DNA from: Victivallales bacterium
Lineage (GTDB): Bacteria > Verrucomicrobiota > Lentisphaeria > Oligosphaerales > Oligosphaeraceae
Length of the DNA stretch: 45,163 nt
Direction of reading: 5' to 3'
NCBI GenBank assembly: GCA_900769285.1
Contig: CAAGGB010000279.1
Span: 1-45,163 of the forward strand
The notes below the pieces were generated by a model. That model was not told where the DNA came from, made no database searches, and worked only from the letters and a program-made list of their open reading frames with translations. Both the position numbers and the translations under genes were made by a program. Position 1 is the stretch's first letter. Each line of letters begins with the position of its first letter. Positions 1 through 45,163 of the stretch are shown here, in pieces.

Positions 1-2
1 CA

Positions 3-1739
3 CTCTGGGCACAGACCGCCCTCGAACGCCTCTCCGCCTTCATCGACTACTGCGAAAACACGTGGACAGACCACATCCTCGGATACCACTCCGGCTTCGG
101 CAACTGCGCCGAACACGTCTGGTTCTGGAACAACTACGCCGGCGACTACACCCCCGCCATGCAACGCGCCTTCCGTGACTTCCTCCGCGAACGCTACCAC
201 GACGACGACGCCCTCCGACAAGCCTGGAACGACCCCACCGCCACCCTCGACCACGCAACCACCCCGCCCCCGCAGGTCTTCGCCGGCTTCTCACCAGACT
301 CACTCCTCCATCCCCTCCGCGACCGCGCCGTCATCGACTTCTACCAGTGCCAGTGCCATCTCATGGCCAGCCTCGTCACCGAACAGGCCCGCACCGTCAA
401 GGACACCCTCCGACGACTCGGACGACAGAAGCTCTTCGGCGCCTTCTACGGCTACGTCAGCCTCCCCACCAACAGCCAGTCACACTTCGCCGTCGCCCAC
501 GACGAGCACCAGACCGTCCTCGACTGCCCCGACCTCGACTACCTCGCCGCACCCATCGCCTACCAGGCCCGACAGCCCGGCGGCGTCTGCCACGGACAGG
601 TCATGCCCGGCTCCATCCTCTGCCACGGCAAGCTCTACTACGCCGAGGACGACACCGGAACCCAGCTCTCCTCCACCCGACACAATGTCATGCCCGCCTC
701 CTTCGCGCAGACTGACGCACTCCTCCGCCGGAACTTCCTCGACGCCTGGCGCTCCGGCGGCACCCAGTGGTTCATGGACCTCTTCGGCGAGGGCTCCTTC
801 CGCTCCCCCGACCTCATGGACACCATCCGCCAGCTCACCCAGTTCGCCCAGCGACACCTCGACGACCGCCAGTCCATCGCACAGGTCGCCGTCCTCATCT
901 CCGACCGCTCCCTCTCCGTCTCCCGCACCCTCGACGTCCTCTCCGGCTCCATGCTCGAACTCCAGCTCCAGGAGGTCGCCGCCATCGGCGCACCCTTCGA
1001 CGCCTTCCGACTCGAGGACCTCCCGCAGCTCGTCAGCCAGGGGCGACTCGCCCAGTACCGGCTCGTCCTCCTCCCCAACGCACACCTCATCGCGGATCAC
1101 CTCCGTGAACTCATCGACCGCCACCTCAAGGCCGACGGCCGAACCCTCATCTGGGTCCACGCCCCCGACGTCTGGCACCACGACGGCTTCTCCACCGAAC
1201 ACGTCTGCCGCATGACCGGCATGCGTCTCGTCCCCTGCACCAGCACCTCCTCCATGCTCACCGAGACGCTCGTCATCGGACAGCGGCTCCTCTATGGCCC
1301 CCACCGCAGCGTCAGCCCACGCCTCTATGGCGCCGACCCCAACGCCGAGTCGCTCGGCTACGGCGTCGACGCCACCGCCATCCCCCTGCGCGAAGGCTCC
1401 GACGGCGCCACCCTCCTCCGCAAGACCTTCCCCACCTGGACCTCCATCTGGTCCGCCTCACCCACCCTGCCCGCCGCCCTCCTCCAGCACCTCGCCCAGG
1501 ACGCCGGCGTCCACCTCTACTCCCGACGCGGAGACCACGTCAGCGCCGCCTCGAACTGGCTCGCCGTCCACGCCAAATGGGACGGCGACCTCACCCTCCA
1601 CCTCACTCCCGAACAGGCCGCCTCCGACTGGCACAACGCCTTCACCGACGAGCCCGTCACCGTCGCGCCGGACCACACCATCACCCTCGCCCTCCGCCGA
1701 GGACAGACCGTCGCCCTCGAACGAAACCACACACCCTGA
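3..1739 (+). CDS. Putative glycoside hydrolase, GH42/beta-galactosidase-like (5'-truncated by window edge; C-terminal ~578 aa present)
   Basis: Open frame runs from the window edge to TGA at 1737-1739 with the same C-ending codon bias as neighbours. The segment MQRAFRDFLRERYHDDDALRQAWNDP resembles the F-R-x-W-L-x-x-K-Y-G-x-L-x-x-L-N-x-A-W motif that follows the catalytic barrel in GH42 beta-galactosidases. Family call is from memory of that motif only. Confidence 0.55.
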   Translation, partial: LWAQTALERLSAFIDYCENTWTDHILGYHSGFGNCAEHVWFWNNYAGDYTPAMQRAFRDFLRERYHDDDALRQAWNDPTATLDHATTPPPQVFAGFSPDSLLHPLRDRAVIDFYQCQCHLMASLVTEQARTVKDTLRRLGRQKLFGAFYGYVSLPTNSQSHFAVAHDEHQTVLDCPDLDYLAAPIAYQARQPGGVCHGQVMPGSILCHGKLYYAEDDTGTQLSSTRHNVMPASFAQTDALLRRNFLDAWRSGGTQWFMDLFGEGSFRSPDLMDTIRQLTQFAQRHLDDRQSIAQVAVLISDRSLSVSRTLDVLSGSMLELQLQEVAAIGAPFDAFRLEDLPQLVSQGRLAQYRLVLLPNAHLIADHLRELIDRHLKADGRTLIWVHAPDVWHHDGFSTEHVCRMTGMRLVPCTSTSSMLTETLVIGQRLLYGPHRSVSPRLYGADPNAESLGYGVDATAIPLREGSDGATLLRKTFPTWTSIWSASPTLPAALLQHLAQDAGVHLYSRRGDHVSAASNWLAVHAKWDGDLTLHLTPEQAASDWHNAFTDEPVTVAPDHTITLALRRGQTVALERNHTP

Positions 1740-1894
1740 CGCGCGGCACCCCAACGAACCACGCCAAATCAGCGCCGCCCGCCACGAATTCCCGCCTGGC
1801 TGCCATAGTGAAACACGCCAGCCGCATTATATTTTCCCCCTGACGTCATCCACCAGCCACAACCTCCACACCTCAGCAAGCAGAGCCATTCACC

Positions 1895-3913
1895 ATGCGC
1901 CTCCACGAGCTTTTCACCGCCATCGGCGAGCATTTTGCCGCCGGCTTCTTCCGCCACCCCAACGAGACCTACCTGGCGCGCCACGCAAACGCCCTCTCGG
2001 AGGTCCTCACCCAGGCGCCCCTCCCCGACTACCGCGGCACACGGCTCTACCCGCAGGGACGCGCCTCCATCTGGAACCCGCGCTTCGACGCCGTCTTCAC
2101 CTTCTCCTACTACTACTCCACCCGCCTCAGCCAGCCCGCCTACGAGCTCTGCCGCAAAAAGGCCGACGCCGCACACCTCACCCTCGACCCCACCCTCGAC
2201 AAGCAGCTCCGCATGGCTACCCAGGAAAAGGCCTTCACCGTCAACAACCTCCGTGGCTGGACCCACTCCGTTCTCAACTACGAGCGCATCCTCCACGACG
2301 GACTCGACCGCTACGCCGAACGACTCCAGCAAGACCTCCCATCCCATCCCAAATTCTGCGCCCCACTCCTCCAGGTCGTCCGCGCCATCCAGACCCACAT
2401 CGGACGCTGCGAGACGCTCCTCCGCAACGCCGGCGCCAACGACCTCGCCGACATCTTCGCCCAAATGGCGCACCACCCCGCCCAGAACCTCCGCCAGGCC
2501 TTCGTCTACTTCAACTACTTCTGGTTCATCGACGACCCCGACTCCGCCGGACGAATGGACGCCGTCCTCCAGCAATACCCCAACAACCTCTCCGACGACG
2601 ACATCCAGGCCCATTTCCGCGAATTCTGGCAGTCCTTCGACCTCCTCAGCGTCTGGAACGTCACCTTCGACACCCACCTGCCCTGGATGCACCACGCACT
2701 CCTCGCACAGCGCAACCTCTCCCGACCCGGCGCCTCCGCTCTCATCGACGACGACACCCCGCAGCAGGCCTGGGACGACATCTTCGACTCCTGGCTCTCC
2801 GGAAACTCCAGCCCCGCACTCTACTGCCGACCCAACTACTACCGCGGACTCAACACCCAGTGGAACGTCCGACCCGAGGACTTCCCCGGACTCTCCTACG
2901 GCGGCTGCACCGAACTCATGATCATGGGCAAGTCCAACGTCGGCTCCACCGACGGCGACCTCCACGCACTCAATGTCCTCGCCTCCACGCCCATCCTCCA
3001 CAACTCCTTCGACGACTTCTACCGACACTACCTCGACGCCCTCCGCGAAATGGCACACCAGGAGGTCGACCGCTGCCAGCTCGGACACCAGGTCGCCGCC
3101 ATGTACCAGCCCAACCTCATCCGCACCCTCTTCACCGAGGACTGCATCGACTCACACACCGAATTCAACGCCGGCGGCGCCCGCTACAACCTCGGACTCA
3201 TCGGAGTCACCGGACTCTCCAACGCCGTCAACGCCATCTACAACATCCGACTCGCCTACGAGGGACGTTTCTCCATCCACCGACTCGCCACCGCCCTCGA
3301 GGACAACTTCCAGCACGACACCGAACTCCTCGAACTCCTCAAGGCCACGCCCAAATTCGGCAACGACCACGACGACCTCGACGACCTCGCCACCCGCTTC
3401 ATCGACGACGTCTTCGCCATCGTCCGCGCCGAATCCCGCCCCGACCGCACCTACATCCCCTTCATCAACCTCTTCACCACCTACGCCGAACGCGGCTCCT
3501 ACATCCCAGCCACCGCCGACGGACGACTCGCCGGCACGCCCGTCGGCGACTCCTTCGGCGCCGTCCAGGGCACCGACCACGCCGGCCCCACCGCCCTCCT
3601 CAACTCCGTCACCAAGCCCGACCAGCAGCGCGCCCTCGGCACCCCCGTCCTCAACCTCCGACTCCAGCGCGACATGCTCGCCACCCCACAGGCGCGCGCC
3701 CTCACCAAGGCCATGCTCATGACCTACTTCAAGCGCGGCGGACTCCAGGTACAGGTCTCCGTCCTCGACGCCGAGGCCATGCGCGACGCCCTCGACCACC
3801 CCGAACGCCATCCGCACCTCATGGTCCGCATCGGCGGCTACAGCGAGTACTTCACCCGACTCTCTCGAGCCGTCCAGCTGGAGGTCATCAAACGCACCGA
3901 GCACGCGCTCTGA
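1895..3913 (+). CDS. Glycyl radical enzyme (PFL2/eliminase-type GRE), 672 aa
   Basis: The C-terminus LQVQVSVLDAEAMRDALDHPERHPHLMVRIGGYSEYFTRLSRAVQLEVIKRTEH aligns residue-by-residue with the PFL glycyl radical domain (...[50 protein letters not shown]), with the radical Gly in RIGGY. A mid-protein loop GGCTELMIMG matches the G-C-x-E thiyl-Cys plus general-base Glu loop of eliminase-class GREs. Confidence 0.85.
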   Translation: MRLHELFTAIGEHFAAGFFRHPNETYLARHANALSEVLTQAPLPDYRGTRLYPQGRASIWNPRFDAVFTFSYYYSTRLSQPAYELCRKKADAAHLTLDPTLDKQLRMATQEKAFTVNNLRGWTHSVLNYERILHDGLDRYAERLQQDLPSHPKFCAPLLQVVRAIQTHIGRCETLLRNAGANDLADIFAQMAHHPAQNLRQAFVYFNYFWFIDDPDSAGRMDAVLQQYPNNLSDDDIQAHFREFWQSFDLLSVWNVTFDTHLPWMHHALLAQRNLSRPGASALIDDDTPQQAWDDIFDSWLSGNSSPALYCRPNYYRGLNTQWNVRPEDFPGLSYGGCTELMIMGKSNVGSTDGDLHALNVLASTPILHNSFDDFYRHYLDALREMAHQEVDRCQLGHQVAAMYQPNLIRTLFTEDCIDSHTEFNAGGARYNLGLIGVTGLSNAVNAIYNIRLAYEGRFSIHRLATALEDNFQHDTELLELLKATPKFGNDHDDLDDLATRFIDDVFAIVRAESRPDRTYIPFINLFTTYAERGSYIPATADGRLAGTPVGDSFGAVQGTDHAGPTALLNSVTKPDQQRALGTPVLNLRLQRDMLATPQARALTKAMLMTYFKRGGLQVQVSVLDAEAMRDALDHPERHPHLMVRIGGYSEYFTRLSRAVQLEVIKRTEHAL

Positions 3914-3946
3914 CCCGCCCCAACCCCACATCCCCCCCACACACAA

Positions 3947-3982
3947 CAGGACGGCCCGCCTCCTTCCGGAGACGGGCCGTCC
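3947..3982. terminator. Bidirectional hairpin between convergent genes (GRE and minus-strand membrane gene)
   Basis: Perfect 11-bp inverted repeat AGGACGGCCCG / CGGGCCGTCCT with a 14-nt loop, followed by TTGTCTG. It lies in the 119-bp gap between convergent stops at 3913 and 4033. The U-tract is weak. Confidence 0.5.
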
Positions 3983-4032
3983 TTGTCTGCCTGACCGCGC
4001 AGGCTCAGTCTGACGCCACCGCGCGGCGCGGC

Positions 4033-5196
4033 TCACGCCCCTCGCCAAGCGTGAAGGGCGCCTCCCACCAGCGCCGTGAACGGCGCCACCAGCACCAGCC
4101 CGAAGCTGCCCACCAGCGTCTTGACGCACTCCGCGGCCACATACGGGTTGTTGATGATGTCGCCCAGCCCCGTCCCCTGCGCCGCGAACACCATCAGCAG
4201 CGTCAGGTAGCCGCCCGAATACGCCAGCAGCAGCGTGGTCGTCATCGTGCCCACCACACTCTGTCCAATGCGCAGGCCGGACAGCGTCAGATCACGGCCG
4301 GAAATGCCCGGACGATGCCACGCCACCTCCTCCATGCCCGCCGCCACATCCATGCCCAAATCCATGACCGCGCCCGACGAGGCCAGGATGATGGCCCCCG
4401 CAAACAGCGCCTGCAGGTCGAGTCCCTCATAGCCCGAGTAGAGCAGCGCCGGCGCATACGGCATCCCCGCCGCGCTCACATGGAACAGCACCGTGAACAC
4501 CTCCGCCAGCGCACAGCCCGCCAGCACACCCAGCATCGAGCCCAGAAACGCCACCACGCCCTTGCGCGTCAGCCCCGCGACCAGAAAGATGATGACCGCC
4601 GTCAGCAGACACACGCACGCCACCGACACCGCCAGCGGCGAATGGCCGCGCAGACACAGCGGCACCACCAGCTTCCACACCGCCACGCAACTGAACACAA
4701 ACGACACCAGCGCCTTCAGCCCCGTCACCCCCGCGAACGCCAGCAGCAGCACGCAGAACAGACCGAACAGCAGCGCCGTCCAGCCCAGACGGTAGTGGTC
4801 CTGCGCCTGTATCACCGTCACGCCCGGCTCCGCGCCGTGCAGCATCGCCACCCACACCGCATCGCCGGGGACGAACATCTTGTCCAAATCCAACTGCGCC
4901 CGCAGCTCGTTGGCCGCGGGGAAGCGCTGGCCGGCATGGCGTCCTGTCCGCACCTCGACCTCGAGGCGCTGCGTGCCCATCAGCATCAGCCCCATGCGCT
5001 CCACGCCGCTGTCGTCCACCGACAGCACCACGGCACGCTCCTTCGTGCCCGGCTCCGGGTCGCGCGCCGGCATCAGCTCCAGCCGCGACAGCGCCACGCA
5101 CAGCAGCAGGAAGACCACGCAGGCCAGCCAGTCGCCACGGCGGCCGAGCAGCGTCCGCCGCCAGCCGCCGCCTCGCTCGTCCGTCAGACGGCTCAT
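4033..5196 (-). CDS. Polytopic membrane protein, possibly YibE/F family
   Basis: The ATG at 5196-5194 overlaps the stop of the upstream phoA-like gene (ATGA). The product has an N-terminal TM, a ~120-aa extracytoplasmic segment, then about 7 hydrophobic helices. The architecture resembles YibE/F-like proteins; the family assignment is tentative. Confidence 0.6.
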   Translation of the reverse strand: MSRLTDERGGGWRRTLLGRRGDWLACVVFLLLCVALSRLELMPARDPEPGTKERAVVLSVDDSGVERMGLMLMGTQRLEVEVRTGRHAGQRFPAANELRAQLDLDKMFVPGDAVWVAMLHGAEPGVTVIQAQDHYRLGWTALLFGLFCVLLLAFAGVTGLKALVSFVFSCVAVWKLVVPLCLRGHSPLAVSVACVCLLTAVIIFLVAGLTRKGVVAFLGSMLGVLAGCALAEVFTVLFHVSAAGMPYAPALLYSGYEGLDLQALFAGAIILASSGAVMDLGMDVAAGMEEVAWHRPGISGRDLTLSGLRIGQSVVGTMTTTLLLAYSGGYLTLLMVFAAQGTGLGDIINNPYVAAECVKTLVGSFGLVLVAPFTALVGGALHAWRGA

Positions 5197-6578
5197 CGCG
5201 CCAGCAGTTGCTTGAGAGTCACCGCGATGTGCGTGTTCTCGTAGTCGCCGGCGAAGCGCTCGGAGCCGACGCCATAGGCGGTGGTGATGACGGGCAACGC
5301 GCTGTGGCCGCCCGAGTGCCACACCGCGCCGCACTTGTTGTTGAACAGCTTGAGGCCGGCCAGCTTGAGCGCGTCCATGCCCTTCTTGGCCTTCCATGCG
5401 GCCACGCTCGCCTCATAGGCCTTCCGCAGCGACTCCAGCTCGGCCTCCTGCACGGCCAGCGGCCCCTTGCCACCGAAATCCAGCCCGAAGACGCGCTGCA
5501 GCGCCGGGATGCCGCAGGTCTCGAAGCTCGCCTGCTCGCCCGCGTTCCGAAGCTGCTCGCGCAGCACGCTGTTGAAGCGGTCGACGGAGCAGCTCTGACG
5601 CGCCAGCAGCTCCAGACGCTCCTCGTAGCCCGTGTTGGCGAAGCCCAGCGTCAGCGCGCCCGTCTCATGGTCGCCGGTGACGACGATGAGCGTCTCGTCG
5701 GGATGACGCTGCGCGAACTCGTAGGCCACCTTGACCGCCTTGTCAAGAGCCAGCGACTCGTGGACGGAGCCGGCCGCGTCGTTGGCATGGCCGCGCCAGT
5801 CGATGGCGCCGCCCTCGCACATCAGGAAGAACCCCTTGGGGTTGTCGAGCAGCTCGATGCCCTTGGCGACAAACTCATGCAGCTCGATGGTCTGGCTGTC
5901 GCGGTCGATGGCGGGCGGCAGCGCGCCGTTCGCGCCGCGGGCGAAGACCTTGCCCACTCCGGGGGCCAGCCGCTCAAACTCCTCGCGGGTGGAGGTCACG
6001 GTGTACCCGGCCTGCTTCGCCAGCTCGTAGATGTCGCCCTTGTAGGCGGGGTTCTTGCTGTCGTCGTTCTTGGCGCAGCCGCCGCCCGCGAAGTAGTCGA
6101 AGTTCGACGCGACGAGGTCCAGCCCCAGCTCGTAGTACTGTGAACGGTTCGGACGGTGGCCGTAGAACGCCGACGGCGTGGCGTGGTTGATCGTCACGCT
6201 CGTCACGATGCCAACCCTGCGCCCCGCGCGCTGCGCCACGTACGCCATGGACTCCAGCGGACGCTTGCCGTCCGGAGCCAGCCCGATGATGCCGTTGTTC
6301 GTCTTCTCGCCGCAGGCGATGGCCGTCCCCGAGGCCGCCGAGTCCGTGATCAGCGCGTTCGCCGAGCTCGTGCGCGTGCTCGCCCGAACCGGCAGGTGGT
6401 TGATGAGCAGCTGCTGACCCTCTCCCGCCGTCCGCTTCAGGAACGACTCCGCCAGCGTCCGCTGCGGCAGCGACATCCCGTCGCCAATGAACAGAAACAC
6501 ATACTTGGGGCTGTCCGCGCCCAGCGCGAGCACACACAGCAGACACCACACAGCAAGAATTCTCAGACGGCTTGACAT
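5193..6578 (-). CDS. phoA: Alkaline phosphatase (PhoA family), secreted
   Basis: Signal peptide MSSRLRILAVWCLLCVLALGA. Active-site motif DSAASGTA (Ser nucleophile) is present, together with IGDGMS, VTGDHETG and HSGGHSALPV metal-ligand motifs. The start was chosen at the internal Met of ORF 5193..6683, at the signal peptide. Confidence 0.9.
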   Translation of the reverse strand: MSSRLRILAVWCLLCVLALGADSPKYVFLFIGDGMSLPQRTLAESFLKRTAGEGQQLLINHLPVRASTRTSSANALITDSAASGTAIACGEKTNNGIIGLAPDGKRPLESMAYVAQRAGRRVGIVTSVTINHATPSAFYGHRPNRSQYYELGLDLVASNFDYFAGGGCAKNDDSKNPAYKGDIYELAKQAGYTVTSTREEFERLAPGVGKVFARGANGALPPAIDRDSQTIELHEFVAKGIELLDNPKGFFLMCEGGAIDWRGHANDAAGSVHESLALDKAVKVAYEFAQRHPDETLIVVTGDHETGALTLGFANTGYEERLELLARQSCSVDRFNSVLREQLRNAGEQASFETCGIPALQRVFGLDFGGKGPLAVQEAELESLRKAYEASVAAWKAKKGMDALKLAGLKLFNNKCGAVWHSGGHSALPVITTAYGVGSERFAGDYENTHIAVTLKQLLAR

Positions 6579-6739
6579 GAAAAACACCTTGACGTTCTTC
6601 CTTCTCGGAACAGGACTGTGGCCCGGCGGCCCATGGCCGCGTCGCACATCAACCAATATAGCCGAAGGCCCGCCGCCAGTCAACGCCGCCCGCCCCTTTT
6701 CCCGTTGCCACTCCGTTAGTCTCGCGTTATATTATCGGC

Positions 6740-6935
6740 AACGGACATTGACCTATCTGAGCTTCGCCTGTGTGAAGCACAAGGGAATCCAGTGAGAATC
6801 TGGAGCAGTCGCGCTACTGTGAGCGGGTACTGGAACGCTAGCCCCCAAGGGGGCGACAGGGGTCACTGGAGCCGTCCGGACGCAGCCTCGTCTGCGCCAC
6901 GGCCGCTCCGGGAAGGCTCTGCGCTCCGGGCTTGA
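6740..6935 (+). promoter_or_regulatory. Cobalamin (B12) riboswitch-like leader upstream of the TonB-dependent receptor
   Basis: AAGGGAATCCAGTGAGAATCTGGAGCAGTCGCGCTACTGTGAGCGGG matches the conserved core of cobalamin riboswitches (AAGGGAA..GGTGAAAATCC...CCCGC.RCTGT). The B12-box-like GTCACTGGA is downstream. It sits in the 490-bp leader of a btuB-type receptor gene. Confidence 0.65.
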
Positions 6936-7067
6936 ACCCGTGTAGTCAGGATATCTTGTACTGAGTTGCCGGTCCCCGCGTCAGGGACACGGCAGCACTG
7001 TCCCATGCCGACGCCAACCCGTCGGCGGCTCAGATGCAACCCAACCCCAAAAGAAAGGAACACGCAG

Positions 7068-9062
7068 ATGAGCAGACAGCACGCACTGCGGGCCCTCGGG
7101 CTCGCGGCTCTCGCCTCACGCCTCGCATGGGCACAGAGCCAACCACCACAGGCACCTCAGCCCGAGTCCGACGAACAGACCGCCGAACTCAAACCCATCG
7201 TCGTCCTCGCCGCCAAGACCGGAGCCCTCCAGACCTCCCTCGGACAGACCGTCGACATCGTCACCCGTGAGCAGCTCGACGTCGCCGGGTACCAGACCGT
7301 CACCGACGCACTCCGCGACCTCGCCGGCGTCGACTTCCGCTCCTACGGCCCCAACGACTCCGGCTCCGCCGCCATCAGCATCCGCGGCATGAGACCCTAC
7401 CACACACGCGTCCTCATCGACGGCATCCCCATCCACGACCAGTCCTCAACCCAGATGGGACCCGTCCTCGGCGGACTCCCGCTCAACGGCATCGACCGCA
7501 TCGAGGTCGTCAAGGGTCCCTCCAGCCTCCAGGGCTCCAGCGCCATGGGCGGCGTCATCAACATCGTCACCCGACGACCCGCCGAGGACGGACTCCACGG
7601 AACCGTCCAACAGGAGCTCGGCAGCCATGGCCGCGCCACCACCGGACTCCAGCTCCTCGGAAAGCACGGCCCCGTCGACTACCGACTCGACATCGGCAGA
7701 ACACGCGAACGCGGCATCTCCGCCGTCTACCGCGACACCAACGGCAAAATCAACCTCGACGACGACCACTACCGCGCCATGGTCTACGACGGACGCATCG
7801 GACTCCAGCTCGACGACCACTGGCGCGCCGAACTCTTCGGACGCTTCCAGGACATCGACGAGGAATACGACGACGGCTACGCCTACGGCGACTTCGTCTC
7901 GCCCGACACGGACGATGTCCTCGTCCGCCGCGCCATGGGCGGCGCCCTCCTCAAGGGCGACGGACTCCTCGACGGACTCCTCGACCTCTCCCTACAGGCC
8001 GCCGCCACCCGCGCCGACCGCATCTACCACACCCTCGCCGGACGTCAAGCCTCGCGCTACACCGGCGACCACCGCGAGGCTGAGCTCAAGGGCACCCTCC
8101 ACCTCACCGAATGGCTCGACCTCACCCTCGGAACCCAGTTCGAGGAGGACCAGATGCGCCGCTGCGCCACCGGCAAGCACCGCGACATGAACCGCACCCA
8201 CCGCACCGCCTCCTACTACCTCGGACTCCAGGCCGAACCCGTCGAGAACCTCGTCCTCAACCTCAACGGACGACTCGTCGACCACTCCGAATTCGGCGCC
8301 GAGCTCGTCGGCGACGCCTCCGTCCGCTACCTCGTCGCCAAGACCGGCACCACCCTCCGCGCCAGCGCCGGACGCGGCTACCGCACGCCCTCCCTCGACG
8401 AGCTCTACAACAACTACTCCTCCATGGGCTACCTCGTCCGCGGCAACCCCGACCTCGACCCCGAGACCAGCCTCTCCTGGGAGGCCGGCATCGAGCAGGA
8501 CCTCATCGGCAAGACCCTCCGCGCCGGCACCGCCTACTTCGAGAACCGCATCGACGACTACATCTCCACCGTCTCCGCCTACGACCCGAACACCTGGACC
8601 ACCGTCGCCACCTACGAGCAAATCAAGGGCGTCACCATCCGCGGACTCGAGAGCTTCATCGCCTGGGAGCCCATCCGCGACCAGCTCACCGTCCGACTCA
8701 CCCACACCTATCAGCGCGTCCGCAACGATGAGAACAGCAACCGCTTCCTCGCCTTCATCCCCAGGCAGAAGCTCGGCGCCGACCTCACCTTCCGCTGCCT
8801 CGCCGACAACGCCCTCGCCCTCAACCTCGGCGGCGTCTTCGTCGGCTCCCGCTGGAACAGCGACAACAAGACCAGCCGCGAGAAGCTCGACGACTACATC
8901 CTCCTCCACGCCGCCGCCTCCTACAAGCTCACCAAGCAACTGGAGCTCTCCTTCCGCATCGCCAACCTCCTCAACACCCGCTACACCGACATCAGCGGCT
9001 ACGGCACCATCTACGGCACCTACGGCCGAACCTACTACGCCGGCATCGCCTACACCTTCTGA
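7068..9062 (+). CDS. TonB-dependent outer-membrane receptor (BtuB-like, by context)
   Basis: Signal peptide, TonB-box-like ELKPIVVLAAK, plug-domain motifs (IEVVKGPSSLQGSSAMGGVINIVTR) and a C-terminal aromatic residue (...AGIAYTF). RBS AAAGGAA precedes the ATG at 7068. Confidence 0.9.
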   Translation: MSRQHALRALGLAALASRLAWAQSQPPQAPQPESDEQTAELKPIVVLAAKTGALQTSLGQTVDIVTREQLDVAGYQTVTDALRDLAGVDFRSYGPNDSGSAAISIRGMRPYHTRVLIDGIPIHDQSSTQMGPVLGGLPLNGIDRIEVVKGPSSLQGSSAMGGVINIVTRRPAEDGLHGTVQQELGSHGRATTGLQLLGKHGPVDYRLDIGRTRERGISAVYRDTNGKINLDDDHYRAMVYDGRIGLQLDDHWRAELFGRFQDIDEEYDDGYAYGDFVSPDTDDVLVRRAMGGALLKGDGLLDGLLDLSLQAAATRADRIYHTLAGRQASRYTGDHREAELKGTLHLTEWLDLTLGTQFEEDQMRRCATGKHRDMNRTHRTASYYLGLQAEPVENLVLNLNGRLVDHSEFGAELVGDASVRYLVAKTGTTLRASAGRGYRTPSLDELYNNYSSMGYLVRGNPDLDPETSLSWEAGIEQDLIGKTLRAGTAYFENRIDDYISTVSAYDPNTWTTVATYEQIKGVTIRGLESFIAWEPIRDQLTVRLTHTYQRVRNDENSNRFLAFIPRQKLGADLTFRCLADNALALNLGGVFVGSRWNSDNKTSREKLDDYILLHAAASYKLTKQLELSFRIANLLNTRYTDISGYGTIYGTYGRTYYAGIAYTF

Positions 9063-9091
9063 CACCCTCACCTCACCCACGACCGGCCAGC

Positions 9092-10012
9092 ATGAACAGC
9101 ACCCGAAGCCACCTCTCACTCGCAGCGGCAGCCCGACTCCTGCTCCTGCTGGCCGTCGCGCTCACCGGTGGCTGCGCACCCCATGCGCAGCCACCCACAC
9201 AGCCCACCGCCGAGCGCATCATCTCGCTCGCGCCCTCCCTCACCGAAACCCTCTTCGCCCTCGGACTCGGAGACCGACTCGTCGCCGACACCCAGTACTG
9301 CGTCACCCCCGAGGCCGCCAAGGCCCTCCCTAAGGTCGGAGCCTGGAACGACGCCAGCGCCGAGCAGCTCCTCGCCCTCAAGCCCACCGCCGTCTGCCTC
9401 GCCGACACCCACCCACAGCGCGAACGACTCGCCGCCGCCGGACTCCCGCTCGTGCCCGTCCGCGGACAGACCCTCGCCGACGCGATCGCCGCCGTCCTCA
9501 CCCTCGGACAGGCCTTCGGACGACAGGCCGACGCGGAACGGCTCCACGCCAGCCTCCTCGACAGCCAGGAGACCCTCCGCCAGAGCCAGGCCGGCCTCCC
9601 ACGCCTCCGCCTCCTCGTCGTCATCTCCCGCACACGGGGCGAGGGACGCCTCCGCGACCTCATCGTCGCCGGCGACGACGGCTACTTCCGCCAACTCGCC
9701 GAACTCCTCCACTGCGACCTCGTGCCCACCGGCACCGGCGCCGCATACCCCGCCGTCAGCGCCGAGGGCATCCTCGCCATCAACCCCGACGCCATCGTCG
9801 AAATCGCCCCCGAATGGGAGCCCAGAGGCGAGCCCGGACGCGAACAGCTCGCACAGGAATGGCGACAGGCACTCCCCACCCTCAAGGCCGCACAGCCCGG
9901 ACGCATCCTCGTCTTCACCGAAAACGACGCCACCGTCCCCGGACTGCGAACCATCGCCTTCGCCAGACGACTCGCCGACCAACTGCGAACCCTCCGCACA
10001 CCCATGCCATGA
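9092..10012 (+). CDS. Periplasmic substrate-binding lipoprotein, BtuF/FecB (class III, TroA-like) family
   Basis: Lipoprotein-type signal (..LAVALTGGC). ERIISLAPSLTETLFALGLGDRLVADTQYC is the hallmark N-terminal motif of BtuF/siderophore-binding proteins. Its stop overlaps the next start (ATGA at 10009-10012). Confidence 0.8.
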   Translation: MNSTRSHLSLAAAARLLLLLAVALTGGCAPHAQPPTQPTAERIISLAPSLTETLFALGLGDRLVADTQYCVTPEAAKALPKVGAWNDASAEQLLALKPTAVCLADTHPQRERLAAAGLPLVPVRGQTLADAIAAVLTLGQAFGRQADAERLHASLLDSQETLRQSQAGLPRLRLLVVISRTRGEGRLRDLIVAGDDGYFRQLAELLHCDLVPTGTGAAYPAVSAEGILAINPDAIVEIAPEWEPRGEPGREQLAQEWRQALPTLKAAQPGRILVFTENDATVPGLRTIAFARRLADQLRTLRTPMP

Positions 10013-10839
10013 ACGGAAACGGAAACGGGAACGGGAACGACGACGAACTCGCCATCCGCGGACTCTCCTGCGCCCTCAACGGACACACAGTCCTCCAGGA
10101 CGTCTCCCTCTCCCTCCGGCACGGCGAGCTCTGCTGCCTCATCGGCCCCAACGGCGCCGGCAAGTCCACCCTCCTCCGCTGCCTCGCACGGCTCCTCGAC
10201 GACTGGACCGGCCACATCGCCATCCGCGGACAGGACATCCGCTCCCTCACCCGACGCAGCCTCGCCCGACTCGTCGCCTACGTCCCCCAGCTCCACGGAC
10301 ACCTCCCAGACTACTCCGTCGACGAATTCCTCCGCCTCAGCCGCTATGCCCGCGGCGACATCCGCTCCCCACAGGCCAGCCGCGCCGTCCAGGACGCCCT
10401 CGCCCAGGTGCGCCTCCCCAGCGCCCTCGCCCGCCGAAGCCTCCGCACCCTCAGCGGCGGCGAGTGCCGACGAGCCTTCATCGCCGCCGGACTCGTCCAG
10501 GAAACACCGCTCATCCTCCTCGACGAGCCCGAGGCCTTCCTCGACCCCAGCGCCCAGCAGGACATCCACGCGCTCCTCGACGACCTCCACCAGGACGCCG
10601 CACACACCATCCTCTGCGTCTCACACGACCTCAACGCCACACTCCTCCACGCCGACCGCCTCGCCGCACTCCAGGACGGACACCTCGCCTTCGTCGCCCA
10701 CCCCCGCGACATCCGCCCCCACGGACTCCTCGACGACCTCTTCCGCACACCCTTCGACTACGCCCCGCATCCCGTCTCCGGACAGCCCATGGCACTCCCA
10801 CAAGCACCCCACGCGAAAATCCGCGGCACCACCTGTTGA
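10009..10839 (+). CDS. ABC transporter ATP-binding protein, BtuD/FecE/HmuV-type
   Basis: Walker A GPNGAGKST, signature LSGGE, Walker B LILLDEPEAFLD and H-loop VSHDLN. The N-terminus is MNGNGNGNGNDDE, encoded by a (AACGGR)4 repeat. Confidence 0.85.
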   Translation: MNGNGNGNGNDDELAIRGLSCALNGHTVLQDVSLSLRHGELCCLIGPNGAGKSTLLRCLARLLDDWTGHIAIRGQDIRSLTRRSLARLVAYVPQLHGHLPDYSVDEFLRLSRYARGDIRSPQASRAVQDALAQVRLPSALARRSLRTLSGGECRRAFIAAGLVQETPLILLDEPEAFLDPSAQQDIHALLDDLHQDAAHTILCVSHDLNATLLHADRLAALQDGHLAFVAHPRDIRPHGLLDDLFRTPFDYAPHPVSGQPMALPQAPHAKIRGTTC

Positions 10840-10943
10840 CACCGCCCGTTTCCCGCTTACATTACACCTCATGCGCCATGCTTCCGACGGCGCCCGGCCC
10901 CGCCTCCCACCAGACAAGACACGCACAGAGGAGAAACCTGTCC

Positions 10944-12533
10944 ATGGACAATCCGATCTTCATCCTGCTCCTGCTCGTCGCCATCTTCATCGTCCTCGCC
11001 ACCTTCTTCTCCCTGGTCAAGTGCTACCGCAAGTGCCCGTCCGACAAAATCATGGTCATCTTCGGCAAGACCGCCGGACACCAGGCCGCACACTGCATCC
11101 ACGGCGGCGCCAAATTCATCTGGCCCATCTTCCAGGACTACGGCTACATCTCACTCAAGCCCATCCAGATCACCGTCAACCTCGACAACGCCCTCTGCAA
11201 GCAGAACATCCGCATCAACGTCCCGTCTGTCTTCACCGTCGGCGTCTCCACCGCGCCCGAAATCATGGGCAACGCCGCCGAACGACTCTTCGGACAGACC
11301 TCCGAGGCCATCGCCGAACTCGCCAAGGACATCATCTTCGGACAGCTCCGACTCGTCATCGCCTCCATGATGATCGAGGAAATCAACGCCGACCGCGAGA
11401 CCTTCCTCCGCTCCGTCGAGGCCAACGTCGCCGAGGAACTCCGCAAAATCGGACTCGTCCTCCTCAACGTCAACATCACCGACATCACCGACGAGTCCGG
11501 ATACATCAAGGCCATCGGACAGCGCGCCGCCGCAGGAGCCATCAACAAGGCAAAAATCGACGTCGCCGAGGAGACCCGAAAGGGTAGCATCGGCGCCGCC
11601 GAGGCTCAGAAGCTCGAGCGCATCGCCGTCTCCGAGGCCGAGGCCGAGGCCGCCGCAGGAGAGGCCACCGCCGACAAGAACCGCCGTGTCGCCGTCAAAC
11701 GCGCCGAGGCCGAGGCCGCCGCAGGAGAGGCCGAGGCCGACCAGAACCGACGCATCGCCGTCAAACGAGCCGACGCCGCAGCCGCCGCCGGCGAAGCCGA
11801 GGCCGACCAGAACCGACGCATCGCCGTCAAACAGGCCGACGCCGCCGCGACCAAGGGCGAGAACCTCGCCTCCATCGACATCGCCAACTCCAACGCCGAA
11901 CGCTGCGAGGCCGAGGCCGAGGCCTACCGCCGCGCCGAGGCCGCCAAGCAAATCGCCGAGGCCCGCATCAAGCAGGCGCAGTTCGACGCCGAGGCCGAGG
12001 CACAGAAGGCACGCGCCGTCATGGAGTCCGAACGCCAGAAGGCCGACGTCATCGTCGAGGCCGAAATCCAGAAGCGACAGGTCGAAATCGCCGCCGCCGC
12101 CGAGGCCGAGCGCAAGCGCCTCGAGGCGCAGGGCGAGGCCGACGCCATCTACGCCAAGCTCCAGGCCGAGGCAAAGGGTAACTTCGAACTCCTCCAGGCA
12201 AAGGGCGAAGGCTTCCGCAAAATCATCGAGTCCTGCGCCGGCAGCGCCGACGACGCCGGCAAGATGCTCATGATCGAAAAGCTCCAGGACATCGTCGCAC
12301 TCCAGGTCGAGGCCATCCGCAACATCCGCATCGACAAGGTCACCGTCTGGGACGGCGGCGGCAAGGCCGCCGACGGCAAGACCGCCACCGCCGGCTTCCT
12401 CGCCGGCATGGCTCAGAGCCTCCCACCCCTCCACGACGTCGCCAAAATGGCCGGCATCGACCTCCCCGCCTATCTCGGCAAGCTCAACGACCACGCCAAG
12501 GACGACGCCGACACTACCGCCCCGCAGGCCTGA
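10944..12533 (+). CDS. Flotillin-like SPFH/Band-7 protein (YqiK/FloT-type)
   Basis: N-terminal TM (IFILLLLVAIFIVLATFF) and an SPFH domain. The long Glu/Ala-rich coiled-coil tail with 22-aa repeats (AEAEAAAGEAEADQNRRIAVKR x3) is typical of flotillins. RBS GAGGAGAAA is 7 nt upstream. Confidence 0.85.
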   Translation: MDNPIFILLLLVAIFIVLATFFSLVKCYRKCPSDKIMVIFGKTAGHQAAHCIHGGAKFIWPIFQDYGYISLKPIQITVNLDNALCKQNIRINVPSVFTVGVSTAPEIMGNAAERLFGQTSEAIAELAKDIIFGQLRLVIASMMIEEINADRETFLRSVEANVAEELRKIGLVLLNVNITDITDESGYIKAIGQRAAAGAINKAKIDVAEETRKGSIGAAEAQKLERIAVSEAEAEAAAGEATADKNRRVAVKRAEAEAAAGEAEADQNRRIAVKRADAAAAAGEAEADQNRRIAVKQADAAATKGENLASIDIANSNAERCEAEAEAYRRAEAAKQIAEARIKQAQFDAEAEAQKARAVMESERQKADVIVEAEIQKRQVEIAAAAEAERKRLEAQGEADAIYAKLQAEAKGNFELLQAKGEGFRKIIESCAGSADDAGKMLMIEKLQDIVALQVEAIRNIRIDKVTVWDGGGKAADGKTATAGFLAGMAQSLPPLHDVAKMAGIDLPAYLGKLNDHAKDDADTTAPQA

Positions 12534-12555
12534 CGACCGCGGCATCGCGCCAGGA

Positions 12556-12599
12556 GGAGGACGGACAAGGCAAAAAAACATCCGCCTTTTCCGTCCTCC
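12556..12599 (+). terminator. Possible hairpin after the flotillin gene
   Basis: GGAGGACGG ... CCGTCCTCC is a perfect 9-bp inverted repeat with an inner AAGGC/GCCTT stem. There is no clear U-tract. Confidence 0.3.
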
Positions 12600-12742
12600 C
12601 ACTGGCACCAGCGACCGCTCCGCGTGTCTCACACCCCTGACTGACAAGCCTTCCCGCCCCCTTCAGGCCGCCTGACGCTCGCCGTCCCGCGGCCTTTTCG
12701 TTCCCTCCCACCCACCCCACACCCCATCGCCCGCTGACCGCC

Positions 12743-15700
12743 ATGCCCACCTCCACGCGCGCCCGACTCGCCGCCCTGCTCTGCCTGCTCCTCGCCACGC
12801 TGTGCCTCGCCGCCGCACCCGCCACGCAGCCGCTGGACTCCCCCTTGCCCCTCGACGAGCAGGCCATGCTCAAGGCCGCCGCCGCCGTCACCCACCAGGC
12901 CTTCCCCGAGGCCGACACCGCCCTCGTCGACGACAACGTCCTCACCATCTACCAGCAGGACGGCACCAGCGTCACCTGGGACGACATGGCCTACAAGGTC
13001 CTCACCGAGAAGGGCCGCAAATCCCTCCAGACCCTCTCCCTCTACTACTGCGCCTCCTACGGCAAGGCGCAGTTCCGCTTCATCACCCTCCACAAGGCCG
13101 ACGGAACCAAGGTCGAGCTCCCCATCGACAAGCTCACCCGCGAAATGGTCGAGCCTTCCCAGATGCAGAGCAACATCTACAACCCCAACGACAAGGTCAT
13201 CGTCGCCAACGTCCCCGGACTCGACGTCGGAGACACCATCCGCTACTGCGTCCGCCGCGAGACCTTCAAGCCACGCTGCCCCAACACCTTCAGCGACATC
13301 CACCTCCTCGAGTCCGACGAGCTCATCGTCCGCTACACCATCATCGTCGACGGCCCCGCCGAACTCCCCCTCCGCCACATCGCCGTCCGCGACCCCGTCG
13401 GCCAGACCGTCCGCCACTCCCTCGACCCCAGCGCACCCGGACGCATCCGCCACCGCTGGACCATCGCCAACGTGCCGGTCATCCACCGCGAGCCCAAGAT
13501 GCCACCCCTCTCGCGCGTCGCACAGCGCCTCATGCTCTCCACCATCGACTCCTGGAAGGACGTCTCCGCCTGGTACTGGCGACTCTGCCAGCCACACCTC
13601 AAGCCCTCGCCCGACATGAAGGCCAAGGTCGCCGAACTCACCCGCGGACTCACCGACCAGCAGGACATCATCCGCGCCATCTTCACCTTCGTCTCCCAGG
13701 AAATCCGCTACATGGGCATCACCATCGAGGACGACGCGCCCGGCTACGAGCCCCATGACGTCGCACTCACCTTCGCCAAACGCCACGGCGTCTGCCGCGA
13801 CAAGGCCGCACTCCTCGTCGCCATGCTCAACCTCGCCGGACAACAGGCCTTCCCCGTCCTCATCCACGCCGGAAACAAGATGGACCACGAGGTCATCCAG
13901 CCCTACTTCAACCACGCCATCACCGCCGCACTCGCGCCCGACGGCTCCTACATCCTCATGGACCCCACCGACGAGAACACACGAGACCTCCTACCCTCCT
14001 ACCTCGCCGACAAGTCCTTCCTCGTCGCCCGCGAACAGGGCGACACCCTCCGCACCACCCCCTTCTCACCCGCCAGCGACAACCTCCTCGACATCACCAC
14101 CACCGCCAGCATCGACGAGCGCGGAAACCTCGACGCGAAGGCCACCCTCGCCTTCGCCGGCATCCACGACAACGCCTACCGCGGCTTCTTCGCCAACGCC
14201 ACCCCCGAGGACCGCCGCAGCTTCGTCGAGCGCGTCATCCGCAACGTCGCCCCTGGCGCCGTCCTCACCCGACTCGACATCATCCCCGCCAATCTCCTCG
14301 ACACCGCCACCCCGCTCCGGCTCGACGTCGCCTTCACCGCCGAGTCCATCCTCACCCAGAACTCCACCAATGCCCTCCTCGCGCCACCCTTCCTCTCCAG
14401 CACGTTCGGCATGAACAACTTCATCCTCGGCTCCACACAGCTCGACCAGCGCAAATACCCCTTCCTCAGCAAATACGCCTGCGCCATCCGCGAGTCACTC
14501 AAGCTCACCCTCCATCCCACCTGGAAGACACCCGACACACTCCCCGACTACCAGACCGTCCACGACGAGCGCCTCGACTGGTCGCGCACCGTCAAGGCCG
14601 ACGGACAGACCCTCGCCTTCCACACCCGCTTCGACCTCAACGCCATCGAATTCTCGCCCCAGCAGTACCTCACCCTCAAGGAACAGCTCCGGCAGCTCGA
14701 GGACAACGCCAGACGTAGGGTCATCCTCAACCGCGCCGCCACCCCACAGCCCGCCACCGACGCCACCGCCGGCGCCGACGCCGAAATCCTCGAGCACACC
14801 ATCGCCTTCAATCTTCAGGACGCCTACTCCTGGACACAGACCGACTACTCCAAGACCCGCATCCTCACCTACAAGGGCAAGAAGGAGAACGCCGAGGTCT
14901 CCCTCGACTTCAACCCCGCCTGGGAGACCATCCATGTCGACCTCGCCAAGGTCACCACCCCCGACGGCAAGGGCGGAACCCGAACCCAGACCGTCAGCCC
15001 ACAGGAGATGAACCTCATGGACGCCGAATGGGTCGCCGCCGCACCTCGCTACCCCGCCTCCAGGCGCCTCGTCGTCTCACTCCCCGGCGTCGAAATCGGC
15101 TCCGTCATCGAGCTGAAGGTCACCTCCACCTGCAAGAACGGCCCCGCCTTCAGCCTCCAGCACGCCTTCCGCAGGCACAGCGCACCCGTCCGACACATGT
15201 CCGTCTCCGTCAACACACCCTCACAGCTCAAGCTCAGCACCGCCGTCCACCAGAACGGCATCTTCGCCAGCAGCGCCAACGCCCATCAGAGCAACATCGC
15301 CGAGACCTTCGTCTCCGAAAACGGACGCACCATCTGGACCTGGACCGCCGACAGCCAGCCCGCCATCCCCGACGAGCCCTACCAGCCCCCATCCATCGCC
15401 TTCGCTCCTGCCATCCTCATCTCCGCCACCTCCTGGCAACAGCACCTCGCACGACTCAACCAGGCCATCTCACAGCGCTGCATCGCCGGACCGCGCATCC
15501 GCGAGGCCGCCGCCACCATCCGAAAACTCCCCCTCAACCAGCGACTCGCCGCCGTCAACACCTTCCTCGACAAAACCATCGCCAACGCCGGACCATCATT
15601 CCTCGAACTCCCGCTCGACCGACTCTCCGAACCAGAAACCACCCTCGCCGACGGCTACGGACACGACGCCGACCAGGCCATCGCCGCCTTCACCCTCCTC

Positions 15701-16594
15701 CGCGAACTCGACTTCAATCCCGAATTCGTCTTCGCCGCCGACGCTCCCCTCCAGCATGACCTCCTCCAGCAGCAGCTCGCCTGCCCCTCACCCTACCTCT
15801 TCGCCAAACTCCTCGTCCGCGTCGTCCACGAGAACAAAACCTACTGGCTCAACGACCAAAGCCAGTACGCCAACCTACAGACCTGCTCCCGTGACCGCTG
15901 CCCCGCCATGACCGCAGACGCCAAGCTCTTCACCATCACCACGCCCACACCCTTCCGCGAACAGCGCTCCACCTCCTTCAGCATCGCCATCGACGACCAC
16001 GGCGACGCCACACTCTCCTACACCGACGACATCCACGGCACACGCTTCGCCGCCGAAAACCGACGCTTCGCCGAACTCACACCCGAATACCGCCGACGCC
16101 ACTTCCTCGCCCTCGTCAGCCAGTTCTCCAAACGCGCCGTCCCCAGCTCCGAACTCGTCACCGACTTCTCCGGCTACCCCGCCAGACTCTCCTTCTCCTG
16201 CCGCATCCCCAAATTCGCCGTCATCGACGGCCCCTTCTGCTACTTCACCATCCCCAACGCCGCCTTCCGCGCACTCCCACTACGCTTCGACCACCAGCGC
16301 ACCACCCCCATCGCACACACACGGCACACCGAACTCACCTCCACCTTCACCATCACCCTCCCACCCTCACGGCGAACCGTCACCATGGCCCCTCAGAACT
16401 GGGACTGGCTCTCCCCCGACGGACAGTCACGCTACACCATCCGCACCACGCAGCCCACACCCGACACCCTCGTCTGCACCATGACCGCCAGCCAGGCGCC
16501 CGACGTCGCCTTCCCCGGACACCTCGACAAGTACAGACAGCTCGCCGACACCCTCACCCGAAACGACTCCAGAACCTTCCTCCTCAAGAAGTAG
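12743..16594 (+). CDS. Large secreted transglutaminase-like cysteine protease family protein (1283 aa)
   Basis: Signal peptide. The transglutaminase-like core is KRHGVCRDKAALLVAMLNLAGQQAFPVLIHAG (Cys), with downstream His (FNHAITAA) and Asp (ILMDPTDE) completing a putative triad. Confidence 0.8.
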   Translation: MPTSTRARLAALLCLLLATLCLAAAPATQPLDSPLPLDEQAMLKAAAAVTHQAFPEADTALVDDNVLTIYQQDGTSVTWDDMAYKVLTEKGRKSLQTLSLYYCASYGKAQFRFITLHKADGTKVELPIDKLTREMVEPSQMQSNIYNPNDKVIVANVPGLDVGDTIRYCVRRETFKPRCPNTFSDIHLLESDELIVRYTIIVDGPAELPLRHIAVRDPVGQTVRHSLDPSAPGRIRHRWTIANVPVIHREPKMPPLSRVAQRLMLSTIDSWKDVSAWYWRLCQPHLKPSPDMKAKVAELTRGLTDQQDIIRAIFTFVSQEIRYMGITIEDDAPGYEPHDVALTFAKRHGVCRDKAALLVAMLNLAGQQAFPVLIHAGNKMDHEVIQPYFNHAITAALAPDGSYILMDPTDENTRDLLPSYLADKSFLVAREQGDTLRTTPFSPASDNLLDITTTASIDERGNLDAKATLAFAGIHDNAYRGFFANATPEDRRSFVERVIRNVAPGAVLTRLDIIPANLLDTATPLRLDVAFTAESILTQNSTNALLAPPFLSSTFGMNNFILGSTQLDQRKYPFLSKYACAIRESLKLTLHPTWKTPDTLPDYQTVHDERLDWSRTVKADGQTLAFHTRFDLNAIEFSPQQYLTLKEQLRQLEDNARRRVILNRAATPQPATDATAGADAEILEHTIAFNLQDAYSWTQTDYSKTRILTYKGKKENAEVSLDFNPAWETIHVDLAKVTTPDGKGGTRTQTVSPQEMNLMDAEWVAAAPRYPASRRLVVSLPGVEIGSVIELKVTSTCKNGPAFSLQHAFRRHSAPVRHMSVSVNTPSQLKLSTAVHQNGIFASSANAHQSNIAETFVSENGRTIWTWTADSQPAIPDEPYQPPSIAFAPAILISATSWQQHLARLNQAISQRCIAGPRIREAAATIRKLPLNQRLAAVNTFLDKTIANAGPSFLELPLDRLSEPETTLADGYGHDADQAIAAFTLLRELDFNPEFVFAADAPLQHDLLQQQLACPSPYLFAKLLVRVVHENKTYWLNDQSQYANLQTCSRDRCPAMTADAKLFTITTPTPFREQRSTSFSIAIDDHGDATLSYTDDIHGTRFAAENRRFAELTPEYRRRHFLALVSQFSKRAVPSSELVTDFSGYPARLSFSCRIPKFAVIDGPFCYFTIPNAAFRALPLRFDHQRTTPIAHTRHTELTSTFTITLPPSRRTVTMAPQNWDWLSPDGQSRYTIRTTQPTPDTLVCTMTASQAPDVAFPGHLDKYRQLADTLTRNDSRTFLLKK

Positions 16595-16615
16595 ACCCGC
16601 CAGCCTACCAGCCCC

Positions 16616-17590
16616 ATGCCCCTCCTCCACGACTCATCCTACCGGCCACCGACACTCCTCGCCAGCGGACACCTCCAGACCATCCTCCCAAACTACCTCG
16701 CCCACGGCCCCAGCGTCGCCTACACCCGCGAACGACTCCCCACCCCCGACGGAGACCACCTCGCACTCGACTGGGCCACCGTCGGCTCCGACCGACTCGT
16801 CGTCGTCAACCACGGACTCTGCGGACACTCCCGCCGCCACTACGCCCTTCACCTCGCCGACGCCTTCAACCGCCAGGGATGGGACTGCCTCGTCTGGAAC
16901 TACCGCGGCACCTCCGAAGACCCCGAACCTCACGAAAAGCCCATCTTCACCACCAACAACTCCTCCGACGAGCTCGCACTCGTCATCCAACACGCCATCG
17001 ACTCCCGACACTACCGCAAGGTCGGCATCACCGGCTTCAGCATGGGCGGAAACCTCGGACTCCTCTACCTCGGACGACACGCCGACCAGCTCCCCGAACC
17101 CGTCGCCGGCGCCGTGCTCTTCTGCGCCACCACCAACCTCGTCGCCTCCTGCCAGGCCATCCACCGCCCCCTCAACCGACCCTACGAGCGCCATTTCCTC
17201 AGCCTCCTCATCCGCATGGCCAACGACCGCCACCGACAGTTCCCCGAGACGGTCCCCGCCCCCATCCCCTCGCGCATCCACTCCTTCCAGGACTTCGACG
17301 ACGCCATCACCGCACCCGTCTGCGGCTTCCGCAACGCCCTCGACTACTACCAGACCGCCTCCTCCGCCACCTACATCCCGCAGCTCAACCGACCCGCACT
17401 CCTCGTCCAGCCCCTCAACGACCCCTTCCTCGACGGACTCTGCTATCCCGTCCAGGCCGCCCGCGACTCCCATTGCCTCTTCCTCGAGACACCACCCTCG
17501 GGCGGACACTGCGGCTTCATCACCTTCGGCGACACCTGGTGGCCCGCACGGCGAGCCTGCGAATTCCTCGCACCACTCCTAAACGGCTGA
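16616..17590 (+). CDS. Alpha/beta-fold hydrolase, YheT/COG0429-type
   Basis: GHLQTIL N-terminal motif and nucleophile elbow GFSMGGN, in a protein of ~320 aa. This pattern is typical of YheT-like putative esterases. Confidence 0.8.
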   Translation: MPLLHDSSYRPPTLLASGHLQTILPNYLAHGPSVAYTRERLPTPDGDHLALDWATVGSDRLVVVNHGLCGHSRRHYALHLADAFNRQGWDCLVWNYRGTSEDPEPHEKPIFTTNNSSDELALVIQHAIDSRHYRKVGITGFSMGGNLGLLYLGRHADQLPEPVAGAVLFCATTNLVASCQAIHRPLNRPYERHFLSLLIRMANDRHRQFPETVPAPIPSRIHSFQDFDDAITAPVCGFRNALDYYQTASSATYIPQLNRPALLVQPLNDPFLDGLCYPVQAARDSHCLFLETPPSGGHCGFITFGDTWWPARRACEFLAPLLNG

Positions 17591-17608
17591 CGGACGCCAC
17601 GCACACAC

Positions 17609-17657
17609 AAAAAAAGGACACGCCCAGACGGAGCATCTTCTCCATCCGGGCGCGTCC
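17609..17657 (-). terminator. Rho-independent terminator of the ferredoxin gene
   Basis: On the minus strand there is a GC-rich stem GGACGCGCCCGG / CTGGGCGTGTCC (~10 bp with one mismatch) with a 20-nt loop. It is immediately followed by U7 (A7 at 17609-17615 on the plus strand), 27 nt after the stop at 17684. Confidence 0.6.
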
Positions 17658-17683
17658 TATGCCGTGTGGCGCAGGCTGTGGAC

Positions 17684-17860
17684 TTAGTCCTCCAGCTTGA
17701 TGGCCTCGCAGGGGCAGGCGTCCACGCAGGCGCCGCAGCCAACGCAGGTGTCCTTGTCGACAACAGCCTTGTCATCAACGATCTTGATGGCCTCGACGGG
17801 GCAGCCATCGACGCAGGTACCGCAGCCGGCGCACTTCTCTTTATCAACAACAGCAGCCAT
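17684..17860 (-). CDS. Ferredoxin, 2x[4Fe-4S] (57 aa)
   Basis: Two CxxCxxCxxxCP motifs (CAGCGTCVDGCP and CVGCGACVDACP). The start MAAVV at 17860 is preceded by GAGGAAAAG 6 nt upstream. The longer ORF 17684..18085 was rejected because its N-terminus is Arg/Gly-rich off-pattern sequence. Confidence 0.85.
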   Translation of the reverse strand: MAAVVDKEKCAGCGTCVDGCPVEAIKIVDDKAVVDKDTCVGCGACVDACPCEAIKLED

Positions 17861-18225
17861 GTTCTTTTCCTCTTCTTTTGTGAGTTGCTTGACGACGGGC
17901 ATGGCACTGCCCGCTTCGCTTGCGCGAACGTCACCAATATAAGGGCTGTGCCCGCAATTGCAATGCGACAACGCCAAATTTGTCGCCGCCACGCCACGCC
18001 CCCACTCCGGACGCCTGTTGCGCCACGCCCCTCTCCACATTCTGGATACTCCTCCCACACCCCTGACGCCCCCCCCCTCACACACCAGGAAAAATTCCTC
18101 CCTCCAGTTCCGGAATGGGCATTGAAGAATTTGCCCCCACAGCTTATATTACCGCTAAAATGTCCTTTTTCCGCGGCCCGACGCCGCCCAGTCCCCCCAC
18201 GAAGTCCCCCTCCGCTCCCCAAACC

Positions 18226-19023
18226 ATGCCACAGCCGCTCCGCGTCGACGTGCACACCCACGTCTTCCACCCCAAAATCGCCGACAAAGTCGTCACCCAG
18301 CTCGAGGCGCACTACCACATCCCCCCCATCGGCAACGGCCGCTGGGAAGACCTCGCCGCGCACCTGGACCGGGCCGGCATCGACGCCTGCTTCGTCCACT
18401 CCGCCGCCACCACACCCCTTCAGGTCATCCCCGCCAACGACTGGGCCATCGCCCTCAACGACAACCCCCGCATCGTACCCTTCGGCACCATGCACCCCGA
18501 CTTCGAGGACATGACCGGCGAACTGGCCCGACTCCATGACCGCGGCATCCGCGGCATCAAGCTCCATCCGGACTTCCAGGGCTTCCGCCTCGACGACCCC
18601 AAGCTCCTCCCACTCTTCGGCGAGATGGAGGGCTCCTTCACCCTCATGGTCCACGTCGGCGACAGCCTCCCGCCAGACCAGAACCCCTCCTGCCCCTACA
18701 AGGTCGCCGCCATCAAGAGGCGCTTCCCAAAACTCCAGATCATCGCCGCCCATTTCGGCGGCTACCGACACTGGCAGTACGTCACCGACGCCCTCCACGG
18801 ACTCGACGTCTACATGGACACCTCCTCCAGCCTCTTCGCCATCCCACAGCCCCTCCTCGAGGACATCTTCTCCCATTTCCCACGACACCTCTTCCTCTTC
18901 GGCTCCGACTACCCACTCTTCCGCGACGAGGACGAGGTCCAGGAACTCCAGCGCCGACTCCGGCTCTCCGACGACGAGCTCGAGGAAATCCTCACCAACG
19001 GCTCCAGGCTGGGACTCTGCTGA
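18226..19023 (+). CDS. Amidohydrolase-2 (PF04909-type) metal-dependent TIM-barrel hydrolase/decarboxylase family protein
   Basis: N-terminal HxH (RVDVHTHVF), then H (MVHVGD), H (AAHFGGY) and D (FGSDYP) in the order expected for amidohydrolase_2. An alternative start at 18115 would add 37 aa (MGIEEF...); it cannot be decided from sequence. Confidence 0.75.
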   Translation: MPQPLRVDVHTHVFHPKIADKVVTQLEAHYHIPPIGNGRWEDLAAHLDRAGIDACFVHSAATTPLQVIPANDWAIALNDNPRIVPFGTMHPDFEDMTGELARLHDRGIRGIKLHPDFQGFRLDDPKLLPLFGEMEGSFTLMVHVGDSLPPDQNPSCPYKVAAIKRRFPKLQIIAAHFGGYRHWQYVTDALHGLDVYMDTSSSLFAIPQPLLEDIFSHFPRHLFLFGSDYPLFRDEDEVQELQRRLRLSDDELEEILTNGSRLGLC

Positions 19024-19026
19024 ACC

Positions 19027-19908
19027 ATGAAGCCCTACGCCTGGAACGGTATCCATCTGCAGCTCCCCGACGACTGGGAGATGCTCCAGTTCTCCAAGGA
19101 CCCCGCGCACGGTCGCATCGTCTTCGGCGACCGCTACCAACTGCGCTTCGAGCTCGACTGGGCCGCACTCGACCTCCCTCCTGACCTCGACCGCATGGCC
19201 GAGGACTACAAGGCAAAGCTCATCCAGGACGGCATCAAGGAGGCCAGACACACCGCCAGACACCCCTGGCAGGGCGTCACCGGACTCCAGGACGGCGCCC
19301 GCATCTCTCGCTACTGCGCCTACTTCAACGACCGCACCTACCTTCTCGAGGCCATCTTCCTCTGGCCACAGGACGACAACCCACGCCATAACCCGCAGTT
19401 CGAGGCGCGCCTCCTCGAGACCATCCGCGTCGTCCCACTCCAGAACGACCACCTCCAGGAATGGAACGCCTTCGGCATCCGCTGCCTCGCGCCCGACGAC
19501 CACCGGCTCGACGACTGCCTCGCCGAACCCGCCAACGTCCGACTCACCTTCACCTCCCCAGACCGCCGGCTCGAGGAGACCGCCACCCGCATCGGCATGC
19601 TCAAGGCCTGGCTCAACCGCGGCGTCGACGACTACCTCCGCACCCTCATCCCCAAGGACTACTCCCTCCTCTCCATGAGCCACGCCACTCAGGACGGACA
19701 CGACGTCTGGACCGCCGAGGCCACCATCACCCGAGCCGTCCTCACCGACTGGTGGCACGGCCGCAGACACTTCTCCGCCGCCGCCTGGATCTGCCCGCAG
19801 GACCAGCGGCTACGCATCCTCACACGAACCGCACCCGACCGCCGCGACGGACTCCCCCCGCCACCCGTCGCCCTCAGCTGCTGCGACAAGCTGGAGGTGA
19901 CCCTGTGA
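19027..19908 (+). CDS. Hypothetical protein (293 aa), no recognisable motif
   Basis: Codon usage is consistent with neighbours. The ATG lies 3 nt after the upstream stop, and its stop overlaps the next gene start (GTGA). This indicates a translationally coupled operon member. Confidence 0.6.
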   Translation: MKPYAWNGIHLQLPDDWEMLQFSKDPAHGRIVFGDRYQLRFELDWAALDLPPDLDRMAEDYKAKLIQDGIKEARHTARHPWQGVTGLQDGARISRYCAYFNDRTYLLEAIFLWPQDDNPRHNPQFEARLLETIRVVPLQNDHLQEWNAFGIRCLAPDDHRLDDCLAEPANVRLTFTSPDRRLEETATRIGMLKAWLNRGVDDYLRTLIPKDYSLLSMSHATQDGHDVWTAEATITRAVLTDWWHGRRHFSAAAWICPQDQRLRILTRTAPDRRDGLPPPPVALSCCDKLEVTL

Positions 19909-20282
19909 GCAAGCCCCACATCGCCACCGTCCAGGACAGCAACTGGAGACGAATGCTCCAGGCCATCCCCGAGAAGAACACCGCCGCACAGGTCACCCGA
20001 CACGGCGAGCAGGTCACCATCTCCATCCGCAACGTCCGGCCAGCCTACCTCAAGCCGCCCATCTCCTGGTTCGTCCCCTTCAAGGAACGCAGAGTCGTCA
20101 CCCTCGACCCAATCGGCACACGGCTCTGGTCCCTCTGCGACGGCTCGCGGACCGTCGAGGACCTCATCGACGCCTTCTGCGCCGACTACGGACTCACCTT
20201 CCACGAGGCCAAGACCTGCGTCACCGACTACCTCAAGAAGCTCGTCCAGAGAGGCGTCCTCGCTGTCGTCATCGACTCCTGA
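19905..20282 (+). CDS. PqqD-family protein (RiPP recognition element-like peptide chaperone), 125 aa
   Basis: VTLDPIGTRLWSLCDGSRTVEDLIDAFCADYGLTFHEAKTCVTDYLKKLVQRGVL fits the PqqD/RRE pattern (L-N-x-T-x-x-x-I-W-x-L-x-D-G-x-x-T-v-x-E-I-x-x-x-L-x-x-x-Y-x-v-...-D-v-x-x-F-L-x-x-L-x-x-x-G-L-I). The GTG start overlaps the upstream stop. Confidence 0.7.
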   Translation: MSKPHIATVQDSNWRRMLQAIPEKNTAAQVTRHGEQVTISIRNVRPAYLKPPISWFVPFKERRVVTLDPIGTRLWSLCDGSRTVEDLIDAFCADYGLTFHEAKTCVTDYLKKLVQRGVLAVVIDS

Positions 20283-20468
20283 CACCGCCACCAAAAAAAC
20301 CGCTCCCCGTAGGGGACGACGCCAATATGCGCCCCGCCCCATGCGTTGTAATCTAGTGTCGTGTTCCCCGGACACCCCGTCCGCGCACACACGCCCCCCC
20401 ACACACAAACTGGAACAGCATCACATAGCAAGCAAACCACCGACCAAAGGCACCCAGCAGGACCGAAC

Positions 20469-21986
20469 ATGAAAGAGATCAACATCGCAGAACAACCCTG
20501 GCTCAGTCTGAAGCGCACCGTGAAGATCACCATCGACGGCATCAGATACCGGTTGTTCCGGGCCACCGTCACCGTCGCCGTCATCGTCGTCGCCGTGGCC
20601 TTCCTCATGAACATCCTCGCCGAGTCCCTCATCAAGCGCGCCGTCGCCGCCGACACCCGCGAACGCTCCGACAACGCACAGCTCAACTCCAACTGGTCCA
20701 CCAAGCTCACCGCCACCGGCTCTCCCGAGTCCATCGTCGCCGAACTCGCCCGACTCGACGCCACCGCCGACGTCAACGTCGAGACCCGTAACTTCATCCG
20801 GCTCGCCGACGACGACTTCGCCAGGCTCCAGGACACCGCACGAGACGTCCAGTACGTCCTCGACTTCTTCGACGACCTCGACTACGCCAAGCGCCGAGAC
20901 CTCATCAAGACAGCCGCCGGACTCGAAATCCTCGACTACCTCGCGCGACCCGAGAACTTCGACACCTTCAAGCTCGGACTCGACCGCTACCGCATGATCC
21001 GCTTCGAGATGGACTTCGACAAGCTCCAGAAGCTCATCGCCGAACGCGCCGTCTTCCGCAAGACCCTCGACGACATCATCGCCAAGCGCCACGAGGCCAA
21101 CGCCAAGATCACCGCCTTCCTCAAGGCCGAGTACAGGGACAACCCAACACTCGTCAACGACGCCGACCGACTCGCCATGGCCATGACCAACGCCGACGGC
21201 AAATTCGGCGACGTCATCCGCAGCGCCGGCTTCAACTTCGACCCCCAGCGCATCGCACCCATCGTCGCCGACCAGGCCAAGAACCAGCAGTTCATCCTCC
21301 GCATGAAATTCTCCATCACCGGCGCCAGCAACAAGACCCGACAGCTCCTCGCGCAGGAGGCCAACAAGATACCCTCCGACATCAACGAGGCCATCATGTG
21401 GGACTACCTCGAAAGCGCCTCCTTCGCCAAGCGCTACATCCAGGTCATGCAGGAGAGCGGCATGGACACCACCGACCTCACCCCCGAACTCCTCGTCAAG
21501 CTCGCCAAGGCCCGCAAGGAGACCGCCGCGCTCGCACGCGCCAAGCGACTCACCATGGACTCCGGAAAGGGCTTCATGGGACTCGGCGAGCGACTCGCCT
21601 ACCTCCTCGTCGTCTCCTTCCTCGTCTGCGGCATCGGCATCACCAACGCCATGATGATGTCCGTCACCGAGCGCTTCACCGAAATCGCCACCCTCAAGTG
21701 CCTCGGCGCACTCGACGGCTTCATCATGATCATGTTCGTCCTCGAAAGCTGCATCATGGGCATCGTCGGCGGAACCATCGGCGCCGTCATCGGCGCCGTC
21801 ATCGGCACCGGACGCATGATGGCATCCTTCGGCGTCAACTTCTTCGCCGCCATCCCCGTCCTCGACATCTTCGGTGGCATCCTCATCTCCATCCTCCTCG
21901 GTACACTCCTCGCCGCCTTCGCCGCCGTCGTCCCATCCTTCAAGGCCGCACGGCTCGCACCCATGGAGGCCATGCGCGTCGAATAG
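20469..21986 (+). CDS. ABC transporter permease, FtsX/MacB family
   Basis: N-terminal TM (ATVTVAVIVVAVAFLMNIL), a ~330-aa periplasmic domain, then the FtsX signature MSVTERFTEIATLKCLGA followed by 3 TM helices. Confidence 0.85.
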   Translation: MKEINIAEQPWLSLKRTVKITIDGIRYRLFRATVTVAVIVVAVAFLMNILAESLIKRAVAADTRERSDNAQLNSNWSTKLTATGSPESIVAELARLDATADVNVETRNFIRLADDDFARLQDTARDVQYVLDFFDDLDYAKRRDLIKTAAGLEILDYLARPENFDTFKLGLDRYRMIRFEMDFDKLQKLIAERAVFRKTLDDIIAKRHEANAKITAFLKAEYRDNPTLVNDADRLAMAMTNADGKFGDVIRSAGFNFDPQRIAPIVADQAKNQQFILRMKFSITGASNKTRQLLAQEANKIPSDINEAIMWDYLESASFAKRYIQVMQESGMDTTDLTPELLVKLAKARKETAALARAKRLTMDSGKGFMGLGERLAYLLVVSFLVCGIGITNAMMMSVTERFTEIATLKCLGALDGFIMIMFVLESCIMGIVGGTIGAVIGAVIGTGRMMASFGVNFFAAIPVLDIFGGILISILLGTLLAAFAAVVPSFKAARLAPMEAMRVE

Positions 21987-22073
21987 GGCCACTCCCCCTC
22001 ACACGGAACGCCCCCCACACACGACGACGGCACACCTGAACTCATCACTCATCACATAACCCAACGGCAAACC

Positions 22074-22844
22074 ATGGAAGAGACCAACAGAACAGCAGCA
22101 GGCGAGAAGAGCGCCGAAAGGCGAGTCATCATCCGAACCGTCGGACTCAAGAAGATCTACACGATGAACAACGTCACCACCGAGGCCCTCCGAGGCGTCG
22201 ACATGTCCATCTTCCAGGGCGAGTTCATCTCCGTCATGGGCCCCTCCGGCTCCGGAAAGTCCACCTTCTTCAACATGATCGGCGCCCTCGACAGCCCCTC
22301 CATCGGACGCGTCTTCATCGACGAGGTCGACGTCGCCCAGCTCACCGCCGAGGAGCTCGCCTTCCTCCGCTGCCACAAGATCGGCTACATCTTCCAGAGC
22401 TACAACCTCATCCGCTACATGACCGCACTCGAGAACGTCACCACTCCCATGGCCTTCGGCGGTGTCCAGCCCGACGAGGCCCGCGAGCGCGGCATGAACA
22501 TCCTCGACCTCGTCGGACTCAAGGAACGCTGGCACCACCGCCCCATCGAGATGTCCGGCGGACAGCAGCAGCGCGTCGCCATCGCCCGCTCCCTCGCCAA
22601 CGACCCCTCCGTCCTCCTCTGCGACGAGCCCACCGCCAACCTCGACCTCCACACCGGACAGGAAATCCTCGACATCCTCAAGCGACTCAACGTCGAGAAG
22701 GGCGTCACCGTCATCTGCGCCACCCACGACCACCGCATGATGAACATCTGCGACCGGCTCATGTGGATCCGCGACGGACGCATCGACCGCATCGCCAACC
22801 GCGAGGACGTCCACATCGAGGTCGGAGGCATCGAGGGACACTGA
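22074..22844 (+). CDS. ABC transporter ATP-binding protein (MacB/LolD-type ATPase)
   Basis: Walker A GPSGSGKST, Q-loop, signature SGGQQQRVAIAR, Walker B LLCDEPTANLD and H-loop ATHD. Confidence 0.9.
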   Translation: MEETNRTAAGEKSAERRVIIRTVGLKKIYTMNNVTTEALRGVDMSIFQGEFISVMGPSGSGKSTFFNMIGALDSPSIGRVFIDEVDVAQLTAEELAFLRCHKIGYIFQSYNLIRYMTALENVTTPMAFGGVQPDEARERGMNILDLVGLKERWHHRPIEMSGGQQQRVAIARSLANDPSVLLCDEPTANLDLHTGQEILDILKRLNVEKGVTVICATHDHRMMNICDRLMWIRDGRIDRIANREDVHIEVGGIEGH

Positions 22845-22968
22845 AGCCCCCCCACACCCCACACACACCTCCCCACACGCAGGCAATCATCAACTGAACA
22901 TACAACCGCCGCCGCGCCGCCACACCCACTGGTCGGCCGACGCAAAAGACAAGGGCTTTCCACTGACC

Positions 22969-25900
22969 ATGCGATCACTGCTCAAAACCTCAAGGGCCCT
23001 GGGACTGGGCGCCATCTTCAGTCTCACCGCTGGCCTGGCCTTCGCGCAGCAGCCGAACGACCCCAAGGCCACCTTCAACCGCGACTGCGCCGAAATCGGA
23101 CGCTTCCCGCACCGGCTCACCGGCACCGCCGAGTACCGCCAGGCCGCCGACTACATCGAGCGCCGCCTCCGCGCCATCGTCAGCGCCAAGGACGGCGACC
23201 AGGTCATCGTGCAGCCCTTCGACTCCGCCCAGATCGTCACCCCCACCGTCAAGACCGACCCCAACGACCGCCGCAACGACGCCATCGTCAAGGGACAGGA
23301 CCAGGAGGCCACCGCCACCCTTACCGCACCCGCCGGCAAGACCATCCGACTCCACCCCATGAGGCCCAACGGCATCATCCCGCCCGCCACCCCGCGCGGA
23401 GGCCTCTCCGGTCACATCGTCTACCTCGGACGCGGCGACGCCGCCGACTTCAACCGCATCAACGTCAAGGACGCCATCGTCGTCCTCAACTACAACTCCG
23501 GACAGGGCTTCATCCGCGCCTTCCGACTCGGCGCCAAGGCCATCGTCTTCACCCGCGGCAACGACATGCCCGAGAAGGCCATGTCCTCCAGCCCCCACTT
23601 CGCCGACTGCAACGTCAACCTCATGCGCTACTACTTCGACGGCACCGCCGCCCAGCTCAAGGCCGACTGCCCCGAGAACGCCACCGTCGCCATCGACTGC
23701 AAGCTCAACTGGGGCTACGCCCGCGGACGTAACATCTACGCCTACATCAAGGGCACCAACGCCAAATTCGACCCCGACAAACGCCATGAGGTCATCGTCC
23801 TCGCCGCCAACCTCGACACCTTCGGCGAAGTCCCCAACCTCACCCCAGGCGCCCGCGGAGCCGCCAACGCCGCCGCGCTCCTCCGACTCGCCGAACACAT
23901 CGTCGCCAGCCGCCCGCGACGCGATGTCGTCATCGCCTTCTTCGACCAGCAGGCCCGCGGACACGTCGGCGTCTCGCACTTCTACCAGGCCATCGAGGAC
24001 AAGAAGGACAACCAGGTCACCGACCGCCGCATCTCCTTCCGCAACGAGACCAACTTCATGAAGCTCATGGACGAGCAGCTCGCCGACGCCTCCCCGCTCA
24101 CCAAGAGCTCCGACGTCCGCAAGAAGCTCCTCGACAAGCTCGAGGTCCTCTCTCAGACACACGCCTACTACTACAAGAACGAGGCCTACGAGAAGCGCGA
24201 ACGGCTCAACCAGCGCAAGAAGGCCGCCGCCGCCGCAGGCGGCGTCACCGACGAGCTCCGCAAGGAGGAGCAGGAGCTCAACCAGCTCATCGCCGCCGAA
24301 CTCGAGCCCAAGAAGATGGCCTGGAACGAAGTCCAGAGAACCATCGGACGCGAAAAGCGCAAGTACACCGGCGACGACCAGCCCCTCCAGCTCGACCCCG
24401 AACTCTCCGAACAGGAGCGCACCCTCGTCAACCAGTTCCTCGCACAGGTCCTCGACGAGGCCCGCCGCGACTACGACGTCCGCAAGGAGGAGCTCAAGCG
24501 CGAGGACGAGGCCCTCGCCGCCGACGAGGCACTCTACGACATCTTCTACCCCAAGGCCCTCGACGAACAGGGACAGCCCATCCTCGAGAACGAGGAGGAC
24601 GGCATCTACGCCCGCGACCCCAAGCAGGCCCGAACCATCGTCCTCCACGCCTCCCTCCTCCTCGGCGACACCACCCGCAAGTGGGCCATCATCATCGGCG
24701 GCGACTCCTCCATCCACAGCGGCGACGACAACCAGGGACTCTACGGCAAGGTCCGCAACGCCTTCCTCAACGCCTACAAGGCCATCGCCGCCAACGCCGC
24801 CCCCAACGCCGACGTCCAGGACAACTTCCTCGTCGAGTCCGCTGACCAGAAGCTGAACCAGACCCGCGTCATCTGGGCCGCACCCAGACTCGTCCACTCC
24901 GGCGAAATGGCCGGCGTCCTCGGCTACTTCAACCTCGCACTCGGAACCGTCCAGGAGGCCACCCTCCTCGAGGGCACGCCCGACGACACCTTCGCCAACA
25001 TCAGCGCCGACGCCATCTACGCGCAGATCCGCGACATCGAGCGCTTCTTCGCACCCGCCGCCAACTTCCCCGAACAGGCCGCCGCCGACATGCTCGGAAA
25101 CCAGGAGGGACTCTCCCTCAACAAGGGCTTCCCCACCAACAAGGAGTACTTCATCGCCAAATTCGACGAGGACAACAACACCAAGGGACCAACCGTCATG
25201 GGCATGCTCCCCGGCACCTCCACCCCCAACACACCCCTCGCCGGCGCCATCGTACAGCTCCGACTCTCCCGCAACTTCTCACTCGCCTACGCCGAGTCCA
25301 AATTCGTCGCCTTCGACAACTACCAGGTCCACCGCACCGACGCCAACGGACACTACAACCTCGGCCCCCTCAACGGACGCACCGCCGGCTCCTGGGGCGG
25401 CTTCGCCGCCGTCTTCCGCCCCGAAGGCAACCTCGATGAGGTCTCCGCGCAGAGCACCTACACCAACGGCACCATCCGCTACCGACTCAACACCTTCAAG
25501 GCCAAGGGCGCCTACGTCGTCCTCCCCTCACAGCAGCGCACCGAAAAGCTCCCCGGCGAGGACGTCAAAATCCTCTCCTCAAAGGCCAACGCCGACCTCG
25601 TCACCAACCGCTCCTTCTCCGAGACCGTCGACGGCATCGTCGCCTGGTACTCCGACGAGCGCGAGCGCGGCGTCAAGCTCTTCTCTCTCCGACAGATGGT
25701 CGGACTCAACAACGGCAACGAGCAGAAGAGCCGACTCGACGCCTCCGACGCCGGTAAGCTCCAGGACGACGGCACCGACAAGTACGTCGGCGTCGGCTTC
25801 GAAATGACCGAACACCCCATCAGCGTCAACGCCGCCGCACGCTCCGCCTCCGACCTCTGGCGCATCAACGACTCCAGACTCGACATCCTCCGCAACAAGG

Positions 25901-28185
25901 GCATCCTCGACTCCTCACTTGCCGAACTCCACGGACGCTCCGAGGACATGCTCAACGACGCCGCTGACTCACAGCAGCCCATGCGCCGCGAGGCTCTCAA
26001 CACCTTCTCCTTCTGGTCCTCCAGACCCGTCTACCTCAAGGTCCGCTCCATGCTCGACGACCTCGTCTTCGCCGTCCTCATCCTCCTCGGACTCTCCGTC
26101 CCCTTCGCCTTCGCACTCGAACGCGTCATCATCGGCGCCGTCACCATCTACAAGCAGATCTCCTGGTTCATCGCGTTCTTCGCCATGACCTTCGTCCTCC
26201 TCTACCTCACCCACCCCGCCTTCGCCATCGCCAACACACCCATCATCATCTTCCTCGGCTTCGCCATCGTCGTCATGTCCTGCATGGTCATCTTCATCAT
26301 CATGCGCAAATTCGAGGTCGAGCTCAAGGCCATGCAGGGCATGACCGCCACCGTCCACGTCAACGACGTCTCCAACATCTCCACATTCATGGCCGCCATG
26401 CAGATGGGCATCTCCACCATGAGACGACGCCCCACCCGCACCGCCCTCACCGCCATCACCATCATCCTCCTCACCTTCACCATCCTCTGCTTCGCCTCCT
26501 TCGGCACCCAGAACGGCATCGTCACCATCTCCGTCGCCCCCAACCCCAAGTACAACGGCGCCTTCGTCCACAACGTCAACTGGAACCCGCTCTCCGAAGA
26601 CCTCAAGGACATGATCACCTACAGCCGGGCCGGCGAAGGCGAATCCTCCGCCATCCGCTCCGTCTGCAAGCGACTCTGGATCTCACCCAAGACTCAGGAC
26701 AACCCCGGACTCCTCATCTCCAGAGCCGACGGAACGCTCCCGACCACCATCCGCGGCGTCCTAGGCATCGAGCCTCAGGAACTCAACGAGCGCGAGGAAT
26801 TCATGGAGTACTTCCAGAAGATCGACGACGACTCCATCCTCATCACCCAGCCCGTCGCCGAATACCTCAAGGTCGCCGAGGGCGACACCGTCGTCCTCAA
26901 GGGACACACCTTCAAGGTCGGAAAGATCTTCGACAACGTCAGGGTCTCCGCCGCCAAGGACATGGACACCTCCTCCATCCTCCCCGCCGACTTCACCGAA
27001 ATGACCGCCAACCAGCCCGTCTCCTCAGACAACGACGAGGAGATGGACGCCATGAGCCAGCGAAACTGGTCCTCCATCCCCGTCGACCAGGTCGTCATCG
27101 TCTCCGCCAACAACGCCAAGCTCCTCGGAGCTAACCTCTACGCCCTCGTCGTCTACACAAACACCACCCAGCAGGCCATCTCCATCGCCGAGGAGCTCGC
27201 CCGTGTCCTCAACATCCCCATCCCCGCCACCCGCGAGAACGGCGTCGAACGACACCTCCTCGGCTCCGTCCTCAAGGCCTCCGGCGCCAAGGACCTCTTC
27301 TTCCCCATCGTCCTCGGCGGACTCGTCATCTTCGGAACCATGCTCGGCTCCGTCGCCGACCGCAAGAAGGAAATCTACACCTTCTCCGCACTCGGTCTCG
27401 CCCCGAGACACGTCGCCACACTCTTCTTCGCCGAATCCATGGTCTACGCCCTCATCGGCGGCCTCGGCGGATACCTCCTCGCTCAGGGTACCCTCAAGAT
27501 CCTCGGCTTCCTCGCCGAATACGGCATCGTCAGAGTCCCCGAGATGAACATGTCCTCCACCAACACCATCGTCACCATCCTCATCGTCATGGCGACCGTC
27601 CTCATCTCCTCCATCTACCCCGCCATCAAGGCCTCAAAGTCCGCCAACCCCGGACTCATGAGAACCTGGAGACCACCCAGACCCGACGGCGACGTCATGG
27701 ATCTCGTATTCCCCTTCACCGTCTCCCAGTACGACATCACCGGCGTCCTCTCCTTCCTCAAGGAGCACTTCGCCAACCACACCGACACCGGACTCGGACA
27801 GTTCATGACCTCCAGCGTCGAACTCGTCAAGGAAAAGGACGCCAAGGAACTCGCACTCGGACTCGACGCCAAGCTCGCGCTCGCACCCTTCGACCTCGGC
27901 GTCTCCCAGAACTTCTCCCTCCGCAGCGCTCCCTCCGAAATCGAGGGCATCGACGAGGTCCGCGTCATCCTCTCCAGAGCCTCCGGACAGCCCAAGGACT
28001 GGCAGAGACTCAACAAGGTCTTCCTCGATGACCTCAGACAGCAGTTCCTCATCTGGCGCTCCGTCCCCAAGGACACCATGGAGATGTACCGCCACAGAAC
28101 CCTCACCAGCATCGACGGCATCGCTGAAGTCGTCACCCCGCCCAAAAAGGCCGACGCCAACCCCGACGCCAAACCAAAGGCCTAA
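22969..28185 (+). CDS. Giant fusion protein (1738 aa): N-terminal PA-domain/M28-peptidase-like ectodomain (metal ligands substituted), coiled-coil region, 3 TM linker, complete FtsX/MacB-type permease
   Basis: Signal peptide MRSLLKTSRALGLGAIFSLTAGLAFAQQ. The M28-like N-terminus has HRLTGTAEYRQAADYIERRL and a PA-domain-like insert DAIVVLNYNSGQGFIRAFRLGAKAIVF. In the M28 core the canonical H-x-D, GAxDNASG and EE metal ligands are replaced (VLAANLD, GARGAANAA, FFDQQ). A Glu/Lys-rich helical region follows (KKAAAAAGGVTDELRKEEQELNQ...). Three hydrophobic helices lie at residues ~1040-1110. The FtsX N-terminal helix is MRRRPTRTALTAITIILLTFTILCF, with a periplasmic domain after it. The FtsX core is KKEIYTFSALGLAP plus 3 TM, and the cytoplasmic tail is ~170 aa. 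Confidence 0.8.
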   Translation: MRSLLKTSRALGLGAIFSLTAGLAFAQQPNDPKATFNRDCAEIGRFPHRLTGTAEYRQAADYIERRLRAIVSAKDGDQVIVQPFDSAQIVTPTVKTDPNDRRNDAIVKGQDQEATATLTAPAGKTIRLHPMRPNGIIPPATPRGGLSGHIVYLGRGDAADFNRINVKDAIVVLNYNSGQGFIRAFRLGAKAIVFTRGNDMPEKAMSSSPHFADCNVNLMRYYFDGTAAQLKADCPENATVAIDCKLNWGYARGRNIYAYIKGTNAKFDPDKRHEVIVLAANLDTFGEVPNLTPGARGAANAAALLRLAEHIVASRPRRDVVIAFFDQQARGHVGVSHFYQAIEDKKDNQVTDRRISFRNETNFMKLMDEQLADASPLTKSSDVRKKLLDKLEVLSQTHAYYYKNEAYEKRERLNQRKKAAAAAGGVTDELRKEEQELNQLIAAELEPKKMAWNEVQRTIGREKRKYTGDDQPLQLDPELSEQERTLVNQFLAQVLDEARRDYDVRKEELKREDEALAADEALYDIFYPKALDEQGQPILENEEDGIYARDPKQARTIVLHASLLLGDTTRKWAIIIGGDSSIHSGDDNQGLYGKVRNAFLNAYKAIAANAAPNADVQDNFLVESADQKLNQTRVIWAAPRLVHSGEMAGVLGYFNLALGTVQEATLLEGTPDDTFANISADAIYAQIRDIERFFAPAANFPEQAAADMLGNQEGLSLNKGFPTNKEYFIAKFDEDNNTKGPTVMGMLPGTSTPNTPLAGAIVQLRLSRNFSLAYAESKFVAFDNYQVHRTDANGHYNLGPLNGRTAGSWGGFAAVFRPEGNLDEVSAQSTYTNGTIRYRLNTFKAKGAYVVLPSQQRTEKLPGEDVKILSSKANADLVTNRSFSETVDGIVAWYSDERERGVKLFSLRQMVGLNNGNEQKSRLDASDAGKLQDDGTDKYVGVGFEMTEHPISVNAAARSASDLWRINDSRLDILRNKGILDSSLAELHGRSEDMLNDAADSQQPMRREALNTFSFWSSRPVYLKVRSMLDDLVFAVLILLGLSVPFAFALERVIIGAVTIYKQISWFIAFFAMTFVLLYLTHPAFAIANTPIIIFLGFAIVVMSCMVIFIIMRKFEVELKAMQGMTATVHVNDVSNISTFMAAMQMGISTMRRRPTRTALTAITIILLTFTILCFASFGTQNGIVTISVAPNPKYNGAFVHNVNWNPLSEDLKDMITYSRAGEGESSAIRSVCKRLWISPKTQDNPGLLISRADGTLPTTIRGVLGIEPQELNEREEFMEYFQKIDDDSILITQPVAEYLKVAEGDTVVLKGHTFKVGKIFDNVRVSAAKDMDTSSILPADFTEMTANQPVSSDNDEEMDAMSQRNWSSIPVDQVVIVSANNAKLLGANLYALVVYTNTTQQAISIAEELARVLNIPIPATRENGVERHLLGSVLKASGAKDLFFPIVLGGLVIFGTMLGSVADRKKEIYTFSALGLAPRHVATLFFAESMVYALIGGLGGYLLAQGTLKILGFLAEYGIVRVPEMNMSSTNTIVTILIVMATVLISSIYPAIKASKSANPGLMRTWRPPRPDGDVMDLVFPFTVSQYDITGVLSFLKEHFANHTDTGLGQFMTSSVELVKEKDAKELALGLDAKLALAPFDLGVSQNFSLRSAPSEIEGIDEVRVILSRASGQPKDWQRLNKVFLDDLRQQFLIWRSVPKDTMEMYRHRTLTSIDGIAEVVTPPKKADANPDAKPKA

Positions 28186-28261
28186 TCGCCTAGCCTGACA
28201 AGGACGACACCCACGGCACCAACAGACTACACCTTCATTCACCAGGCGAGGAACACTCACG

Positions 28262-30298
28262 ATGTCAGTACACAAGATAGACAAAGAACTTGACGAATTC
28301 AGAAAAATCATGGAAGTCCCCTCCACCTTCGAGGAGGGCTTCAACTGGACCGCGCTCTTCGGAGCCATCTTCGTCGCCCTCCTCATGGTCCCAGGCGCCA
28401 TCTACATGGGCCTGCTCGCCGGACAGGGCATCGGCGACGCCGCACAGTGGGTCACCGTCATCCTCTTCATCGAGGTCGCCAAACGCGCCCACCGATACCT
28501 CAACAAGTCCCAGATCTTCGTCCTCTTCTACATGGCCGGCGCACTCATGGGCGCCGCCACCACCGGAGGTCTTCTCTGGCAGCAGTTCTTCATCCAGTCC
28601 GACGCCGTCGCCGCCAACGGCATGACCACCCAGATCCCACGCTGGTACGCGCCATCCCTCGAGTCCACCTCCTACGTCAACAGAACCTTCTTCCACGTCG
28701 ACTGGCTCCCCGCCATCGTCCTCCTCGTCATCGGCTCCTTCATCGGACAGCTCTCACACCTCGTCCTCGGATACGGACTCTTCCGCGTCTGCTCCGACAT
28801 GGAGAAGCTCCCCTTCCCCATGGCCCCCGTCGGCGCACAGGGCATCATGGCCATGGCCGAGGACATCGAGGCCAAGAACAACAAGGACGCCGAAGGCTCC
28901 TGGCGCTGGAGAGTCTTCGCCATCGGCGGTGCGCTCGGACTCGCCTTCGGCCTCATCTACCTCTTCCTCCCCGTCATCTCCGGCGCACTCACCGGCACCG
29001 CCATCCAGATCTTCCCCATCCCATTCTCCGACTTCACCGACAAGACCGGACAGTTCCTCCCAGCCGTCGCCACCGGCATCAACTGGAGCTTCGGCAACCT
29101 CATCGCCGGCATGGTCATGCCCTACTGGGGCATGGTCGGCTCCTTCATCGGACTCATCGTCACCGTCGTCGCCAACCCCATCCTCTACAAGTACGGCATG
29201 CTCTCCAACTGGAAGACCGGCGACGACACCATCTGGACTCTCTTCAAAAACAACATCGACTTCTACTTCTCACTCCACATCGGCATCGCCCTCGCCATCG
29301 CCATCGCCGGCATCTTCCAGGTCGTCAAGAGCCTCCACGCCAGCAGAAAGGCCCGCAAGGACCCCAACACCCGCGTCGAACTCGGCTCCTGGAAGGACGT
29401 CCCGCAGGGACGCGGAGACTTCTCCGCCTGGTTCATCCTCCTCTGCTACTTCTTCGTCACCTGCTCCTACATCGGCATCTCCATCGGACTCCTCTGCTGG
29501 CATAACACCAGCAACGGCCTCCCCGCCTGGAACTCGCAGATCACCAGCGTCCTCATCGTCCTCCTCATCCTCGGCTTCGTCTACACACCCCTCATCAGCT
29601 ACGTCACCGCGCGACTCGAGGGCATGGTCGGACAGGTCGTCGAAGTCCCGATGATCCGCGAGGCCGCCCTCATCCTCTCCGGATACAAGGGCATCGCCAT
29701 CTGGTTCCTCCCCCTCCCCATCGCCAACTACGGCGCCTCCACCGTCTTCTACCGCCAGTGCGAACTCACCGGCACCAAGTTCACCTCCATCTGGAAGACC
29801 AAGATCATCCTCTATCCGCTCGTCCTCTTCGCCTCCATCTTCTTCATGAACTTCATCTGGGGACTCGACAAGATACCGTCCGTCGCCTACCCGTTCGCGC
29901 AGAAGATGTGGGAGCTCAACGCCGCCAACTCCTGCATCATGTTCACCGCCACCATGGGTGAGTACTCCATGTTCGAGCGCGCCTTCAACCCCATGATCAT
30001 CGGCGCCGGCACCTTCTTCGGACTCTTCCTCTTCACCACCATGAACATCCTCGGCGCACCCATCATGCTCACCTACGGCGTCGTCCGCGGACTCGGACAG
30101 AGCGCCCCACACACCATCCTCCCACAGTTCATCGGAGCCCTCATCGGACAGTTCTACTTCAAGAGAAAGCTCCAGCTCAAGTGGAGGCAGTACATCCCCG
30201 TCGTCGCCGCCGGCTTCTCCTGCGGCATGGGCCTCATCACCACCGTCGGCGTCGGCGTCACCTTCCTCTCCAAGGCCGTCATCAAGCTGCCGTTCTGA
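28262..30298 (+). CDS. Polytopic integral membrane protein (678 aa, 12 or more predicted TM), family unassigned; possibly OPT-like
   Basis: Continuous ORF with GAGGAA RBS 9 nt upstream. Translation is dominated by hydrophobic helices. No FtsX, ABC or MFS signature was recognised. Confidence 0.65.
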   Translation: MSVHKIDKELDEFRKIMEVPSTFEEGFNWTALFGAIFVALLMVPGAIYMGLLAGQGIGDAAQWVTVILFIEVAKRAHRYLNKSQIFVLFYMAGALMGAATTGGLLWQQFFIQSDAVAANGMTTQIPRWYAPSLESTSYVNRTFFHVDWLPAIVLLVIGSFIGQLSHLVLGYGLFRVCSDMEKLPFPMAPVGAQGIMAMAEDIEAKNNKDAEGSWRWRVFAIGGALGLAFGLIYLFLPVISGALTGTAIQIFPIPFSDFTDKTGQFLPAVATGINWSFGNLIAGMVMPYWGMVGSFIGLIVTVVANPILYKYGMLSNWKTGDDTIWTLFKNNIDFYFSLHIGIALAIAIAGIFQVVKSLHASRKARKDPNTRVELGSWKDVPQGRGDFSAWFILLCYFFVTCSYIGISIGLLCWHNTSNGLPAWNSQITSVLIVLLILGFVYTPLISYVTARLEGMVGQVVEVPMIREAALILSGYKGIAIWFLPLPIANYGASTVFYRQCELTGTKFTSIWKTKIILYPLVLFASIFFMNFIWGLDKIPSVAYPFAQKMWELNAANSCIMFTATMGEYSMFERAFNPMIIGAGTFFGLFLFTTMNILGAPIMLTYGVVRGLGQSAPHTILPQFIGALIGQFYFKRKLQLKWRQYIPVVAAGFSCGMGLITTVGVGVTFLSKAVIKLPF

Positions 30299-30431
30299 CG
30301 TCCCCTTCACCTCCACGCACCGGCACGGCCCCCCCACACACAGCCTTGCCGGGGCGCGGACATCACCCCAGGACAGCCCACGACTTCCCCCCTCCAATCC
30401 GTCCTCAACCTCCAGCGGGAGACTCCGACAT

Positions 30432-31163
30432 ATGGCTCAGCAGCAAGAAGTACTCATCAAAGTCGAACACGTCAACAAGACGTTCAACCTCGGCAAAGTC
30501 ATCGTCCATGCCCTCAAGGACATCAACCTTGAGATCTACCGCGGCGAATACCTCTCCATCATGGGCCCGTCAGGCTCCGGAAAGAGCACCATCTTCAACA
30601 TGATCGGCGCACTCGACAAGCCCTCCTCCGGCTTCGTCGAAGTCGCCGGCGTCAACCTCACTAAGCTCACCGCCCGACAGCTCGCCCATTTCCGCGGCAA
30701 CCACATCGGCTACGTCTTCCAGGCCTACAACCTCCTCCACGCCTACGACGCCATCACCAACGTCATGATGCCGCTCCTCTTCTCCGGAGTCGACCCCGAA
30801 AAGGCCCGCGAACGCGCCATCGAGGTCCTCAAGATGGTCGAGCTCGGACACCGGCTCACCCACAAGCCCGACGAGATGTCCGGCGGTCAGCAGCAGCGTG
30901 TCGCCATCGCCCGCGCCCTCGCCAACGAGCCCGCCATCATCCTTGCCGACGAGCCCACCGCCAACCTCGACCTCAACACCGGCGAGGAAATCATCCACCT
31001 ACTCTCCGACCTCTCACGCCGACTCGGCGTCACCGTCATCACCGCCACCCACGACCACAAGATGCTCGCCTCCTCCGACCGCATCCTCTGGATCAAGGAC
31101 GGACAGGTCGACAAGCTCGAACGCCGCGAAGACCTCAACATCAAGGTCGGCACCGTCAAATAA
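30432..31163 (+). CDS. ABC transporter ATP-binding protein (second MacB/LolD-type ATPase)
   Basis: Walker A GPSGSGKST, signature SGGQQQRVAIAR, Walker B ILADEPTANLD and H-loop ATHD. It is a paralog of the ATPase at 22074. Confidence 0.9.
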   Translation: MAQQQEVLIKVEHVNKTFNLGKVIVHALKDINLEIYRGEYLSIMGPSGSGKSTIFNMIGALDKPSSGFVEVAGVNLTKLTARQLAHFRGNHIGYVFQAYNLLHAYDAITNVMMPLLFSGVDPEKARERAIEVLKMVELGHRLTHKPDEMSGGQQQRVAIARALANEPAIILADEPTANLDLNTGEEIIHLLSDLSRRLGVTVITATHDHKMLASSDRILWIKDGQVDKLERREDLNIKVGTVK

Positions 31164-31233
31164 CCCCTCGCCTTCACACGCACAGCTCCCCCGCGGCCTC
31201 ACGACTAGCTTGTTTAGCCCAGCCGCTTTTTCA

Positions 31234-31272
31234 GGGGCGTCCATGCCATTCGCGCACGGACGCCCCTCTTCT
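31234..31272 (+). terminator. Hairpin terminator closing the plus-strand ABC operon
   Basis: Perfect 9-bp inverted repeat GGGGCGTCC / GGACGCCCC with a 15-nt loop, followed by TCTTCTGCTG, 70 nt after the stop at 31163. Confidence 0.5.
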
Positions 31273-31333
31273 GCTGGCAGCGAAAGCAGCGCGAGCAACG
31301 GGAGCAACGCGAGCGGGAGAGAGGGAGCAACGC

Positions 31334-31387
31334 GAGAGACGAGAGAGACGAGAGAGACGAGAGAGACGAGAGAGACGAGAGAGACGA
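31334..31387. repeat. Intergenic minisatellite, 9-bp unit GAGAGACGA x6 perfect copies, flanked by degenerate copies (31280-31400)
   Basis: Direct reading of gagagacga gagagacga gagagacga gagagacga gagagacga gagagacga. It lies between the operon terminator and the glycan island, and is non-coding. Confidence 0.9.
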
Positions 31388-31680
31388 GAGCAGCGAGAGA
31401 AAAAGAACGCCACGACAGCGGCGCCTGTCCCCTCGGTCACCTCGCCATTCCTTCCTCATGACCCAAAATTGTCTTGCCCCGTAGTTGCAAAAAGAACAAA
31501 GAACACTATACTTTGCTCATGTGTACTCAACAGGGTATCCGTCACCTTGAGAAAATGACTTTTTTCTCCCGATGCCAAGCGTCCCTTCGCTTCGTTGCTG
31601 GACGCAAAAGCTTTTCTAACGTCATCTCGCCACCCCGTAGCCTCCACACGAATTTTCCATACGTCGTCATCACCACCGCC

Positions 31681-32661
31681 ATGCCCGACCAGCCACCGCC
31701 GACCATTAGCCTGATCATTCCCTGCTTCAACTGCGGCTCCTTGCTCCGACAGACACTGGAATCCGCAGCCGCACAAAAAATGGGGGGGGGTAAACGCCTA
31801 GAGACACTCATCGTGGACGACGGCTCAACCGACGATTCAGTCGCCGTCATCTCACAGTTTCTCGACTACCATCCCGACTTCTGCGGCACGCTGCTCCGCC
31901 ACCCAACCAACGCTGGCGTGGCGGTCGCCCGAAATACCGGCATCCAGGCCGCCTCCGGCGAATTCCTCATGTTCCTGGACGCCGACGACGCCCTTGCCCC
32001 CGACTGTTGCCAGCGCCTGCTCGAACTTCAGAGCCAGACCCACGCCGACATCGCCGCCTGTAATGCCCTCCACCTGAAGCAAGACCACAGACCGTCCATC
32101 GTCTATCCCCAGGCACATGGACGACATGTCTTCCCCGGCTCGACCCTCCCTGAGCAATCTGACTGCCACGCGCTCTGCGAGACCTGCTGGGCCAAACTCT
32201 ATCGCCGCGAACTCATCGTCAGCCAGCATCTGCTCTTCCGTCCAGGACTTGGCTTCGGCGAAGACACGCTATTTGCCCACATCGCAGTTCTGGCTGCGTC
32301 ACGAGTAGCCATCGATTTCGACTACTGCGGGTACCTCTATCGGGACAATCAGACTTCCTGCATCAACACCTCCAACCTACAGAAGCGTCTGGTCTCCCTG
32401 GAGCAGGTGCTGTTGGGCTTGAGTGAGACTCTCGGTTCCGGCAACAGCCCCCTCCTCCTGCGCAAGTCATGCGAATTCCTCTGGACGTTACGCAAATTCG
32501 GCCGAGGACAGGAGCGTCTTCAACAACTGAAGCTGCTATTAGCCACCCCGCTCTGGCACGACATCATCCTCCCTACTATCACGGCTCACGGCAAGCCCAA
32601 ACACCGGCTGTGTGCCTGGCTACTCCGTCACCATTGCCTCCCAGCCATTTATGCCTGGTAA
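31681..32661 (+). CDS. Glycosyltransferase family 2
   Basis: ISLIIPCFNCGSLLRQTLESAAAQ ... ETLIVDDGSTDDS ... FLDADD (DxD). The start was taken at the Met immediately before the GT-A fold. A longer 5' extension (31474) was rejected. Confidence 0.85.
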   Translation: MPDQPPPTISLIIPCFNCGSLLRQTLESAAAQKMGGGKRLETLIVDDGSTDDSVAVISQFLDYHPDFCGTLLRHPTNAGVAVARNTGIQAASGEFLMFLDADDALAPDCCQRLLELQSQTHADIAACNALHLKQDHRPSIVYPQAHGRHVFPGSTLPEQSDCHALCETCWAKLYRRELIVSQHLLFRPGLGFGEDTLFAHIAVLAASRVAIDFDYCGYLYRDNQTSCINTSNLQKRLVSLEQVLLGLSETLGSGNSPLLLRKSCEFLWTLRKFGRGQERLQQLKLLLATPLWHDIILPTITAHGKPKHRLCAWLLRHHCLPAIYAW

Positions 32662-32676
32662 GCGGGAGGCTTAAGC

Positions 32677-34614
32677 ATGAACCTGCTGTTGGCACTGTTC
32701 AGGTACTTCCCCGGAGGCGGCCTCCAGAACGACACGCTACGCTTTGCCGAGGAGGCGGCGCGGCGTGGACATCACGTCACCATCCTCTGCACCGCCTGGG
32801 AAGGCGAACGGCCCAAGAAAATCGAGGTCGTCATGCGCCCCATCCGCGCCTGGACCAACCATGGTGCCATGGAGCGTTTCGCACGACTCGTCACCGACTA
32901 CCGGCTGACCCATACCGTCGATGTCTCCCTCGCCATGAACCGTATCCCCGGCTGCGACGCCTACTTCGTGGCCGACTCATGCATGGCAGCTTATCTGCCC
33001 TGCAGCCACTCCCGTGCCGTTCTTGCTTGTCTGCCCCGTTACCATGCCATCCTGCATCAAGAAGCACTTGTCTGCTCTCCCCACGCCCATACCCAACTCC
33101 TCTATATAGCTCAACAGCAGCTTCACGACTACAGCCGTGTCTACCATCTGCCTTCAGCCCGCCTAGCCTACTTGCCTCCAGGCATGGATGAACGCTGCCA
33201 ACTCCTGACGGACACCTCCATCCGCCAGGATATTCGTGCTAAATTGAGCTTGAATAAGGAAACCTGCGCCGTGATTCTGATCGGAACAAACCTACACCGA
33301 AAGGGCGTGGATCGGGCACTTCGCGCTCTGGCCAGTCTGCCCGATGACACCCCCGCACACTTTTTTCTGGTCGGTATGGACAAGCCAGCCAACGTCGCCA
33401 AACTCGCCACCATGACGGGTGTTGATCGCGCACACTTCACCTTTCTGGGAGCGCGCCGAGATGTCCCCGACCTGCTCCATGCCATGGACCTGATGCTTCA
33501 CCCAGCCCGAGAGGAGGGCACCGGCACCGTCCTGGTCGAGGCCATCGCCTCCGGACTGCCCGTCATCTGCAGTGAGGTGTGTGGCTTCGCCAGCTTTGTC
33601 CGCGAGGCCACCGACACGGTCATCCCGGCCCCCTTCCACCAACAGGAGCTCAATAGCCTGCTCGCCCAGTCCATCCGACGTCTCGCCGAACTGAAGCGCC
33701 AGACCAGACAGTATGCCGCCACGCAGGACTTCACAGCACGCTCCCGAGTCGCTATCGATAGACTGGAGACACTCGCCCAAGCCCGCCAACAGCTTAATCT
33801 GGCTGTGCTCTGTCCTGCCCCCGCCACGCCCCCCTTCAGTTCGCTGCCACCTGAACTGACCGATGTCTGCCAGACGGACAATACCATCTGGACAACCCTC
33901 CACGGCCTTCCCATCGACCTCCTCAATCGTCTGCCCGACCTCCACGACCAATGCGCCACAGAAAGGCGTCTGCTCCTGGATACGCCTACGCTTCGTGTCA
34001 GCAGAGTGACGCTGGAGGGTATGTCGCTCCTGGTCAGGGAGTATCACGGCGATCGGCGACCTGCCTGGCTCAGCCCTGCCTGGCGCACGTGGAAAACCCT
34101 TCAGTCCATCCGGGGACTTGCCGTGCCCTGCCTAGCCCTCGCCGAACAGCGACACCGACGTCTCCTCGTCCTCGCCGACCCAGGCGTCGACAGCCTGGCT
34201 GATGCGACCACTCACCCAAATCTCCCCGACCTCCTCCTCGCCGCTGGCTCCCTGCTCGCCACCCTCCATGAACGTGGCGTCTTCCTGCGTCACGCTGCTG
34301 CCGACCACTTTGTCCTCAACGAGCTTTGCCCTTGGATGCCCTCGCCCCTCCTTCTCGCCGACGGCGGTAACCTCCGGAAGAGCCGCTGGCTGTCCCGCCG
34401 ACACCGCGTCCGAAACCTCGCCCAACTGCTCGCCTCCCTGAAAAGACTTCCAGACGATGCCTCACACCAAGTGGCAAAAGGCTACCAGCTCGCCGCCAAC
34501 CTCGATGACCAGCAGATGCAGGCACTTCTGGAAGAGGTCGCAGCATCTACGGAAAAGCACTTCCAAGATTGCCTCAGTACGTTTTCGCAGATGACACAGG
34601 AAGACCATGAATAA
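32677..34614 (+). CDS. WaaG(RfaG)-like GT4 glycosyltransferase fused to a C-terminal lipopolysaccharide-kinase (Kdo/WaaP/InaA)-like domain
   Basis: The N-terminus MNLLLALFRYFPGGGLQNDTLRFAEEAARRGHHVTI matches the WaaG start (..YKYFPFGGLQRDF..). The GT-B E-x7-E motif EEGTGTVLVEAIASGLPVICS is present. The C-terminal ~270 aa contains LHERGVFLRHAAADHFVLNE, resembling the LPS-kinase catalytic loop but with substitutions. Confidence 0.75.
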   Translation: MNLLLALFRYFPGGGLQNDTLRFAEEAARRGHHVTILCTAWEGERPKKIEVVMRPIRAWTNHGAMERFARLVTDYRLTHTVDVSLAMNRIPGCDAYFVADSCMAAYLPCSHSRAVLACLPRYHAILHQEALVCSPHAHTQLLYIAQQQLHDYSRVYHLPSARLAYLPPGMDERCQLLTDTSIRQDIRAKLSLNKETCAVILIGTNLHRKGVDRALRALASLPDDTPAHFFLVGMDKPANVAKLATMTGVDRAHFTFLGARRDVPDLLHAMDLMLHPAREEGTGTVLVEAIASGLPVICSEVCGFASFVREATDTVIPAPFHQQELNSLLAQSIRRLAELKRQTRQYAATQDFTARSRVAIDRLETLAQARQQLNLAVLCPAPATPPFSSLPPELTDVCQTDNTIWTTLHGLPIDLLNRLPDLHDQCATERRLLLDTPTLRVSRVTLEGMSLLVREYHGDRRPAWLSPAWRTWKTLQSIRGLAVPCLALAEQRHRRLLVLADPGVDSLADATTHPNLPDLLLAAGSLLATLHERGVFLRHAAADHFVLNELCPWMPSPLLLADGGNLRKSRWLSRRHRVRNLAQLLASLKRLPDDASHQVAKGYQLAANLDDQQMQALLEEVAASTEKHFQDCLSTFSQMTQEDHE

Positions 34615-35563
34615 CCACATTGATATGGTGTACCTTTGGGTAGATGGCTCTGACCCAGTATGGCTGGCCAAGAAGGAGCAATATCTCCACCAGGCAGACC
34701 GCCAGGAACACCAGTTGGCGGTTCCTGAACGCTGGCAGGACAACGATGAGCTGCGCTTCTCCCTGCGCAGTGTAGAGCAGTTTGCCCCCTGGATACATCA
34801 TATCTTCCTGGTAACGGACGGCCAATGTCCGTCCTGGCTACGACGTGACCATCCAAAACTGACACTGATAGACCATCGCGAGTTTATTCCCAAGGACTAC
34901 CTGCCTGTGTTTTGTGCGGATGCCATAGAATCCTTTCTTCCTCTGATACCTAACCTCTCTGAGCGTTTTTTATTTGCCAATGACGATATGTTCTTTGGAC
35001 GAGAAATCTCCCCCAACCGGTTCTTCGATTCCAAAGGTGATCCACTGGTGCAGGTCAAGCACCTTTATGACCATGATTTCTGCCAAGATTCAGAACTGAC
35101 GACACGCCTGCTGCAGGATTGCCACTACGCTTCGCGCGCACGGGCTAATGTCATGGTCTCCAAACTGTTTGGCCATCCCATGAACTGGGAAGGCGGACAT
35201 GTCATAGACCCCTGTCGCAAATCTTATATGCAGGAAGCCTTGGCAGAGCCCGCGTTCGCGGAGGCATGGGAAACCACCCGAAGGCACCGGTTCCGCTCCC
35301 CTGAAGCAGTCCAGCGAATTCTCTTCCCCCTCTATGACGCCTGCAAAGGACGCACCAGACTGCTGAGCGTGCATCGCTTCAAGGAGTGGAAAAGGCTTTT
35401 CTGTCCCTGGAGAATTCCCTACTACCTGTGTAGCGTGAAGGATCTGCAAAAAGTCATGAGCATTCGGCCAGAAATGTTCTGCTACTATGTTGGCGACTAC
35501 TATGCTGAACTGCGCCAGTTCTTCCATGCGTATTTTCCTAAGAAATCTAGTTTTGAAAAATAA
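34607..35563 (+). CDS. Stealth-family hexose-1-phosphoryltransferase (capsule/glycan phosphotransferase)
   Basis: Stealth CR1 DMVYLWVDGSDPVW and CR2 DELRFSLRSVEQFAPWIHHIFLVTDGQCPSWL. The start overlaps the upstream stop by 8 nt. Confidence 0.85.
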   Translation: MNNHIDMVYLWVDGSDPVWLAKKEQYLHQADRQEHQLAVPERWQDNDELRFSLRSVEQFAPWIHHIFLVTDGQCPSWLRRDHPKLTLIDHREFIPKDYLPVFCADAIESFLPLIPNLSERFLFANDDMFFGREISPNRFFDSKGDPLVQVKHLYDHDFCQDSELTTRLLQDCHYASRARANVMVSKLFGHPMNWEGGHVIDPCRKSYMQEALAEPAFAEAWETTRRHRFRSPEAVQRILFPLYDACKGRTRLLSVHRFKEWKRLFCPWRIPYYLCSVKDLQKVMSIRPEMFCYYVGDYYAELRQFFHAYFPKKSSFEK

Positions 35564-35575
35564 TTGGAGAAGACT

Positions 35576-36505
35576 ATGTCCATCAACATCGCTGTATCCT
35601 CAGACAGGACGTTCATCACGTGCACATGCGTCACGATTGCCTCCATTCTTCATTATCATCCCCATGACATCCATTTTTTTCTGCTGCACGAACATCTCAC
35701 GGCAACAGACTGGCGCCCCATGGAACAGACTATCTCAAGGATGGGACGAAATTGTACCTTCACCCCCGTATCCGTTGGGGAAAACAATTGGGAAGGCTTT
35801 CCAACAGGTAGAAATCTTCCTTTGGCGACATATTATAGACTAAACTTACCTGCATTATTACCTCAAATAGAAAAGATTATTTATTTAGATGGCGATATTG
35901 TGATGGCTGATGATATCCAAGAAGTTTGGGAAATGAATATAAATAGCTATTCACTTGCTGCCATTTCAATACAAAGCGTAAGTAGCATATATCCTGAATT
36001 GATAGGTAAAAATACATTTAATGCAGGTTTTTTAGTAATGAATATGAAACGAATAAGAGAAACTGGAGCACTGGAAAGAATCCATGAAATAGCAACCAAT
36101 TTCAAGGATAAGCTTAATCTTTTTGATCAAGACATTCTGAATTTAGTATTTTGTGATGAAACCTTACGACTTCCAGTGCGATGGAACCTGACGACAGGTG
36201 CCCTGCTGCGCTCGGATGCGAACTACAGCACGATTCCCGAGGAGGAACTGTGCGAAGCCATTCGGCATCCTGCGGTCATTCATTTTACCACCTCTGCGAA
36301 ACCATGGAAGCTAAAAGCAAAAATCAGGCATCCCTTCTCATCGCTCTATACGTTCTTCGCCAAGCTGGCGCAGACACCTTGGAGTTTCCGCCTAGTGCTC
36401 TTTCTGAAATTTACCTTGAAGCTGAATCGACGCTTCCGCTATAGCCCCTGGATACTGGAGCATCTTGACGAAATTCAGCAGACCATCAAGCGCCTTACCC
36501 GATAA
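35576..36505 (+). CDS. Glycosyltransferase family 8 (LPS alpha-1,3-galactosyl/glucosyltransferase-like, WaaJ/WaaI type)
   Basis: NIAVSSDRTFI, YYRLNLPALLPQIEKIIYLDGDIVMADD (DxD), NAGFLVMNMKRIRE and FDQDILNLVF. GGAG RBS is 6 nt upstream of the ATG at 35576. Confidence 0.85.
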   Translation: MSINIAVSSDRTFITCTCVTIASILHYHPHDIHFFLLHEHLTATDWRPMEQTISRMGRNCTFTPVSVGENNWEGFPTGRNLPLATYYRLNLPALLPQIEKIIYLDGDIVMADDIQEVWEMNINSYSLAAISIQSVSSIYPELIGKNTFNAGFLVMNMKRIRETGALERIHEIATNFKDKLNLFDQDILNLVFCDETLRLPVRWNLTTGALLRSDANYSTIPEEELCEAIRHPAVIHFTTSAKPWKLKAKIRHPFSSLYTFFAKLAQTPWSFRLVLFLKFTLKLNRRFRYSPWILEHLDEIQQTIKRLTR

Positions 36506-36685
36506 TGAGAGTAGGAGAGCATTCATGCTCCCCGATTCAGATAATAAATGCGCAGGTGCGTCTGTCCCGCCAGATTCTTATCGTCGAATGAACAAGCGCA
36601 TATAACGACCTGAAGCACCTCAACAGCCACCATCAAGACCTTTGAATATGCACTGTTTTCCCCACCACAGACCAAGCCTCCTATC

Positions 36686-39600
36686 ATGAAAACCACACAC
36701 ATGCTTCAATCTCCATCCCCCTGCTGTCGCTTACTGGCCCACCTGGTGCTCCTGCTCCTGCTGCTTTGCTGCCCGCTTCTGCTTGCTGAAGTGACTGACG
36801 ACTTCTATTGGGAGTATTATAATGATGAGGAGGGACACACCGGCATCATCGTACTGGAATATGGTGGCTCGGAGACCAGCGTCACCATTCCTGACACCAT
36901 CGAGGGGCAGCCTGTCATTGCCTTGGGCAACGAGCTCTTTGACTATACCCCGCAGGTGAACACCGTCACGCTGCCTGCGCAGCTTATTCGTTTTGATGAA
37001 GATGTACAGCGCTTCTACTCCGACCGCATCTTCCATCTCCGCATCGCGGACAGCAACCCCAACTTTTGTGTGGTCGACGATGTGCTGTTCAGCAAGGACA
37101 TGAGCACCCTCTACTACTATCCCATCTGCGATCCGGACCGTCCAACGTCCTATACGATTCCCGCCGGCGTCACCACCATCGCCAGCGATGCCTTCAGGAT
37201 CCTTAATCCTGAATACCTTGAATATGTGGAACATGGCTTCTGTGATGATTACTTCCACTGGAAGGAGAACACACCGACACTGATGGATCTGATGCTTCCC
37301 AAGACCCTGGAGAAAATTGAATATTATGCGTTCTATACGACGGGAAGCATTGTGCGCTTTTATTTTCTTGGACCAGTGCCAGAGCTGGCGTTCGAAAGAG
37401 AACTTGCCAGCGAACAAGATGACTATAGTTGGCGAAGAGTGTTTGGCTTTGACAGCAGTTGGAGCACGCTTCCGACTTTTGGCGGTCTGGACGTAGAGTA
37501 CCTTTCATCGGAATATGCACTTGTGAAAGATGATATGGTTTTTTTCTTCGATGAGTATTGGGTTGATGACGAGTATTCTGATGGGTATGGCCTGTCAGGC
37601 TACCTGGGATTTGGGGTCAAGGATGTCGTCATTCCCAGCAAATTTAAGGGGCAGACCGTGACGGGGATTTACTCGTCTGCCTTTGAGGGCTGCATCCTGA
37701 ACAGCGTCACCATCCCCTCGTCAGTCAAGTACATGGAGGGACTCTGGCTGGGATGGGACGGCAGCGTGGCCGAATACCGCGTGTCTGGTGGCAAGAACTT
37801 CAGCGTTCAGGATGGCGTGCTCTACAACTATGCCAAGACGCATCTGATTGCCTATCCGGCGGGCAAGAAGGCGGAGAGGTATGTGATGCCCGACACCTGC
37901 GTGGGTGCCTATGAGGATGCCCTCGACCGCTGCCCTTACCTCAAATCCATCACCCTTTCGGCAAAGTTCTCAACCTTTGGGTTCGGCGGAGACGACAGCA
38001 GCGAGATGGACGGCAATCTCACGGACTGCCTGGCACTGGAGGAGATCATCGTCCCCACCAGCAACAAATCCTTCGCCTCCAAGGAGGGTGTCCTCTACAA
38101 CAAGAGCATGACAAGACTATGGCTGTATCCGCTGGGCAAGAAGGGCACCACCTTCACCTTGCCCAGCACCGTCACGCGCATCGGGGAGGATGCGTTCGGC
38201 AGCACCTGGGACTACAGCGAGGAACAGTGCGAAAAGCTCGAGTTGCGCACTGTCATCATGCCGGCCTCCGTCAACTACATCGAGATGGAGGCCATGGAGT
38301 GCAGCAATGTGAGAGAGCTCTTCTTCCTGGGCAAGCCGCCCACGCTGGAGGGGGAAAGCGAAGGCGAGACGTATGGCGGTTGGCTCGACAACGGCAAATG
38401 CCGCATCAAGGCCTACACCGGCACGGGATGGGACAAATATGCTGGCGGCACCTTCGCCGATGTGCCCGTCTCCATCGTCAGTAAGATGACGGCGCTGAGC
38501 CTGGAGGCTGAGACCAGCCTGCTGCTTCAGGGTGAAACCTGCTCGTTCACGGCCTATGCCAACCATGAGGATGGTGAGATTTCCGAGGTGGCGTATCCGT
38601 CCTGGAGCATCACCGTCGGCAGCGCCTACGCCTCCATCGACCTCCAGGGACGCCTCACCGCCAAGACCGGCCTCACGGAGGATCAGACGGTCACCGTCAA
38701 GGCGACCGTCACGGAAGGCTCCGTCACCAAGAGCGCCACGACGACCATCACCCTGCTCGCCTCCGAGCTGACGGGCCTGTATATCGATCTGTCCGAGGAG
38801 ACTCTCTCCAATGGCGATTCCTGCTTTCTGGAGGCCTATGTCACCACCATCTGGGATGACGAACCCCTGTATGTCTCCCCCGTCTGGAGCATCGTCTCCG
38901 GTGGCGACTACGCCACCATCGACCAGGATGGCCTCCTCACCGCCAAAAGCGTCTCCGACAGCCAGCCGGTGACCATCAAGGCGTCCTACACGGACGGATT
39001 CGTGACCAAGACTGCCACAGCCACCATCACCATCATCCCCTCGCCGCTCGATCATCTGGAGATAGCGGGACCAGCCTCCGTCATGTCCGGCAAAAGGGCC
39101 CAATACACGGCCTACGCACACTACAAGAATGGTACTTGGCAGGAGGTGACGCCCTCCTGGACCGTTCTCGCGCAGACGCCGACCGCCACCGTCAACGCCT
39201 CGGGACAGCTCACCGCCCTCGATGGTCAGTACACCCACACCTTCGCCATGCTTCAGGCCACCTACACGGAACACGGCATCACCCGCTCGGAGACCGTCGT
39301 GATTGACATCGAGCCGTTGCCGCCCTATCTTGTGGGCCTGGAGACCACGCTGGGCAGTCGCTGCCTACTCGCCGGCAAGTCCATGCGCCTGACGGCGCAG
39401 GCACAGTACAATGTCGGCGGCCCCAAGACTGTGAACGCCACCTGGACCCTCCTCGAGGGTGCCAGCTATGCCAGCCTGACCGCCGATGGCACTGCGCTGA
39501 TCATCTCGTCCGCCCTCCGCGACTCGCAGGGCATCCTGCTGCGCGCCTCCTACACCGAGAGCGGACGCACCGTGACCCGGGATGTCAGCCTGATGGCCAT

Positions 39601-39868
39601 CCCCGCTGACTTCACAGGCATGTCCTTCAGCTACACCTACCTCTTGAAGGCCGGCTGGCAAAGCCTATCCATCGTGCTAAAGCTCGATGAGCCCTCGCAG
39701 CAGAAACTGCTCCAGAGCTTCATCATCTTCAGCTTCGACACAGAGAACCGACGCTATCAGAAGGCGGAACGTCTGGAGGCTGGCCAATCCTACTGGCTCT
39801 ACGCGGAGTCGGACTGCGCCATCCAGGTCACAGGCGCCCCTCTGGGCACCCCCGTCGCCGCCGAATAG
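36686..39868 (+). CDS. Secreted/surface protein with BspA-type leucine-rich repeats (LRR_5) and five bacterial Ig-like (Big_2) domains
   Basis: Signal peptide. The N-terminal ~600 aa carry the pattern TIP..V..I...AF..C..L.S of BspA-like LRRs. The C-terminal half has repeated ~90-aa units (...SIDLQGRLTAKTGLTEDQTVTVKATVTEGSVTKSATTTITL... x5) typical of Big_2. Confidence 0.75.
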   Translation: MKTTHMLQSPSPCCRLLAHLVLLLLLLCCPLLLAEVTDDFYWEYYNDEEGHTGIIVLEYGGSETSVTIPDTIEGQPVIALGNELFDYTPQVNTVTLPAQLIRFDEDVQRFYSDRIFHLRIADSNPNFCVVDDVLFSKDMSTLYYYPICDPDRPTSYTIPAGVTTIASDAFRILNPEYLEYVEHGFCDDYFHWKENTPTLMDLMLPKTLEKIEYYAFYTTGSIVRFYFLGPVPELAFERELASEQDDYSWRRVFGFDSSWSTLPTFGGLDVEYLSSEYALVKDDMVFFFDEYWVDDEYSDGYGLSGYLGFGVKDVVIPSKFKGQTVTGIYSSAFEGCILNSVTIPSSVKYMEGLWLGWDGSVAEYRVSGGKNFSVQDGVLYNYAKTHLIAYPAGKKAERYVMPDTCVGAYEDALDRCPYLKSITLSAKFSTFGFGGDDSSEMDGNLTDCLALEEIIVPTSNKSFASKEGVLYNKSMTRLWLYPLGKKGTTFTLPSTVTRIGEDAFGSTWDYSEEQCEKLELRTVIMPASVNYIEMEAMECSNVRELFFLGKPPTLEGESEGETYGGWLDNGKCRIKAYTGTGWDKYAGGTFADVPVSIVSKMTALSLEAETSLLLQGETCSFTAYANHEDGEISEVAYPSWSITVGSAYASIDLQGRLTAKTGLTEDQTVTVKATVTEGSVTKSATTTITLLASELTGLYIDLSEETLSNGDSCFLEAYVTTIWDDEPLYVSPVWSIVSGGDYATIDQDGLLTAKSVSDSQPVTIKASYTDGFVTKTATATITIIPSPLDHLEIAGPASVMSGKRAQYTAYAHYKNGTWQEVTPSWTVLAQTPTATVNASGQLTALDGQYTHTFAMLQATYTEHGITRSETVVIDIEPLPPYLVGLETTLGSRCLLAGKSMRLTAQAQYNVGGPKTVNATWTLLEGASYASLTADGTALIISSALRDSQGILLRASYTESGRTVTRDVSLMAIPADFTGMSFSYTYLLKAGWQSLSIVLKLDEPSQQKLLQSFIIFSFDTENRRYQKAERLEAGQSYWLYAESDCAIQVTGAPLGTPVAAE

Positions 39869-39879
39869 GCCCATTAGGC

Positions 39880-40785
39880 TCACAGAAGCAGATTGACGAG
39901 GCAGCCCGTCACCAGCGAGAAGAGCAGGACAAACAGCAGGTACCAAGCAAAATTCCGAGCGCCTAGCACGATCTTCAGCGCCCCCAAGTTGGTAATCTTC
40001 GTGGCGGCGCCCGTCAGCATGAAGGCCGTCGCCGCCCCCAGGCTCATCCCCTCGGCCAGCCAGTCTCGCAGCATCGGTATGGCGCCGCCGCCGCACACAT
40101 AGAGCGGAACGCCCACCATCGCGGCCAGCAGCAGCCCCGCCTGTCGCTGGCCGCCAAACAGACGCCCGACCAGCTCCGGCGGAACATAGCGCTGGAACAG
40201 CGCCGACAGCAGAATGCCCGCCGCAAACCACGGCCCCGTCGCCCTGACGTTGCGTCCCAGGCTGAACAGCAGACGCAGCGCCGGATGCGGATGCGTGTCG
40301 CGCCCCGCACGCTCCTCAAAGCCCTGGAAGTTGAGGAACGGCGCCGCCCCACGATAGGCATGGCGCAGCAGCGCCCCCGCCGCGACGCCGCACAGGAAAC
40401 AGGCGACCAGCCGGACGCACAGCGCCGTCCGCCCTAGCGCGGCGGTGTAGAGCAGCAACTGCGGATTCAGCAGGATGGAGCTCATCATGAAGGCGCCCAG
40501 AAAGTCCTCCTTGAGCCCCCTCTGCGCGAATGAGGCGCAGAGGGGGATGGTCCCGTACATGCAGAGCGGCGAGGCGATGCCCAGCAGACTGGCGACGACC
40601 CAGCCCAGCGGCCCCGTCAGACGCTGCCCCAGACGGAGGCAGAGGCGACAGATGCCCGCCTTGGCGAACACCGACACCAGCGACCCCAGCGCCATGCCAA
40701 GCAGCCAGTACCAGACAAGCTGTCGAAACTGCAGGTCGGCATAGTACCAGAGCCAGGTGGCCTCCTGCCTGATGATGTCCAGCAT
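39880..40785 (-). CDS. Putative permease, DUF318/YraQ-type (two-repeat 8-TM family)
   Basis: Two internally repeated halves each carry a Cys-containing motif (LCMYGTIPLCA and LYVCGGGAIPM), as in the PF03773 family. It is the last gene of the MerR-led operon. Confidence 0.55.
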   Translation of the reverse strand: MLDIIRQEATWLWYYADLQFRQLVWYWLLGMALGSLVSVFAKAGICRLCLRLGQRLTGPLGWVVASLLGIASPLCMYGTIPLCASFAQRGLKEDFLGAFMMSSILLNPQLLLYTAALGRTALCVRLVACFLCGVAAGALLRHAYRGAAPFLNFQGFEERAGRDTHPHPALRLLFSLGRNVRATGPWFAAGILLSALFQRYVPPELVGRLFGGQRQAGLLLAAMVGVPLYVCGGGAIPMLRDWLAEGMSLGAATAFMLTGAATKITNLGALKIVLGARNFAWYLLFVLLFSLVTGCLVNLLL

Positions 40786-40798
40786 GGCTTTTCTCCGC

Positions 40799-41809
40799 TC
40801 ACTTGTCCAGATTGACCAGTCGGTAGTGCCGCTGATAGACGCCCAGGCTGTCCGTGTAGTCCAGGATATGGCGTCCCTGCTGCCGATCGATGCGGGCCTT
40901 GAGGCTCGCGGAGTCGGGCGCCTGCCAGACCTTGTCGATGCAGGCCTGATCCAGTGCCAGCGGATCCAGCGAGGCCAGGATGCCGATGTCGTGCATATCG
41001 GGCTCCGCGGGGTTGGCGTTGCAGTCGCAGTCGATGCTCAGCCGGTTCATCACGTTGATGAACGCGACGGCTCGTCCGCAGTCCATGGCCTTACAGACGG
41101 CGAGGGCGGCCTCCCCCATCGCCTCCAGGAAGGGAATCTGCTCGCCAATCCAGGGGTTGGTGTCGCTCTTGCCGCCGGAGTGGATGATGGCCTTGCCGGA
41201 CTTCCCGGCGCTGGTGCCGCTGCCGAAGCCGATGGAGAGGTTCTTGAGCGCACCGCCGAAACCGGCCATCTGGTGTCCCTTGAAGTGCGAGAGAACCAGA
41301 TAGGAGTCGTAGTTCCGGAAATGCGAGCCCACATAGTCCTCCTTCAGTACCTTGCCGTTGACGGGCAGCGTCAGGTATCCCTCCTCGTCCTGGAGGTCGA
41401 ACGGGGCGATGTCGAGGTATCCGCGCTCCCTGACGGCCTGATGGTGCATGGCCACGGTGGCGCGGTTGCCACCATAGGCGGTGTTGCACTCCACAATCGT
41501 GCCGTCCAGCATCCGGACCAGCTTGCCGATGAGTGCGGGGCGCAGGTGATTGGTCTTGGCGGACTCGCCGGTGCTGATTTTCACGCCGACCTTTCCGGTG
41601 GGCGTCCAGCCGAGCGCCTGATAGACGCGCACCAGCCCCTCGGGCGAGATGTCCCGGGTGAAGTAGACGACCGGCGCGGCCGCGTCGTTCACCTCATGGC
41701 TGATGACGGTCTCCTGCACGGGTGGTGCCGCAGTCTGGCTCGGCCTGGGCTCAACACAGCCAAACAGCATGGCCATCGTGGCCATCGTCATCCATATGTG
41801 TCCTTTCAT
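40799..41809 (-). CDS. Lipoprotein, DUF362-like domain (tentative)
   Basis: Lipobox MAMLFGC. GGGAGAAG RBS 7 nt upstream. Motifs SHFKGHQMAGFGGALKNLSIG and NVMNRLSIDCDCN resemble DUF362; this is a low-certainty recollection. Confidence 0.45.
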   Translation of the reverse strand: MKGHIWMTMATMAMLFGCVEPRPSQTAAPPVQETVISHEVNDAAAPVVYFTRDISPEGLVRVYQALGWTPTGKVGVKISTGESAKTNHLRPALIGKLVRMLDGTIVECNTAYGGNRATVAMHHQAVRERGYLDIAPFDLQDEEGYLTLPVNGKVLKEDYVGSHFRNYDSYLVLSHFKGHQMAGFGGALKNLSIGFGSGTSAGKSGKAIIHSGGKSDTNPWIGEQIPFLEAMGEAALAVCKAMDCGRAVAFINVMNRLSIDCDCNANPAEPDMHDIGILASLDPLALDQACIDKVWQAPDSASLKARIDRQQGRHILDYTDSLGVYQRHYRLVNLDK

Positions 41810-41865
41810 GTCTGTCTTCTCCCTGTGGTTGATGGGGTTCGTGTTCCGTTAAGGCATGGGCGAGG

Positions 41866-42924
41866 TCACGGCTGCCTGGGGCTGGCCGTCGCCTCGCGAT
41901 AGTCGCGGTCGGTGACTGGCTCAAGCCATTCGGTGCGCCCGCCCTCCCCCGGCGCCTCCATGGCCAGGTGCTGGAACCAGCCATGCGGCCCGGCCCCATG
42001 CCAGTGCTTGACGCCGGCGGGAATGTTCACCGTGTCGCCCTTGCGCAGCAGTCGGGCGGGCTTGCCCCATTCCTGGTAGTAGCCTTCGCCGGCCGTGATG
42101 GCCAGTATCTGTCCGCCGCCGCTGTGCGCCTGATGGACATGCCAGTGGTTGCGGCAGCCCGGCTCGAAGGTCACGGCGCTGACGCGCACCTGCTCCGTGG
42201 AGACAGGCGCCAGGTAGCTGCGGCCGATGAAGTACTGCGCATAGGCCACATTGGGCTCGCCGACGGGGAAGGCAGACCAGTCCGGCGGCAGACGGCTCGG
42301 CTCCTCGGGACGCTGGACGCGGGCGACAATGGCCTGCGCCTGCGCGTCCGTGATGCCGTTGACCTTTCCCACCGCGATATGCGAGGTCATCTGCGACGCC
42401 GTCTCGGGACGGGCCGCCAGCGCGGCGATGGTGGCAATCTCGCGTGTGCGCCAATCCACGTTGTCTCGGGAGAAGATGTCTCCGAAGAGGTGGGCCTTGA
42501 GATACTCGTCCAACTGCGGATGGAAGTCATAGAGCGGCCCACGTACGGGACGCCCGCAGAGCTTCGTCTGGTTGGCGGTGCCGAACTCGATGGCCTTGCC
42601 CGACGGCGCCGGGCTGGGCGCGCGCCCCTCGGCGGGACGCCGCTCGCCGGCGACCCGCATCAGCGTCGACGCGGCGTTGAGGGCGCGGGGAAAGCCGCAG
42701 TAGGCGTAGAGCTGTCCCACCAGCTCCTTCGCCTCGCTGAGGGTGAGTCCCGCGTCAAAGCCCGCGTTCAGCGCAGACGCGAGCGCCGACTGGTCGCCGC
42801 GCGCCGTGGCCGCCGAGAGGTCGATAATGGCCCGTTCCTTGAGTGTCAGAAGTGTGGTCTCCATGGCAAAGGCTCCTTGAAAGGCTAATAATAGAGTAAC
42901 TGAAAAGATAAGAATGCTCTTCAT
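41866..42924 (-). CDS. Carboxymuconolactone decarboxylase (AhpD-like) domain fused to a C-terminal cupin domain; signal peptide
   Basis: Signal peptide MKSILIFSVTLLLAFQGAFA. Two CMD-like helical repeats (..LYAYCGFPRALNA.. / ..IATIAALAARPETASQ..). Cupin motif HWHVHQAHSGGGQILAITAGEGYYQEWG...VKHWHGA. GGGAGGAG RBS 8 nt upstream. Confidence 0.7.
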   Translation of the reverse strand: MKSILIFSVTLLLAFQGAFAMETTLLTLKERAIIDLSAATARGDQSALASALNAGFDAGLTLSEAKELVGQLYAYCGFPRALNAASTLMRVAGERRPAEGRAPSPAPSGKAIEFGTANQTKLCGRPVRGPLYDFHPQLDEYLKAHLFGDIFSRDNVDWRTREIATIAALAARPETASQMTSHIAVGKVNGITDAQAQAIVARVQRPEEPSRLPPDWSAFPVGEPNVAYAQYFIGRSYLAPVSTEQVRVSAVTFEPGCRNHWHVHQAHSGGGQILAITAGEGYYQEWGKPARLLRKGDTVNIPAGVKHWHGAGPHGWFQHLAMEAPGEGGRTEWLEPVTDRDYREATASPRQP

Positions 42925-42944
42925 CTGGCTGCTCCTCCCGTCTG

Positions 42945-43544
42945 TCAGTCAGCGCCTCTCACAACCACTCGCTGCTCGACGAACTTCTCCAGCGCCTTCA
43001 CGTCCGACCGGACGGACGCGCCGAGGAAGGCGGCCGGCTCCAGCACCGTCGATGCTGGCAGCAGCTCCGCGAATTCGCGTCCGACACGCTGCATGCCGCC
43101 GCCGCCGTGGGTCTGAAAGACGCAGACGGCCTTGCCCCTCAACGCTTCGCGGTTCTGCGTCACCCAGGTGCGGACAGGCGGCGCCATCGTGCCCCACCAG
43201 TTCGGCGTGCCAACGAACACCACCTCATACTTCGTCAGATCCAGCCCAGGCAACGGACGGATGGGACGCAGCGTCTTCGCCTGGCACTCTGGCTTCGCCT
43301 CCCGTGTGCAGGTGCGGTAGTCCGACGAATAGGGCTGCGCCGCCTTGATCTCAAACACCGCCGCCGACAGCCGCCTCGCGATGGTCTCCGCCGCGAAGCG
43401 CGTGTTGCCGTCCGGACTCCACGAGAAATAGACCACCGCCGCCTTGCCCCGCTCCATCGCCACGGGTGCGCCCTGAGCGCCGTTTCCGAAAAGTCCCGTC
43501 AGCATTCCTGCCATCATGATGCCTCCTGCCAATATGCGTTTCAT
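42945..43544 (-). CDS. Flavodoxin-like FMN-binding protein with N-terminal signal peptide
   Basis: AAVVYFSWSPDGNTRFAAETIA is the flavodoxin T/S-x-T-G-x-T phosphate-binding loop. An N-terminal hydrophobic segment resembles a Sec signal. AGAGGA RBS is 9 nt upstream. Confidence 0.7.
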   Translation of the reverse strand: MKRILAGGIMMAGMLTGLFGNGAQGAPVAMERGKAAVVYFSWSPDGNTRFAAETIARRLSAAVFEIKAAQPYSSDYRTCTREAKPECQAKTLRPIRPLPGLDLTKYEVVFVGTPNWWGTMAPPVRTWVTQNREALRGKAVCVFQTHGGGGMQRVGREFAELLPASTVLEPAAFLGASVRSDVKALEKFVEQRVVVRGAD

Positions 43545-43587
43545 GGTTGCCGTCCTCTTGCTGTGGAGATGTTTGGTTCAGCGTGCG

Positions 43588-44067
43588 TCATCTGTCCGTA
43601 GCGGAAGAGTCGCCTGGCCGCTTCAGATTCATGGGATTGCAGTGGTCCGGCGCCTTGCCGGCAAGCAGCCCCTCGTAGTAGCGCTTCTTGTACTCGAGAA
43701 TCTCCATCTGGCGATTCAGCTCGTCCAACTGCTCCCGCAGCTTCTGCTCTTGGGCGTTGATCAGCGCCGCCCGCGCCGGAATGGTCGAGTCGCCCTCACG
43801 GCACATCTCGATGTACCGTCGAACCTCCGATACCGGCAGTCCCGTGGATCGCAGGCAGTGCACAATCTTCAGCCATGCCAGATTGTAGTCCGAGAAGCGA
43901 CGGCTGTTGCCGACGGTCCGCTCGACATAGGGAATGAGACCCTCGTTGTCGTAGTAGCGGACGGCATACGGCGTCAGCCCCATCTTCTCTGCCATTTCCT
44001 TGACGGTATAGCGAGGCGTGCGGTCGGTCAGCCCCGCCAAGCCACCGTGATAGGGTTTCTGCTGCAT
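43588..44067 (-). CDS. MerR-family transcriptional regulator
   Basis: wHTH YTVKEMAEKMGLTPYAVRYYDNEGLIPYVERTVGNSRRFSDYNLAWLKIV, followed by a coiled-coil dimerisation helix and C-terminal Cys residues. The start MQQK is preceded by AAGGAG 6 nt upstream. Confidence 0.85.
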   Translation of the reverse strand: MQQKPYHGGLAGLTDRTPRYTVKEMAEKMGLTPYAVRYYDNEGLIPYVERTVGNSRRFSDYNLAWLKIVHCLRSTGLPVSEVRRYIEMCREGDSTIPARAALINAQEQKLREQLDELNRQMEILEYKKRYYEGLLAGKAPDHCNPMNLKRPGDSSATDR

Positions 44068-44149
44068 CTTCTGCTCCTTTTGCTTGCATTCCATGATCGT
44101 CGCCTGCCTCAGACGCTGCCTCGGCTTGCTCCTGCCCATACGCTACACA

Positions 44150-44164
44150 TTACAGTTACTGTAA
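44150..44164. promoter_or_regulatory. Perfect palindrome TTACAGT-T-ACTGTAA (candidate MerR operator, copy 1)
   Basis: 7-1-7 inverted repeat read directly. On the minus strand it sits immediately 3' of a TTGACT -35-like hexamer, as MerR-family operators do, ~85 nt upstream of the merR start. Confidence 0.55.
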
Positions 44165-44318
44165 GTCAAACGTCTTGTCTCATTTTTTTCGTTGTTCTCG
44201 CCATGTCCCTGTCCCTTTCCCTCACTGCACATTTCGGTTCCTGTAGGTCATAGCTCCAATCACATTCATCACCTGCCCCGGCAGCGGTCCTGCCTGGTCC
44301 ACAGGCCATACGCCACAC

Positions 44319-44333
44319 ATGACAGTTACTGTA
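44319..44333. promoter_or_regulatory. Second, imperfect copy of the palindrome (TGACAGT-T-ACTGTAA) within a ~50-bp direct repeat of the copy-1 region
   Basis: 44311-44363 repeats 44141-44192 (cgc.acacat.acagttactgtaag.caaa...ttttttc.cg). One mismatch in the left half-site. On the minus strand it is preceded by TTGCCT. Confidence 0.45.
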
Positions 44334-44460
44334 AGGCAAATGCCCCCTGTCGCTTTTTTCTCGCGATTTCCGCTCCTCACGCCTCGCTGTCCCCCTCCAC
44401 CGCGCTTGCGCCCTCGCTTCCCCACCCCATGATGCTTCTCTGTGATTTACGATGACTTAT

Positions 44461-44538
44461 TATGATAATCTGATTTATAACTTGACTTCACTCATTTTCG
44501 GCTGTATCTTAGGCCCGGGGGCCAGGCGGAGTGCCCCC
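44461..44538 (+). repeat. Promoter-like direct repeat, copy A (AT-rich UP-like tract + TTGACT-17 bp-TATCTT + GC-rich GGCCCGGGGGCCAGGCGGAG)
   Basis: tatgataatctgatttataaCTTGACTtcactcattttcggctgTATCTTaggcccgggggccaggcggag. It is nearly identical to copy B, 245 bp downstream. Confidence 0.6.
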
Positions 44539-44705
44539 TCCTCGCCCCCTCCCCGCCCCCTCCCCGCAAGCCGCGTCCGACGAGCGATGCGAGGCGGCCA
44601 GACAGCCACAAGGCGGCAGACTCTGATGAGCCTGGGGCGATGCGCCCGGCAGGGGCACGTGCACCTCGGAATTCAGGAAACCATACGGAATCCTTATGCC
44701 CTTAT

Positions 44706-44782
44706 ATGATAATCTGAATTAAAACTTGACTTCATTCGTTTTCGGCTGTACCTTAGGCCCGGGGGCCAGGCGGAGAGCCCCC
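44706..44782 (+). repeat. Promoter-like direct repeat, copy B (TTGACT-17 bp-TACCTT), ~220 bp upstream of the last gene
   Basis: tatgataatctgaattaaaaCTTGACTtcattcgttttcggctgTACCTTaggcccgggggccaggcggag. Confidence 0.6.
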
Positions 44783-45001
44783 CCCCTACCGGCTGAGGCG
44801 AGGACCTGGGAAACGTCCGTTTGGGTGAACCGGCCCTGCGGTGCAGGACTGCGTTTCTTGGCTGCCTGACGGGCTCCATCGTTCGCGGCGGTTGCAAACG
44901 CAAAACAGGCACTATATTATTAGAATGTTTGGAGGAACAAGGTCACCTGCGCGACGCCTCCATCCACGTCATCCCCTGTCATCCCCTGCACAGAAGGAAC
45001 C

Positions 45002-45163
45002 ATGATCATGAAGCACAGCCCGCTCCTGCTCTGCCTGCTCATCGCCTTCGGAACGCTCCAGGCGGCCGACGCCATCTACCGCGACTCGTCAGGCCGCTCC
45101 ATCGGCACCGCCAGCACGCGCAACGGCCGCACCACCTACCGCGACCGCTCGGGCCGCTCCGTC
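45002..45163 (+). CDS. Secreted protein with short YRD-x-SGRS repeats (3'-truncated by window edge)
   Basis: RBS GAAGGAAC. Signal peptide MIMKHSPLLLCLLIAFGTLQAADA, then IYRDSSGRSIGTASTRNGRTTYRDRSGRSV. The frame remains open to the window end. Confidence 0.5.
   Translation, partial: MIMKHSPLLLCLLIAFGTLQAADAIYRDSSGRSIGTASTRNGRTTYRDRSGRSV

What the first reader, a model, noticed from the sequence alone, without database searches (positions are those of the whole stretch)
1895..3913. Unusually short glycyl radical enzyme with Cys-x-Glu loop and no activating enzyme nearby
The glycyl radical domain is unmistakable: it aligns with PFL across ~50 residues around RIGGY. The GGCTE loop indicates an eliminase/dehydratase-class GRE. 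At 672 aa it is about 100-200 aa shorter than characterised GREs (PFL, glycerol dehydratase, HypD, CutC). No GRE-activating radical SAM gene (CxxxCxxC) lies within the window. Its only close neighbour, 156 bp upstream and on the same strand, is a GH42-like glycosidase gene. The substrate could therefore be a sugar-derived compound.
Basis: partly seen in the sequence, partly recalled or inferred. Interest (0 to 1): 0.6.

Follow-up and report, generated by a model that had tools for sequence, protein, structure and literature searches.

The report
Compact glycyl radical enzyme, uncharacterised clade
The gene is a real, intact glycyl radical enzyme from a widespread but unstudied group of naturally short versions of this enzyme type, so its small size and missing activator gene are normal for the group; what it acts on is still unknown.

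Summary
ORF 1895-3913 (+) encodes an intact 672-aa glycyl radical enzyme (GRE). It has the Gly loop (R645-I-G-G648-Y), the Cys-x-Glu loop (C338-T-E340) and the histidine equivalent to His164 of glycerol dehydratase. The AlphaFold model (pLDDT 93) superposes on GRE dehydratases at TM 0.84.

The short length is not truncation. Homologues of 620-730 aa align end to end. At least 592 loci in species-representative genomes encode relatives, mostly MAGs of Victivallales/Lentisphaerota, Armatimonadota and rumen Clostridia. dN/dS against a 95%-identical orthologue is 0.18. The missing roughly 100 aa are an N-terminal trim plus seven loop deletions.

No curated NCBIfam model reaches its cut-off and no characterised member was found.

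No activase lies in the window, nor in 8 kb further upstream in a 93%-identical relative. This is common in the family: only 23 of 67 well-flanked members have an adjacent activase. The nearest clade with an informative context (39-42% identity) has IclR-GRE-activase-Fe-ADH operons.

The upstream neighbour does have a GH42 fold. It ends a co-directional SDR / galactonate dehydratase / GDPD cluster, but this adjacency is seen only in very close relatives.

Verdict: a new, compact variant of a known enzyme kind, most likely a C-O eliminase or isomerase activated in trans. Substrate unknown. Moderate interest.

The parts
1895..3913 (+). CDS of the compact glycyl radical enzyme (672 aa, ATG start, TGA stop)
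   Evidence: ORF. Pfam PFL-like plus Gly_radical. Full-length homologues with the same N-terminus. dN/dS 0.18 against L006. AlphaFold pLDDT 93.1.
2255..2269 (+). G121-W-T-H124-S motif. H124 is the counterpart of glycerol dehydratase His164, the proposed proton donor to the leaving hydroxyl.
   Evidence: H124 invariant in 38 sequences. Aligned with GD H164 in the profile-PDB alignment. Role of His164 taken from PMC13450708.
2900..2914 (+). Cys loop G336-G-C338-T-E340 (CXE motif: thiyl-radical cysteine and general-base glutamate)
   Evidence: Invariant. Aligned with GD Cys433/Glu435 and with the PflD GCVE motif.
3557..3856 (+). Glycyl radical domain (residues 555-654)
   Evidence: Pfam PF01228, E 9e-21. 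Also matches the GrcA-type spare glycyl radical cofactors.
3827..3841 (+). Gly loop R645-I-G-G648-Y649; G648 is the predicted radical site
   Evidence: Read directly from the translation. The fingerprint RVxG[FWY]x6-8[FL]x4Qx2[IV]x2R from PMC13450708 is matched apart from V to I: R645, G648, Y649, L656, Q661, V664, R667. R645, G647 and G648 are invariant.
1740..1894 (+). 155-nt spacer between the GH42-like gene and the GRE. It contains a block of about 45 nt (about 1801-1844, ...GTGAAACACGCCAGCCGCATTATATTT...) that is conserved in the L006 relative while the rest of the spacer has diverged. Candidate own promoter or operator (inference).
   Evidence: Spacer alignment window vs L006. The block is unique in the window. 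No sigma-70 consensus match and no Rfam match.
3948..3983 (.). Perfect 16-bp-stem hairpin (12 G-C pairs, 4-nt loop) between the convergent GRE and YibE/F genes. Likely a transcription stop for one or both (inference; no U tract on the + strand).
1..1739 (+). 3' part (578 codons) of the upstream GH42-fold glycosidase-like gene. It is cut off by the window start; the full length is 714-716 aa in relatives.
   Evidence: Reading frame open from base 3. Orthologues. Profile vs GH42 structures 1.5e-11. Model pLDDT 91.8 and Foldseek GH42 hit 1.4e-24. E173 and E351 invariant, E173 aligned with the GH42 'NE' acid/base motif.

Best explanation
The ORF encodes a functional member of an uncharacterised, naturally compact clade (620-730 aa) of glycyl radical enzymes. 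The clade belongs to the PFL2-type 'CXE' branch, which holds the 1,2-eliminases and isomerases.

Proposed mechanism. The steps are inferred from the conserved catalytic residues; none was shown experimentally here.
1. A separate radical-SAM activase, encoded elsewhere in the genome, abstracts a hydrogen from G648 to install the glycyl radical.
2. The radical passes to C338.
3. The thiyl radical abstracts a hydrogen from a carbon bearing a hydroxyl.
4. E340 deprotonates that hydroxyl. H124, the counterpart of GD His164, protonates the neighbouring leaving group.
5. A C-O bond is cleaved, either by dehydration or by ring-opening isomerisation, giving a carbonyl product.

The substrate is probably a small polyol or sugar-derived molecule, but it is not glycerol bound in the way glycerol dehydratase binds it. 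The loops that carry most of GD's other substrate contacts are deleted in this family.

The compactness comes from an N-terminal trim of about 30 aa and several loop deletions. It does not come from truncation.
For: Shown by tool results:
- Domains, motifs and invariant catalytic residues.
- A high-confidence model with the GRE barrel fold: TM 0.84 to 1r8w, 5i2g, CutC, PflD and HypD at 17-20% identity.
- The family profile is best matched by glycerol dehydratase (1.5e-101), then propanediol dehydratase and PflD. hhalign to E. coli PflD gives 1e-62.
- The clade is large and its members are full length.
- Purifying selection: dN/dS 0.18.
- 23 of 67 members with at least 2.5 kb on both flanks have an activase within 2.5 kb (adjacent in 26 of the first 89 loci), so the family does use GRE activases.
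- The most similar clade with an informative context (39-42% identity; it groups with the window clade in an NJ tree) has IclR-GRE-(GRE)-activase-Fe-ADH. From my own knowledge, this is the gene order of Clostridium butyricum dhaB1-dhaB2-dhaT.
- Neighbours elsewhere in the family are AraC regulators, Gfo/Idh/MocA and SDR oxidoreductases.
- In a relative with 93% identical DNA, the GRE closes a co-directional run of SDR, galactonate dehydratase (330 bits against a cut-off of 311), GDPD, an unknown 614-aa protein and the GH42-like gene.
Against: - No activase lies from about -10 kb (seen in the relative L106) to +41 kb of the gene. None lies beside any of the 10 loci of the window's own clade at 57-100% identity. 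Activation in this lineage is therefore assumed, not shown.
- No aldehyde- or alcohol-dehydrogenase partner is in the window.
- All curated NCBIfam GRE models score far below their cut-offs, the best being 172 bits against 678.
- Of the GD substrate contacts I recall (N156, H164, H281, S282, Y339, D447, Y640), only H164 has a conserved counterpart. H281/S282 and Y339 fall in segments that are absent here. D447 aligns with T352 and Y640 with N525.
- The window clade differs from the rest of the family at 9 otherwise conserved positions, two of them (G355D, N357H) just after the Cys loop. Its substrate may therefore differ from that of the sister clade.
- The tree is a rough NJ tree without support values.
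Confidence: 0.7

Rival explanations
1. It is specifically a compact B12-independent glycerol or 1,2-diol dehydratase. The diol would be released nearby, for example glycerol from galactosyl-glycerol or glycerophosphodiesters through the GH42-like and GDPD genes. It would be dehydrated to an aldehyde that an alcohol dehydrogenase encoded elsewhere then reduces.
For: GD and PD are the top profile and fold matches. E340 and H124, the GD acid/base pair, are invariant. The sister clade has the GRE-activase-Fe-ADH order. GDPD and a GH42-fold enzyme lie just upstream in the same species.
Against: The GD substrate-contact loops are deleted or substituted. The TIGR01774 score is far below its cut-off. 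All solved CXE GREs are about equally distant at 17-20% identity. There is no ADH, aldehyde dehydrogenase or microcompartment gene in the window. The gene cluster is seen only within one species-level group.
Confidence: 0.2
2. It is a sugar or sugar-phosphate ring-opening isomerase of the PflD/YbiW type, acting on a product of the upstream glycoside and sugar-acid genes.
For: E. coli PflD is the best single-sequence PDB hit at 2e-37. The CXE motif and the His are shared with the isomerases. The 'GGARYN' motif is identical to that of PflD. A GH42-like gene and a galactonate dehydratase lie upstream.
Against: In the NJ tree E. coli PflD and YbiW group with canonical-length paralogues, outside the compact clade. 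NF007437 scores 144 bits against a cut-off of 1109. No PTS, kinase or aldolase genes are adjacent. The adjacency is not conserved beyond close relatives.
Confidence: 0.1
3. It is a non-activated relic, or has been re-purposed as a non-radical protein, in a lineage that has lost its activase.
For: No activase was found at any of the 10 loci of the 57-100% clade or in about 51 kb around the gene. In the 57% clade the gene is instead tightly coupled, with a 4-nt gap, to a MoxR AAA+ gene.
Against: Every family-invariant residue is retained, including G648, C338 and E340. dN/dS is 0.18. Two thirds of family members lack an adjacent activase anyway. From general knowledge, GRE activases are often encoded apart from the GRE and shared between GREs.
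Confidence: 0.06
4. It is a truncated ORF created by an assembly error or frameshift, or a mis-called start, in an ordinary GRE of about 780 aa.
For: Only the short length itself.
Against: The same length and the same N-terminus recur in hundreds of independent assemblies. The model is compact and confident throughout. The shortfall is spread over an N-terminal trim and seven internal sites rather than being a terminal loss. The upstream 155 nt are non-coding and follow the stop codon of another gene.
Confidence: 0.01

Closest known systems
B12-independent glycerol dehydratase DhaB1 (C. butyricum, PDB 1r8w) and 1,2-propanediol dehydratase (5i2g)
   Same: Best profile match (1.5e-101) and best fold match (TM 0.84). 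Shares the Gly loop, the CXE Cys loop and the His164 equivalent. The sister clade has the GRE-activase-Fe-ADH gene order.
   Different: 17-20% identity. About 115 aa shorter. The loops carrying GD H281/S282 and Y339 are absent, and the D447 and Y640 equivalents are substituted. TIGR01774 scores 172 bits against a cut-off of 678. No activase or ADH is next to the window gene.
PflD / YbiW (1,5-anhydro-hexitol-6-phosphate isomerases, PDB 8yjo, 8id0, 8id7)
   Same: Best single-sequence PDB hit (2e-37). Shares CXE, the His and the GGARYN motif. These enzymes are the precedent for sugar-derived GRE substrates.
   Different: hhalign covers only residues 120 to the end. The E. coli enzymes fall outside the compact clade in the NJ tree. 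No PTS or aldolase context. The equivalog model scores far below its cut-off.
YjjI / DUF3029 (E. coli, 516 aa), the other known 'short' GRE-like family
   Same: Shorter than canonical GREs. A few 660-aa members of the compact clade weakly touch PF11230 and TIGR04040.
   Different: The window protein has no TIGR04040 hit. The hhalign match is weak and partial (E 3e-7), against 1e-62 to PflD.
Pyruvate formate-lyase (PflB), the name databases give to family members
   Same: Same superfamily and the same glycyl radical domain.
   Different: It has a single Cys rather than the Cys-Cys pair that only PFL and TdcE carry (PMC13450708). TIGR01255 scores 53 bits against a cut-off of 994. The labels 'formate C-acetyltransferase' and 'IMP dehydrogenase' on relatives are not supported.

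Membership tests
Glycyl radical enzyme superfamily | C-terminal glycyl radical domain with the fingerprint RVxG[FWY]x6-8[FL]x4Qx2[IV]x2R | tested here: met
   PF01228 at E 9e-21. R645-I-G-G648-Y649 ... L656 ... Q661 .. V664 .. R667, with only V to I at position 2 (fingerprint from PMC13450708).
Glycyl radical enzyme superfamily | Catalytic cysteine on a Cys loop inside a 10-stranded beta/alpha barrel | tested here: met
   C338 is invariant and aligns with GD Cys433. The predicted fold superposes on GRE structures at TM 0.84, with model pLDDT 93. The structure is predicted, not experimental.
Glycyl radical enzyme superfamily | Cognate radical-SAM activating enzyme | tested here: inconclusive
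   None in the 45-kb window, nor in 8 kb further upstream in a relative with 93% identical DNA. The rest of the genome could not be searched. 23 of 67 family members have an adjacent activase.
Glycyl radical enzyme superfamily | Formation of a stable glycyl radical | not testable with these tools
   Needs EPR on activated protein.
CXE-class GREs (1,2-eliminases and isomerases) | Cys-x-Glu on the Cys loop, with the Glu hydrogen-bonding a substrate hydroxyl | tested here: met
   C338-T-E340 is invariant and aligns with GD C433/E435. Substrate contact itself could not be tested.
B12-independent glycerol dehydratase (DhaB1) | Score above the curated family cut-off (TIGR01774 PFL2-3 subfamily) | tested here: not met
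   172 bits against a cut-off of 678. All 38 aligned members are below the cut-off.
B12-independent glycerol dehydratase (DhaB1) | Glycerol-binding residues besides Cys/Glu (His164; and, from my memory of the GD structure papers, N156, H281, S282, Y339, D447, Y640) | tested here: not met
   Only His164 (H124 here) is conserved. H281/S282 and Y339 lie in GD segments that are absent here. D447 aligns with T352 and Y640 with N525. This rests on sequence alignment only.
Pyruvate formate-lyase (formate C-acetyltransferase) | Two adjacent cysteines on the Cys loop, and the TIGR01255 cut-off | tested here: not met
   Single Cys in GGCTE. 53 bits against a cut-off of 994.
YjjI / DUF3029 | Match to TIGR04040 / PF11230 | tested here: not met
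   The window protein has no hit. hhalign to E. coli YjjI gives only 3e-7 over scattered segments.
PflD/YbiW anhydro-hexitol-phosphate isomerases | Equivalog model score, and a PTS / aldolase gene context | tested here: not met
   NF007437 scores 144 bits against a cut-off of 1109. No PTS or aldolase genes nearby. Outside the PflD/YbiW group in the NJ tree.
GH42 glycoside hydrolases (upstream neighbour) | Three-domain GH42 fold with two catalytic glutamates | tested here: met
   Foldseek hit to GH42 structures at 1.4e-24, TM 0.60-0.66. Profile hit at 1.5e-11. Invariant E173 aligns with the 'NE' acid/base motif, and E351 is also invariant. The single-sequence Pfam score is below the cut-off, so this is a remote GH42-like family. 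Activity was not tested.

The most novel reading that the evidence does not exclude
The compact clade may catalyse a GRE reaction that has not yet been described, on a glycan-derived metabolite; here that metabolite would be linked to a galactoside / galactonate / glycerophosphodiester cluster. It would use a minimal scaffold that lacks the first N-terminal helix and several active-site loops of canonical GREs. That scaffold might have a different oligomeric state, or a non-canonical maturation partner, as hinted by the tightly coupled MoxR AAA+ gene in the 57% clade and the absence of an activase at every locus of this lineage.
Probability: 0.15. Interest if true: 0.7.

Novelty: new variant of a known kind. 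Interest (0 to 1): 0.4.

Why it matters
GREs carry out chemically difficult anaerobic reactions, and each newly assigned clade has revealed a new piece of gut or sediment metabolism: choline, hydroxyproline, isethionate and anhydroglucitol are examples. This gene marks a large clade, with at least 592 loci in species-representative genomes. Its members come almost entirely from uncultured Lentisphaerota, Armatimonadota, rumen Clostridia and similar groups. The clade has no curated model, no characterised member and misleading database names. It is also the smallest full GRE scaffold apart from YjjI, which makes it attractive for defining the minimal GRE core and for enzyme discovery. For this particular locus, the apparent anomalies (short length, orphan status) are explained as family traits.

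Tried and rejected
- YjjI/DUF3029 relationship: rejected. hhalign gives 3e-7 against 1e-62 for PflD, and there is no TIGR04040 hit.
- Truncation, frameshift or wrong start: rejected.
- Hidden activase: the only hit of tblastn and the activase HMM in the window is a small ferredoxin.
- Scan of JGI metagenome contigs for close relatives: found a single locus at 42% identity.
- AFDB fold search: the library was unavailable.
- Riboswitch or other known RNA in the GRE leader: none. No sigma-70-like promoter match either.
- Pfam on extra neighbours in the sister clade: returned only regulators and unannotated large proteins, with no clue to the substrate.
- Literature searches (DUF3029, YjjI, Victivallales, GRE sequence-similarity networks): nothing on this clade, and the 2026 GRE review does not mention it.
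Residue mapping rests on sequence alignments.
Full report
OBSERVATION

The ORF at 1895-3913 (+) exists as described and encodes 672 aa. Pfam finds PFL-like (1.9e-39) and Gly_radical (9e-21, residues 555-654). The C-terminus reads R645-I-G-G648-Y649-SEYFTR-L656-SRAV-Q661-LE-V664-IK-R667. This fits the published GRE fingerprint RVxG[FWY]x6-8[FL]x4Qx2[IV]x2R except for V to I (fingerprint from PMC13450708). The Cys loop is G336-G-C338-T-E340. Solved GRE chains are 759-897 aa long, so the protein is about 90-225 aa shorter than any characterised GRE.

The whole window holds no activase:
- No long ORF carries a Radical_SAM domain.
- No ORF carrying CxxxCxxC looks like an activase.
- Thirty activase sequences, used both in tblastn and as an HMM, hit only a 58-aa 2x[4Fe-4S] ferredoxin at about 17687-17860 on the minus strand.

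The upstream gene ends at 1739, leaving a 155-nt gap.

THE SHORT LENGTH IS A FAMILY TRAIT

A search of the 5.8-billion-protein collection returned 364 relatives. The best 120 are nearly all 618-730 aa and cover 98-100% of the query. They stand at 95%, 77% and 57% identity, followed by a continuum from 42% to 31%.

An alignment of 38 members starts at the same N-terminus. It has 54 invariant columns, including E12, H124, D213, D216, D222, W254, R277, P278, GGCTE 336-340, R410, C417, G428, R430, D542-G-R544, R645, G647 and G648.

Almost all come from MAGs of Victivallales/Lentisphaerota, Armatimonadota, Clostridia/Oscillospiraceae of ruminants, Omnitrophota, Chloroflexota, Kiritimatiellota, Latescibacterota and Treponema. 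The best of these is only 39% identical, so the window's own lineage is not among the representatives.

The exact window protein is in the collection. A mate in the same 90%-identity cluster is labelled 'pyruvate formate lyase family protein [Oligosphaeraceae bacterium]'.

Against the 95%-identical orthologue (L006), dN/dS is 0.18. The ORF is therefore intact and under selection, and is neither truncated nor mis-started.

WHERE THE MISSING RESIDUES ARE

The family profile aligns to glycerol dehydratase (GD, 1r8w) from profile position 48 to GD residue 82, and onward to the C-terminus. GD carries about 34 extra N-terminal residues. It also has internal insertions of 3, 6, 10, 5, 23, 2 and 13 residues.

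The AlphaFold model built on the 38-sequence alignment is confident throughout (pLDDT 93.1, pTM 0.91). It superposes on every solved CXE-type GRE (GD, PD, CutC, HypD, HplG, PflD, YbiW, HpsG, IseG) with a query-normalised TM of 0.80-0.85 at 15-20% identity; GD is first at 1.7e-35.

According to the 2026 review, the N-terminal helices of GREs form the conserved dimer interface. The trimmed N-terminus may therefore affect oligomerisation. This is an inference.

WHICH KIND OF GRE

- Profile-profile comparison gives 1e-62 to E. coli PflD, but only 3e-7, in scattered segments, to E. coli YjjI. The clade is therefore not YjjI/DUF3029, although four members weakly touch TIGR04040.
- Every NCBIfam GRE model hits every member, but far below the curated cut-offs. 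The best for the window protein is TIGR01774 at 172 bits against a cut-off of 678.
- It is not a PFL. It has a single Cys, and TIGR01255 scores 53 bits against 994.
- C338/E340 align with GD Cys433/Glu435, and H124 aligns with GD His164.
- In the current GD mechanism, Glu435 deprotonates C1-OH and His164 protonates the leaving C2-OH (PMC13450708).
- The same review stresses that CXE is shared by C-O, C-N and C-S eliminases and by the isomerases HplG, YbiW and PflD. The motif alone therefore does not mean 'dehydratase'.
- Of the other GD substrate contacts I recall (from memory, not verified here), H281/S282 and Y339 lie in GD segments missing from this family. D447 aligns with T352 and Y640 with N525. 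The pocket is therefore not that of GD.
- In a rough NJ tree, E. coli PflD and YbiW group with canonical-length paralogues, outside the compact clade.

GENOMIC CONTEXT ACROSS THE FAMILY

I clustered all ORFs from 89 loci and re-scored them with HMMs.
- A GRE activase of about 300 aa with CxxxCxxC is adjacent in 26 of the 89 loci. Among family GREs with at least 2.5 kb on both flanks, 23 of 67 have one within 2.5 kb. An 'orphan' GRE is therefore the majority state.
- Other recurrent neighbours are divergent AraC regulators (about 27 loci, mostly Clostridia), Gfo/Idh/MocA oxidoreductases (11), Fe-ADH (10), IclR (8), SDR (6) and ABC exporters.
- Tandem paralogues are common. L052 has four copies and L010 three.
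- The clade most similar to the window protein outside its own lineage (39-42% identity; L094, L004/5, L007-9, L010) always shows IclR-GRE-(GRE)-activase-Fe-ADH. It groups with the window clade in the NJ tree.
- This order matches C. butyricum dhaB1-dhaB2-dhaT (my own knowledge). It argues for a carbonyl product that is then reduced.

CONTEXT OF THE WINDOW'S OWN LINEAGE

None of the 10 loci at 57-100% identity has an activase, ADH or IclR nearby. The 57% group is always MoxR(AAA_3)-GRE, with a 4-nt gap, followed by nusA-infB-rbfA-truB-ribF.

A relative with about 93% identical DNA (L106) extends 8.1 kb beyond the window start. It shows a co-directional, tightly spaced run:
MatE, MurJ, SDR, galactonate dehydratase (NF010624, 330 bits, above the cut-off of 311), glycerophosphodiester phosphodiesterase, an unannotated 614-aa protein, the GH42-like gene, then 155-158 nt, then the GRE.

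No activase is present there.

The spacer before the GRE is the largest gap in the run. It contains a block of about 45 nt (1801-1844, with ATTATATTT) that is conserved between the window and L006 while the rest of the spacer has diverged. This may be a dedicated promoter or operator, which is an inference. It matches neither the sigma-70 consensus nor any Rfam family. A 16-bp-stem hairpin at 3948-3983 follows the gene.

THE UPSTREAM NEIGHBOUR

The gene is cut off by the window start. Alone, it fails Pfam (GH42 at 15 bits against a cut-off of 21) and the PDB sequence search. Its family profile, however, hits GH42 beta-galactosidases at 1.5e-11, with invariant E173 aligned on the 'NE' acid/base motif. 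A confident model of its 89%-identical orthologue (pLDDT 91.8) matches the whole three-domain GH42 architecture at 1.4e-24 and TM 0.60-0.66. 'GH42-like' is therefore right.

In relatives at about 50% identity, though, this gene is the last gene of an AraC / 182-aa / prepilin-like / 1316-aa operon, with no GRE downstream. The functional link to the GRE is therefore suggestive only.

MECHANISM AND CONFIDENCE

- What is shown: an intact, selected, full-fold GRE of the CXE class, in a large uncharacterised compact clade whose members are often, but not always, encoded next to activases.
- What is inferred: activation in trans at G648; radical transfer to C338; hydrogen abstraction from a hydroxylated carbon; E340/H124-assisted C-O cleavage to a carbonyl product; and a small sugar-derived or polyol substrate.
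- I put 0.7 on this general statement.
- Within it, I put about 0.2 on a true glycerol or diol dehydratase and about 0.1 on a PflD-like isomerase.
- A non-activated relic gets about 0.06, and an artefact about 0.01.
- The window clade differs from the rest of the family at nine otherwise conserved positions (for example N279G, G355D, N357H, N437G) and at the GD-Y640 position (N525 rather than Ile). Its substrate need not be that of the sister clade.

NOVELTY

I found no curated model and no characterised member. The held literature does not mention the clade, and neither does the 2026 GRE review. Database names such as 'formate C-acetyltransferase' and 'IMP dehydrogenase' are unsupported.

It is a new compact variant of a known enzyme kind. 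It is a worthwhile target for enzyme discovery but not a surprise to a specialist, since many GRE clusters remain unassigned. The two features that drew attention, short length and no activase, are ordinary within the clade. Interest 0.4.

Noticed in passing
window 1-34000 (whole + strand); also L006, L106: Extreme compositional strand asymmetry. GC is 0.65 with GC skew about -0.35. Third codon positions have GC 0.89 and GC skew -0.68 in + strand genes, but +0.33 to -0.19 on the coding strand of - strand genes. This implies both a C-ending codon preference and a very strong strand bias, with most genes on the C-rich strand. Relatives at 57% protein identity show only -0.12 to -0.16.
   Followed up: partly
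window 6748-6971 (+): Cobalamin riboswitch (RF00174, 48.7 bits against a gathering score of 31.5). It lies directly ahead of a TonB-dependent receptor (6966-9062), a BtuF-like periplasmic binding protein (9092-10012) and, in the relative L106, an ABC ATPase. This looks like a B12-uptake locus, 3 kb from a B12-independent radical enzyme.
   Followed up: no
window ~17687-17860 (-): A small (about 58 aa) clostridial-type 2x[4Fe-4S] ferredoxin gene. It is the only sequence in the window that resembles part of a GRE activase (the ferredoxin insert).
   Followed up: yes
window 34600-38000: A low-GC island (GC 0.47-0.52 against 0.65 elsewhere). It carries a Stealth-family gene (34607-35563) and a GT8 glycosyltransferase (35564-36505, GC 0.43), with a BspA-type LRR / Big_2 surface protein next to it (36686-39868). 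It is probably a horizontally acquired surface-glycan module.
   Followed up: no
L106 3021-9843 (about 8 kb upstream of the window start, in a relative with 93% identical DNA): A co-directional cluster of SDR, galactonate dehydratase (above the NCBIfam cut-off), glycerophosphodiester phosphodiesterase, an unannotated 614-aa protein with no Pfam, NCBIfam or PDB match, and the GH42-like gene. The cluster ends at the GRE.
   Followed up: partly
L001, L095-L099 (GREs 57% identical to the window protein): A MoxR-type AAA+ ATPase gene (AAA_3) ends 4 nt before the GRE start at every locus of this clade, and the nusA-infB operon follows. A chaperone-like ATPase coupled to a GRE is unexplained.
   Followed up: no
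L052, L010, L004, L038, L029: Tandem arrays of two to four compact-GRE paralogues, sometimes mixed with a canonical-length GRE. They usually share a single activase or have none nearby.
   Followed up: partly
window 3948-3983: A perfect 16-bp-stem, 4-nt-loop hairpin between the convergent GRE and YibE/F genes, without a clear T tract on the + strand.
   Followed up: partly
window 4033-5397 (-) and 5193-6683 (-): The mechanical ORFs for the YibE/F-like protein and the alkaline phosphatase overlap by about 200 nt. In relatives the YibE/F product is called at 387 aa rather than 454, so the long N-terminal extension in the window ORF is probably not translated.
   Followed up: partly
P0010: A 589-aa fragment 60% identical to the window GRE is named 'IMP dehydrogenase, partial [Victivallales bacterium]' in NCBI. 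This is probably a mis-annotation or a chimeric call.
   Followed up: no

Follow-up and report, generated by a model that had tools for sequence, protein, structure and literature searches.

A conserved gene cassette of FtsX-type ABC components, an OPT-like permease and a PqqD-like protein as a candidate envelope machine

The window studied here, a 45,163-nt stretch of DNA from a Victivallales bacterium (GCA_900769285.1, CAAGGB010000279.1:1-45163), contains a gene cassette that is conserved as a unit of seven to eight genes. In order, the core encodes a tandem PsbP/Mog1-like protein, a PqqD-like RiPP recognition element (RRE), an FtsX permease, ATPase 1, a giant protein of 1738 aa, an OPT-like permease, and ATPase 2. 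Our preferred interpretation, to which we give a probability of about 40%, is that these products form one multi-subunit inner-membrane type VII ABC machine together with an OPT-fold permease, which would handle a peptide-containing or amphipathic substrate, probably in the outward direction. A sequence-only reading of the window had proposed an undescribed envelope machine encoded by the whole 13.6-kb block. Its central points, a conserved unit and the absence of a matching characterized system in curated models or the literature, held up; the boundaries of the unit, the inclusion of an amidohydrolase and a ferredoxin, and the failure to recognize the OPT relationship did not. Its suggestion that the genes encode an ATP-driven device for export or mechanotransmission, with a peptide or an envelope component as substrate, is a reasonable inference. 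A literature search for DUF6785, DUF6784 (see below), or a PqqD and FtsX pair returned no paper, and the function of the cassette appears to be unstudied.

Eight genes run in the same direction (18226-31163), with a ferredoxin gene divergent from them; nine co-directional genes had been counted at first. See Table 1 for the coordinates of all features. The distances between the eight genes are, in order, 3, -4, 186, 87, 124, 76, and 133 nt. The GTG start of the PqqD-like gene overlaps the preceding stop codon by 4 nt, and the gene is predicted to be translationally coupled to that of the 293-aa protein. As had been described, the small ferredoxin gene has its own terminator, a strong one on the minus strand (17615-17658; a 19-bp stem plus T-run). 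The single hairpin assigned to the end of the operon is present and terminator-like, and is followed by CUUCUGCU; however, it has no canonical U-tract and was not called in a consensus terminator scan. Nearly all of the original domain calls were correct when compared with Pfam and NCBIfam, including Amidohydro_2, PqqD, FtsX in both permeases, and LolD/MacB-type ATPases.

Table 1. Features of the cassette region, in window coordinates.
Feature	Position	Strand	Basis or remark
2x[4Fe-4S]-type ferredoxin, 58 aa	17684..17860	-	Translation; two CxxCxxCxxxCP motifs
Amidohydro_2 (metal-dependent TIM-barrel hydrolase/decarboxylase family)	18226..19023	+	Pfam 1e-21; 3 nt 5' of cassette
293-aa protein, two tandem PsbP/Mog1/DcrB-like domains	19027..19908	+	Core cassette member
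PqqD-like RiPP-recognition-element protein (winged-helix peptide-binding), 125 aa	19905..20282	+	Pfam PqqD
FtsX-type (type VII ABC) permease 1, 505 aa	20469..21986	+	Pfam FtsX 1e-13; hydropathy
ABC ATPase 1 (LolD/MacB/FtsE-type nucleotide-binding domain)	22074..22844	+	Motifs; NCBIfam LolD
Giant permease, 1738 aa	22969..28185	+	Signal peptide, ectodomain, TM/FtsX core, C-domain
Giant: pseudo-peptidase, residues 27-340, PA-domain M28 aminopeptidase fold	23047..23988	+	Family profile
Giant: E/K/L/A/D/R-rich charged insertion, residues 345-545	24001..24603	+	Composition; length variation
Giant: stalk, three extra TM, elbow helix, FtsX core, residues 955-1559	25831..27645	+	
Giant: cytoplasmic C-terminal domain, residues 1560-1738	27646..28182	+	
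678-aa polytopic membrane protein, divergent OPT superfamily member	28262..30298	+	Pfam OPT
ABC ATPase 2 (LolD/MacB-type)	30432..31163	+	Motifs; synteny
GC-rich hairpin, terminator-like	31233..31268	+	10-bp; fold z = -2.9

The boundaries of the cassette were redrawn from a comparison with 86 related loci. A relative of the giant protein is encoded in at least 554 species genomes from several phyla. The cassette occurs in Lentisphaerota (the source of the window), Kiritimatiellota, Verrucomicrobiota, Planctomycetota, Myxococcota, Fibrobacterota, and Sumerlaeia, with Omnitrophota among the 86 synteny loci. The OPT-like gene lies directly 3' of the giant gene at 73 of 73 loci, ATPase 2 comes next at 64 of 65, and FtsX permease 1 and ATPase 1 are immediately 5' of the giant gene at 59 of 61. 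The PqqD-like gene was found at 51 of 59 loci and its 293-aa partner at 48 of 59; approximately 14-19% of the loci with sufficient flank have no PqqD or PsbP-like gene nearby, which counts against our preferred interpretation. A DUF6785/DUF6784 membrane protein is a frequent extra member of the cassette (20/37 loci) that is missing from the window, and the gene set as first listed was incomplete in this respect.

Dozens of distantly related genomes have this gene order, far more than chance would allow. Gene order is constant between phyla at 30-45% protein identity, and four rearranged loci still hold all of the parts together. Both observations speak against a chance adjacency of two or three operons (amidohydrolase/unknown/PqqD, FtsX-ATPase, and giant/membrane protein/ATPase), an extremely unlikely account, although promoters could lie in the 186-, 124-, and 133-nt gaps. 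It is refuted for the seven core genes, but is correct for the ferredoxin and largely so for the amidohydrolase. An amidohydrolase ortholog adjoins the cassette only at three loci, all from close Lentisphaeria relatives, and is a lineage-specific addition outside the core. The ferredoxin gene is not retained beside the cassette in related loci and is a mere neighbor unrelated to it. In evolutionary terms, the genes for the PqqD-like protein, both FtsX proteins, both ATPases, the giant fusion, and the large polytopic membrane protein are one conserved unit, and the predicted co-occurrence of the giant gene was seen with PqqD-like genes but with the amidohydrolase at those three loci only. No further conserved neighbor family was found in the 86 loci; therefore, the cassette is self-contained.

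FtsX permease 1 has, by hydropathy, TM1, a ~325-aa extracytoplasmic domain, and then TM2-4. No relatives of the extracytoplasmic domain were detectable, and the family profile matches MacB, LolC/E/F, YtrF, and FtsX over TM2-4 only. The Walker A, signature, Walker B-Glu, and H-loop are all present in ATPase 1, the catalytic motifs of both ATPases are intact, and ATPase 2 is 51% identical to ATPase 1. The two fall into separate orthologous classes, with the nearest neighbor in the same class in 117 of 117 cases, and their sequences indicate that they are ancient paralogs. The cassette has the hallmarks of a type VII ABC system, including the 4-TM FtsX fold with an extracytoplasmic domain between TM1 and TM2 and an intact LolD/MacB/FtsE-type ATPase.

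None of the curated LolCDE, FtsEX, or MacB models reaches its cut-off. The two ATPases score 215 (ATPase 1) and 239 bits against NCBIfam LolD (cut-off 308) and 198 and 206 bits against FtsE (265), lolCE reaches 45.8 bits (362), the FtsX models 17-22 (225-255), and MacB 45 bits (966). MacAB-TolC and FtsEX-EnvC share the permease fold and the ATPase family with the cassette, and mechanotransmission would be expected in all of them. However, the 86 cassette loci have no conserved MacA-like membrane-fusion adaptor or outer-membrane factor, the ATPases are separate genes and not fused to the permease as in MacB, and no EnvC/PcsB-like (coiled-coil LytM/CHAP) activator is conserved.

The giant protein consists of a signal peptide, an inactive M28/PA ectodomain, beta domains, a helical stalk, three extra TM helices, an FtsX core, and a cytoplasmic C-domain. 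The window protein alone falls just below the Pfam M28 cut-off (20.7 vs 21.3), but the family profile matches M28/PA proteins clearly: YwaD at 1e-15, 2ek8 at 3e-15, nicastrin at 5e-7, and nicalin at 1e-4. The M28 ligand motifs are changed from HxD to (N/P/A/H)xD, from PGA-NDD-ASG to PGA-R(G/A/S)A-AN, and from EE to (N/G/Q)(Q/E). The full metal/catalytic set is kept in none of 66+13 sequences, in a mapping that covers these three motifs. With metal ligands absent family-wide and a fold match at 1e-15, the original label of "pseudo-M28" was well chosen. The pocket itself is retained, with Asp283 invariant, Arg296 and Asn300 each in 63 of 66 sequences, and His332 in 57 of 66. Nicastrin (of gamma-secretase) and nicalin (of the ER BOS complex) likewise carry an M28/PA ectodomain that lacks the metal site and serves non-enzymatically in a polytopic membrane complex; they are eukaryotic and have no ABC engine, and the likeness is an analogy of role with homology at the level of the fold only.

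A charged insertion of 82-401 aa in the family follows the M28 "EE" position. It gave a weak helical-repeat match and nothing stronger, and from its composition is probably a long helical or coiled-coil arm. The FtsX core has TM1, a MacB/LolCE-type periplasmic domain, and TM2-4; the giant protein has a true type VII permease core. An FtsX core enlarged by extra TM helices is also seen in YbbAP-TesA and BceAB-BceS, where the partner, periplasmic in the former and membrane-embedded in the latter, defines the function. In those systems, however, 10 TM helices arise from a duplicated FtsX, compared to 3+4 in the giant protein, and the partners are an esterase and a histidine kinase, whereas the cassette has an OPT-fold permease, a fused pseudo-peptidase, and cytoplasmic binding proteins. 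FtsX permease 1 and the giant protein may form a heterodimer, which is conjectural, as opposed to two separate homodimeric engines. No BLAST-level similarity was found between FtsX permease 1 and the FtsX core of the giant protein, and this counts against our preferred interpretation.

The C-domain is family-specific and is the most conserved soluble part of the giant protein. Its predicted topology is beta-alpha-beta4-alpha-alpha, which is not Rossmann-like, and it is possibly KA1- or helix-grip-like on our assignment of those matches to it; the structure model of the giant protein is of moderate confidence (pLDDT 76). The giant protein also matches two PADLOC "CARF_m8" profiles, PDLC01991 at 4e-58 over positions 11-599 of 810 and PDLC01990 at 4e-27, which presumably derive from the 2020 CARF classification by Makarova et al. 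The CARF_m8 LolE-TM proteins have the stalk, three extra TM helices, and FtsX core in common with the giant protein, and one subgroup is also ~1800 aa long with a large ectodomain. Unlike that of the giant protein, their ectodomain is beta-galactosidase-like rather than pseudo-M28/PA, and the CARF domain implied by the family name would lie at the C-terminus, where the giant protein has its own C-domain. Profile positions ~600-810 of PDLC01991 were unmatched, and the C-domain alone aligned only with positions 534-601, at the TM4 junction, with an E value of 0.004. By profile match and C-domain topology, we found no CARF domain in the giant protein. These profile matches could be taken to indicate an anti-phage defense or nucleotide-signaling effector, but this is very improbable, as the match is confined to the stalk/TM/FtsX core, the other cassette proteins have no PADLOC matches, and the flanks are variable without a recurring shared gene family. 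Because the CARF_m8-named sister family would carry its CARF domain at this position, analogy suggests that the C-domain is a ligand- or partner-binding module.

The sensor presumed at that position in the sister family, together with the family-specific C-domain, a pseudo-enzyme ectodomain with a long charged arm, and the lack of a substrate gene, speaks for an FtsEX-like regulator rather than a transporter. ATP-driven movements of the ectodomains would activate, or bring into position, a periplasmic enzyme or envelope structure that is genetically unlinked, and the OPT-like and cytoplasmic proteins would be regulatory partners, as BceS is for BceAB. This would be typical type VII logic (PMC12646458). 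We nonetheless consider it unlikely, since the neighborhood has no conserved hydrolase or other effector and the invariably adjacent transporter-fold protein, the most conserved of the cassette, is left unexplained.

The sequence-only reading had left this 678-aa protein unassigned. It matches Pfam OPT at 27.3 bits against a gathering threshold of 25.8, over the last ~90 model positions only, and 24 of 36 orthologs match the same model, the best at 1e-16. The orthologs are 50-84% identical across phyla. At E<=1e-20 there are at least 3475 clusters of relatives, which NCBI calls "peptide transporter" or "OPT/YSL family transporter"; no solved or characterized close relative was found. The shared Pfam match places the protein with the OPT family (TC 2.A.67), but it is very divergent and strictly ABC-linked, with a transport role that is only predicted. 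To our knowledge, strict linkage to ABC genes is not a feature of characterized OPT proteins, and all of these are importers, which conflicts with the outward direction that we favor.

Importers of this kind would fit better with peptide uptake or sensing, in which the M28/PA domain captures peptide N-termini, the OPT-like permease imports them, the RRE/PsbP-like pair receives or senses them, and the ABC engines gate or load the permease. Three modules do come from peptide-handling families (OPT, M28/PA, and the PqqD RRE), and many of the phyla with the cassette are polymer degraders. Uptake is nevertheless improbable in our view. The peptidase is dead family-wide, such elaboration and strict conservation (65% identity across phyla) are rare in nutrient importers, RREs are known to us in biosynthetic settings only, and no importing type VII ABC system is known (PMC12646458).

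The PqqD-like protein scores 48.2 bits against Pfam PqqD (cut-off 23.4; 1e-12), and all NCBIfam PqqD subfamilies are far under their cut-offs. The 293-aa protein is a tandem alpha/beta sandwich of the PsbP/Mog1 type, without a TM segment, catalytic motif, or catalytic relatives, and in one genome the PsbP-like and PqqD domains occur as a natural fusion protein. The cytoplasmic Eag (DUF1795) chaperones PA0094 and SciW also have a PsbP/Mog1-type fold and hold hydrophobic segments before export; however, the cassette protein has two tandem domains, no sequence similarity to them, and no T6SS link. The winged-helix domain is common to RRE-dependent RiPP pathways, and the name "RiPP-recognition element" is correct as a fold, but the rest of such a pathway is absent. 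No precursor-peptide ORF (25-110 aa) is conserved in or around 87 loci, where recurring small ORFs are antisense shadows, and no modifying enzyme family (radical SAM, YcaO, protease, or other) is conserved in the 86 loci. That the cassette is a RiPP cluster carrying its own exporter or immunity transporter is therefore largely refuted and most unlikely. Some RiPP clusters, such as that of darobactin, do encode FtsX-type exporters, but the cassette ATPases score 200-210 bits against a DarD cut-off of 375, the fold of the RRE partner is non-enzymatic, and the amidohydrolase is not conserved.

Type VII ABC systems act through mechanotransmission, with functions set by their partner proteins (PMC12646458). 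In our preferred interpretation, cytoplasmic ATP hydrolysis by the ATPases would drive movement of the large extracytoplasmic domains of the two FtsX proteins. The inactive M28/PA domain, with its conserved non-metal pocket and long arm, would be a periplasmic receptor or hand-off site, and the OPT-fold permease would let a substrate of invariant chemistry, peptide-containing or amphipathic, pass through or within the membrane. The RRE and tandem PsbP-like protein could be a cytoplasmic, non-enzymatic peptide-binding adaptor or chaperone that docks on the machine, perhaps at the C-domain of the giant protein or the conserved N-terminal tail of the OPT-like permease. We infer these subunit contacts from gene order alone. 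Transfer would run from the cytoplasm to the membrane and on to the periplasm or envelope, because type VII ABC systems, RREs, and Eag-type chaperones all act on that export side. Against this interpretation, no substrate gene is conserved in or beside the cassette. Furthermore, characterized type VII systems do not usually move substrates across the cytoplasmic membrane (PMC12646458), so the role given to the OPT-fold permease lacks precedent.

A bolder version of the same idea, which we regard as possible but doubtful, is an unrecognized trans-membrane route. Type VII engines, so far seen in outer-face work only, would be coupled to one or more OPT-fold permeases that move cargo through the bilayer. 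The RRE/PsbP-like adaptor would pick out a peptide or lipopeptide whose gene lies elsewhere, or alternatively gate the machine via the invariant N-terminal tail of the permease, and the dead aminopeptidase on its long arm would take the cargo in the periplasm. If true, this would be a new envelope export or insertion pathway in PVC bacteria, myxobacteria, and fibrobacteria, and would give an RRE its first role outside biosynthesis.

In structure, the core is closest to LolC/E, HrtB, and YbbP, which take hydrophobic molecules out of the membrane, and lipids or hydrophobic segments are common ligands of PsbP/DcrB/LpqN-type and helix-grip/KA1-type folds. Both points favor a reading that we rate as quite unlikely, the extraction of a lipid, lipopeptide, or lipoprotein, as by LolCDE or YbbAP-TesA, with the cytoplasmic lipid-binding-type folds holding cargo, the OPT-like or DUF6785 permease flipping it, and the FtsX cores extracting it to the ectodomain. 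LolCDE is itself among the closest known systems. Compared to it, the cassette scores far under the LolC/E/D equivalog cut-offs and has two distinct ATPases, a ~1000-aa ectodomain with a dead M28/PA domain, three extra TM helices, a cytoplasmic C-domain, an OPT-like partner, and the RRE/PsbP-like pair, and no link to LolA/LolB was seen. The two nonetheless have in common a pair of different FtsX-fold permeases with MacB/LolCE-type periplasmic domains and LolD-like ATPases. A variant cassette consisting of the giant, OPT-like, PsbP-like, and PqqD proteins, a short FtsX protein, and one ATPase only resembles LolCDE more closely still, with two permeases and a single ATPase gene, and supports our preferred interpretation by arguing that two permeases can share one engine as they do there.

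We searched the proteins of the window by tblastn against 86 related loci from other genomes (L numbers below), with precomputed gene tables at hand for eight of these. The OPT-like permease gene lies directly 3′ of the gene for the giant protein, a pseudo-M28/FtsX permease, at 73/73 loci, and it is followed by ATPase 2 at 64/65. FtsX 1 and ATPase 1 sit immediately 5′ of the giant gene at 59 of 61 loci, and the same search placed PqqD near it at 51 of 59 and the gene for the 293-aa PsbP-like protein at 48 of 59. A polytopic DUF6785/DUF6784 protein of ~680–1000 aa, missing from the window, is a member of the cassette at 20 of 37 loci (L001, L002, L006, L010, and others), with two copies at L010. 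In rearranged versions, the components of the cassette still stay together. The PsbP-like/PqqD pair lies downstream at L068 and L069, while L004 and L087 share the variant order giant, OPT-like, PsbP-like, PqqD, a 228-aa FtsX, and a single ATPase. A single 450-aa polypeptide at L005 combines the 293-aa protein with PqqD. The recurring gene order, these rearranged versions, and the L005 fusion indicate a functional unit of seven genes here (19027–31163) and eight in many genomes.

Genes of the cassette and its neighbors in the window
Feature	Coordinates	Strand	Remark
Ferredoxin, 2x[4Fe-4S]-type, 58 aa	17684–17860	-	Divergent
Amidohydro_2 protein	18226–19023	+	
293-aa protein (PsbP-like)	19027–19908	+	
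PqqD-like protein, 125 aa	19905–20282	+	Start overlaps stop of 293-aa gene
FtsX permease (FtsX 1), 505 aa	20469–21986	+	
ABC ATPase 1	22074–22844	+	
Giant protein, 1738 aa	22969–28185	+	
Membrane protein (OPT-like), 678 aa	28262–30298	+	
ABC ATPase 2	30432–31163	+	

The domain calls of the sequence-only reading were confirmed by Pfam and NCBIfam. It had counted nine co-directional genes; there are eight on the plus strand, plus the divergent ferredoxin gene, which does have the terminator of its own that had been proposed, a strong one (a 19-bp stem and a T-run). The hairpin terminator placed at the end of the operon is present as a GC-rich hairpin at 31233–31268 after ATPase 2 (z = −2.9), but it has no clean U-tract. 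The observation thus holds and the reading of it is partly supported: the core idea of genes that belong together stands, their proposed boundaries do not, and the function is unproven. The amidohydrolase was rejected as a member, adjoining the cassette in three close Lentisphaeria relatives only, as was the ferredoxin, which is unconserved at other loci apart from one distant match. Clustering of all flanking ORFs revealed no further conserved family beside the cassette.

Two intergenic regions have features of their own. Between PqqD and FtsX 1, a gap of 186 nt (20283–20468) is the site of the DUF6785 gene in many relatives, and it holds a short hairpin, TCCCC-GTA-GGGGA, beside an A-run that would make a terminator only if read on the minus strand. 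The spacer between ATPase 2 and a GT2 gene (31285–31400) contains two 9-nt tandem repeats, AGCAACGCG x3.3 and ACGAGAGAG x7.9.

The giant protein begins with a Sec-type signal peptide followed by a PA-domain M28 fold. Its family profile matched YwaD and 2ek8 (both 1e-15), nicastrin (5e-7), and nicalin (1e-4). The M28 catalytic set is lost in all 79 of the 79 family sequences inspected: HxD mostly became N/P-x-D, PGA-NDD-ASG became PGA-R-(G/A/S)-A-A-N, and the Glu-Glu pair became N/G/Q then Q. Asp283, Arg296, Asn300, and His332 of the giant protein are strongly conserved, which suggests a ligand pocket of a different kind. A charged insertion of 82–401 aa follows the M28 part. In the AF2 model of residues 700–1738 (pLDDT 76), beta domains are followed by a long stalk of helices, by three extra TM helices and an elbow helix, and finally by a type VII permease core of canonical form, whose periplasmic domain is of the MacB/LolCE type.

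PADLOC matched the giant protein to “CARF_m8--CARF_LolE_TM” (PDLC01991, 4e-58) and “CARF_m8--CARF_Beta-galactosidase_LolE_TM” (PDLC01990, 4e-27). Both matches cover only the stalk/TM/FtsX core (window 25879–27783) and leave the profile beyond the core unmatched; membership in a defense system was rejected on this basis. Judged by these alignments, CARF_m8 is a sister family that shares the unusual stalk and 3+4-TM FtsX core with the giant protein. We infer that the CARF sensor domain implied by its name lies in the C-terminal stretch of the profile that stays unmatched, a presumed position that would correspond to that of the giant family’s own C-domain (residues 1560–1738). One CARF_m8 branch is also ~1800 aa long but has a beta-galactosidase-like ectodomain. 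A literature search on CARF plus LolE, which had the 2020 CARF classification outside its range, returned nothing relevant.

The 678-aa protein is a divergent member of the OPT superfamily and the best-conserved protein of the cassette; at 90% clustering, its relatives number at least 3475. A sequence search against solved structures gave nothing useful. Its N-terminal tail (~30 residues, 28262–28350), D(K/R)ELEEFRxxMEVPSTFEEGFxW, is near-invariant from Lentisphaerota to Myxococcota. The OPT-like protein and DUF6785 have the motif E-x-LP(F/Y)P(M/I)A in common, but their hhalign match (P 0.006, probability 6%) is too weak to make the two clear paralogs.

FtsX 1 is recognizable in TM2–4 alone, and its ~300-aa ectodomain had no relatives among PDB structures by sequence search. 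ATPases 1 and 2 are 51% identical and keep every catalytic motif; each is 44–46% identical to one unrelated MacB-type ATPase, slightly below their mutual value. They form two clean orthologous classes, the nearest neighbor belonging to the same class in 117 of 117 cases. An origin of the cassette by tandem duplication of [OPT-like + FtsX + ATPase] is unsupported, given this level of ATPase identity and FtsX cores (FtsX 1 and giant) that show no BLAST similarity to each other.

The 293-aa protein has no sequence relative of known structure. Its model (pLDDT 91.8) contains two PsbP/Mog1/DcrB-type domains, a fold also found in Eag effector chaperones, DcrB, and LpqN. His225, Cys256, Cys285, and Cys286 are kept in 34–35 of 43 orthologs; in the second domain, this His-Cys-Cys-Cys set may bind a metal or serve in redox chemistry. 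The PqqD-like protein scores above the Pfam cut-off and below all curated NCBIfam PqqD subfamilies. We rejected a RiPP cluster, as 87 loci held no conserved precursor ORF (25–110 aa) and no conserved modifying enzyme; the small ORFs that recur across them are only antisense shadows of core genes. The cytoplasmic pair are non-enzymatic binding modules, one of which, the RiPP-recognition element (RRE), is a dedicated peptide-binding fold. The cytoplasmic N-terminal tail of the OPT-like permease is a candidate for the linear peptide bound by this RRE; the tail is conserved everywhere, with or without PqqD nearby.

LolCDE, FtsEX, MacAB, and, as the latest case, YbbAP-TesA have each proved to power an important envelope process of their own. 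In type VII ABC systems such as these, ATP hydrolysis moves periplasmic domains, and the partner proteins define the job (PMC12646458). The engine of the cassette is a type VII ABC system of this known kind, while its partner set, found in no characterized member, and its architecture have no characterized counterpart. Given its set of partners, which comprises a fused dead aminopeptidase, an OPT-fold permease, often a further large permease (DUF6785/6784), and a cytoplasmic binding pair, we read the cassette as one composite inner-membrane machine for a peptide-containing or amphipathic molecule, with a probability of roughly 40%. In such a machine, the RRE/PsbP-like pair would be the adaptor or chaperone on the cytoplasmic side, the OPT-fold protein the path through the membrane, the FtsX/ATPase pairs the motors, and the pseudo-peptidase on its long arm the periplasmic acceptor. 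The OPT-like permease, always adjacent and under the strongest constraint, suggests that the cargo would be invariant.

Three main rivals were weighed against this composite machine: an FtsEX-like regulatory switch, the extraction of lipids or lipoproteins, and the import or sensing of peptides. The cassette is none of LolCDE, FtsEX, and MacAB themselves: its proteins miss the curated cut-offs for all three by wide margins, and flanking-ORF clustering of the loci found no linked EnvC-type partner, nor MacA, TolC, or LolA. The variant cassette, with its one ATPase and its minimal second FtsX, hints that the two permeases could act as a LolCDE-like heteromer. OPT proteins are known as importers, which counts against an outward direction. 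Outward movement of the cargo is nevertheless favored, since type VII systems act in export-side processes, as do RREs and Eag-like chaperones. No Rfam element or riboswitch naming a ligand was credibly matched in 17–32 kb, and full-text searches on DUF6785, DUF6784, PqqD+FtsX, FtsX+M28+OPT, and FtsX+nicastrin yielded nothing relevant. We consider it unlikely that the cassette represents a genuinely novel kind of envelope route. If the parts do form one machine, a secondary-transporter fold (OPT) would be harnessed by ABC engines, DUF6785/DUF6784 and a sizeable set of OPT proteins from bacteria would gain a function, and RREs would reach beyond natural-product biosynthesis.

At least 554 species encode a confirmed relative of the giant protein, going by a scan with one genome for each GTDB species. 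Carriers belong to Lentisphaerota/Victivallales, Kiritimatiellota, Verrucomicrobiota, Planctomycetota, Myxococcota (Polyangiaceae), Fibrobacterota/Chitinivibrionales, Sumerlaeia, and Omnitrophota; envelope biogenesis is little understood in the first six of these groups. The C-domain alone has 1365 representatives at 50% clustering, 887 of them at E<=1e-10, placing the family at ~900–1400 protein clusters at 50% identity. It is C-terminal in the best 150 matches, mostly proteins of ~1600–1900 aa, and the shorter ones among these look like fragments. Locus L007, a contig from the MAG of an uncultured member of the Lentisphaeria, is 98% identical to the window. Among the carriers, at least the isolate Verrucomicrobia bacterium LW23 (locus L065) is in culture, which makes the question open to experiment.

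Elsewhere in the window, a 1316-aa ORF at 1294–5244 has no Pfam match, and two very large genes upstream of the cassette (9168–16594) specify a 1121-aa protein with an SPFH/Band 7/flotillin domain and a 1283-aa transglutaminase-core/DUF3857 protein. Codon bias is extreme across 12743–31163 and most of 1–35000, with third positions 68–74% C and 1–3% T, which gives the coding strand a GC skew of −0.3 to −0.45. In related genomes, the bias of the orthologs is far smaller (C3 29–54%). Between 35000 and 38000, G+C drops from ~0.62 to 0.47–0.52 and the skew is gone. The GT8 glycosyltransferase gene there (35564–36505) has a C3 of just 24% and is followed by a gene for a 1060-aa LRR_5/Big_2 protein. 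This stretch looks like a recently acquired island in a glycosyltransferase cluster (GT2, GT4, Stealth, and GT8).

Follow-up and report, generated by a model that had tools for sequence, protein, structure and literature searches.

RiPP recognition elements (RREs) serve as beacons in mining for peptide natural products, and to our knowledge the characterised RREs of the PqqD family all act in RiPP or PQQ-type pathways. Discrete members of the family, including TbiB1, FusB1, LppB/PbaB1 and PqqD, are small, stand-alone proteins that carry the PF05402 signature on a strand-plus-three-helix winged-helix fold and are translationally coupled to a partner. Type VII ABC systems (MacB, LolCDE and FtsEX, including DarBCD) combine FtsX-domain permeases with LolD-like ATPases. 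The characterised MacB/LolCDE-type units act on periplasmic or outer-leaflet substrates, and we know of no MacB-type pump with a cytoplasmic substrate; it is thus not obvious what a peptide binder in the cytoplasm would do beside such a pump.

Such an arrangement is found in the window, a stretch of 45,163 nucleotides from a Victivallales bacterium, in which a PqqD-like gene lies upstream of a set of ABC transporter genes. What does an RRE do in such a place? The first-pass annotation had described the gene as an orphan that lacks both a modifying enzyme and a precursor peptide. We compared the locus with ~75 related loci, of which almost all belong to PVC-superphylum genomes. The orphan is explained because the PqqD-like gene forms a conserved pair with the 293-codon gene that precedes it (X293) within a transporter cluster. 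We consider it reasonably likely that X293 and the PqqD-like protein constitute a dedicated two-protein cytoplasmic module of a conserved PVC envelope transport apparatus and do not belong to a RiPP pathway.

Results

The coordinates of the X293 and PqqD-like ORFs and their GTGA coupling, as given by the first-pass annotation, were borne out by direct reading of the sequence (Table 1). The same 4-nt overlap is present in 53 of the 68 loci that hold both genes, and two more loci (L047 and L073) carry in-frame fusions. The two genes are adjacent in 56 of 61 species-level loci and in two others with a frameshifted X293, and pairing at this frequency (56–58/61) is far above chance. A search of representative proteins returned fusions of 426 aa (P0220, equal in length to the L073 ORF) and 507 aa (P0251), both with the PqqD domain at the C-terminus; in-frame fusions occur in divergent lineages. 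Exceptions to the pairing include an Opitutales locus (L068), in which the FtsX gene directly follows X293 without PqqD, and L050, in which X293 stands alone. The X293 family comprises 894 clusters at 50% identity. Hydropathy analysis identified no TM-like segments in X293 or the PqqD-like protein, and the N-termini of both lack the look of a signal peptide by eye.

Table 1. Features of the X293–PqqD pair and its surroundings in the window
Feature	Coordinates	Strand	Description
Promoter-like site	18122–18150	+	TTGAAG, 17 nt spacer, TATATT; upstream of amidohydrolase
Amidohydro_2 gene	18226–19023	+	Metal-dependent TIM-barrel hydrolase family, 265 aa, Pfam 77.6 bits
X293 ORF	19027–19908	+	ATG 19027, TGA 19906–19908, 293 aa; previously unnamed family, appears cytoplasmic
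X293/PqqD start/stop overlap	19905–19908	+	GTGA, read directly in the sequence; translational coupling
PqqD-like ORF	19905–20282	+	GTG start 19905, 125 aa; PqqD family, RRE fold
PqqD/FtsX spacer	20283–20468	.	A-run, short GC hairpin (20304–20316), then conserved block
FtsX-type permease (MacB/LolC-like)	20469–21986	+	505 aa, one FtsX domain (Pfam 51.6 bits), large periplasmic loop
ABC ATPase 1, LolD/MacB/DarD-like	22074–22844	+	75–88% identity over related loci, near-identical L005 aside
Giant FtsX-type permease	22969–28185	+	1738 aa; FtsX Pfam 43.8 bits
OPT-like polytopic membrane protein	28262–30298	+	678 aa; 55–84% identity over related loci, near-identical L005 aside
ABC ATPase 2, LolD/MacB-type	30432–31163	+	Next gene after the OPT-like one at every locus with a long enough contig

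The RRE assignment of the 125-aa protein holds both by profile and by fold. PF05402 matches residues 61–119 well above the gathering threshold (E=1.4e-12; 48.2 bits against 23.4) and is present in all 31 homologues. In the AF2 model (pLDDT 80), strands are followed by three helices (residues 69–77, 84–95 and 99–115) in a winged-helix fold, and RREs are the best Foldseek matches, led by the leader-bound lasso RRE TbiB1 (E 1e-4, TM 0.79–0.81 on target, probability 1.0). Profile comparison with the PDB likewise retrieved TbiB1 (E=0.0045) and LppB (9x8z; E=0.018). The protein differs from the described discrete RREs in an N-terminal extension of ~35 residues, a conserved [KR]P.[YFW]..PP[IL]SW segment (residues 45–55) and an LTFHE motif that is invariant in the subfamily at the start of helix 3. 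Moreover, it scores below the cut-off of every curated PqqD subfamily model, including PQQ-biosynthesis PqqD (TIGR03859; 22.4 bits against 46), lasso B1 (NF033536; 25 against 80), GeoRSP PqqD (TIGR04302; 30.3 against 100) and ScmD (TIGR04248; 26.8 against 100), and no scanned window ORF matches the PqqB, PqqC or PqqE families. Judged by its sequence, the protein is a distinct PqqD/RRE subfamily. Motifs in helix 1 and helix 3 do not vary among the members aligned, which come from several phylum-level lineages; this constancy suggests that the ligand, too, is conserved and is not a leader that evolves fast.

Discrete lasso RREs read the leader motif [Y/W]xxPx[L/V/I/F/A] (PMC13381572), and the internal [YFW]xxPP[IL]SW segment fits this motif. 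The segment could, as a weaker and improbable possibility, serve as a pseudo-leader within the protein itself and control access to the binding groove. However, the profile alignment with LppB sets ISWFVP at the apparent strand preceding beta3, which would put it off the leader-binding edge, and AF2 gives the segment as a loop without structure (pLDDT ~70).

X293 has no match in Pfam (E<=0.01), NCBIfam or PADLOC, and its profile retrieved nothing relevant from the PDB (E > 0.2); the lack of a PADLOC match led us to discard a defence-system reading. In the confident model of the protein, two PsbP/Mog1-like alpha/beta domains stand in tandem and match an alpha/beta sandwich, with PsbP, TplEi and BT_1490 as the top fold matches and no enzyme-like fold among the matches. 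The modelled fold is of a binding type and not enzymatic. X293 contains many invariant charged residues, as well as His and Cys, within the Lentisphaerae clade, but the conserved Cys and His residues are missing from distant and fused members. Both observations argue against the earlier suggestion that X293 is a new RRE-dependent modifying enzyme. The C-terminal SCC of X293 was also considered as a core peptide and rejected, given that the tail forms strands inside a domain (pLDDT 95) and the motif is missing in the fusions.

The PsbP/Mog1 fold group, which includes DcrB, LpqN, the T6SS immunity proteins TplEi and Tsi3 and the Eag (DUF1795) proteins, resembles X293 in fold without a sequence-level relation. 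In many cases the matched proteins reside in the periplasm or a lumen or are secreted, whereas X293 appears to be cytoplasmic and is paired or fused with an RRE. The Eag T6SS effector chaperones differ further in that the adjacent prePAAR/TMD effector and the T6SS context are absent at X293. We found no description of a combination of an RRE with a PsbP/Mog1-like protein in the literature.

The pair is usually the head of a transporter cluster with the recurrent order X293, PqqD, (DUF6785/DUF6784), FtsX, ABC, giant, OPT-like and ABC, which is kept in four phylum-level lineages (Lentisphaeria, Kiritimatiellia, Verrucomicrobia and Planctomycetota). The DUF6785/DUF6784 permease occurs in most lineages other than the present one. 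Among the 46 species loci with enough sequence, 38 have the FtsX gene downstream of X293 at a distance of no more than 5 kb, and in eight the pair stands alone amid unrelated housekeeping genes, indicating that the transporter linkage is frequent but not obligatory. Reciprocal look-ups returned the same cluster from the OPT-like gene (3/3) and from PqqD (2/2). Thus, the co-occurrence of the PqqD-like protein with the downstream ABC genes that the first-pass annotation had proposed to examine is confirmed as conserved synteny. When all ORFs from 74 loci were clustered without bias, no further same-strand gene family proved recurrent. The conservation of the ATPase and the OPT-like protein (Table 1) is of a degree that we consider typical of housekeeping genes. 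Full-text literature searches retrieved no paper on the X293–PqqD/transporter system.

The transporter genes, in which the FtsX and ABC_tran domains were recognised, share FtsX-domain permeases and LolD-like ATPases with the Type VII ABC systems, and the PDB relatives of the 505-aa permease are the 5xu1 permease, MacB, LolF and LolC. However, the set falls below the equivalog cut-offs for LolCDE, MacB, FtsEX and DarD (LolD, 215 and 239 bits against 308; LolC/E, 45 against 362; MacB, 45 against 966; ABC ATPase 1 against the darobactin exporter model DarD, 210 bits and below cut-off), and four components of the cluster have no NCBIfam match. It further differs from Type VII systems in the size of one permease, the giant, which has both an M28/nicastrin-like domain and a cytoplasmic tail that is conserved, and in the OPT-like and DUF6785 permeases and the cytoplasmic RRE module that accompany the ABC genes.

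The giant permease ranges from 1550 to 1990 aa over related loci. It consists of an N-terminal periplasmic PA/M28-like (nicastrin-like) domain, a Lys/Glu/Arg-rich stretch with the look of a coiled coil by eye, a membrane region with the FtsX domain and a nearly invariant C-terminal cytoplasmic domain (~1560–1712), and hydropathy analysis identified seven TM-like segments. The M28 Pfam score of the N-terminal domain is below threshold (20.7 bits against 21.3), and the profile of the giant protein matches aminopeptidase 2ek8 (E 8e-12), nicastrin (E 2e-4), YwaD and also MacB in the PDB; from the 2ek8 and nicastrin matches, we regard the relationship to M28 as real at the fold level. At the metal-ligand positions, where the M28 consensus reads AHxDS, GAxDN and EE, the giant family reads AANLDS, PGARGAAN and FFDxQARGH, and the domain is probably catalytically dead. 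Its ligand motifs are replaced as in nicastrin, which is a non-catalytic substrate receptor. The giant's domain differs from nicastrin and the PA-M28 aminopeptidases in its fusion to a bacterial ABC permease, and any receptor function for it is putative.

The OPT-like protein matches PF03169 at 27.3 bits (cut-off 25.8) over model positions 527–616 of 623 only, corresponding to its C-terminal 90 residues. Precomputed Pfam OPT matches are weak or absent in many of its homologues, which number at least 3475 (the best 120 all at least 64% identical), and NCBIfam has no model for it. This weak match and the database names of the homologues ('peptide transporter' and 'OPT/YSL family transporter') are what the protein has in common with the OPT oligopeptide transporters, from which it differs in that an ABC ATPase gene always follows it here. 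A paralogous relationship between the OPT-like and DUF6785 proteins was rejected (hhalign probability 3.9%).

In the spacer that follows PqqD, the hairpin has weak covariation support from three sequences, and Rfam reported only an unrelated cobalamin riboswitch. The spacer contains no conserved small ORF; a 43-aa ORF (20341–20472) was rejected because indels break its reading frame in a 75%-identical relative (L076). At many other loci, PqqD overlaps or abuts the next gene.

Upstream of X293, the amidohydrolase probably starts at ATG 18226, which gives 265 aa (homologues, 265–266 aa), and not at the mechanical ORF start at 18115; its stop codon (19021–19023) ends 3 nt ahead of the X293 ATG. 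The promoter-like site in front of it is one of two detected (0.3 expected from shuffles), the second being divergent and positioned for a minus-strand ferredoxin gene, and transcription of the unit probably begins there in this genome. Across the related loci, no more than 5 of 67 species loci have an amidohydrolase of >50% identity beside the pair, and the gene is thus a lineage-specific neighbour and not a core part. In five loci (L001, L002, L010, L011 and L013), a ~200-nt gap with promoter-like hexamers by eye lies between it and X293; L019 has a similar gap without them. These findings speak against the amidohydrolase as the RRE-dependent enzyme that the first-pass annotation had offered as an alternative to X293. 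None of the six gaps contains a conserved ORF, and a 47-aa gene called in the L001 gap is not conserved. The sole solved relative of the amidohydrolase is the uncharacterised BB4693.

Canonical RiPP partners are absent both from the window and from the ~75 related loci, in agreement with the first-pass annotation. The 26 window ORFs that were scanned, three of which (159–1739, 1294–5244 and 43516–44253) have no family match of any kind, yielded no match to the rSAM, YcaO, lanthipeptide or lasso families. A CxxxCxxC motif occurs once in the gene set, within a GT2 glycosyltransferase. The suggested scan for precursor genes by blastp clustering took in the ORFs of 20–110 aa that lie outside the core genes and found none conserved within 2.5 kb of the related clusters, a result that applies to linked, conserved ORFs of this size and not to genes of <20 aa, fast-evolving genes or unlinked genes. 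Apart from shadow frames of genes nearby and low-complexity families, the clustering gave nothing.

Discussion

X293–PqqD is best read as a cytoplasmic adaptor or chaperone module of the transport apparatus. X293 and the PqqD-like protein would join as a cytoplasmic module, which is a single polypeptide in some lineages. The apparatus would comprise two MacB/LolCDE-type ABC units, formed by the ~500-aa FtsX permease, the giant FtsX permease and two LolD-like ATPases, together with the OPT-like permease and, in most other lineages, the DUF6785/DUF6784 permease. The RRE fold most likely provides a site for an extended peptide, which may be a transported oligopeptide or the tail of a membrane subunit, and X293, through its tandem PsbP/Mog1-like domains, most likely provides a docking or chaperone surface. 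The module thereby departs from the discrete PqqD-family RREs, having a non-enzymatic PsbP-like partner and a transporter-cluster context in place of a B2 protease, an rSAM enzyme or a precursor. Such an assignment suggests that a leader-binding fold was recruited for a non-biosynthetic job.

The first-pass annotation had proposed, as its second alternative, that the RRE hands a peptide substrate to the ABC machine. Conserved synteny favours this alternative over a new enzyme, but not in its literal form, given that both ABC units are of the MacB/LolCDE type. Because units of this type take periplasmic or outer-leaflet substrates, it is more plausible, by analogy with the characterised systems, that a cytoplasmic RRE would work with the OPT-like or DUF6785 permeases or assist the complex as an adaptor or chaperone. 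A more specific proposal, which we put forward tentatively, is that the pair forms the cytoplasmic peptide-receiving or peptide-delivering end of an unrecognised PVC trans-envelope peptide-handling machine, in which a nicastrin-like pseudo-aminopeptidase receptor sits on a MacB-type mechanotransducer and is joined by OPT-like and DUF6785 permeases and the RRE module. If true, an RRE would here be seen for the first time as a subunit of a transporter and not in RiPP biosynthesis.

A role confined to membrane protein assembly is rather unlikely. X293, as a pseudo-dimeric claw similar to Eag (DUF1795) proteins, would hold with the RRE a hydrophobic helix or tail of the giant FtsX, OPT-like or DUF6785 protein before or during membrane insertion and would have no part in substrate handling. 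However, the top fold matches of X293 are not Eag proteins, a prePAAR- or T6SS-like client is absent, and the pair is also found unlinked from membrane genes.

Slightly less probable still is a cryptic RiPP or peptide-derived cofactor pathway, in which the RRE would present an unlinked or overlooked precursor to a new enzyme, either X293 or else the amidohydrolase of this lineage, and the ABC, OPT-like and M28-like proteins would process and export the product. The precedent of the characterised PqqD-family RREs favours such a pathway, as do the invariant charged, His and Cys residues of X293 in the Lentisphaerae clade, the use of MacB-type exporters by some RiPP clusters (although ABC ATPase 1 stays below the DarD cut-off) and the size of PqqA-like precursors, which can be ~23 aa and are easily overlooked. 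The nearest solved PqqD relatives, moreover, are leader-binding RREs of lasso and LPP systems (PMC13381572). Against this stand the lack of RiPP enzyme families in the scanned window ORFs, the lack of a further gene family in 74 loci or of a conserved small ORF near the clusters, the binding-type fold of X293 and the loss of its Cys and His in fused and distant members, the scarcity of the amidohydrolase and the absence of canonical metal-ligand motifs from the M28-like domain. The conservation and phylum-wide spread of the system also resemble housekeeping rather than secondary metabolism.

We think it improbable that the pair is a regulatory module in which the winged-helix RRE and X293 sense or regulate ATPase activity or transcription instead of carrying a peptide. 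The RRE fold resembles a winged helix and is also known from non-RiPP proteins such as Rv2067c and PKMT, and PsbP/Mog1-like domains serve PknH and RseB/MucB in sensing or regulation; however, stoichiometric coupling, fusion to X293 and a position ahead of the structural genes better suit a subunit, and nothing suggestive of DNA binding was noticed. The view that the PqqD-like gene stands beside unrelated genes by accident is effectively refuted by the synteny, namely the conserved order, the overlap, the fusions and the reciprocal look-ups across four phylum-level lineages.

Read as an adaptor or chaperone module of a transport apparatus, the PqqD-like subfamily would be a recurrent false positive in RRE-based mining. 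The comparison also delimits a 7–8-gene envelope system of Lentisphaerae, Kiritimatiellia, Verrucomicrobia and Planctomycetes, and its parts show what we take to be housekeeping-like levels of conservation. One carrier, Oligosphaera ethanolica DSM 24202, is in culture, which makes experiments possible.

The X293–PqqD gene pair

The 125-aa product of the window (PqqD) proved to be an RRE protein, as the first-pass annotation had claimed: it matches Pfam PqqD at 48.2 bits (cut-off 23.4), and its AlphaFold model (pLDDT 80; 32 homologues as input), a beta-sheet followed by three helices, is closest to RREs. The top PDB match is the leader-bound lasso RRE TbiB1 (E about 1e-4, TM 0.8 on target), followed by the RREs PbtF, ThcOx, MibB and PqqD, and a profile search of PDB sequences gives the same picture (TbiB1, E=0.0045; LppB, E=0.018; PqqD, E=0.067). 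The protein falls under every cut-off of the curated PqqD subfamily models (PQQ, lasso, GeoRSP, ScmD). Its own subfamily is marked by an extended N-terminus, a conserved [KR]P.[YFW]..PP[IL]SW segment, W..CDG closing helix 1 and an invariant LTFHE where helix 3 begins. Discrete lasso RREs read a [Y/W]xxPx[L/V/I/F/A] motif in leader peptides (PMC13381572), and the internal [YFW]xxPP[IL] of PqqD fits this motif. A built-in pseudo-leader is only a weak possibility because, in the profile alignment to LppB, the subsequent ISWFVP lies at a position resembling the strand preceding beta3, and the loop of the segment is unstructured in the AlphaFold model.

The neighboring 293-aa protein, X293, has no match in Pfam, NCBIfam or PADLOC. 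It was modeled as two tandem alpha/beta domains (pLDDT 90.3, pTM 0.85), which we take to be binding modules, and no enzyme fold occurs among its strong structural matches, which lends no support to the earlier suggestion of a new RRE-dependent modifying enzyme. A word-indexed search returned 19 homologue clusters for X293 and 31 for PqqD, and an exhaustive profile search (clustering at 50% identity) returned 894 for X293, almost all of them 270-310 aa long.

The coupling of the two genes noted at first pass is confirmed by the ORF readings, in which GTGA is common to the X293 stop and the PqqD start. Such an NTGA overlap is found in 53 of 68 loci having both genes. Moreover, X293 and PqqD form a single reading frame in two Verrucomicrobia genomes (L047 and L073), and a representative-protein search yielded further X293 fusions with a C-terminal PqqD domain (P0220, 426 aa; P0251, 507 aa). 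Two features of the Lentisphaerae clade, the AWICP cysteine and the SCC motif at the C-terminus, are absent from the L047 and L073 fusions. Overlap and fusion are the strongest available indication that X293 and PqqD act as a complex. Hydropathy revealed no TM-like segment in either protein, and no signal-peptide-like N-terminus was seen by eye; both are most likely cytoplasmic, judging from sequence.

Positions of features in the window and in related loci
Feature	Locus	Positions	Strand	Remarks
Cobalamin riboswitch RF00174	window	6748-6971	+	48.7 bits; gathering score 31.5
TonB-dependent receptor ORF	window	6966-9062		directly downstream of riboswitch
DUF3857/transglutaminase-core and alpha/beta hydrolase genes	window	12743-17590		DUF3857 protein, 1283 aa
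Syntenic genes	L077	1-4425
Ferredoxin terminator-like hairpin	window	17658-17615		19 bp
2x[4Fe-4S] ferredoxin	window	17684-17860	-	small
Ferredoxin promoter-like site	window	17963-17936
Promoter-like site upstream of Amidohydro_2	window	18122-18150	+
Amidohydro_2	window	ATG 18226 (likely real start), stop 19021-19023	+	265 aa, as in homologues
X293	window	ATG 19027, TGA 19906-19908	+	293 aa
PqqD	window	GTG 19905 to 20282	+	125 aa
X293–PqqD fusion	L047	10001-11257		418 aa
X293–PqqD fusion	L073	1244-2524		426 aa
DUF6785/DUF6784 permease	L073	12740-15154
PqqD–FtsX spacer	window	20283-20468		
Giant FtsX protein	window	22969-28185	+	
PqqD–FtsX spacer	L076	2274-2460
PqqD–FtsX spacer	L005	2304-2480

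Conserved neighborhood and transporter components

A one-genome-per-species scan identified 68 loci, nearly all in Lentisphaeria/Victivallales, Kiritimatiellia, Verrucomicrobia/Opitutales and Planctomycetota; the cultured Oligosphaera ethanolica DSM 24202 is among the carriers, and the nearest match to the window (97%) is a Lentisphaeria MAG. According to the tblastn synteny table, about 45 loci share one gene order: X293, PqqD, a DUF6785/DUF6784 permease (680-810 aa; position variable), an FtsX permease (about 490 aa), a LolD-like ATPase, a giant FtsX protein (1550-1990 aa), an OPT-like permease and a second LolD-like ATPase. At species level, PqqD adjoins X293 in 56 of 61 loci, plus two with a frameshifted X293, FtsX lies within 5 kb in 38 of 46, and the giant protein lies within 10 kb in 35 of 42. 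The DUF6785/DUF6784 gene, which the 45-kb window lacks, occurs in 27 of 67 species loci and is placed between PqqD and FtsX, upstream of X293 or past the second ATPase; L015 and L018 (Lentisphaeria) carry two copies each. When all ORFs of 74 loci were clustered without prior assumptions, the recurrent same-strand neighbors were the cluster families, Amidohydro_2 (8 loci) and MurJ (6 loci), and no other family. Reverse look-ups from OPT-like homologues, picked arbitrarily, and PqqD homologues returned the same cluster (3/3 and 2/2, respectively). In eight loci, the X293–PqqD pair stands alone amid unrelated housekeeping genes. Identity to the window proteins, the near-identical L005 excepted, is 75-88% for ATPase-1, 55-84% for the OPT-like protein, 31-56% for PqqD and 27-46% for X293.

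Both ATPases are LolD/MacB/DevA/FtsE-like and lie under all equivalog cut-offs, and the 505-aa permease is similar to MacB, LolC and LolF. The N-terminal periplasmic domain of the giant protein resembles, at profile level, PA-domain M28 aminopeptidases (2ek8, E 8e-12) and nicastrin (E 2e-4). Its metal-ligand motifs are replaced: family-wide, AANLDS, PGARGAAN and FFDxQARGH occupy the places of the M28 consensus zinc-ligand and catalytic residues, and the domain is probably non-catalytic and receptor-like. The cytoplasmic C-terminal domain of the giant protein (about 150 aa; residues about 1560-1712) is almost invariant in 14 aligned sequences. The OPT-like protein is strongly conserved, its top 120 homologues all reaching at least 64% identity, and is far more numerous, in the word-indexed search, than X293.

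The PqqD–FtsX spacer keeps an A-run and a short GC hairpin with a stem sequence that varies among relatives; a conserved block, CCAATAT...CGTTsTAATCTAGTG, follows. This could be an internal promoter or RNA element (three sequences).

Possible role of the RRE

What is the function of an RRE in this cluster? The data fit X293–PqqD as a cytoplasmic module belonging to an envelope apparatus. Three parts have peptide-related ancestry, namely the periplasmic M28/nicastrin-like domain, the OPT-like permease and the cytoplasmic RRE, and thus the ligand is most likely a peptide or protein terminus. Since the substrates of characterized MacB-type pumps are periplasmic or in the outer leaflet, the RRE would more plausibly serve the OPT-like or DUF6785 permeases or dock on some cytoplasmic portion of the complex. 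An Eag-like role purely in assembly, as a chaperone, cannot be distinguished from this transporter-module reading by the present data.

The data do not fit a RiPP cluster because no modifying enzyme was found and no conserved small ORF (20-110 aa) that could encode a precursor turned up within 2.5 kb of the clusters, the partner of PqqD is non-enzymatic, the RRE helix motifs are invariant among aligned members, pointing to a conserved ligand, and conservation is at a level judged housekeeping-like. Among the 26 sizeable ORFs of the window, three of which match no family, Pfam detected none belonging to the radical-SAM, YcaO, lanthipeptide or lasso enzymes, in agreement with the first-pass annotation. 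The sole CxxxCxxC lies inside a GT2 glycosyltransferase.

The fold families of the system are already known. What appears undescribed is an RRE paired with, or fused to, a tandem PsbP-like protein, together with the fixed place of this pair in a two-pump, OPT-like, DUF6785 cluster and the spread of the cluster over four PVC lineages: four system components are unmatched by NCBIfam models, and full-text literature searches found nothing on the system. There is a modest but genuine chance that the cluster represents a novel kind of envelope machine, with the RRE in a non-biosynthetic role.

Amidohydrolase and other window features

The amidohydrolase, also put forward as an RRE-dependent enzyme, is not a core partner because it is limited to a Lentisphaeria sub-clade (above 50% identity in 5 of 67 species loci) and is mostly gapped from X293. 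A gap of 2-3 nt occurs only in the window, where the Amidohydro_2 stop lies 3 nt ahead of the X293 start, L005 and L076. About 200 nt separate the genes in L001, L002, L010, L011 and L013, and this gap holds no conserved ORF in these loci; it contains TTGAAA/TTGATT, a spacer and TGCTAAAGT-like hexamers, promoter-like by eye. L019 has the same gap without this element. The ferredoxin gene runs divergently from the amidohydrolase promoter and was not seen beside the cluster in other inspected loci. The upstream DUF3857 and hydrolase genes are syntenic in L077, whose X293 is 58% identical.

The riboswitch–receptor arrangement is presumably that expected of a B12 uptake receptor. Most plus-strand genes in window 1-34000 show an extreme C-ending codon preference (third-position C about 0.73, G about 0.17), the probable basis of the GC skew of about -0.3. 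This bias is missing from the Stealth, GT8 and initial LRR/Big_2 genes (34600-37500; 47-52% GC), which may form a foreign glycosyltransferase island. Unlike their neighbors, the long ORFs 1294-5244, which has no Pfam match and overlaps ORF 159-1739, and 9168-12533 have third-position C of just 0.34 and 0.49, and the mechanical ORF calls may not reflect how the genes are really arranged in these places.

Follow-up and report, generated by a model that had tools for sequence, protein, structure and literature searches.

A zinc-less aminopeptidase fold joined to a MacB/FtsX-type ABC permease within a conserved gene cluster of a Lentisphaeria bacterium

We found that a 1738-aa membrane protein of a Lentisphaeria bacterium, encoded by a single gene, combines a zinc-less aminopeptidase fold with a MacB/FtsX-type ABC-transporter permease. 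The gene lies in a stretch of 45,163 nucleotides, the whole of which is hereafter called the window, and is the centre of a system of 6-8 genes that is conserved across the Planctomycetes-Verrucomicrobia-Lentisphaerae group. The system is real and represents a new form of type VII ABC system, with a putative peptide- or envelope-directed role. More specifically, we see about an even chance that the protein, here called the large permease, is the large subunit of a heteromeric inner-membrane type VII (MacB/FtsX-fold) ABC machine working by the mechanism proposed below. The known bacterial route from cytoplasmic ATP to mechanical work in the periplasm runs through type VII ABC systems and, to our knowledge, only a handful of their output modules are understood. 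A covalently attached pseudo-enzyme of ~1000 residues, three extra transmembrane (TM) helices and a conserved cytoplasmic domain are new to these outputs, and the partner set of an OPT-like protein, a PqqD chaperone and a third protein, orf293, is without precedent. Our literature search, which included M28 pseudo-peptidases and type VII ABC fusions, found no account of the family or of the gene system.

Table 1. Features of the large permease and of its gene cluster, by position in the window
Feature	Residues (aa)	Coordinates	Strand	Basis
orf293, conserved cytoplasmic protein (293 aa), first cluster gene		19027..19908	+	
PqqD-family peptide-chaperone (RRE) gene		19905..20282	+	Pfam PF05402 E 7e-12; NCBIfam PqqD models
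Second FtsX-type permease, listed 541 aa		20361..21986	+	Pfam FtsX E 1e-13
ABC ATPase 1, 256 aa, LolD/MacB/FtsE-like		22074..22844	+	
Large permease: Sec-type signal peptide, MRSLLKTSRALGLGAIFSLTAGLAFA/QQ	1-26	22969..23046	+	read from sequence; hydropathy under the TM threshold; cleavage inferred
Large permease: M28/PA aminopeptidase-like domain, N-terminal part	27-345	23047..24003	+	phmmer, Pfam, AlphaFold model, Foldseek
Large permease: Glu/Lys-rich helical insertion, four long predicted helices	346-545	24004..24603	+	AF2, conservation
Large permease: second half of M28-like fold (probable)	546-705	24604..25083	+	AF2 strand/helix pattern, column counts; inferred
Large permease: beta-rich periplasmic region	706-915	25084..25713	+	AF2 strands, model residues 699-886, pLDDT ~80-90
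Large permease: three juxtamembrane helices running into the membrane	950-1020	25816..26028	+	AF2 helices, model residues 929-992
Large permease: extra three-TM-helix block	1021-1115	26029..26313	+	hydropathy; strong conservation
Large permease: conserved cytoplasmic linker (1116-1155) and FtsX TM1 (1156-1180), MRRRPTRTALTAITIILLTF...	1116-1180	26314..26508	+	hydropathy, conservation
Large permease: MacB-type periplasmic domain between FtsX TM1 and TM2	1181-1438	26509..27282	+	
Large permease: FtsX C-terminal domain, TM2-4, coupling helix KKEIYTFSALGLAP	1439-1558	27283..27642	+	Pfam PF02687 E 3e-11
Large permease: cytoplasmic tail and stop codon	1559-1738	27643..28185	+	beta-alpha-beta4-alpha-alpha fold
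OPT-superfamily-like polytopic membrane protein, 678 aa		28262..30298	+	Pfam OPT E 1.8e-6
ABC ATPase 2, 243 aa, LolD/MacB-like		30432..31163	+	

The large permease is encoded by an uninterrupted frame on the forward strand (22969..28185). The earlier note on this DNA had claimed a fusion within one gene, and both the unbroken frame and the same long ORF in relatives bear this out. Of 63 protein clusters that span 30-98% identity, almost all are full length (1550-1900 aa), the long ORF recurs in 74 of the 80 loci retrieved, and a search with the ectodomain alone returned matches nearly all from proteins of 1500-2100 aa. Since homologues carry a matching full-length ORF, we rejected a frameshift or an assembly artefact. 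The full-length architecture was found again in hundreds of genomes, the family being present in at least 589 species-level genomes, which belong to Lentisphaerota, Kiritimatiellia, Verrucomicrobiota, Planctomycetota/Phycisphaerae and Sumerlaeia. The envelope biology of these carrier phyla is poorly understood, and with Oligosphaera ethanolica DSM 24202 as a cultured carrier the system is open to experiment.

From the N- to the C-terminus, the protein consists of a signal peptide, an M28/PA-like ectodomain, a helical insertion, a beta-rich region, three extra TM helices, a MacB/FtsX unit and a tail. Sequence and hydropathy fit seven TM helices, with the N-terminus outside and the C-terminus inside. 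The prediction that ~1000 residues lie outside the membrane agrees with an N-terminal module of ~1000 aa, to which the FtsX periplasmic domain adds ~260 aa.

The M28/PA layout claimed for the N-terminal part, or head, was recovered both in sequence and in structure. In phmmer, residues 118-341 align to the PA-containing M28 aminopeptidase 2EK8 (E 6e-5), and a PA-like insert occupies about residues 121-250 of the domain. The Pfam Peptidase_M28 profile reaches 20.7 bits on residues 265-344, below the cut-off of 21.3 and over profile positions 4-82 of 193 only; precomputed Pfam matches to Peptidase_M28 and to Nicastrin are each present in some relatives. Foldseek matched the AlphaFold model of residues 27-1020 (pLDDT 87, pTM 0.88) to 2EK8, BSAP, PaAP, GCPII and TfR1 with E values of 1e-17 to 1e-13. 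The closest relatives in sequence and fold are the PA-domain M28 aminopeptidases 2EK8 (Aneurinibacillus AM-1), BSAP (B. subtilis) and PaAP (P. aeruginosa), which are secreted, active di-zinc enzymes, whereas the mappable ligands of the head are replaced family-wide.

The earlier note had also proposed that the zinc ligands are substituted. The ligands are indeed replaced, but two of the proposed registers were shifted, the pairing of GARGAANA with GAxDNASG by about four positions and that of QQ with EE by one. The degenerate motifs are AANLD (279-283), PGARGAAN (293-300) and FFDQQARGH (324-332): H-x-D has become N281-L-D283, while the HMMER alignment puts P293 at the position of the bridging Asp and Q328-A329 at that of the Glu-Glu pair. 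An acidic ligand is obtained in none of the registers. The loss recurs across the family: of 61 + 139 sequences, none has a complete set of zinc ligands plus catalytic Glu. Among the 139, Pro stands at the bridging Asp position in 110, Glu never occupies the ligand Glu position, the catalytic Glu is replaced by Gln, His or Arg in the majority, and the first His position varies (P, N, H, A, D or Y). Judged by these alignments, the catalytic Glu, the bridging Asp and the first His are missing across essentially the whole family, and we know of no M28 enzyme that is active without these three residues and the ligand Glu.

A profile of residues 548-705, the zone in which the last two M28 ligands were sought, matched no PDB sequence, those of M28 structures included. 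In the probable second half of the fold D567 is invariant and H560, H643 and E646 are conserved; D567 and H643 are candidates only for the second Asp/Glu ligand and the C-terminal His ligand, and a residual metal or catalytic site might still be made up by these four residues. The domain could thus still be an enzyme with a re-wired site (e.g., D283, D326, H560, D567, H643 and E646), which would make the protein a membrane-anchored, ATP-regulated hydrolase. This would fit the replacement motifs kept in the family, the several acidic and His residues that are invariant or nearly so, and the two unmapped ligand positions. However, the Pro at the bridging position, the consistent loss of the ligand Glu, the residues found in place of the catalytic Glu and the variable first His all argue against it, and we consider such an enzyme improbable.

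We prefer to see the head as a bacterial counterpart of nicastrin and of the transferrin receptor (TfR), in which the M28/PA scaffold has been re-used as a putative binder. TfR and nicastrin are non-catalytic, membrane-anchored binders. The M28 plus PA fold is common to these two, to GCPII and to the head (Foldseek E ~1e-14 to GCPII and TfR1). Unlike them, the head is bacterial and periplasmic, is carried by a 7-TM ABC permease instead of a single TM helix, has a helical insertion within the domain and shares only ~15-18% identity.

This insertion consists of the Glu/Lys-rich helices that had been placed after the M28-like domain. The helices are there, at model residues 324-346, 358-396, 402-438 and 455-500 (protein residues 350-526), but according to the AF2 model they are probably inserted within the domain, because the strand/helix pattern resumes at residues ~553-700. 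They form the least conserved part of the protein (mean identity to the query 25%). A Pfam scan of the beta-rich region (residues 706-915) gave no match.

The C-terminal unit was confirmed as the full FtsX unit that had been claimed. Pfam PF02687 scores 43.8 bits on residues 1445-1557, above the gathering score of 25.5, and is the single FtsX domain in the chain. The unit has four TM helices and the MacB fold, and its TM1 and TM2 are separated by a large extracytoplasmic domain; the large permease possesses a Porter periplasmic domain (with or without Sabre). What the earlier note had called a 3-TM linker does comprise three TM helices, but the term is a misnomer. Averaged over homologues, identity to the query is 69% in this block and 67% in the tail, against 25-56% in the ectodomain, and we conclude from this higher conservation that neither is a passive linker. 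AF2 confidence for the block is low in the monomer model. The tail (180 aa) contains the invariant motifs PFTVS.YD and APFDLGV, and a profile search for it in other architectures returned only C-terminal fragments of the large-permease family.

The three TM helices could also be read as TM2-4 of a duplicated FtsX, as in YbbP, BceB and ADOP, with the N-terminal segment as TM1 and the 1000-aa module as a loop. Such a topology would fit the hydrophobic N-terminal segment, the big loop and the three helices, and Foldseek weakly lists YbbP over ~800 columns. However, hhalign found no similarity between the block and FtsX TM2-4 (probability <1%), Pfam detects one FtsX domain, and the ADOP model scores 38.6 bits against 622. 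Furthermore, the N-terminal segment resembles a cleavable signal peptide (AFA/QQ), and is poorly conserved, and the large-permease gene is always accompanied by a gene for a separate FtsX partner. We rejected this duplication as highly improbable.

The genes are ordered orf293, PqqD-type chaperone, second FtsX permease, LolD-like ATPase, large permease, OPT-like protein and second ATPase, and in many relatives a DUF6785 membrane protein is added. orf293 was found in 45 of the 57 loci with enough flank, the PqqD gene in 47, and the second permease and ABC ATPase 1 in 56 each; the OPT-like gene lies directly downstream of the large permease in 61/61 loci and ABC ATPase 2 is present in 58/61. The predicted coupling to an ABC ATPase agrees with the two LolD/MacB-type ATPase genes of the cluster, in both of which the Walker A/B, signature and H-loop motifs are intact. 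Matches of tblastn to the second permease start at query residues 31-38, and its conserved start probably lies at M37 (20469), for a product of ~505 aa. The OPT-like protein has a Pfam OPT match in 22 of 31 relatives and a mean column identity of 65%. orf293 matched nothing in Pfam, NCBIfam or the PDB, and sequence searches of the PDB with the OPT-like protein and with the tail likewise gave no matches. Synteny also holds in a subfamily at 26% identity, where the cluster has a single ATPase and the FtsX partner is short. Within 8 kb flanks, no family other than the core cluster genes occurs in more than 12 of the 80 loci, and neither a recurring hydrolase gene nor a conserved gene for a membrane-fusion adaptor or an outer-membrane factor was found there. 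In one distant subfamily locus, the cluster adjoins genes for a SPOR-domain protein and FtsZ; being absent from the other loci examined, this adjacency was dropped as a functional clue.

Type VII ABC systems (MacB, LolCDE, FtsEX, HrtBA, YtrEF, YbbAP) likewise have a 4-TM unit with a periplasmic domain between TM1 and TM2 and LolD/MacB-type ATPases encoded alongside, and the permease-ATPase-permease gene order is that of lolCDE. They differ in lacking the ~1000-aa N-terminal module, the three extra TM helices and the 180-aa conserved tail, and the present cluster is further set apart by two distinct ATPases, by obligatory OPT-like, PqqD and orf293 partners, and by having no adaptor or outer-membrane duct gene. 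NCBIfam scores are far under the LolC/E, FtsX, MacB and DevC cut-offs. We rejected a LolCDE lipoprotein-release system (small permease 45 bits against a cut-off of 362, large permease without LolC/E match), FtsEX (FtsX models 17-22 bits against 225-255; FtsE 198 and 206 against 265) and a MacAB-TolC-type tripartite pump, whose adaptor and outer-membrane factor genes are not conserved in the 80 loci.

Mechanotransmission is the working principle of the MacB/FtsX fold, and type VII ABC systems often handle peptides (PMC5985334). By analogy with how these systems work, the head would bind a ligand and be moved by ATP. The two FtsX permeases, as the gene order suggests, would pair in a LolC/LolE-like manner on a dimer of the two ATPases, whose ATP binding and hydrolysis would zip and unzip the stalk helices. 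This would move the periplasmic domains and the attached pseudo-peptidase module, with the dead peptidase pocket binding, or gating the passage of, a peptide or protein ligand instead of acting as an enzyme. The motifs that replace the ligands in this pocket (PGARGAAN, D283, D326, Q328, D567) are conserved. A peptide theme runs from the cytoplasm (PqqD) through the membrane (OPT-like protein) to the periplasm (aminopeptidase-fold head), which suggests that the cargo or signal may be a peptide. The extra TM block may dock the OPT-like partner, a contact to which gene order points. The ATP-powered lever with a non-catalytic head that the earlier note had envisaged is partly supported, in that its parts are present.

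A more elaborate form of this machine, which we put forward tentatively and regard as unlikely, would couple a heterodimeric type VII ABC engine mechanically to an OPT-superfamily channel, with a nicastrin/TfR-like pseudo-peptidase as receptor or gate in the periplasm and a PqqD-type chaperone as receiver in the cytoplasm, and would be characteristic of the PVC group. If true, it would provide an ATP-gated route across the inner membrane by which peptides or segments of proteins are moved or sensed. We know of no ABC or OPT system that works as an ATP-gated peptide route with a pseudo-peptidase gate.

The head also parallels EnvC as a dead peptidase that serves as an ABC-driven regulator. FtsEX controls amidases via the catalytically dead LytM protein EnvC (PMC7668044), and by this precedent the large permease might be an EnvC-like regulator fused in cis that would activate or inhibit, under the control of ATP, a periplasmic hydrolase in cell-wall or envelope remodelling. 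Both systems join an FtsX-type engine to a dead metallopeptidase domain on long periplasmic helices, and the SPOR/FtsZ neighbours of the one distant locus would agree with such a role. However, EnvC is a separate protein of M23/LytM fold, whereas the head is covalently fused and of M28/PA fold. In addition, no counterpart of the amidase partner is evident in the conserved neighbourhood, the other loci examined lack the SPOR/FtsZ neighbours, and the PqqD chaperone and OPT-like partner would be left unexplained. This regulator is, in our opinion, unlikely.

We hold it quite unlikely that the cluster is a RiPP-like machine for export, processing or immunity, in which PqqD and orf293 would handle a precursor, the OPT-like protein or the ABC unit would move it, and the head would bind or shield it. 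Judged from sequence, a PqqD domain is present among the parts of such a cluster, while orf293 belongs to no recognisable enzyme family. A PqqD-family recognition element coupled to orf293, and the peptides commonly handled by type VII ABC systems (PMC5985334), would suit this role. On the other hand, no modifying enzyme is recognisable, genes for a membrane-fusion adaptor or an outer-membrane factor are not conserved in the neighbourhood, and clustering of precursor-like small ORFs, a weak search given that coding regions were unmasked, yielded only antisense artefacts inside conserved genes. Moreover, high conservation and fixed synteny over several phyla look like housekeeping rather than a patchy secondary-metabolite cluster.

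A scan for promoters and terminators gave nothing beyond chance level. The GTG start of the PqqD gene overlaps the stop codon of orf293 (GTGA), with GGAGG at 19893-19897, and such overlapping stop and start codons suggest that cluster genes are co-translated. In one relative, orf293 and PqqD are fused.

The reading frame of the large permease runs without a break through 1738 codons and a stop, and the full-length form is typical of its relatives. We searched 5.8 billion proteins and obtained 63 related clusters, 30-98% identical to the query and nearly all 1550-1900 aa long, which bears out the single-gene fusion claimed in the earlier note. The protein has a near-identical counterpart (98%) on a separate MAG contig from Lentisphaeria (L001); among cultured carriers, Oligosphaera ethanolica DSM 24202 is the closest (locus L007, 61% identity). 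When one genome per GTDB species was scanned with a pattern, at least 589 of them were confirmed to hold relatives; among the matches listed, carriers belong to Lentisphaeria/Victivallales, Kiritimatiellia, Verrucomicrobiota/Opitutales, Planctomycetota/Phycisphaerae and Sumerlaeia, and Omnitrophota contributes single matches only. When the ectodomain alone was used as query (filter-free phmmer, 1.84 billion representatives), we obtained 1198 matches at E<=1e-3, 130 of them at E<=1e-30. Since the long ones were almost all 1500-2100 aa, the ectodomain is essentially always coupled to an FtsX unit. The exception is P0055, an orphan 1386-aa paralogue (L081:9001-13161, 5.97 Mb contig of GCA_041320515.1) that aligns to query residues 47-1277, beyond which the sequences diverge. 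Its gene adjoins a ParE toxin gene with no cluster partner nearby. The divergence and this location outside the cluster suggest a truncated or frameshifted copy, or a pseudogene. Public annotation calls the relatives only "FtsX-like permease family protein" or "hypothetical", and we found no description of the family in the literature.

The proposed M28/PA layout of the N-terminal head was recovered by sequence and by modelled structure. Residues 118-341 match the PA-domain M28 aminopeptidase 2EK8 (phmmer, E 6e-5), and Pfam Peptidase_M28 scores 20.7 bits on residues 265-344, slightly under its 21.3 cut-off. The AlphaFold2 model of residues 27-1020, with 18 homologues as input, is confident (pLDDT 87.1, pTM 0.88) and matches 2EK8 in Foldseek at E 1.4e-17, as well as B. 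subtilis BSAP, P. aeruginosa PaAP and, at about 1e-14, human GCPII and transferrin receptor.

The HMMER alignment places N281 at the His of H-x-D, with D283 retained, P293 at the bridging Asp, Q328 at the catalytic Glu and A329 at the ligand Glu. The zinc-ligand loss proposed earlier thus stands, an acidic ligand being absent in every register, while the registers do not: equating GARGAANA with GAxDNASG was off by about four residues, and QQ with EE by one. In the alignment of 61 homologues, N/P/A/Y/D occupy position 281, three sequences having H there; R296 occurs in 57 and Q328 in 48. In a wider survey of 139 representatives (50% clustering), 110 have Pro at position 293, none has Glu at 329 and none carries a complete M28 ligand set. 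Judged from these alignments, the loss is family-wide and the large permease is not an active M28 peptidase. The near-invariance of PGARGAAN, D283, D326 and D567 speaks for a pocket that keeps a role other than catalysis. For the last two ligand positions, which sequence comparison did not place, D567 and H643 are the candidate residues, making a residual site conceivable, and we consider a re-wired active enzyme highly improbable.

The Glu/Lys-rich region, modelled as four long helices at residues about 350-526, is the least conserved part (25% identity to the query). It had been placed after the M28-like domain. In the model, it is followed at about 553-700 by alternating strands and helices that we take for the second half of an M28-like fold; on that reading the helices would instead be an insertion within the domain.

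A TonB-dependent receptor is encoded within the window; the organism is therefore diderm, and "outside" means the periplasm. Hydropathy identifies seven TM helices. With the signal peptide cleaved, the predicted topology is N-out, consistent with the charge distribution: three TM helices would lead the chain into the cytoplasm, an MRRRPTRT-containing linker would precede FtsX TM1, the 260-aa domain would be periplasmic and the tail cytoplasmic. Within the claimed FtsX unit, Pfam FtsX matches residues 1445-1557 (E 3e-11). On average, homologues are 69% identical to the query in the three-TM block, 74% in the linker, 84% in FtsX TM1, 77% in TM2-4 and 67% in the tail, compared with 25-56% in segments of the ectodomain, so that the three extra helices are among the best-conserved segments. 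An origin of this block in a duplicated, decayed FtsX repeat is barely credible, as profile comparison gave an hhalign probability below 1%. The model of residues 1000-1738 has an overall pLDDT of 69.5 (about 90 for the periplasmic domain, below 50 for the extra TM block). The tail, with 74% mean column identity among homologues, is modelled as beta-alpha-beta4-alpha-alpha; no sequence relative was found in the PDB.

The gene is embedded in a conserved cluster, mapped by running tblastn with the neighbouring genes against 80 loci and then clustering the ORFs.

Ectodomain regions and cluster genes (counts: loci with enough flank)
Feature	Position	Occurrence or basis
beta-rich region	aa about 706-915	AlphaFold2 model
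three helices running toward membrane	aa about 955-1018	AlphaFold2 model
orf293	19027-19908 (+)	45/57 loci
PqqD-family ORF	19905-20282 (+)	47/57 loci
second FtsX permease	20361/20469-21986 (+)	56/57 loci
ATPase 1	22074-22844 (+)	56/57 loci
large permease	22969-28185 (+)	query
OPT-like 678-aa membrane protein	28262-30298 (+)	directly downstream of large permease, 61/61 loci
ATPase 2	30432-31163 (+)	58/61 loci
DUF6785/DUF6784 membrane protein	not in this window	40/57 loci

The mechanical ORF list does not show the PqqD-family gene (125 aa, RiPP-recognition-element type, Pfam E 7e-12) separately. It begins with a GTG that overlaps the orf293 stop (GTGA), GGAGG lies eight bases upstream (19893-19897), and in one relative the two genes are joined and encode one 450-aa protein. 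Start and stop codons overlap in several loci. Walker A, signature, Walker B D-E and H-loop motifs are intact in both ATPases. The OPT-like protein matches Pfam OPT (E 1.8e-6 in the window; 22/31 relatives). The polytopic DUF6785/DUF6784 protein (about 680 aa; L024:3740-5770, L005:3182-5266 and 38 other loci), which this lineage lacks, shows a weak profile relation to it (hhalign probability 71%); we found no mention of either DUF in the literature. For the second FtsX permease, homologues align from about residue 31-38, and the mechanical GTG start (20361) is therefore probably too far upstream, with M37 (20469) the likely one. Its 330-aa periplasmic region, charged, helical-looking and without Pfam match, differs from a normal Porter/Sabre domain.

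In a subfamily that shares no more than 26% identity with the query (L082:13772-21594, L083), the cluster is retained in the order large permease, 687-aa protein, 295-aa protein, PqqD, short FtsX (228 aa) and single ATPase. There, genes for a SPOR-domain protein, GrpE and FtsZ follow, an adjacency not found in the other loci examined. No hydrolase family recurs in the flanks of the 80 loci, and an EnvC-like regulator of a periplasmic hydrolase seems an unlikely identity for the large permease. A tripartite pump was rejected, since neither a membrane-fusion protein nor an outer-membrane factor recurs in these flanks. By NCBIfam cut-offs, the large permease falls outside LolC/E, FtsX, MacB, DevC and ADOP.

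What is established here is how the domains are arranged, that the mappable catalytic residues are lost and that the partnership of genes is conserved. A mechanism may be proposed from what is known of the FtsX-type ABC fold (PMC5985334). The two FtsX permeases would pair LolC/LolE-like on the ATPases, and ATP would zip the stalk helices, so that the periplasmic domains move together with the pseudo-peptidase module attached to them. The ligand is most likely a peptide or protein segment, since a peptide theme recurs in three compartments (PqqD chaperone, OPT-superfamily protein, aminopeptidase fold). A RiPP-type peptide export or immunity machine, which the PqqD-family gene might bring to mind, is quite unlikely in our view. 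To paired permeases moving a pseudo-peptidase module with such a ligand, taken as a whole, we give roughly an even chance. The OPT-like partner may make its contact through the extra TM block. This system should be relevant to specialists of ABC transporters and of the PVC envelope.

The window has about 65% G+C and almost all its genes on the + strand. Over positions 1-34000, GC skew is -0.2 to -0.43 and AT skew reaches +0.3; because of this very strong compositional bias between the strands over 34 kb, long spurious antisense ORFs abound (e.g. 22990-24897 (-), 635 aa). Upstream of the cluster lie giant genes for a 1121-aa SPFH/Band7-flotillin protein (9168-12533 (+)) and a 1283-aa transglutaminase-core + DUF3857 protein (12743-16594 (+)), and a 1316-aa ORF (1294-5244) without any Pfam match. 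At 34500-38000, G+C falls to 47-50%. This stretch covers the genes of a Stealth-family protein (34607-35563) and of a GT8 glycosyltransferase (35564-36505), together with the beginning of the gene for a BspA-type LRR/Big_2 surface protein of 1060 aa (36686-39868), and looks like a surface-glycan island gained by horizontal transfer.
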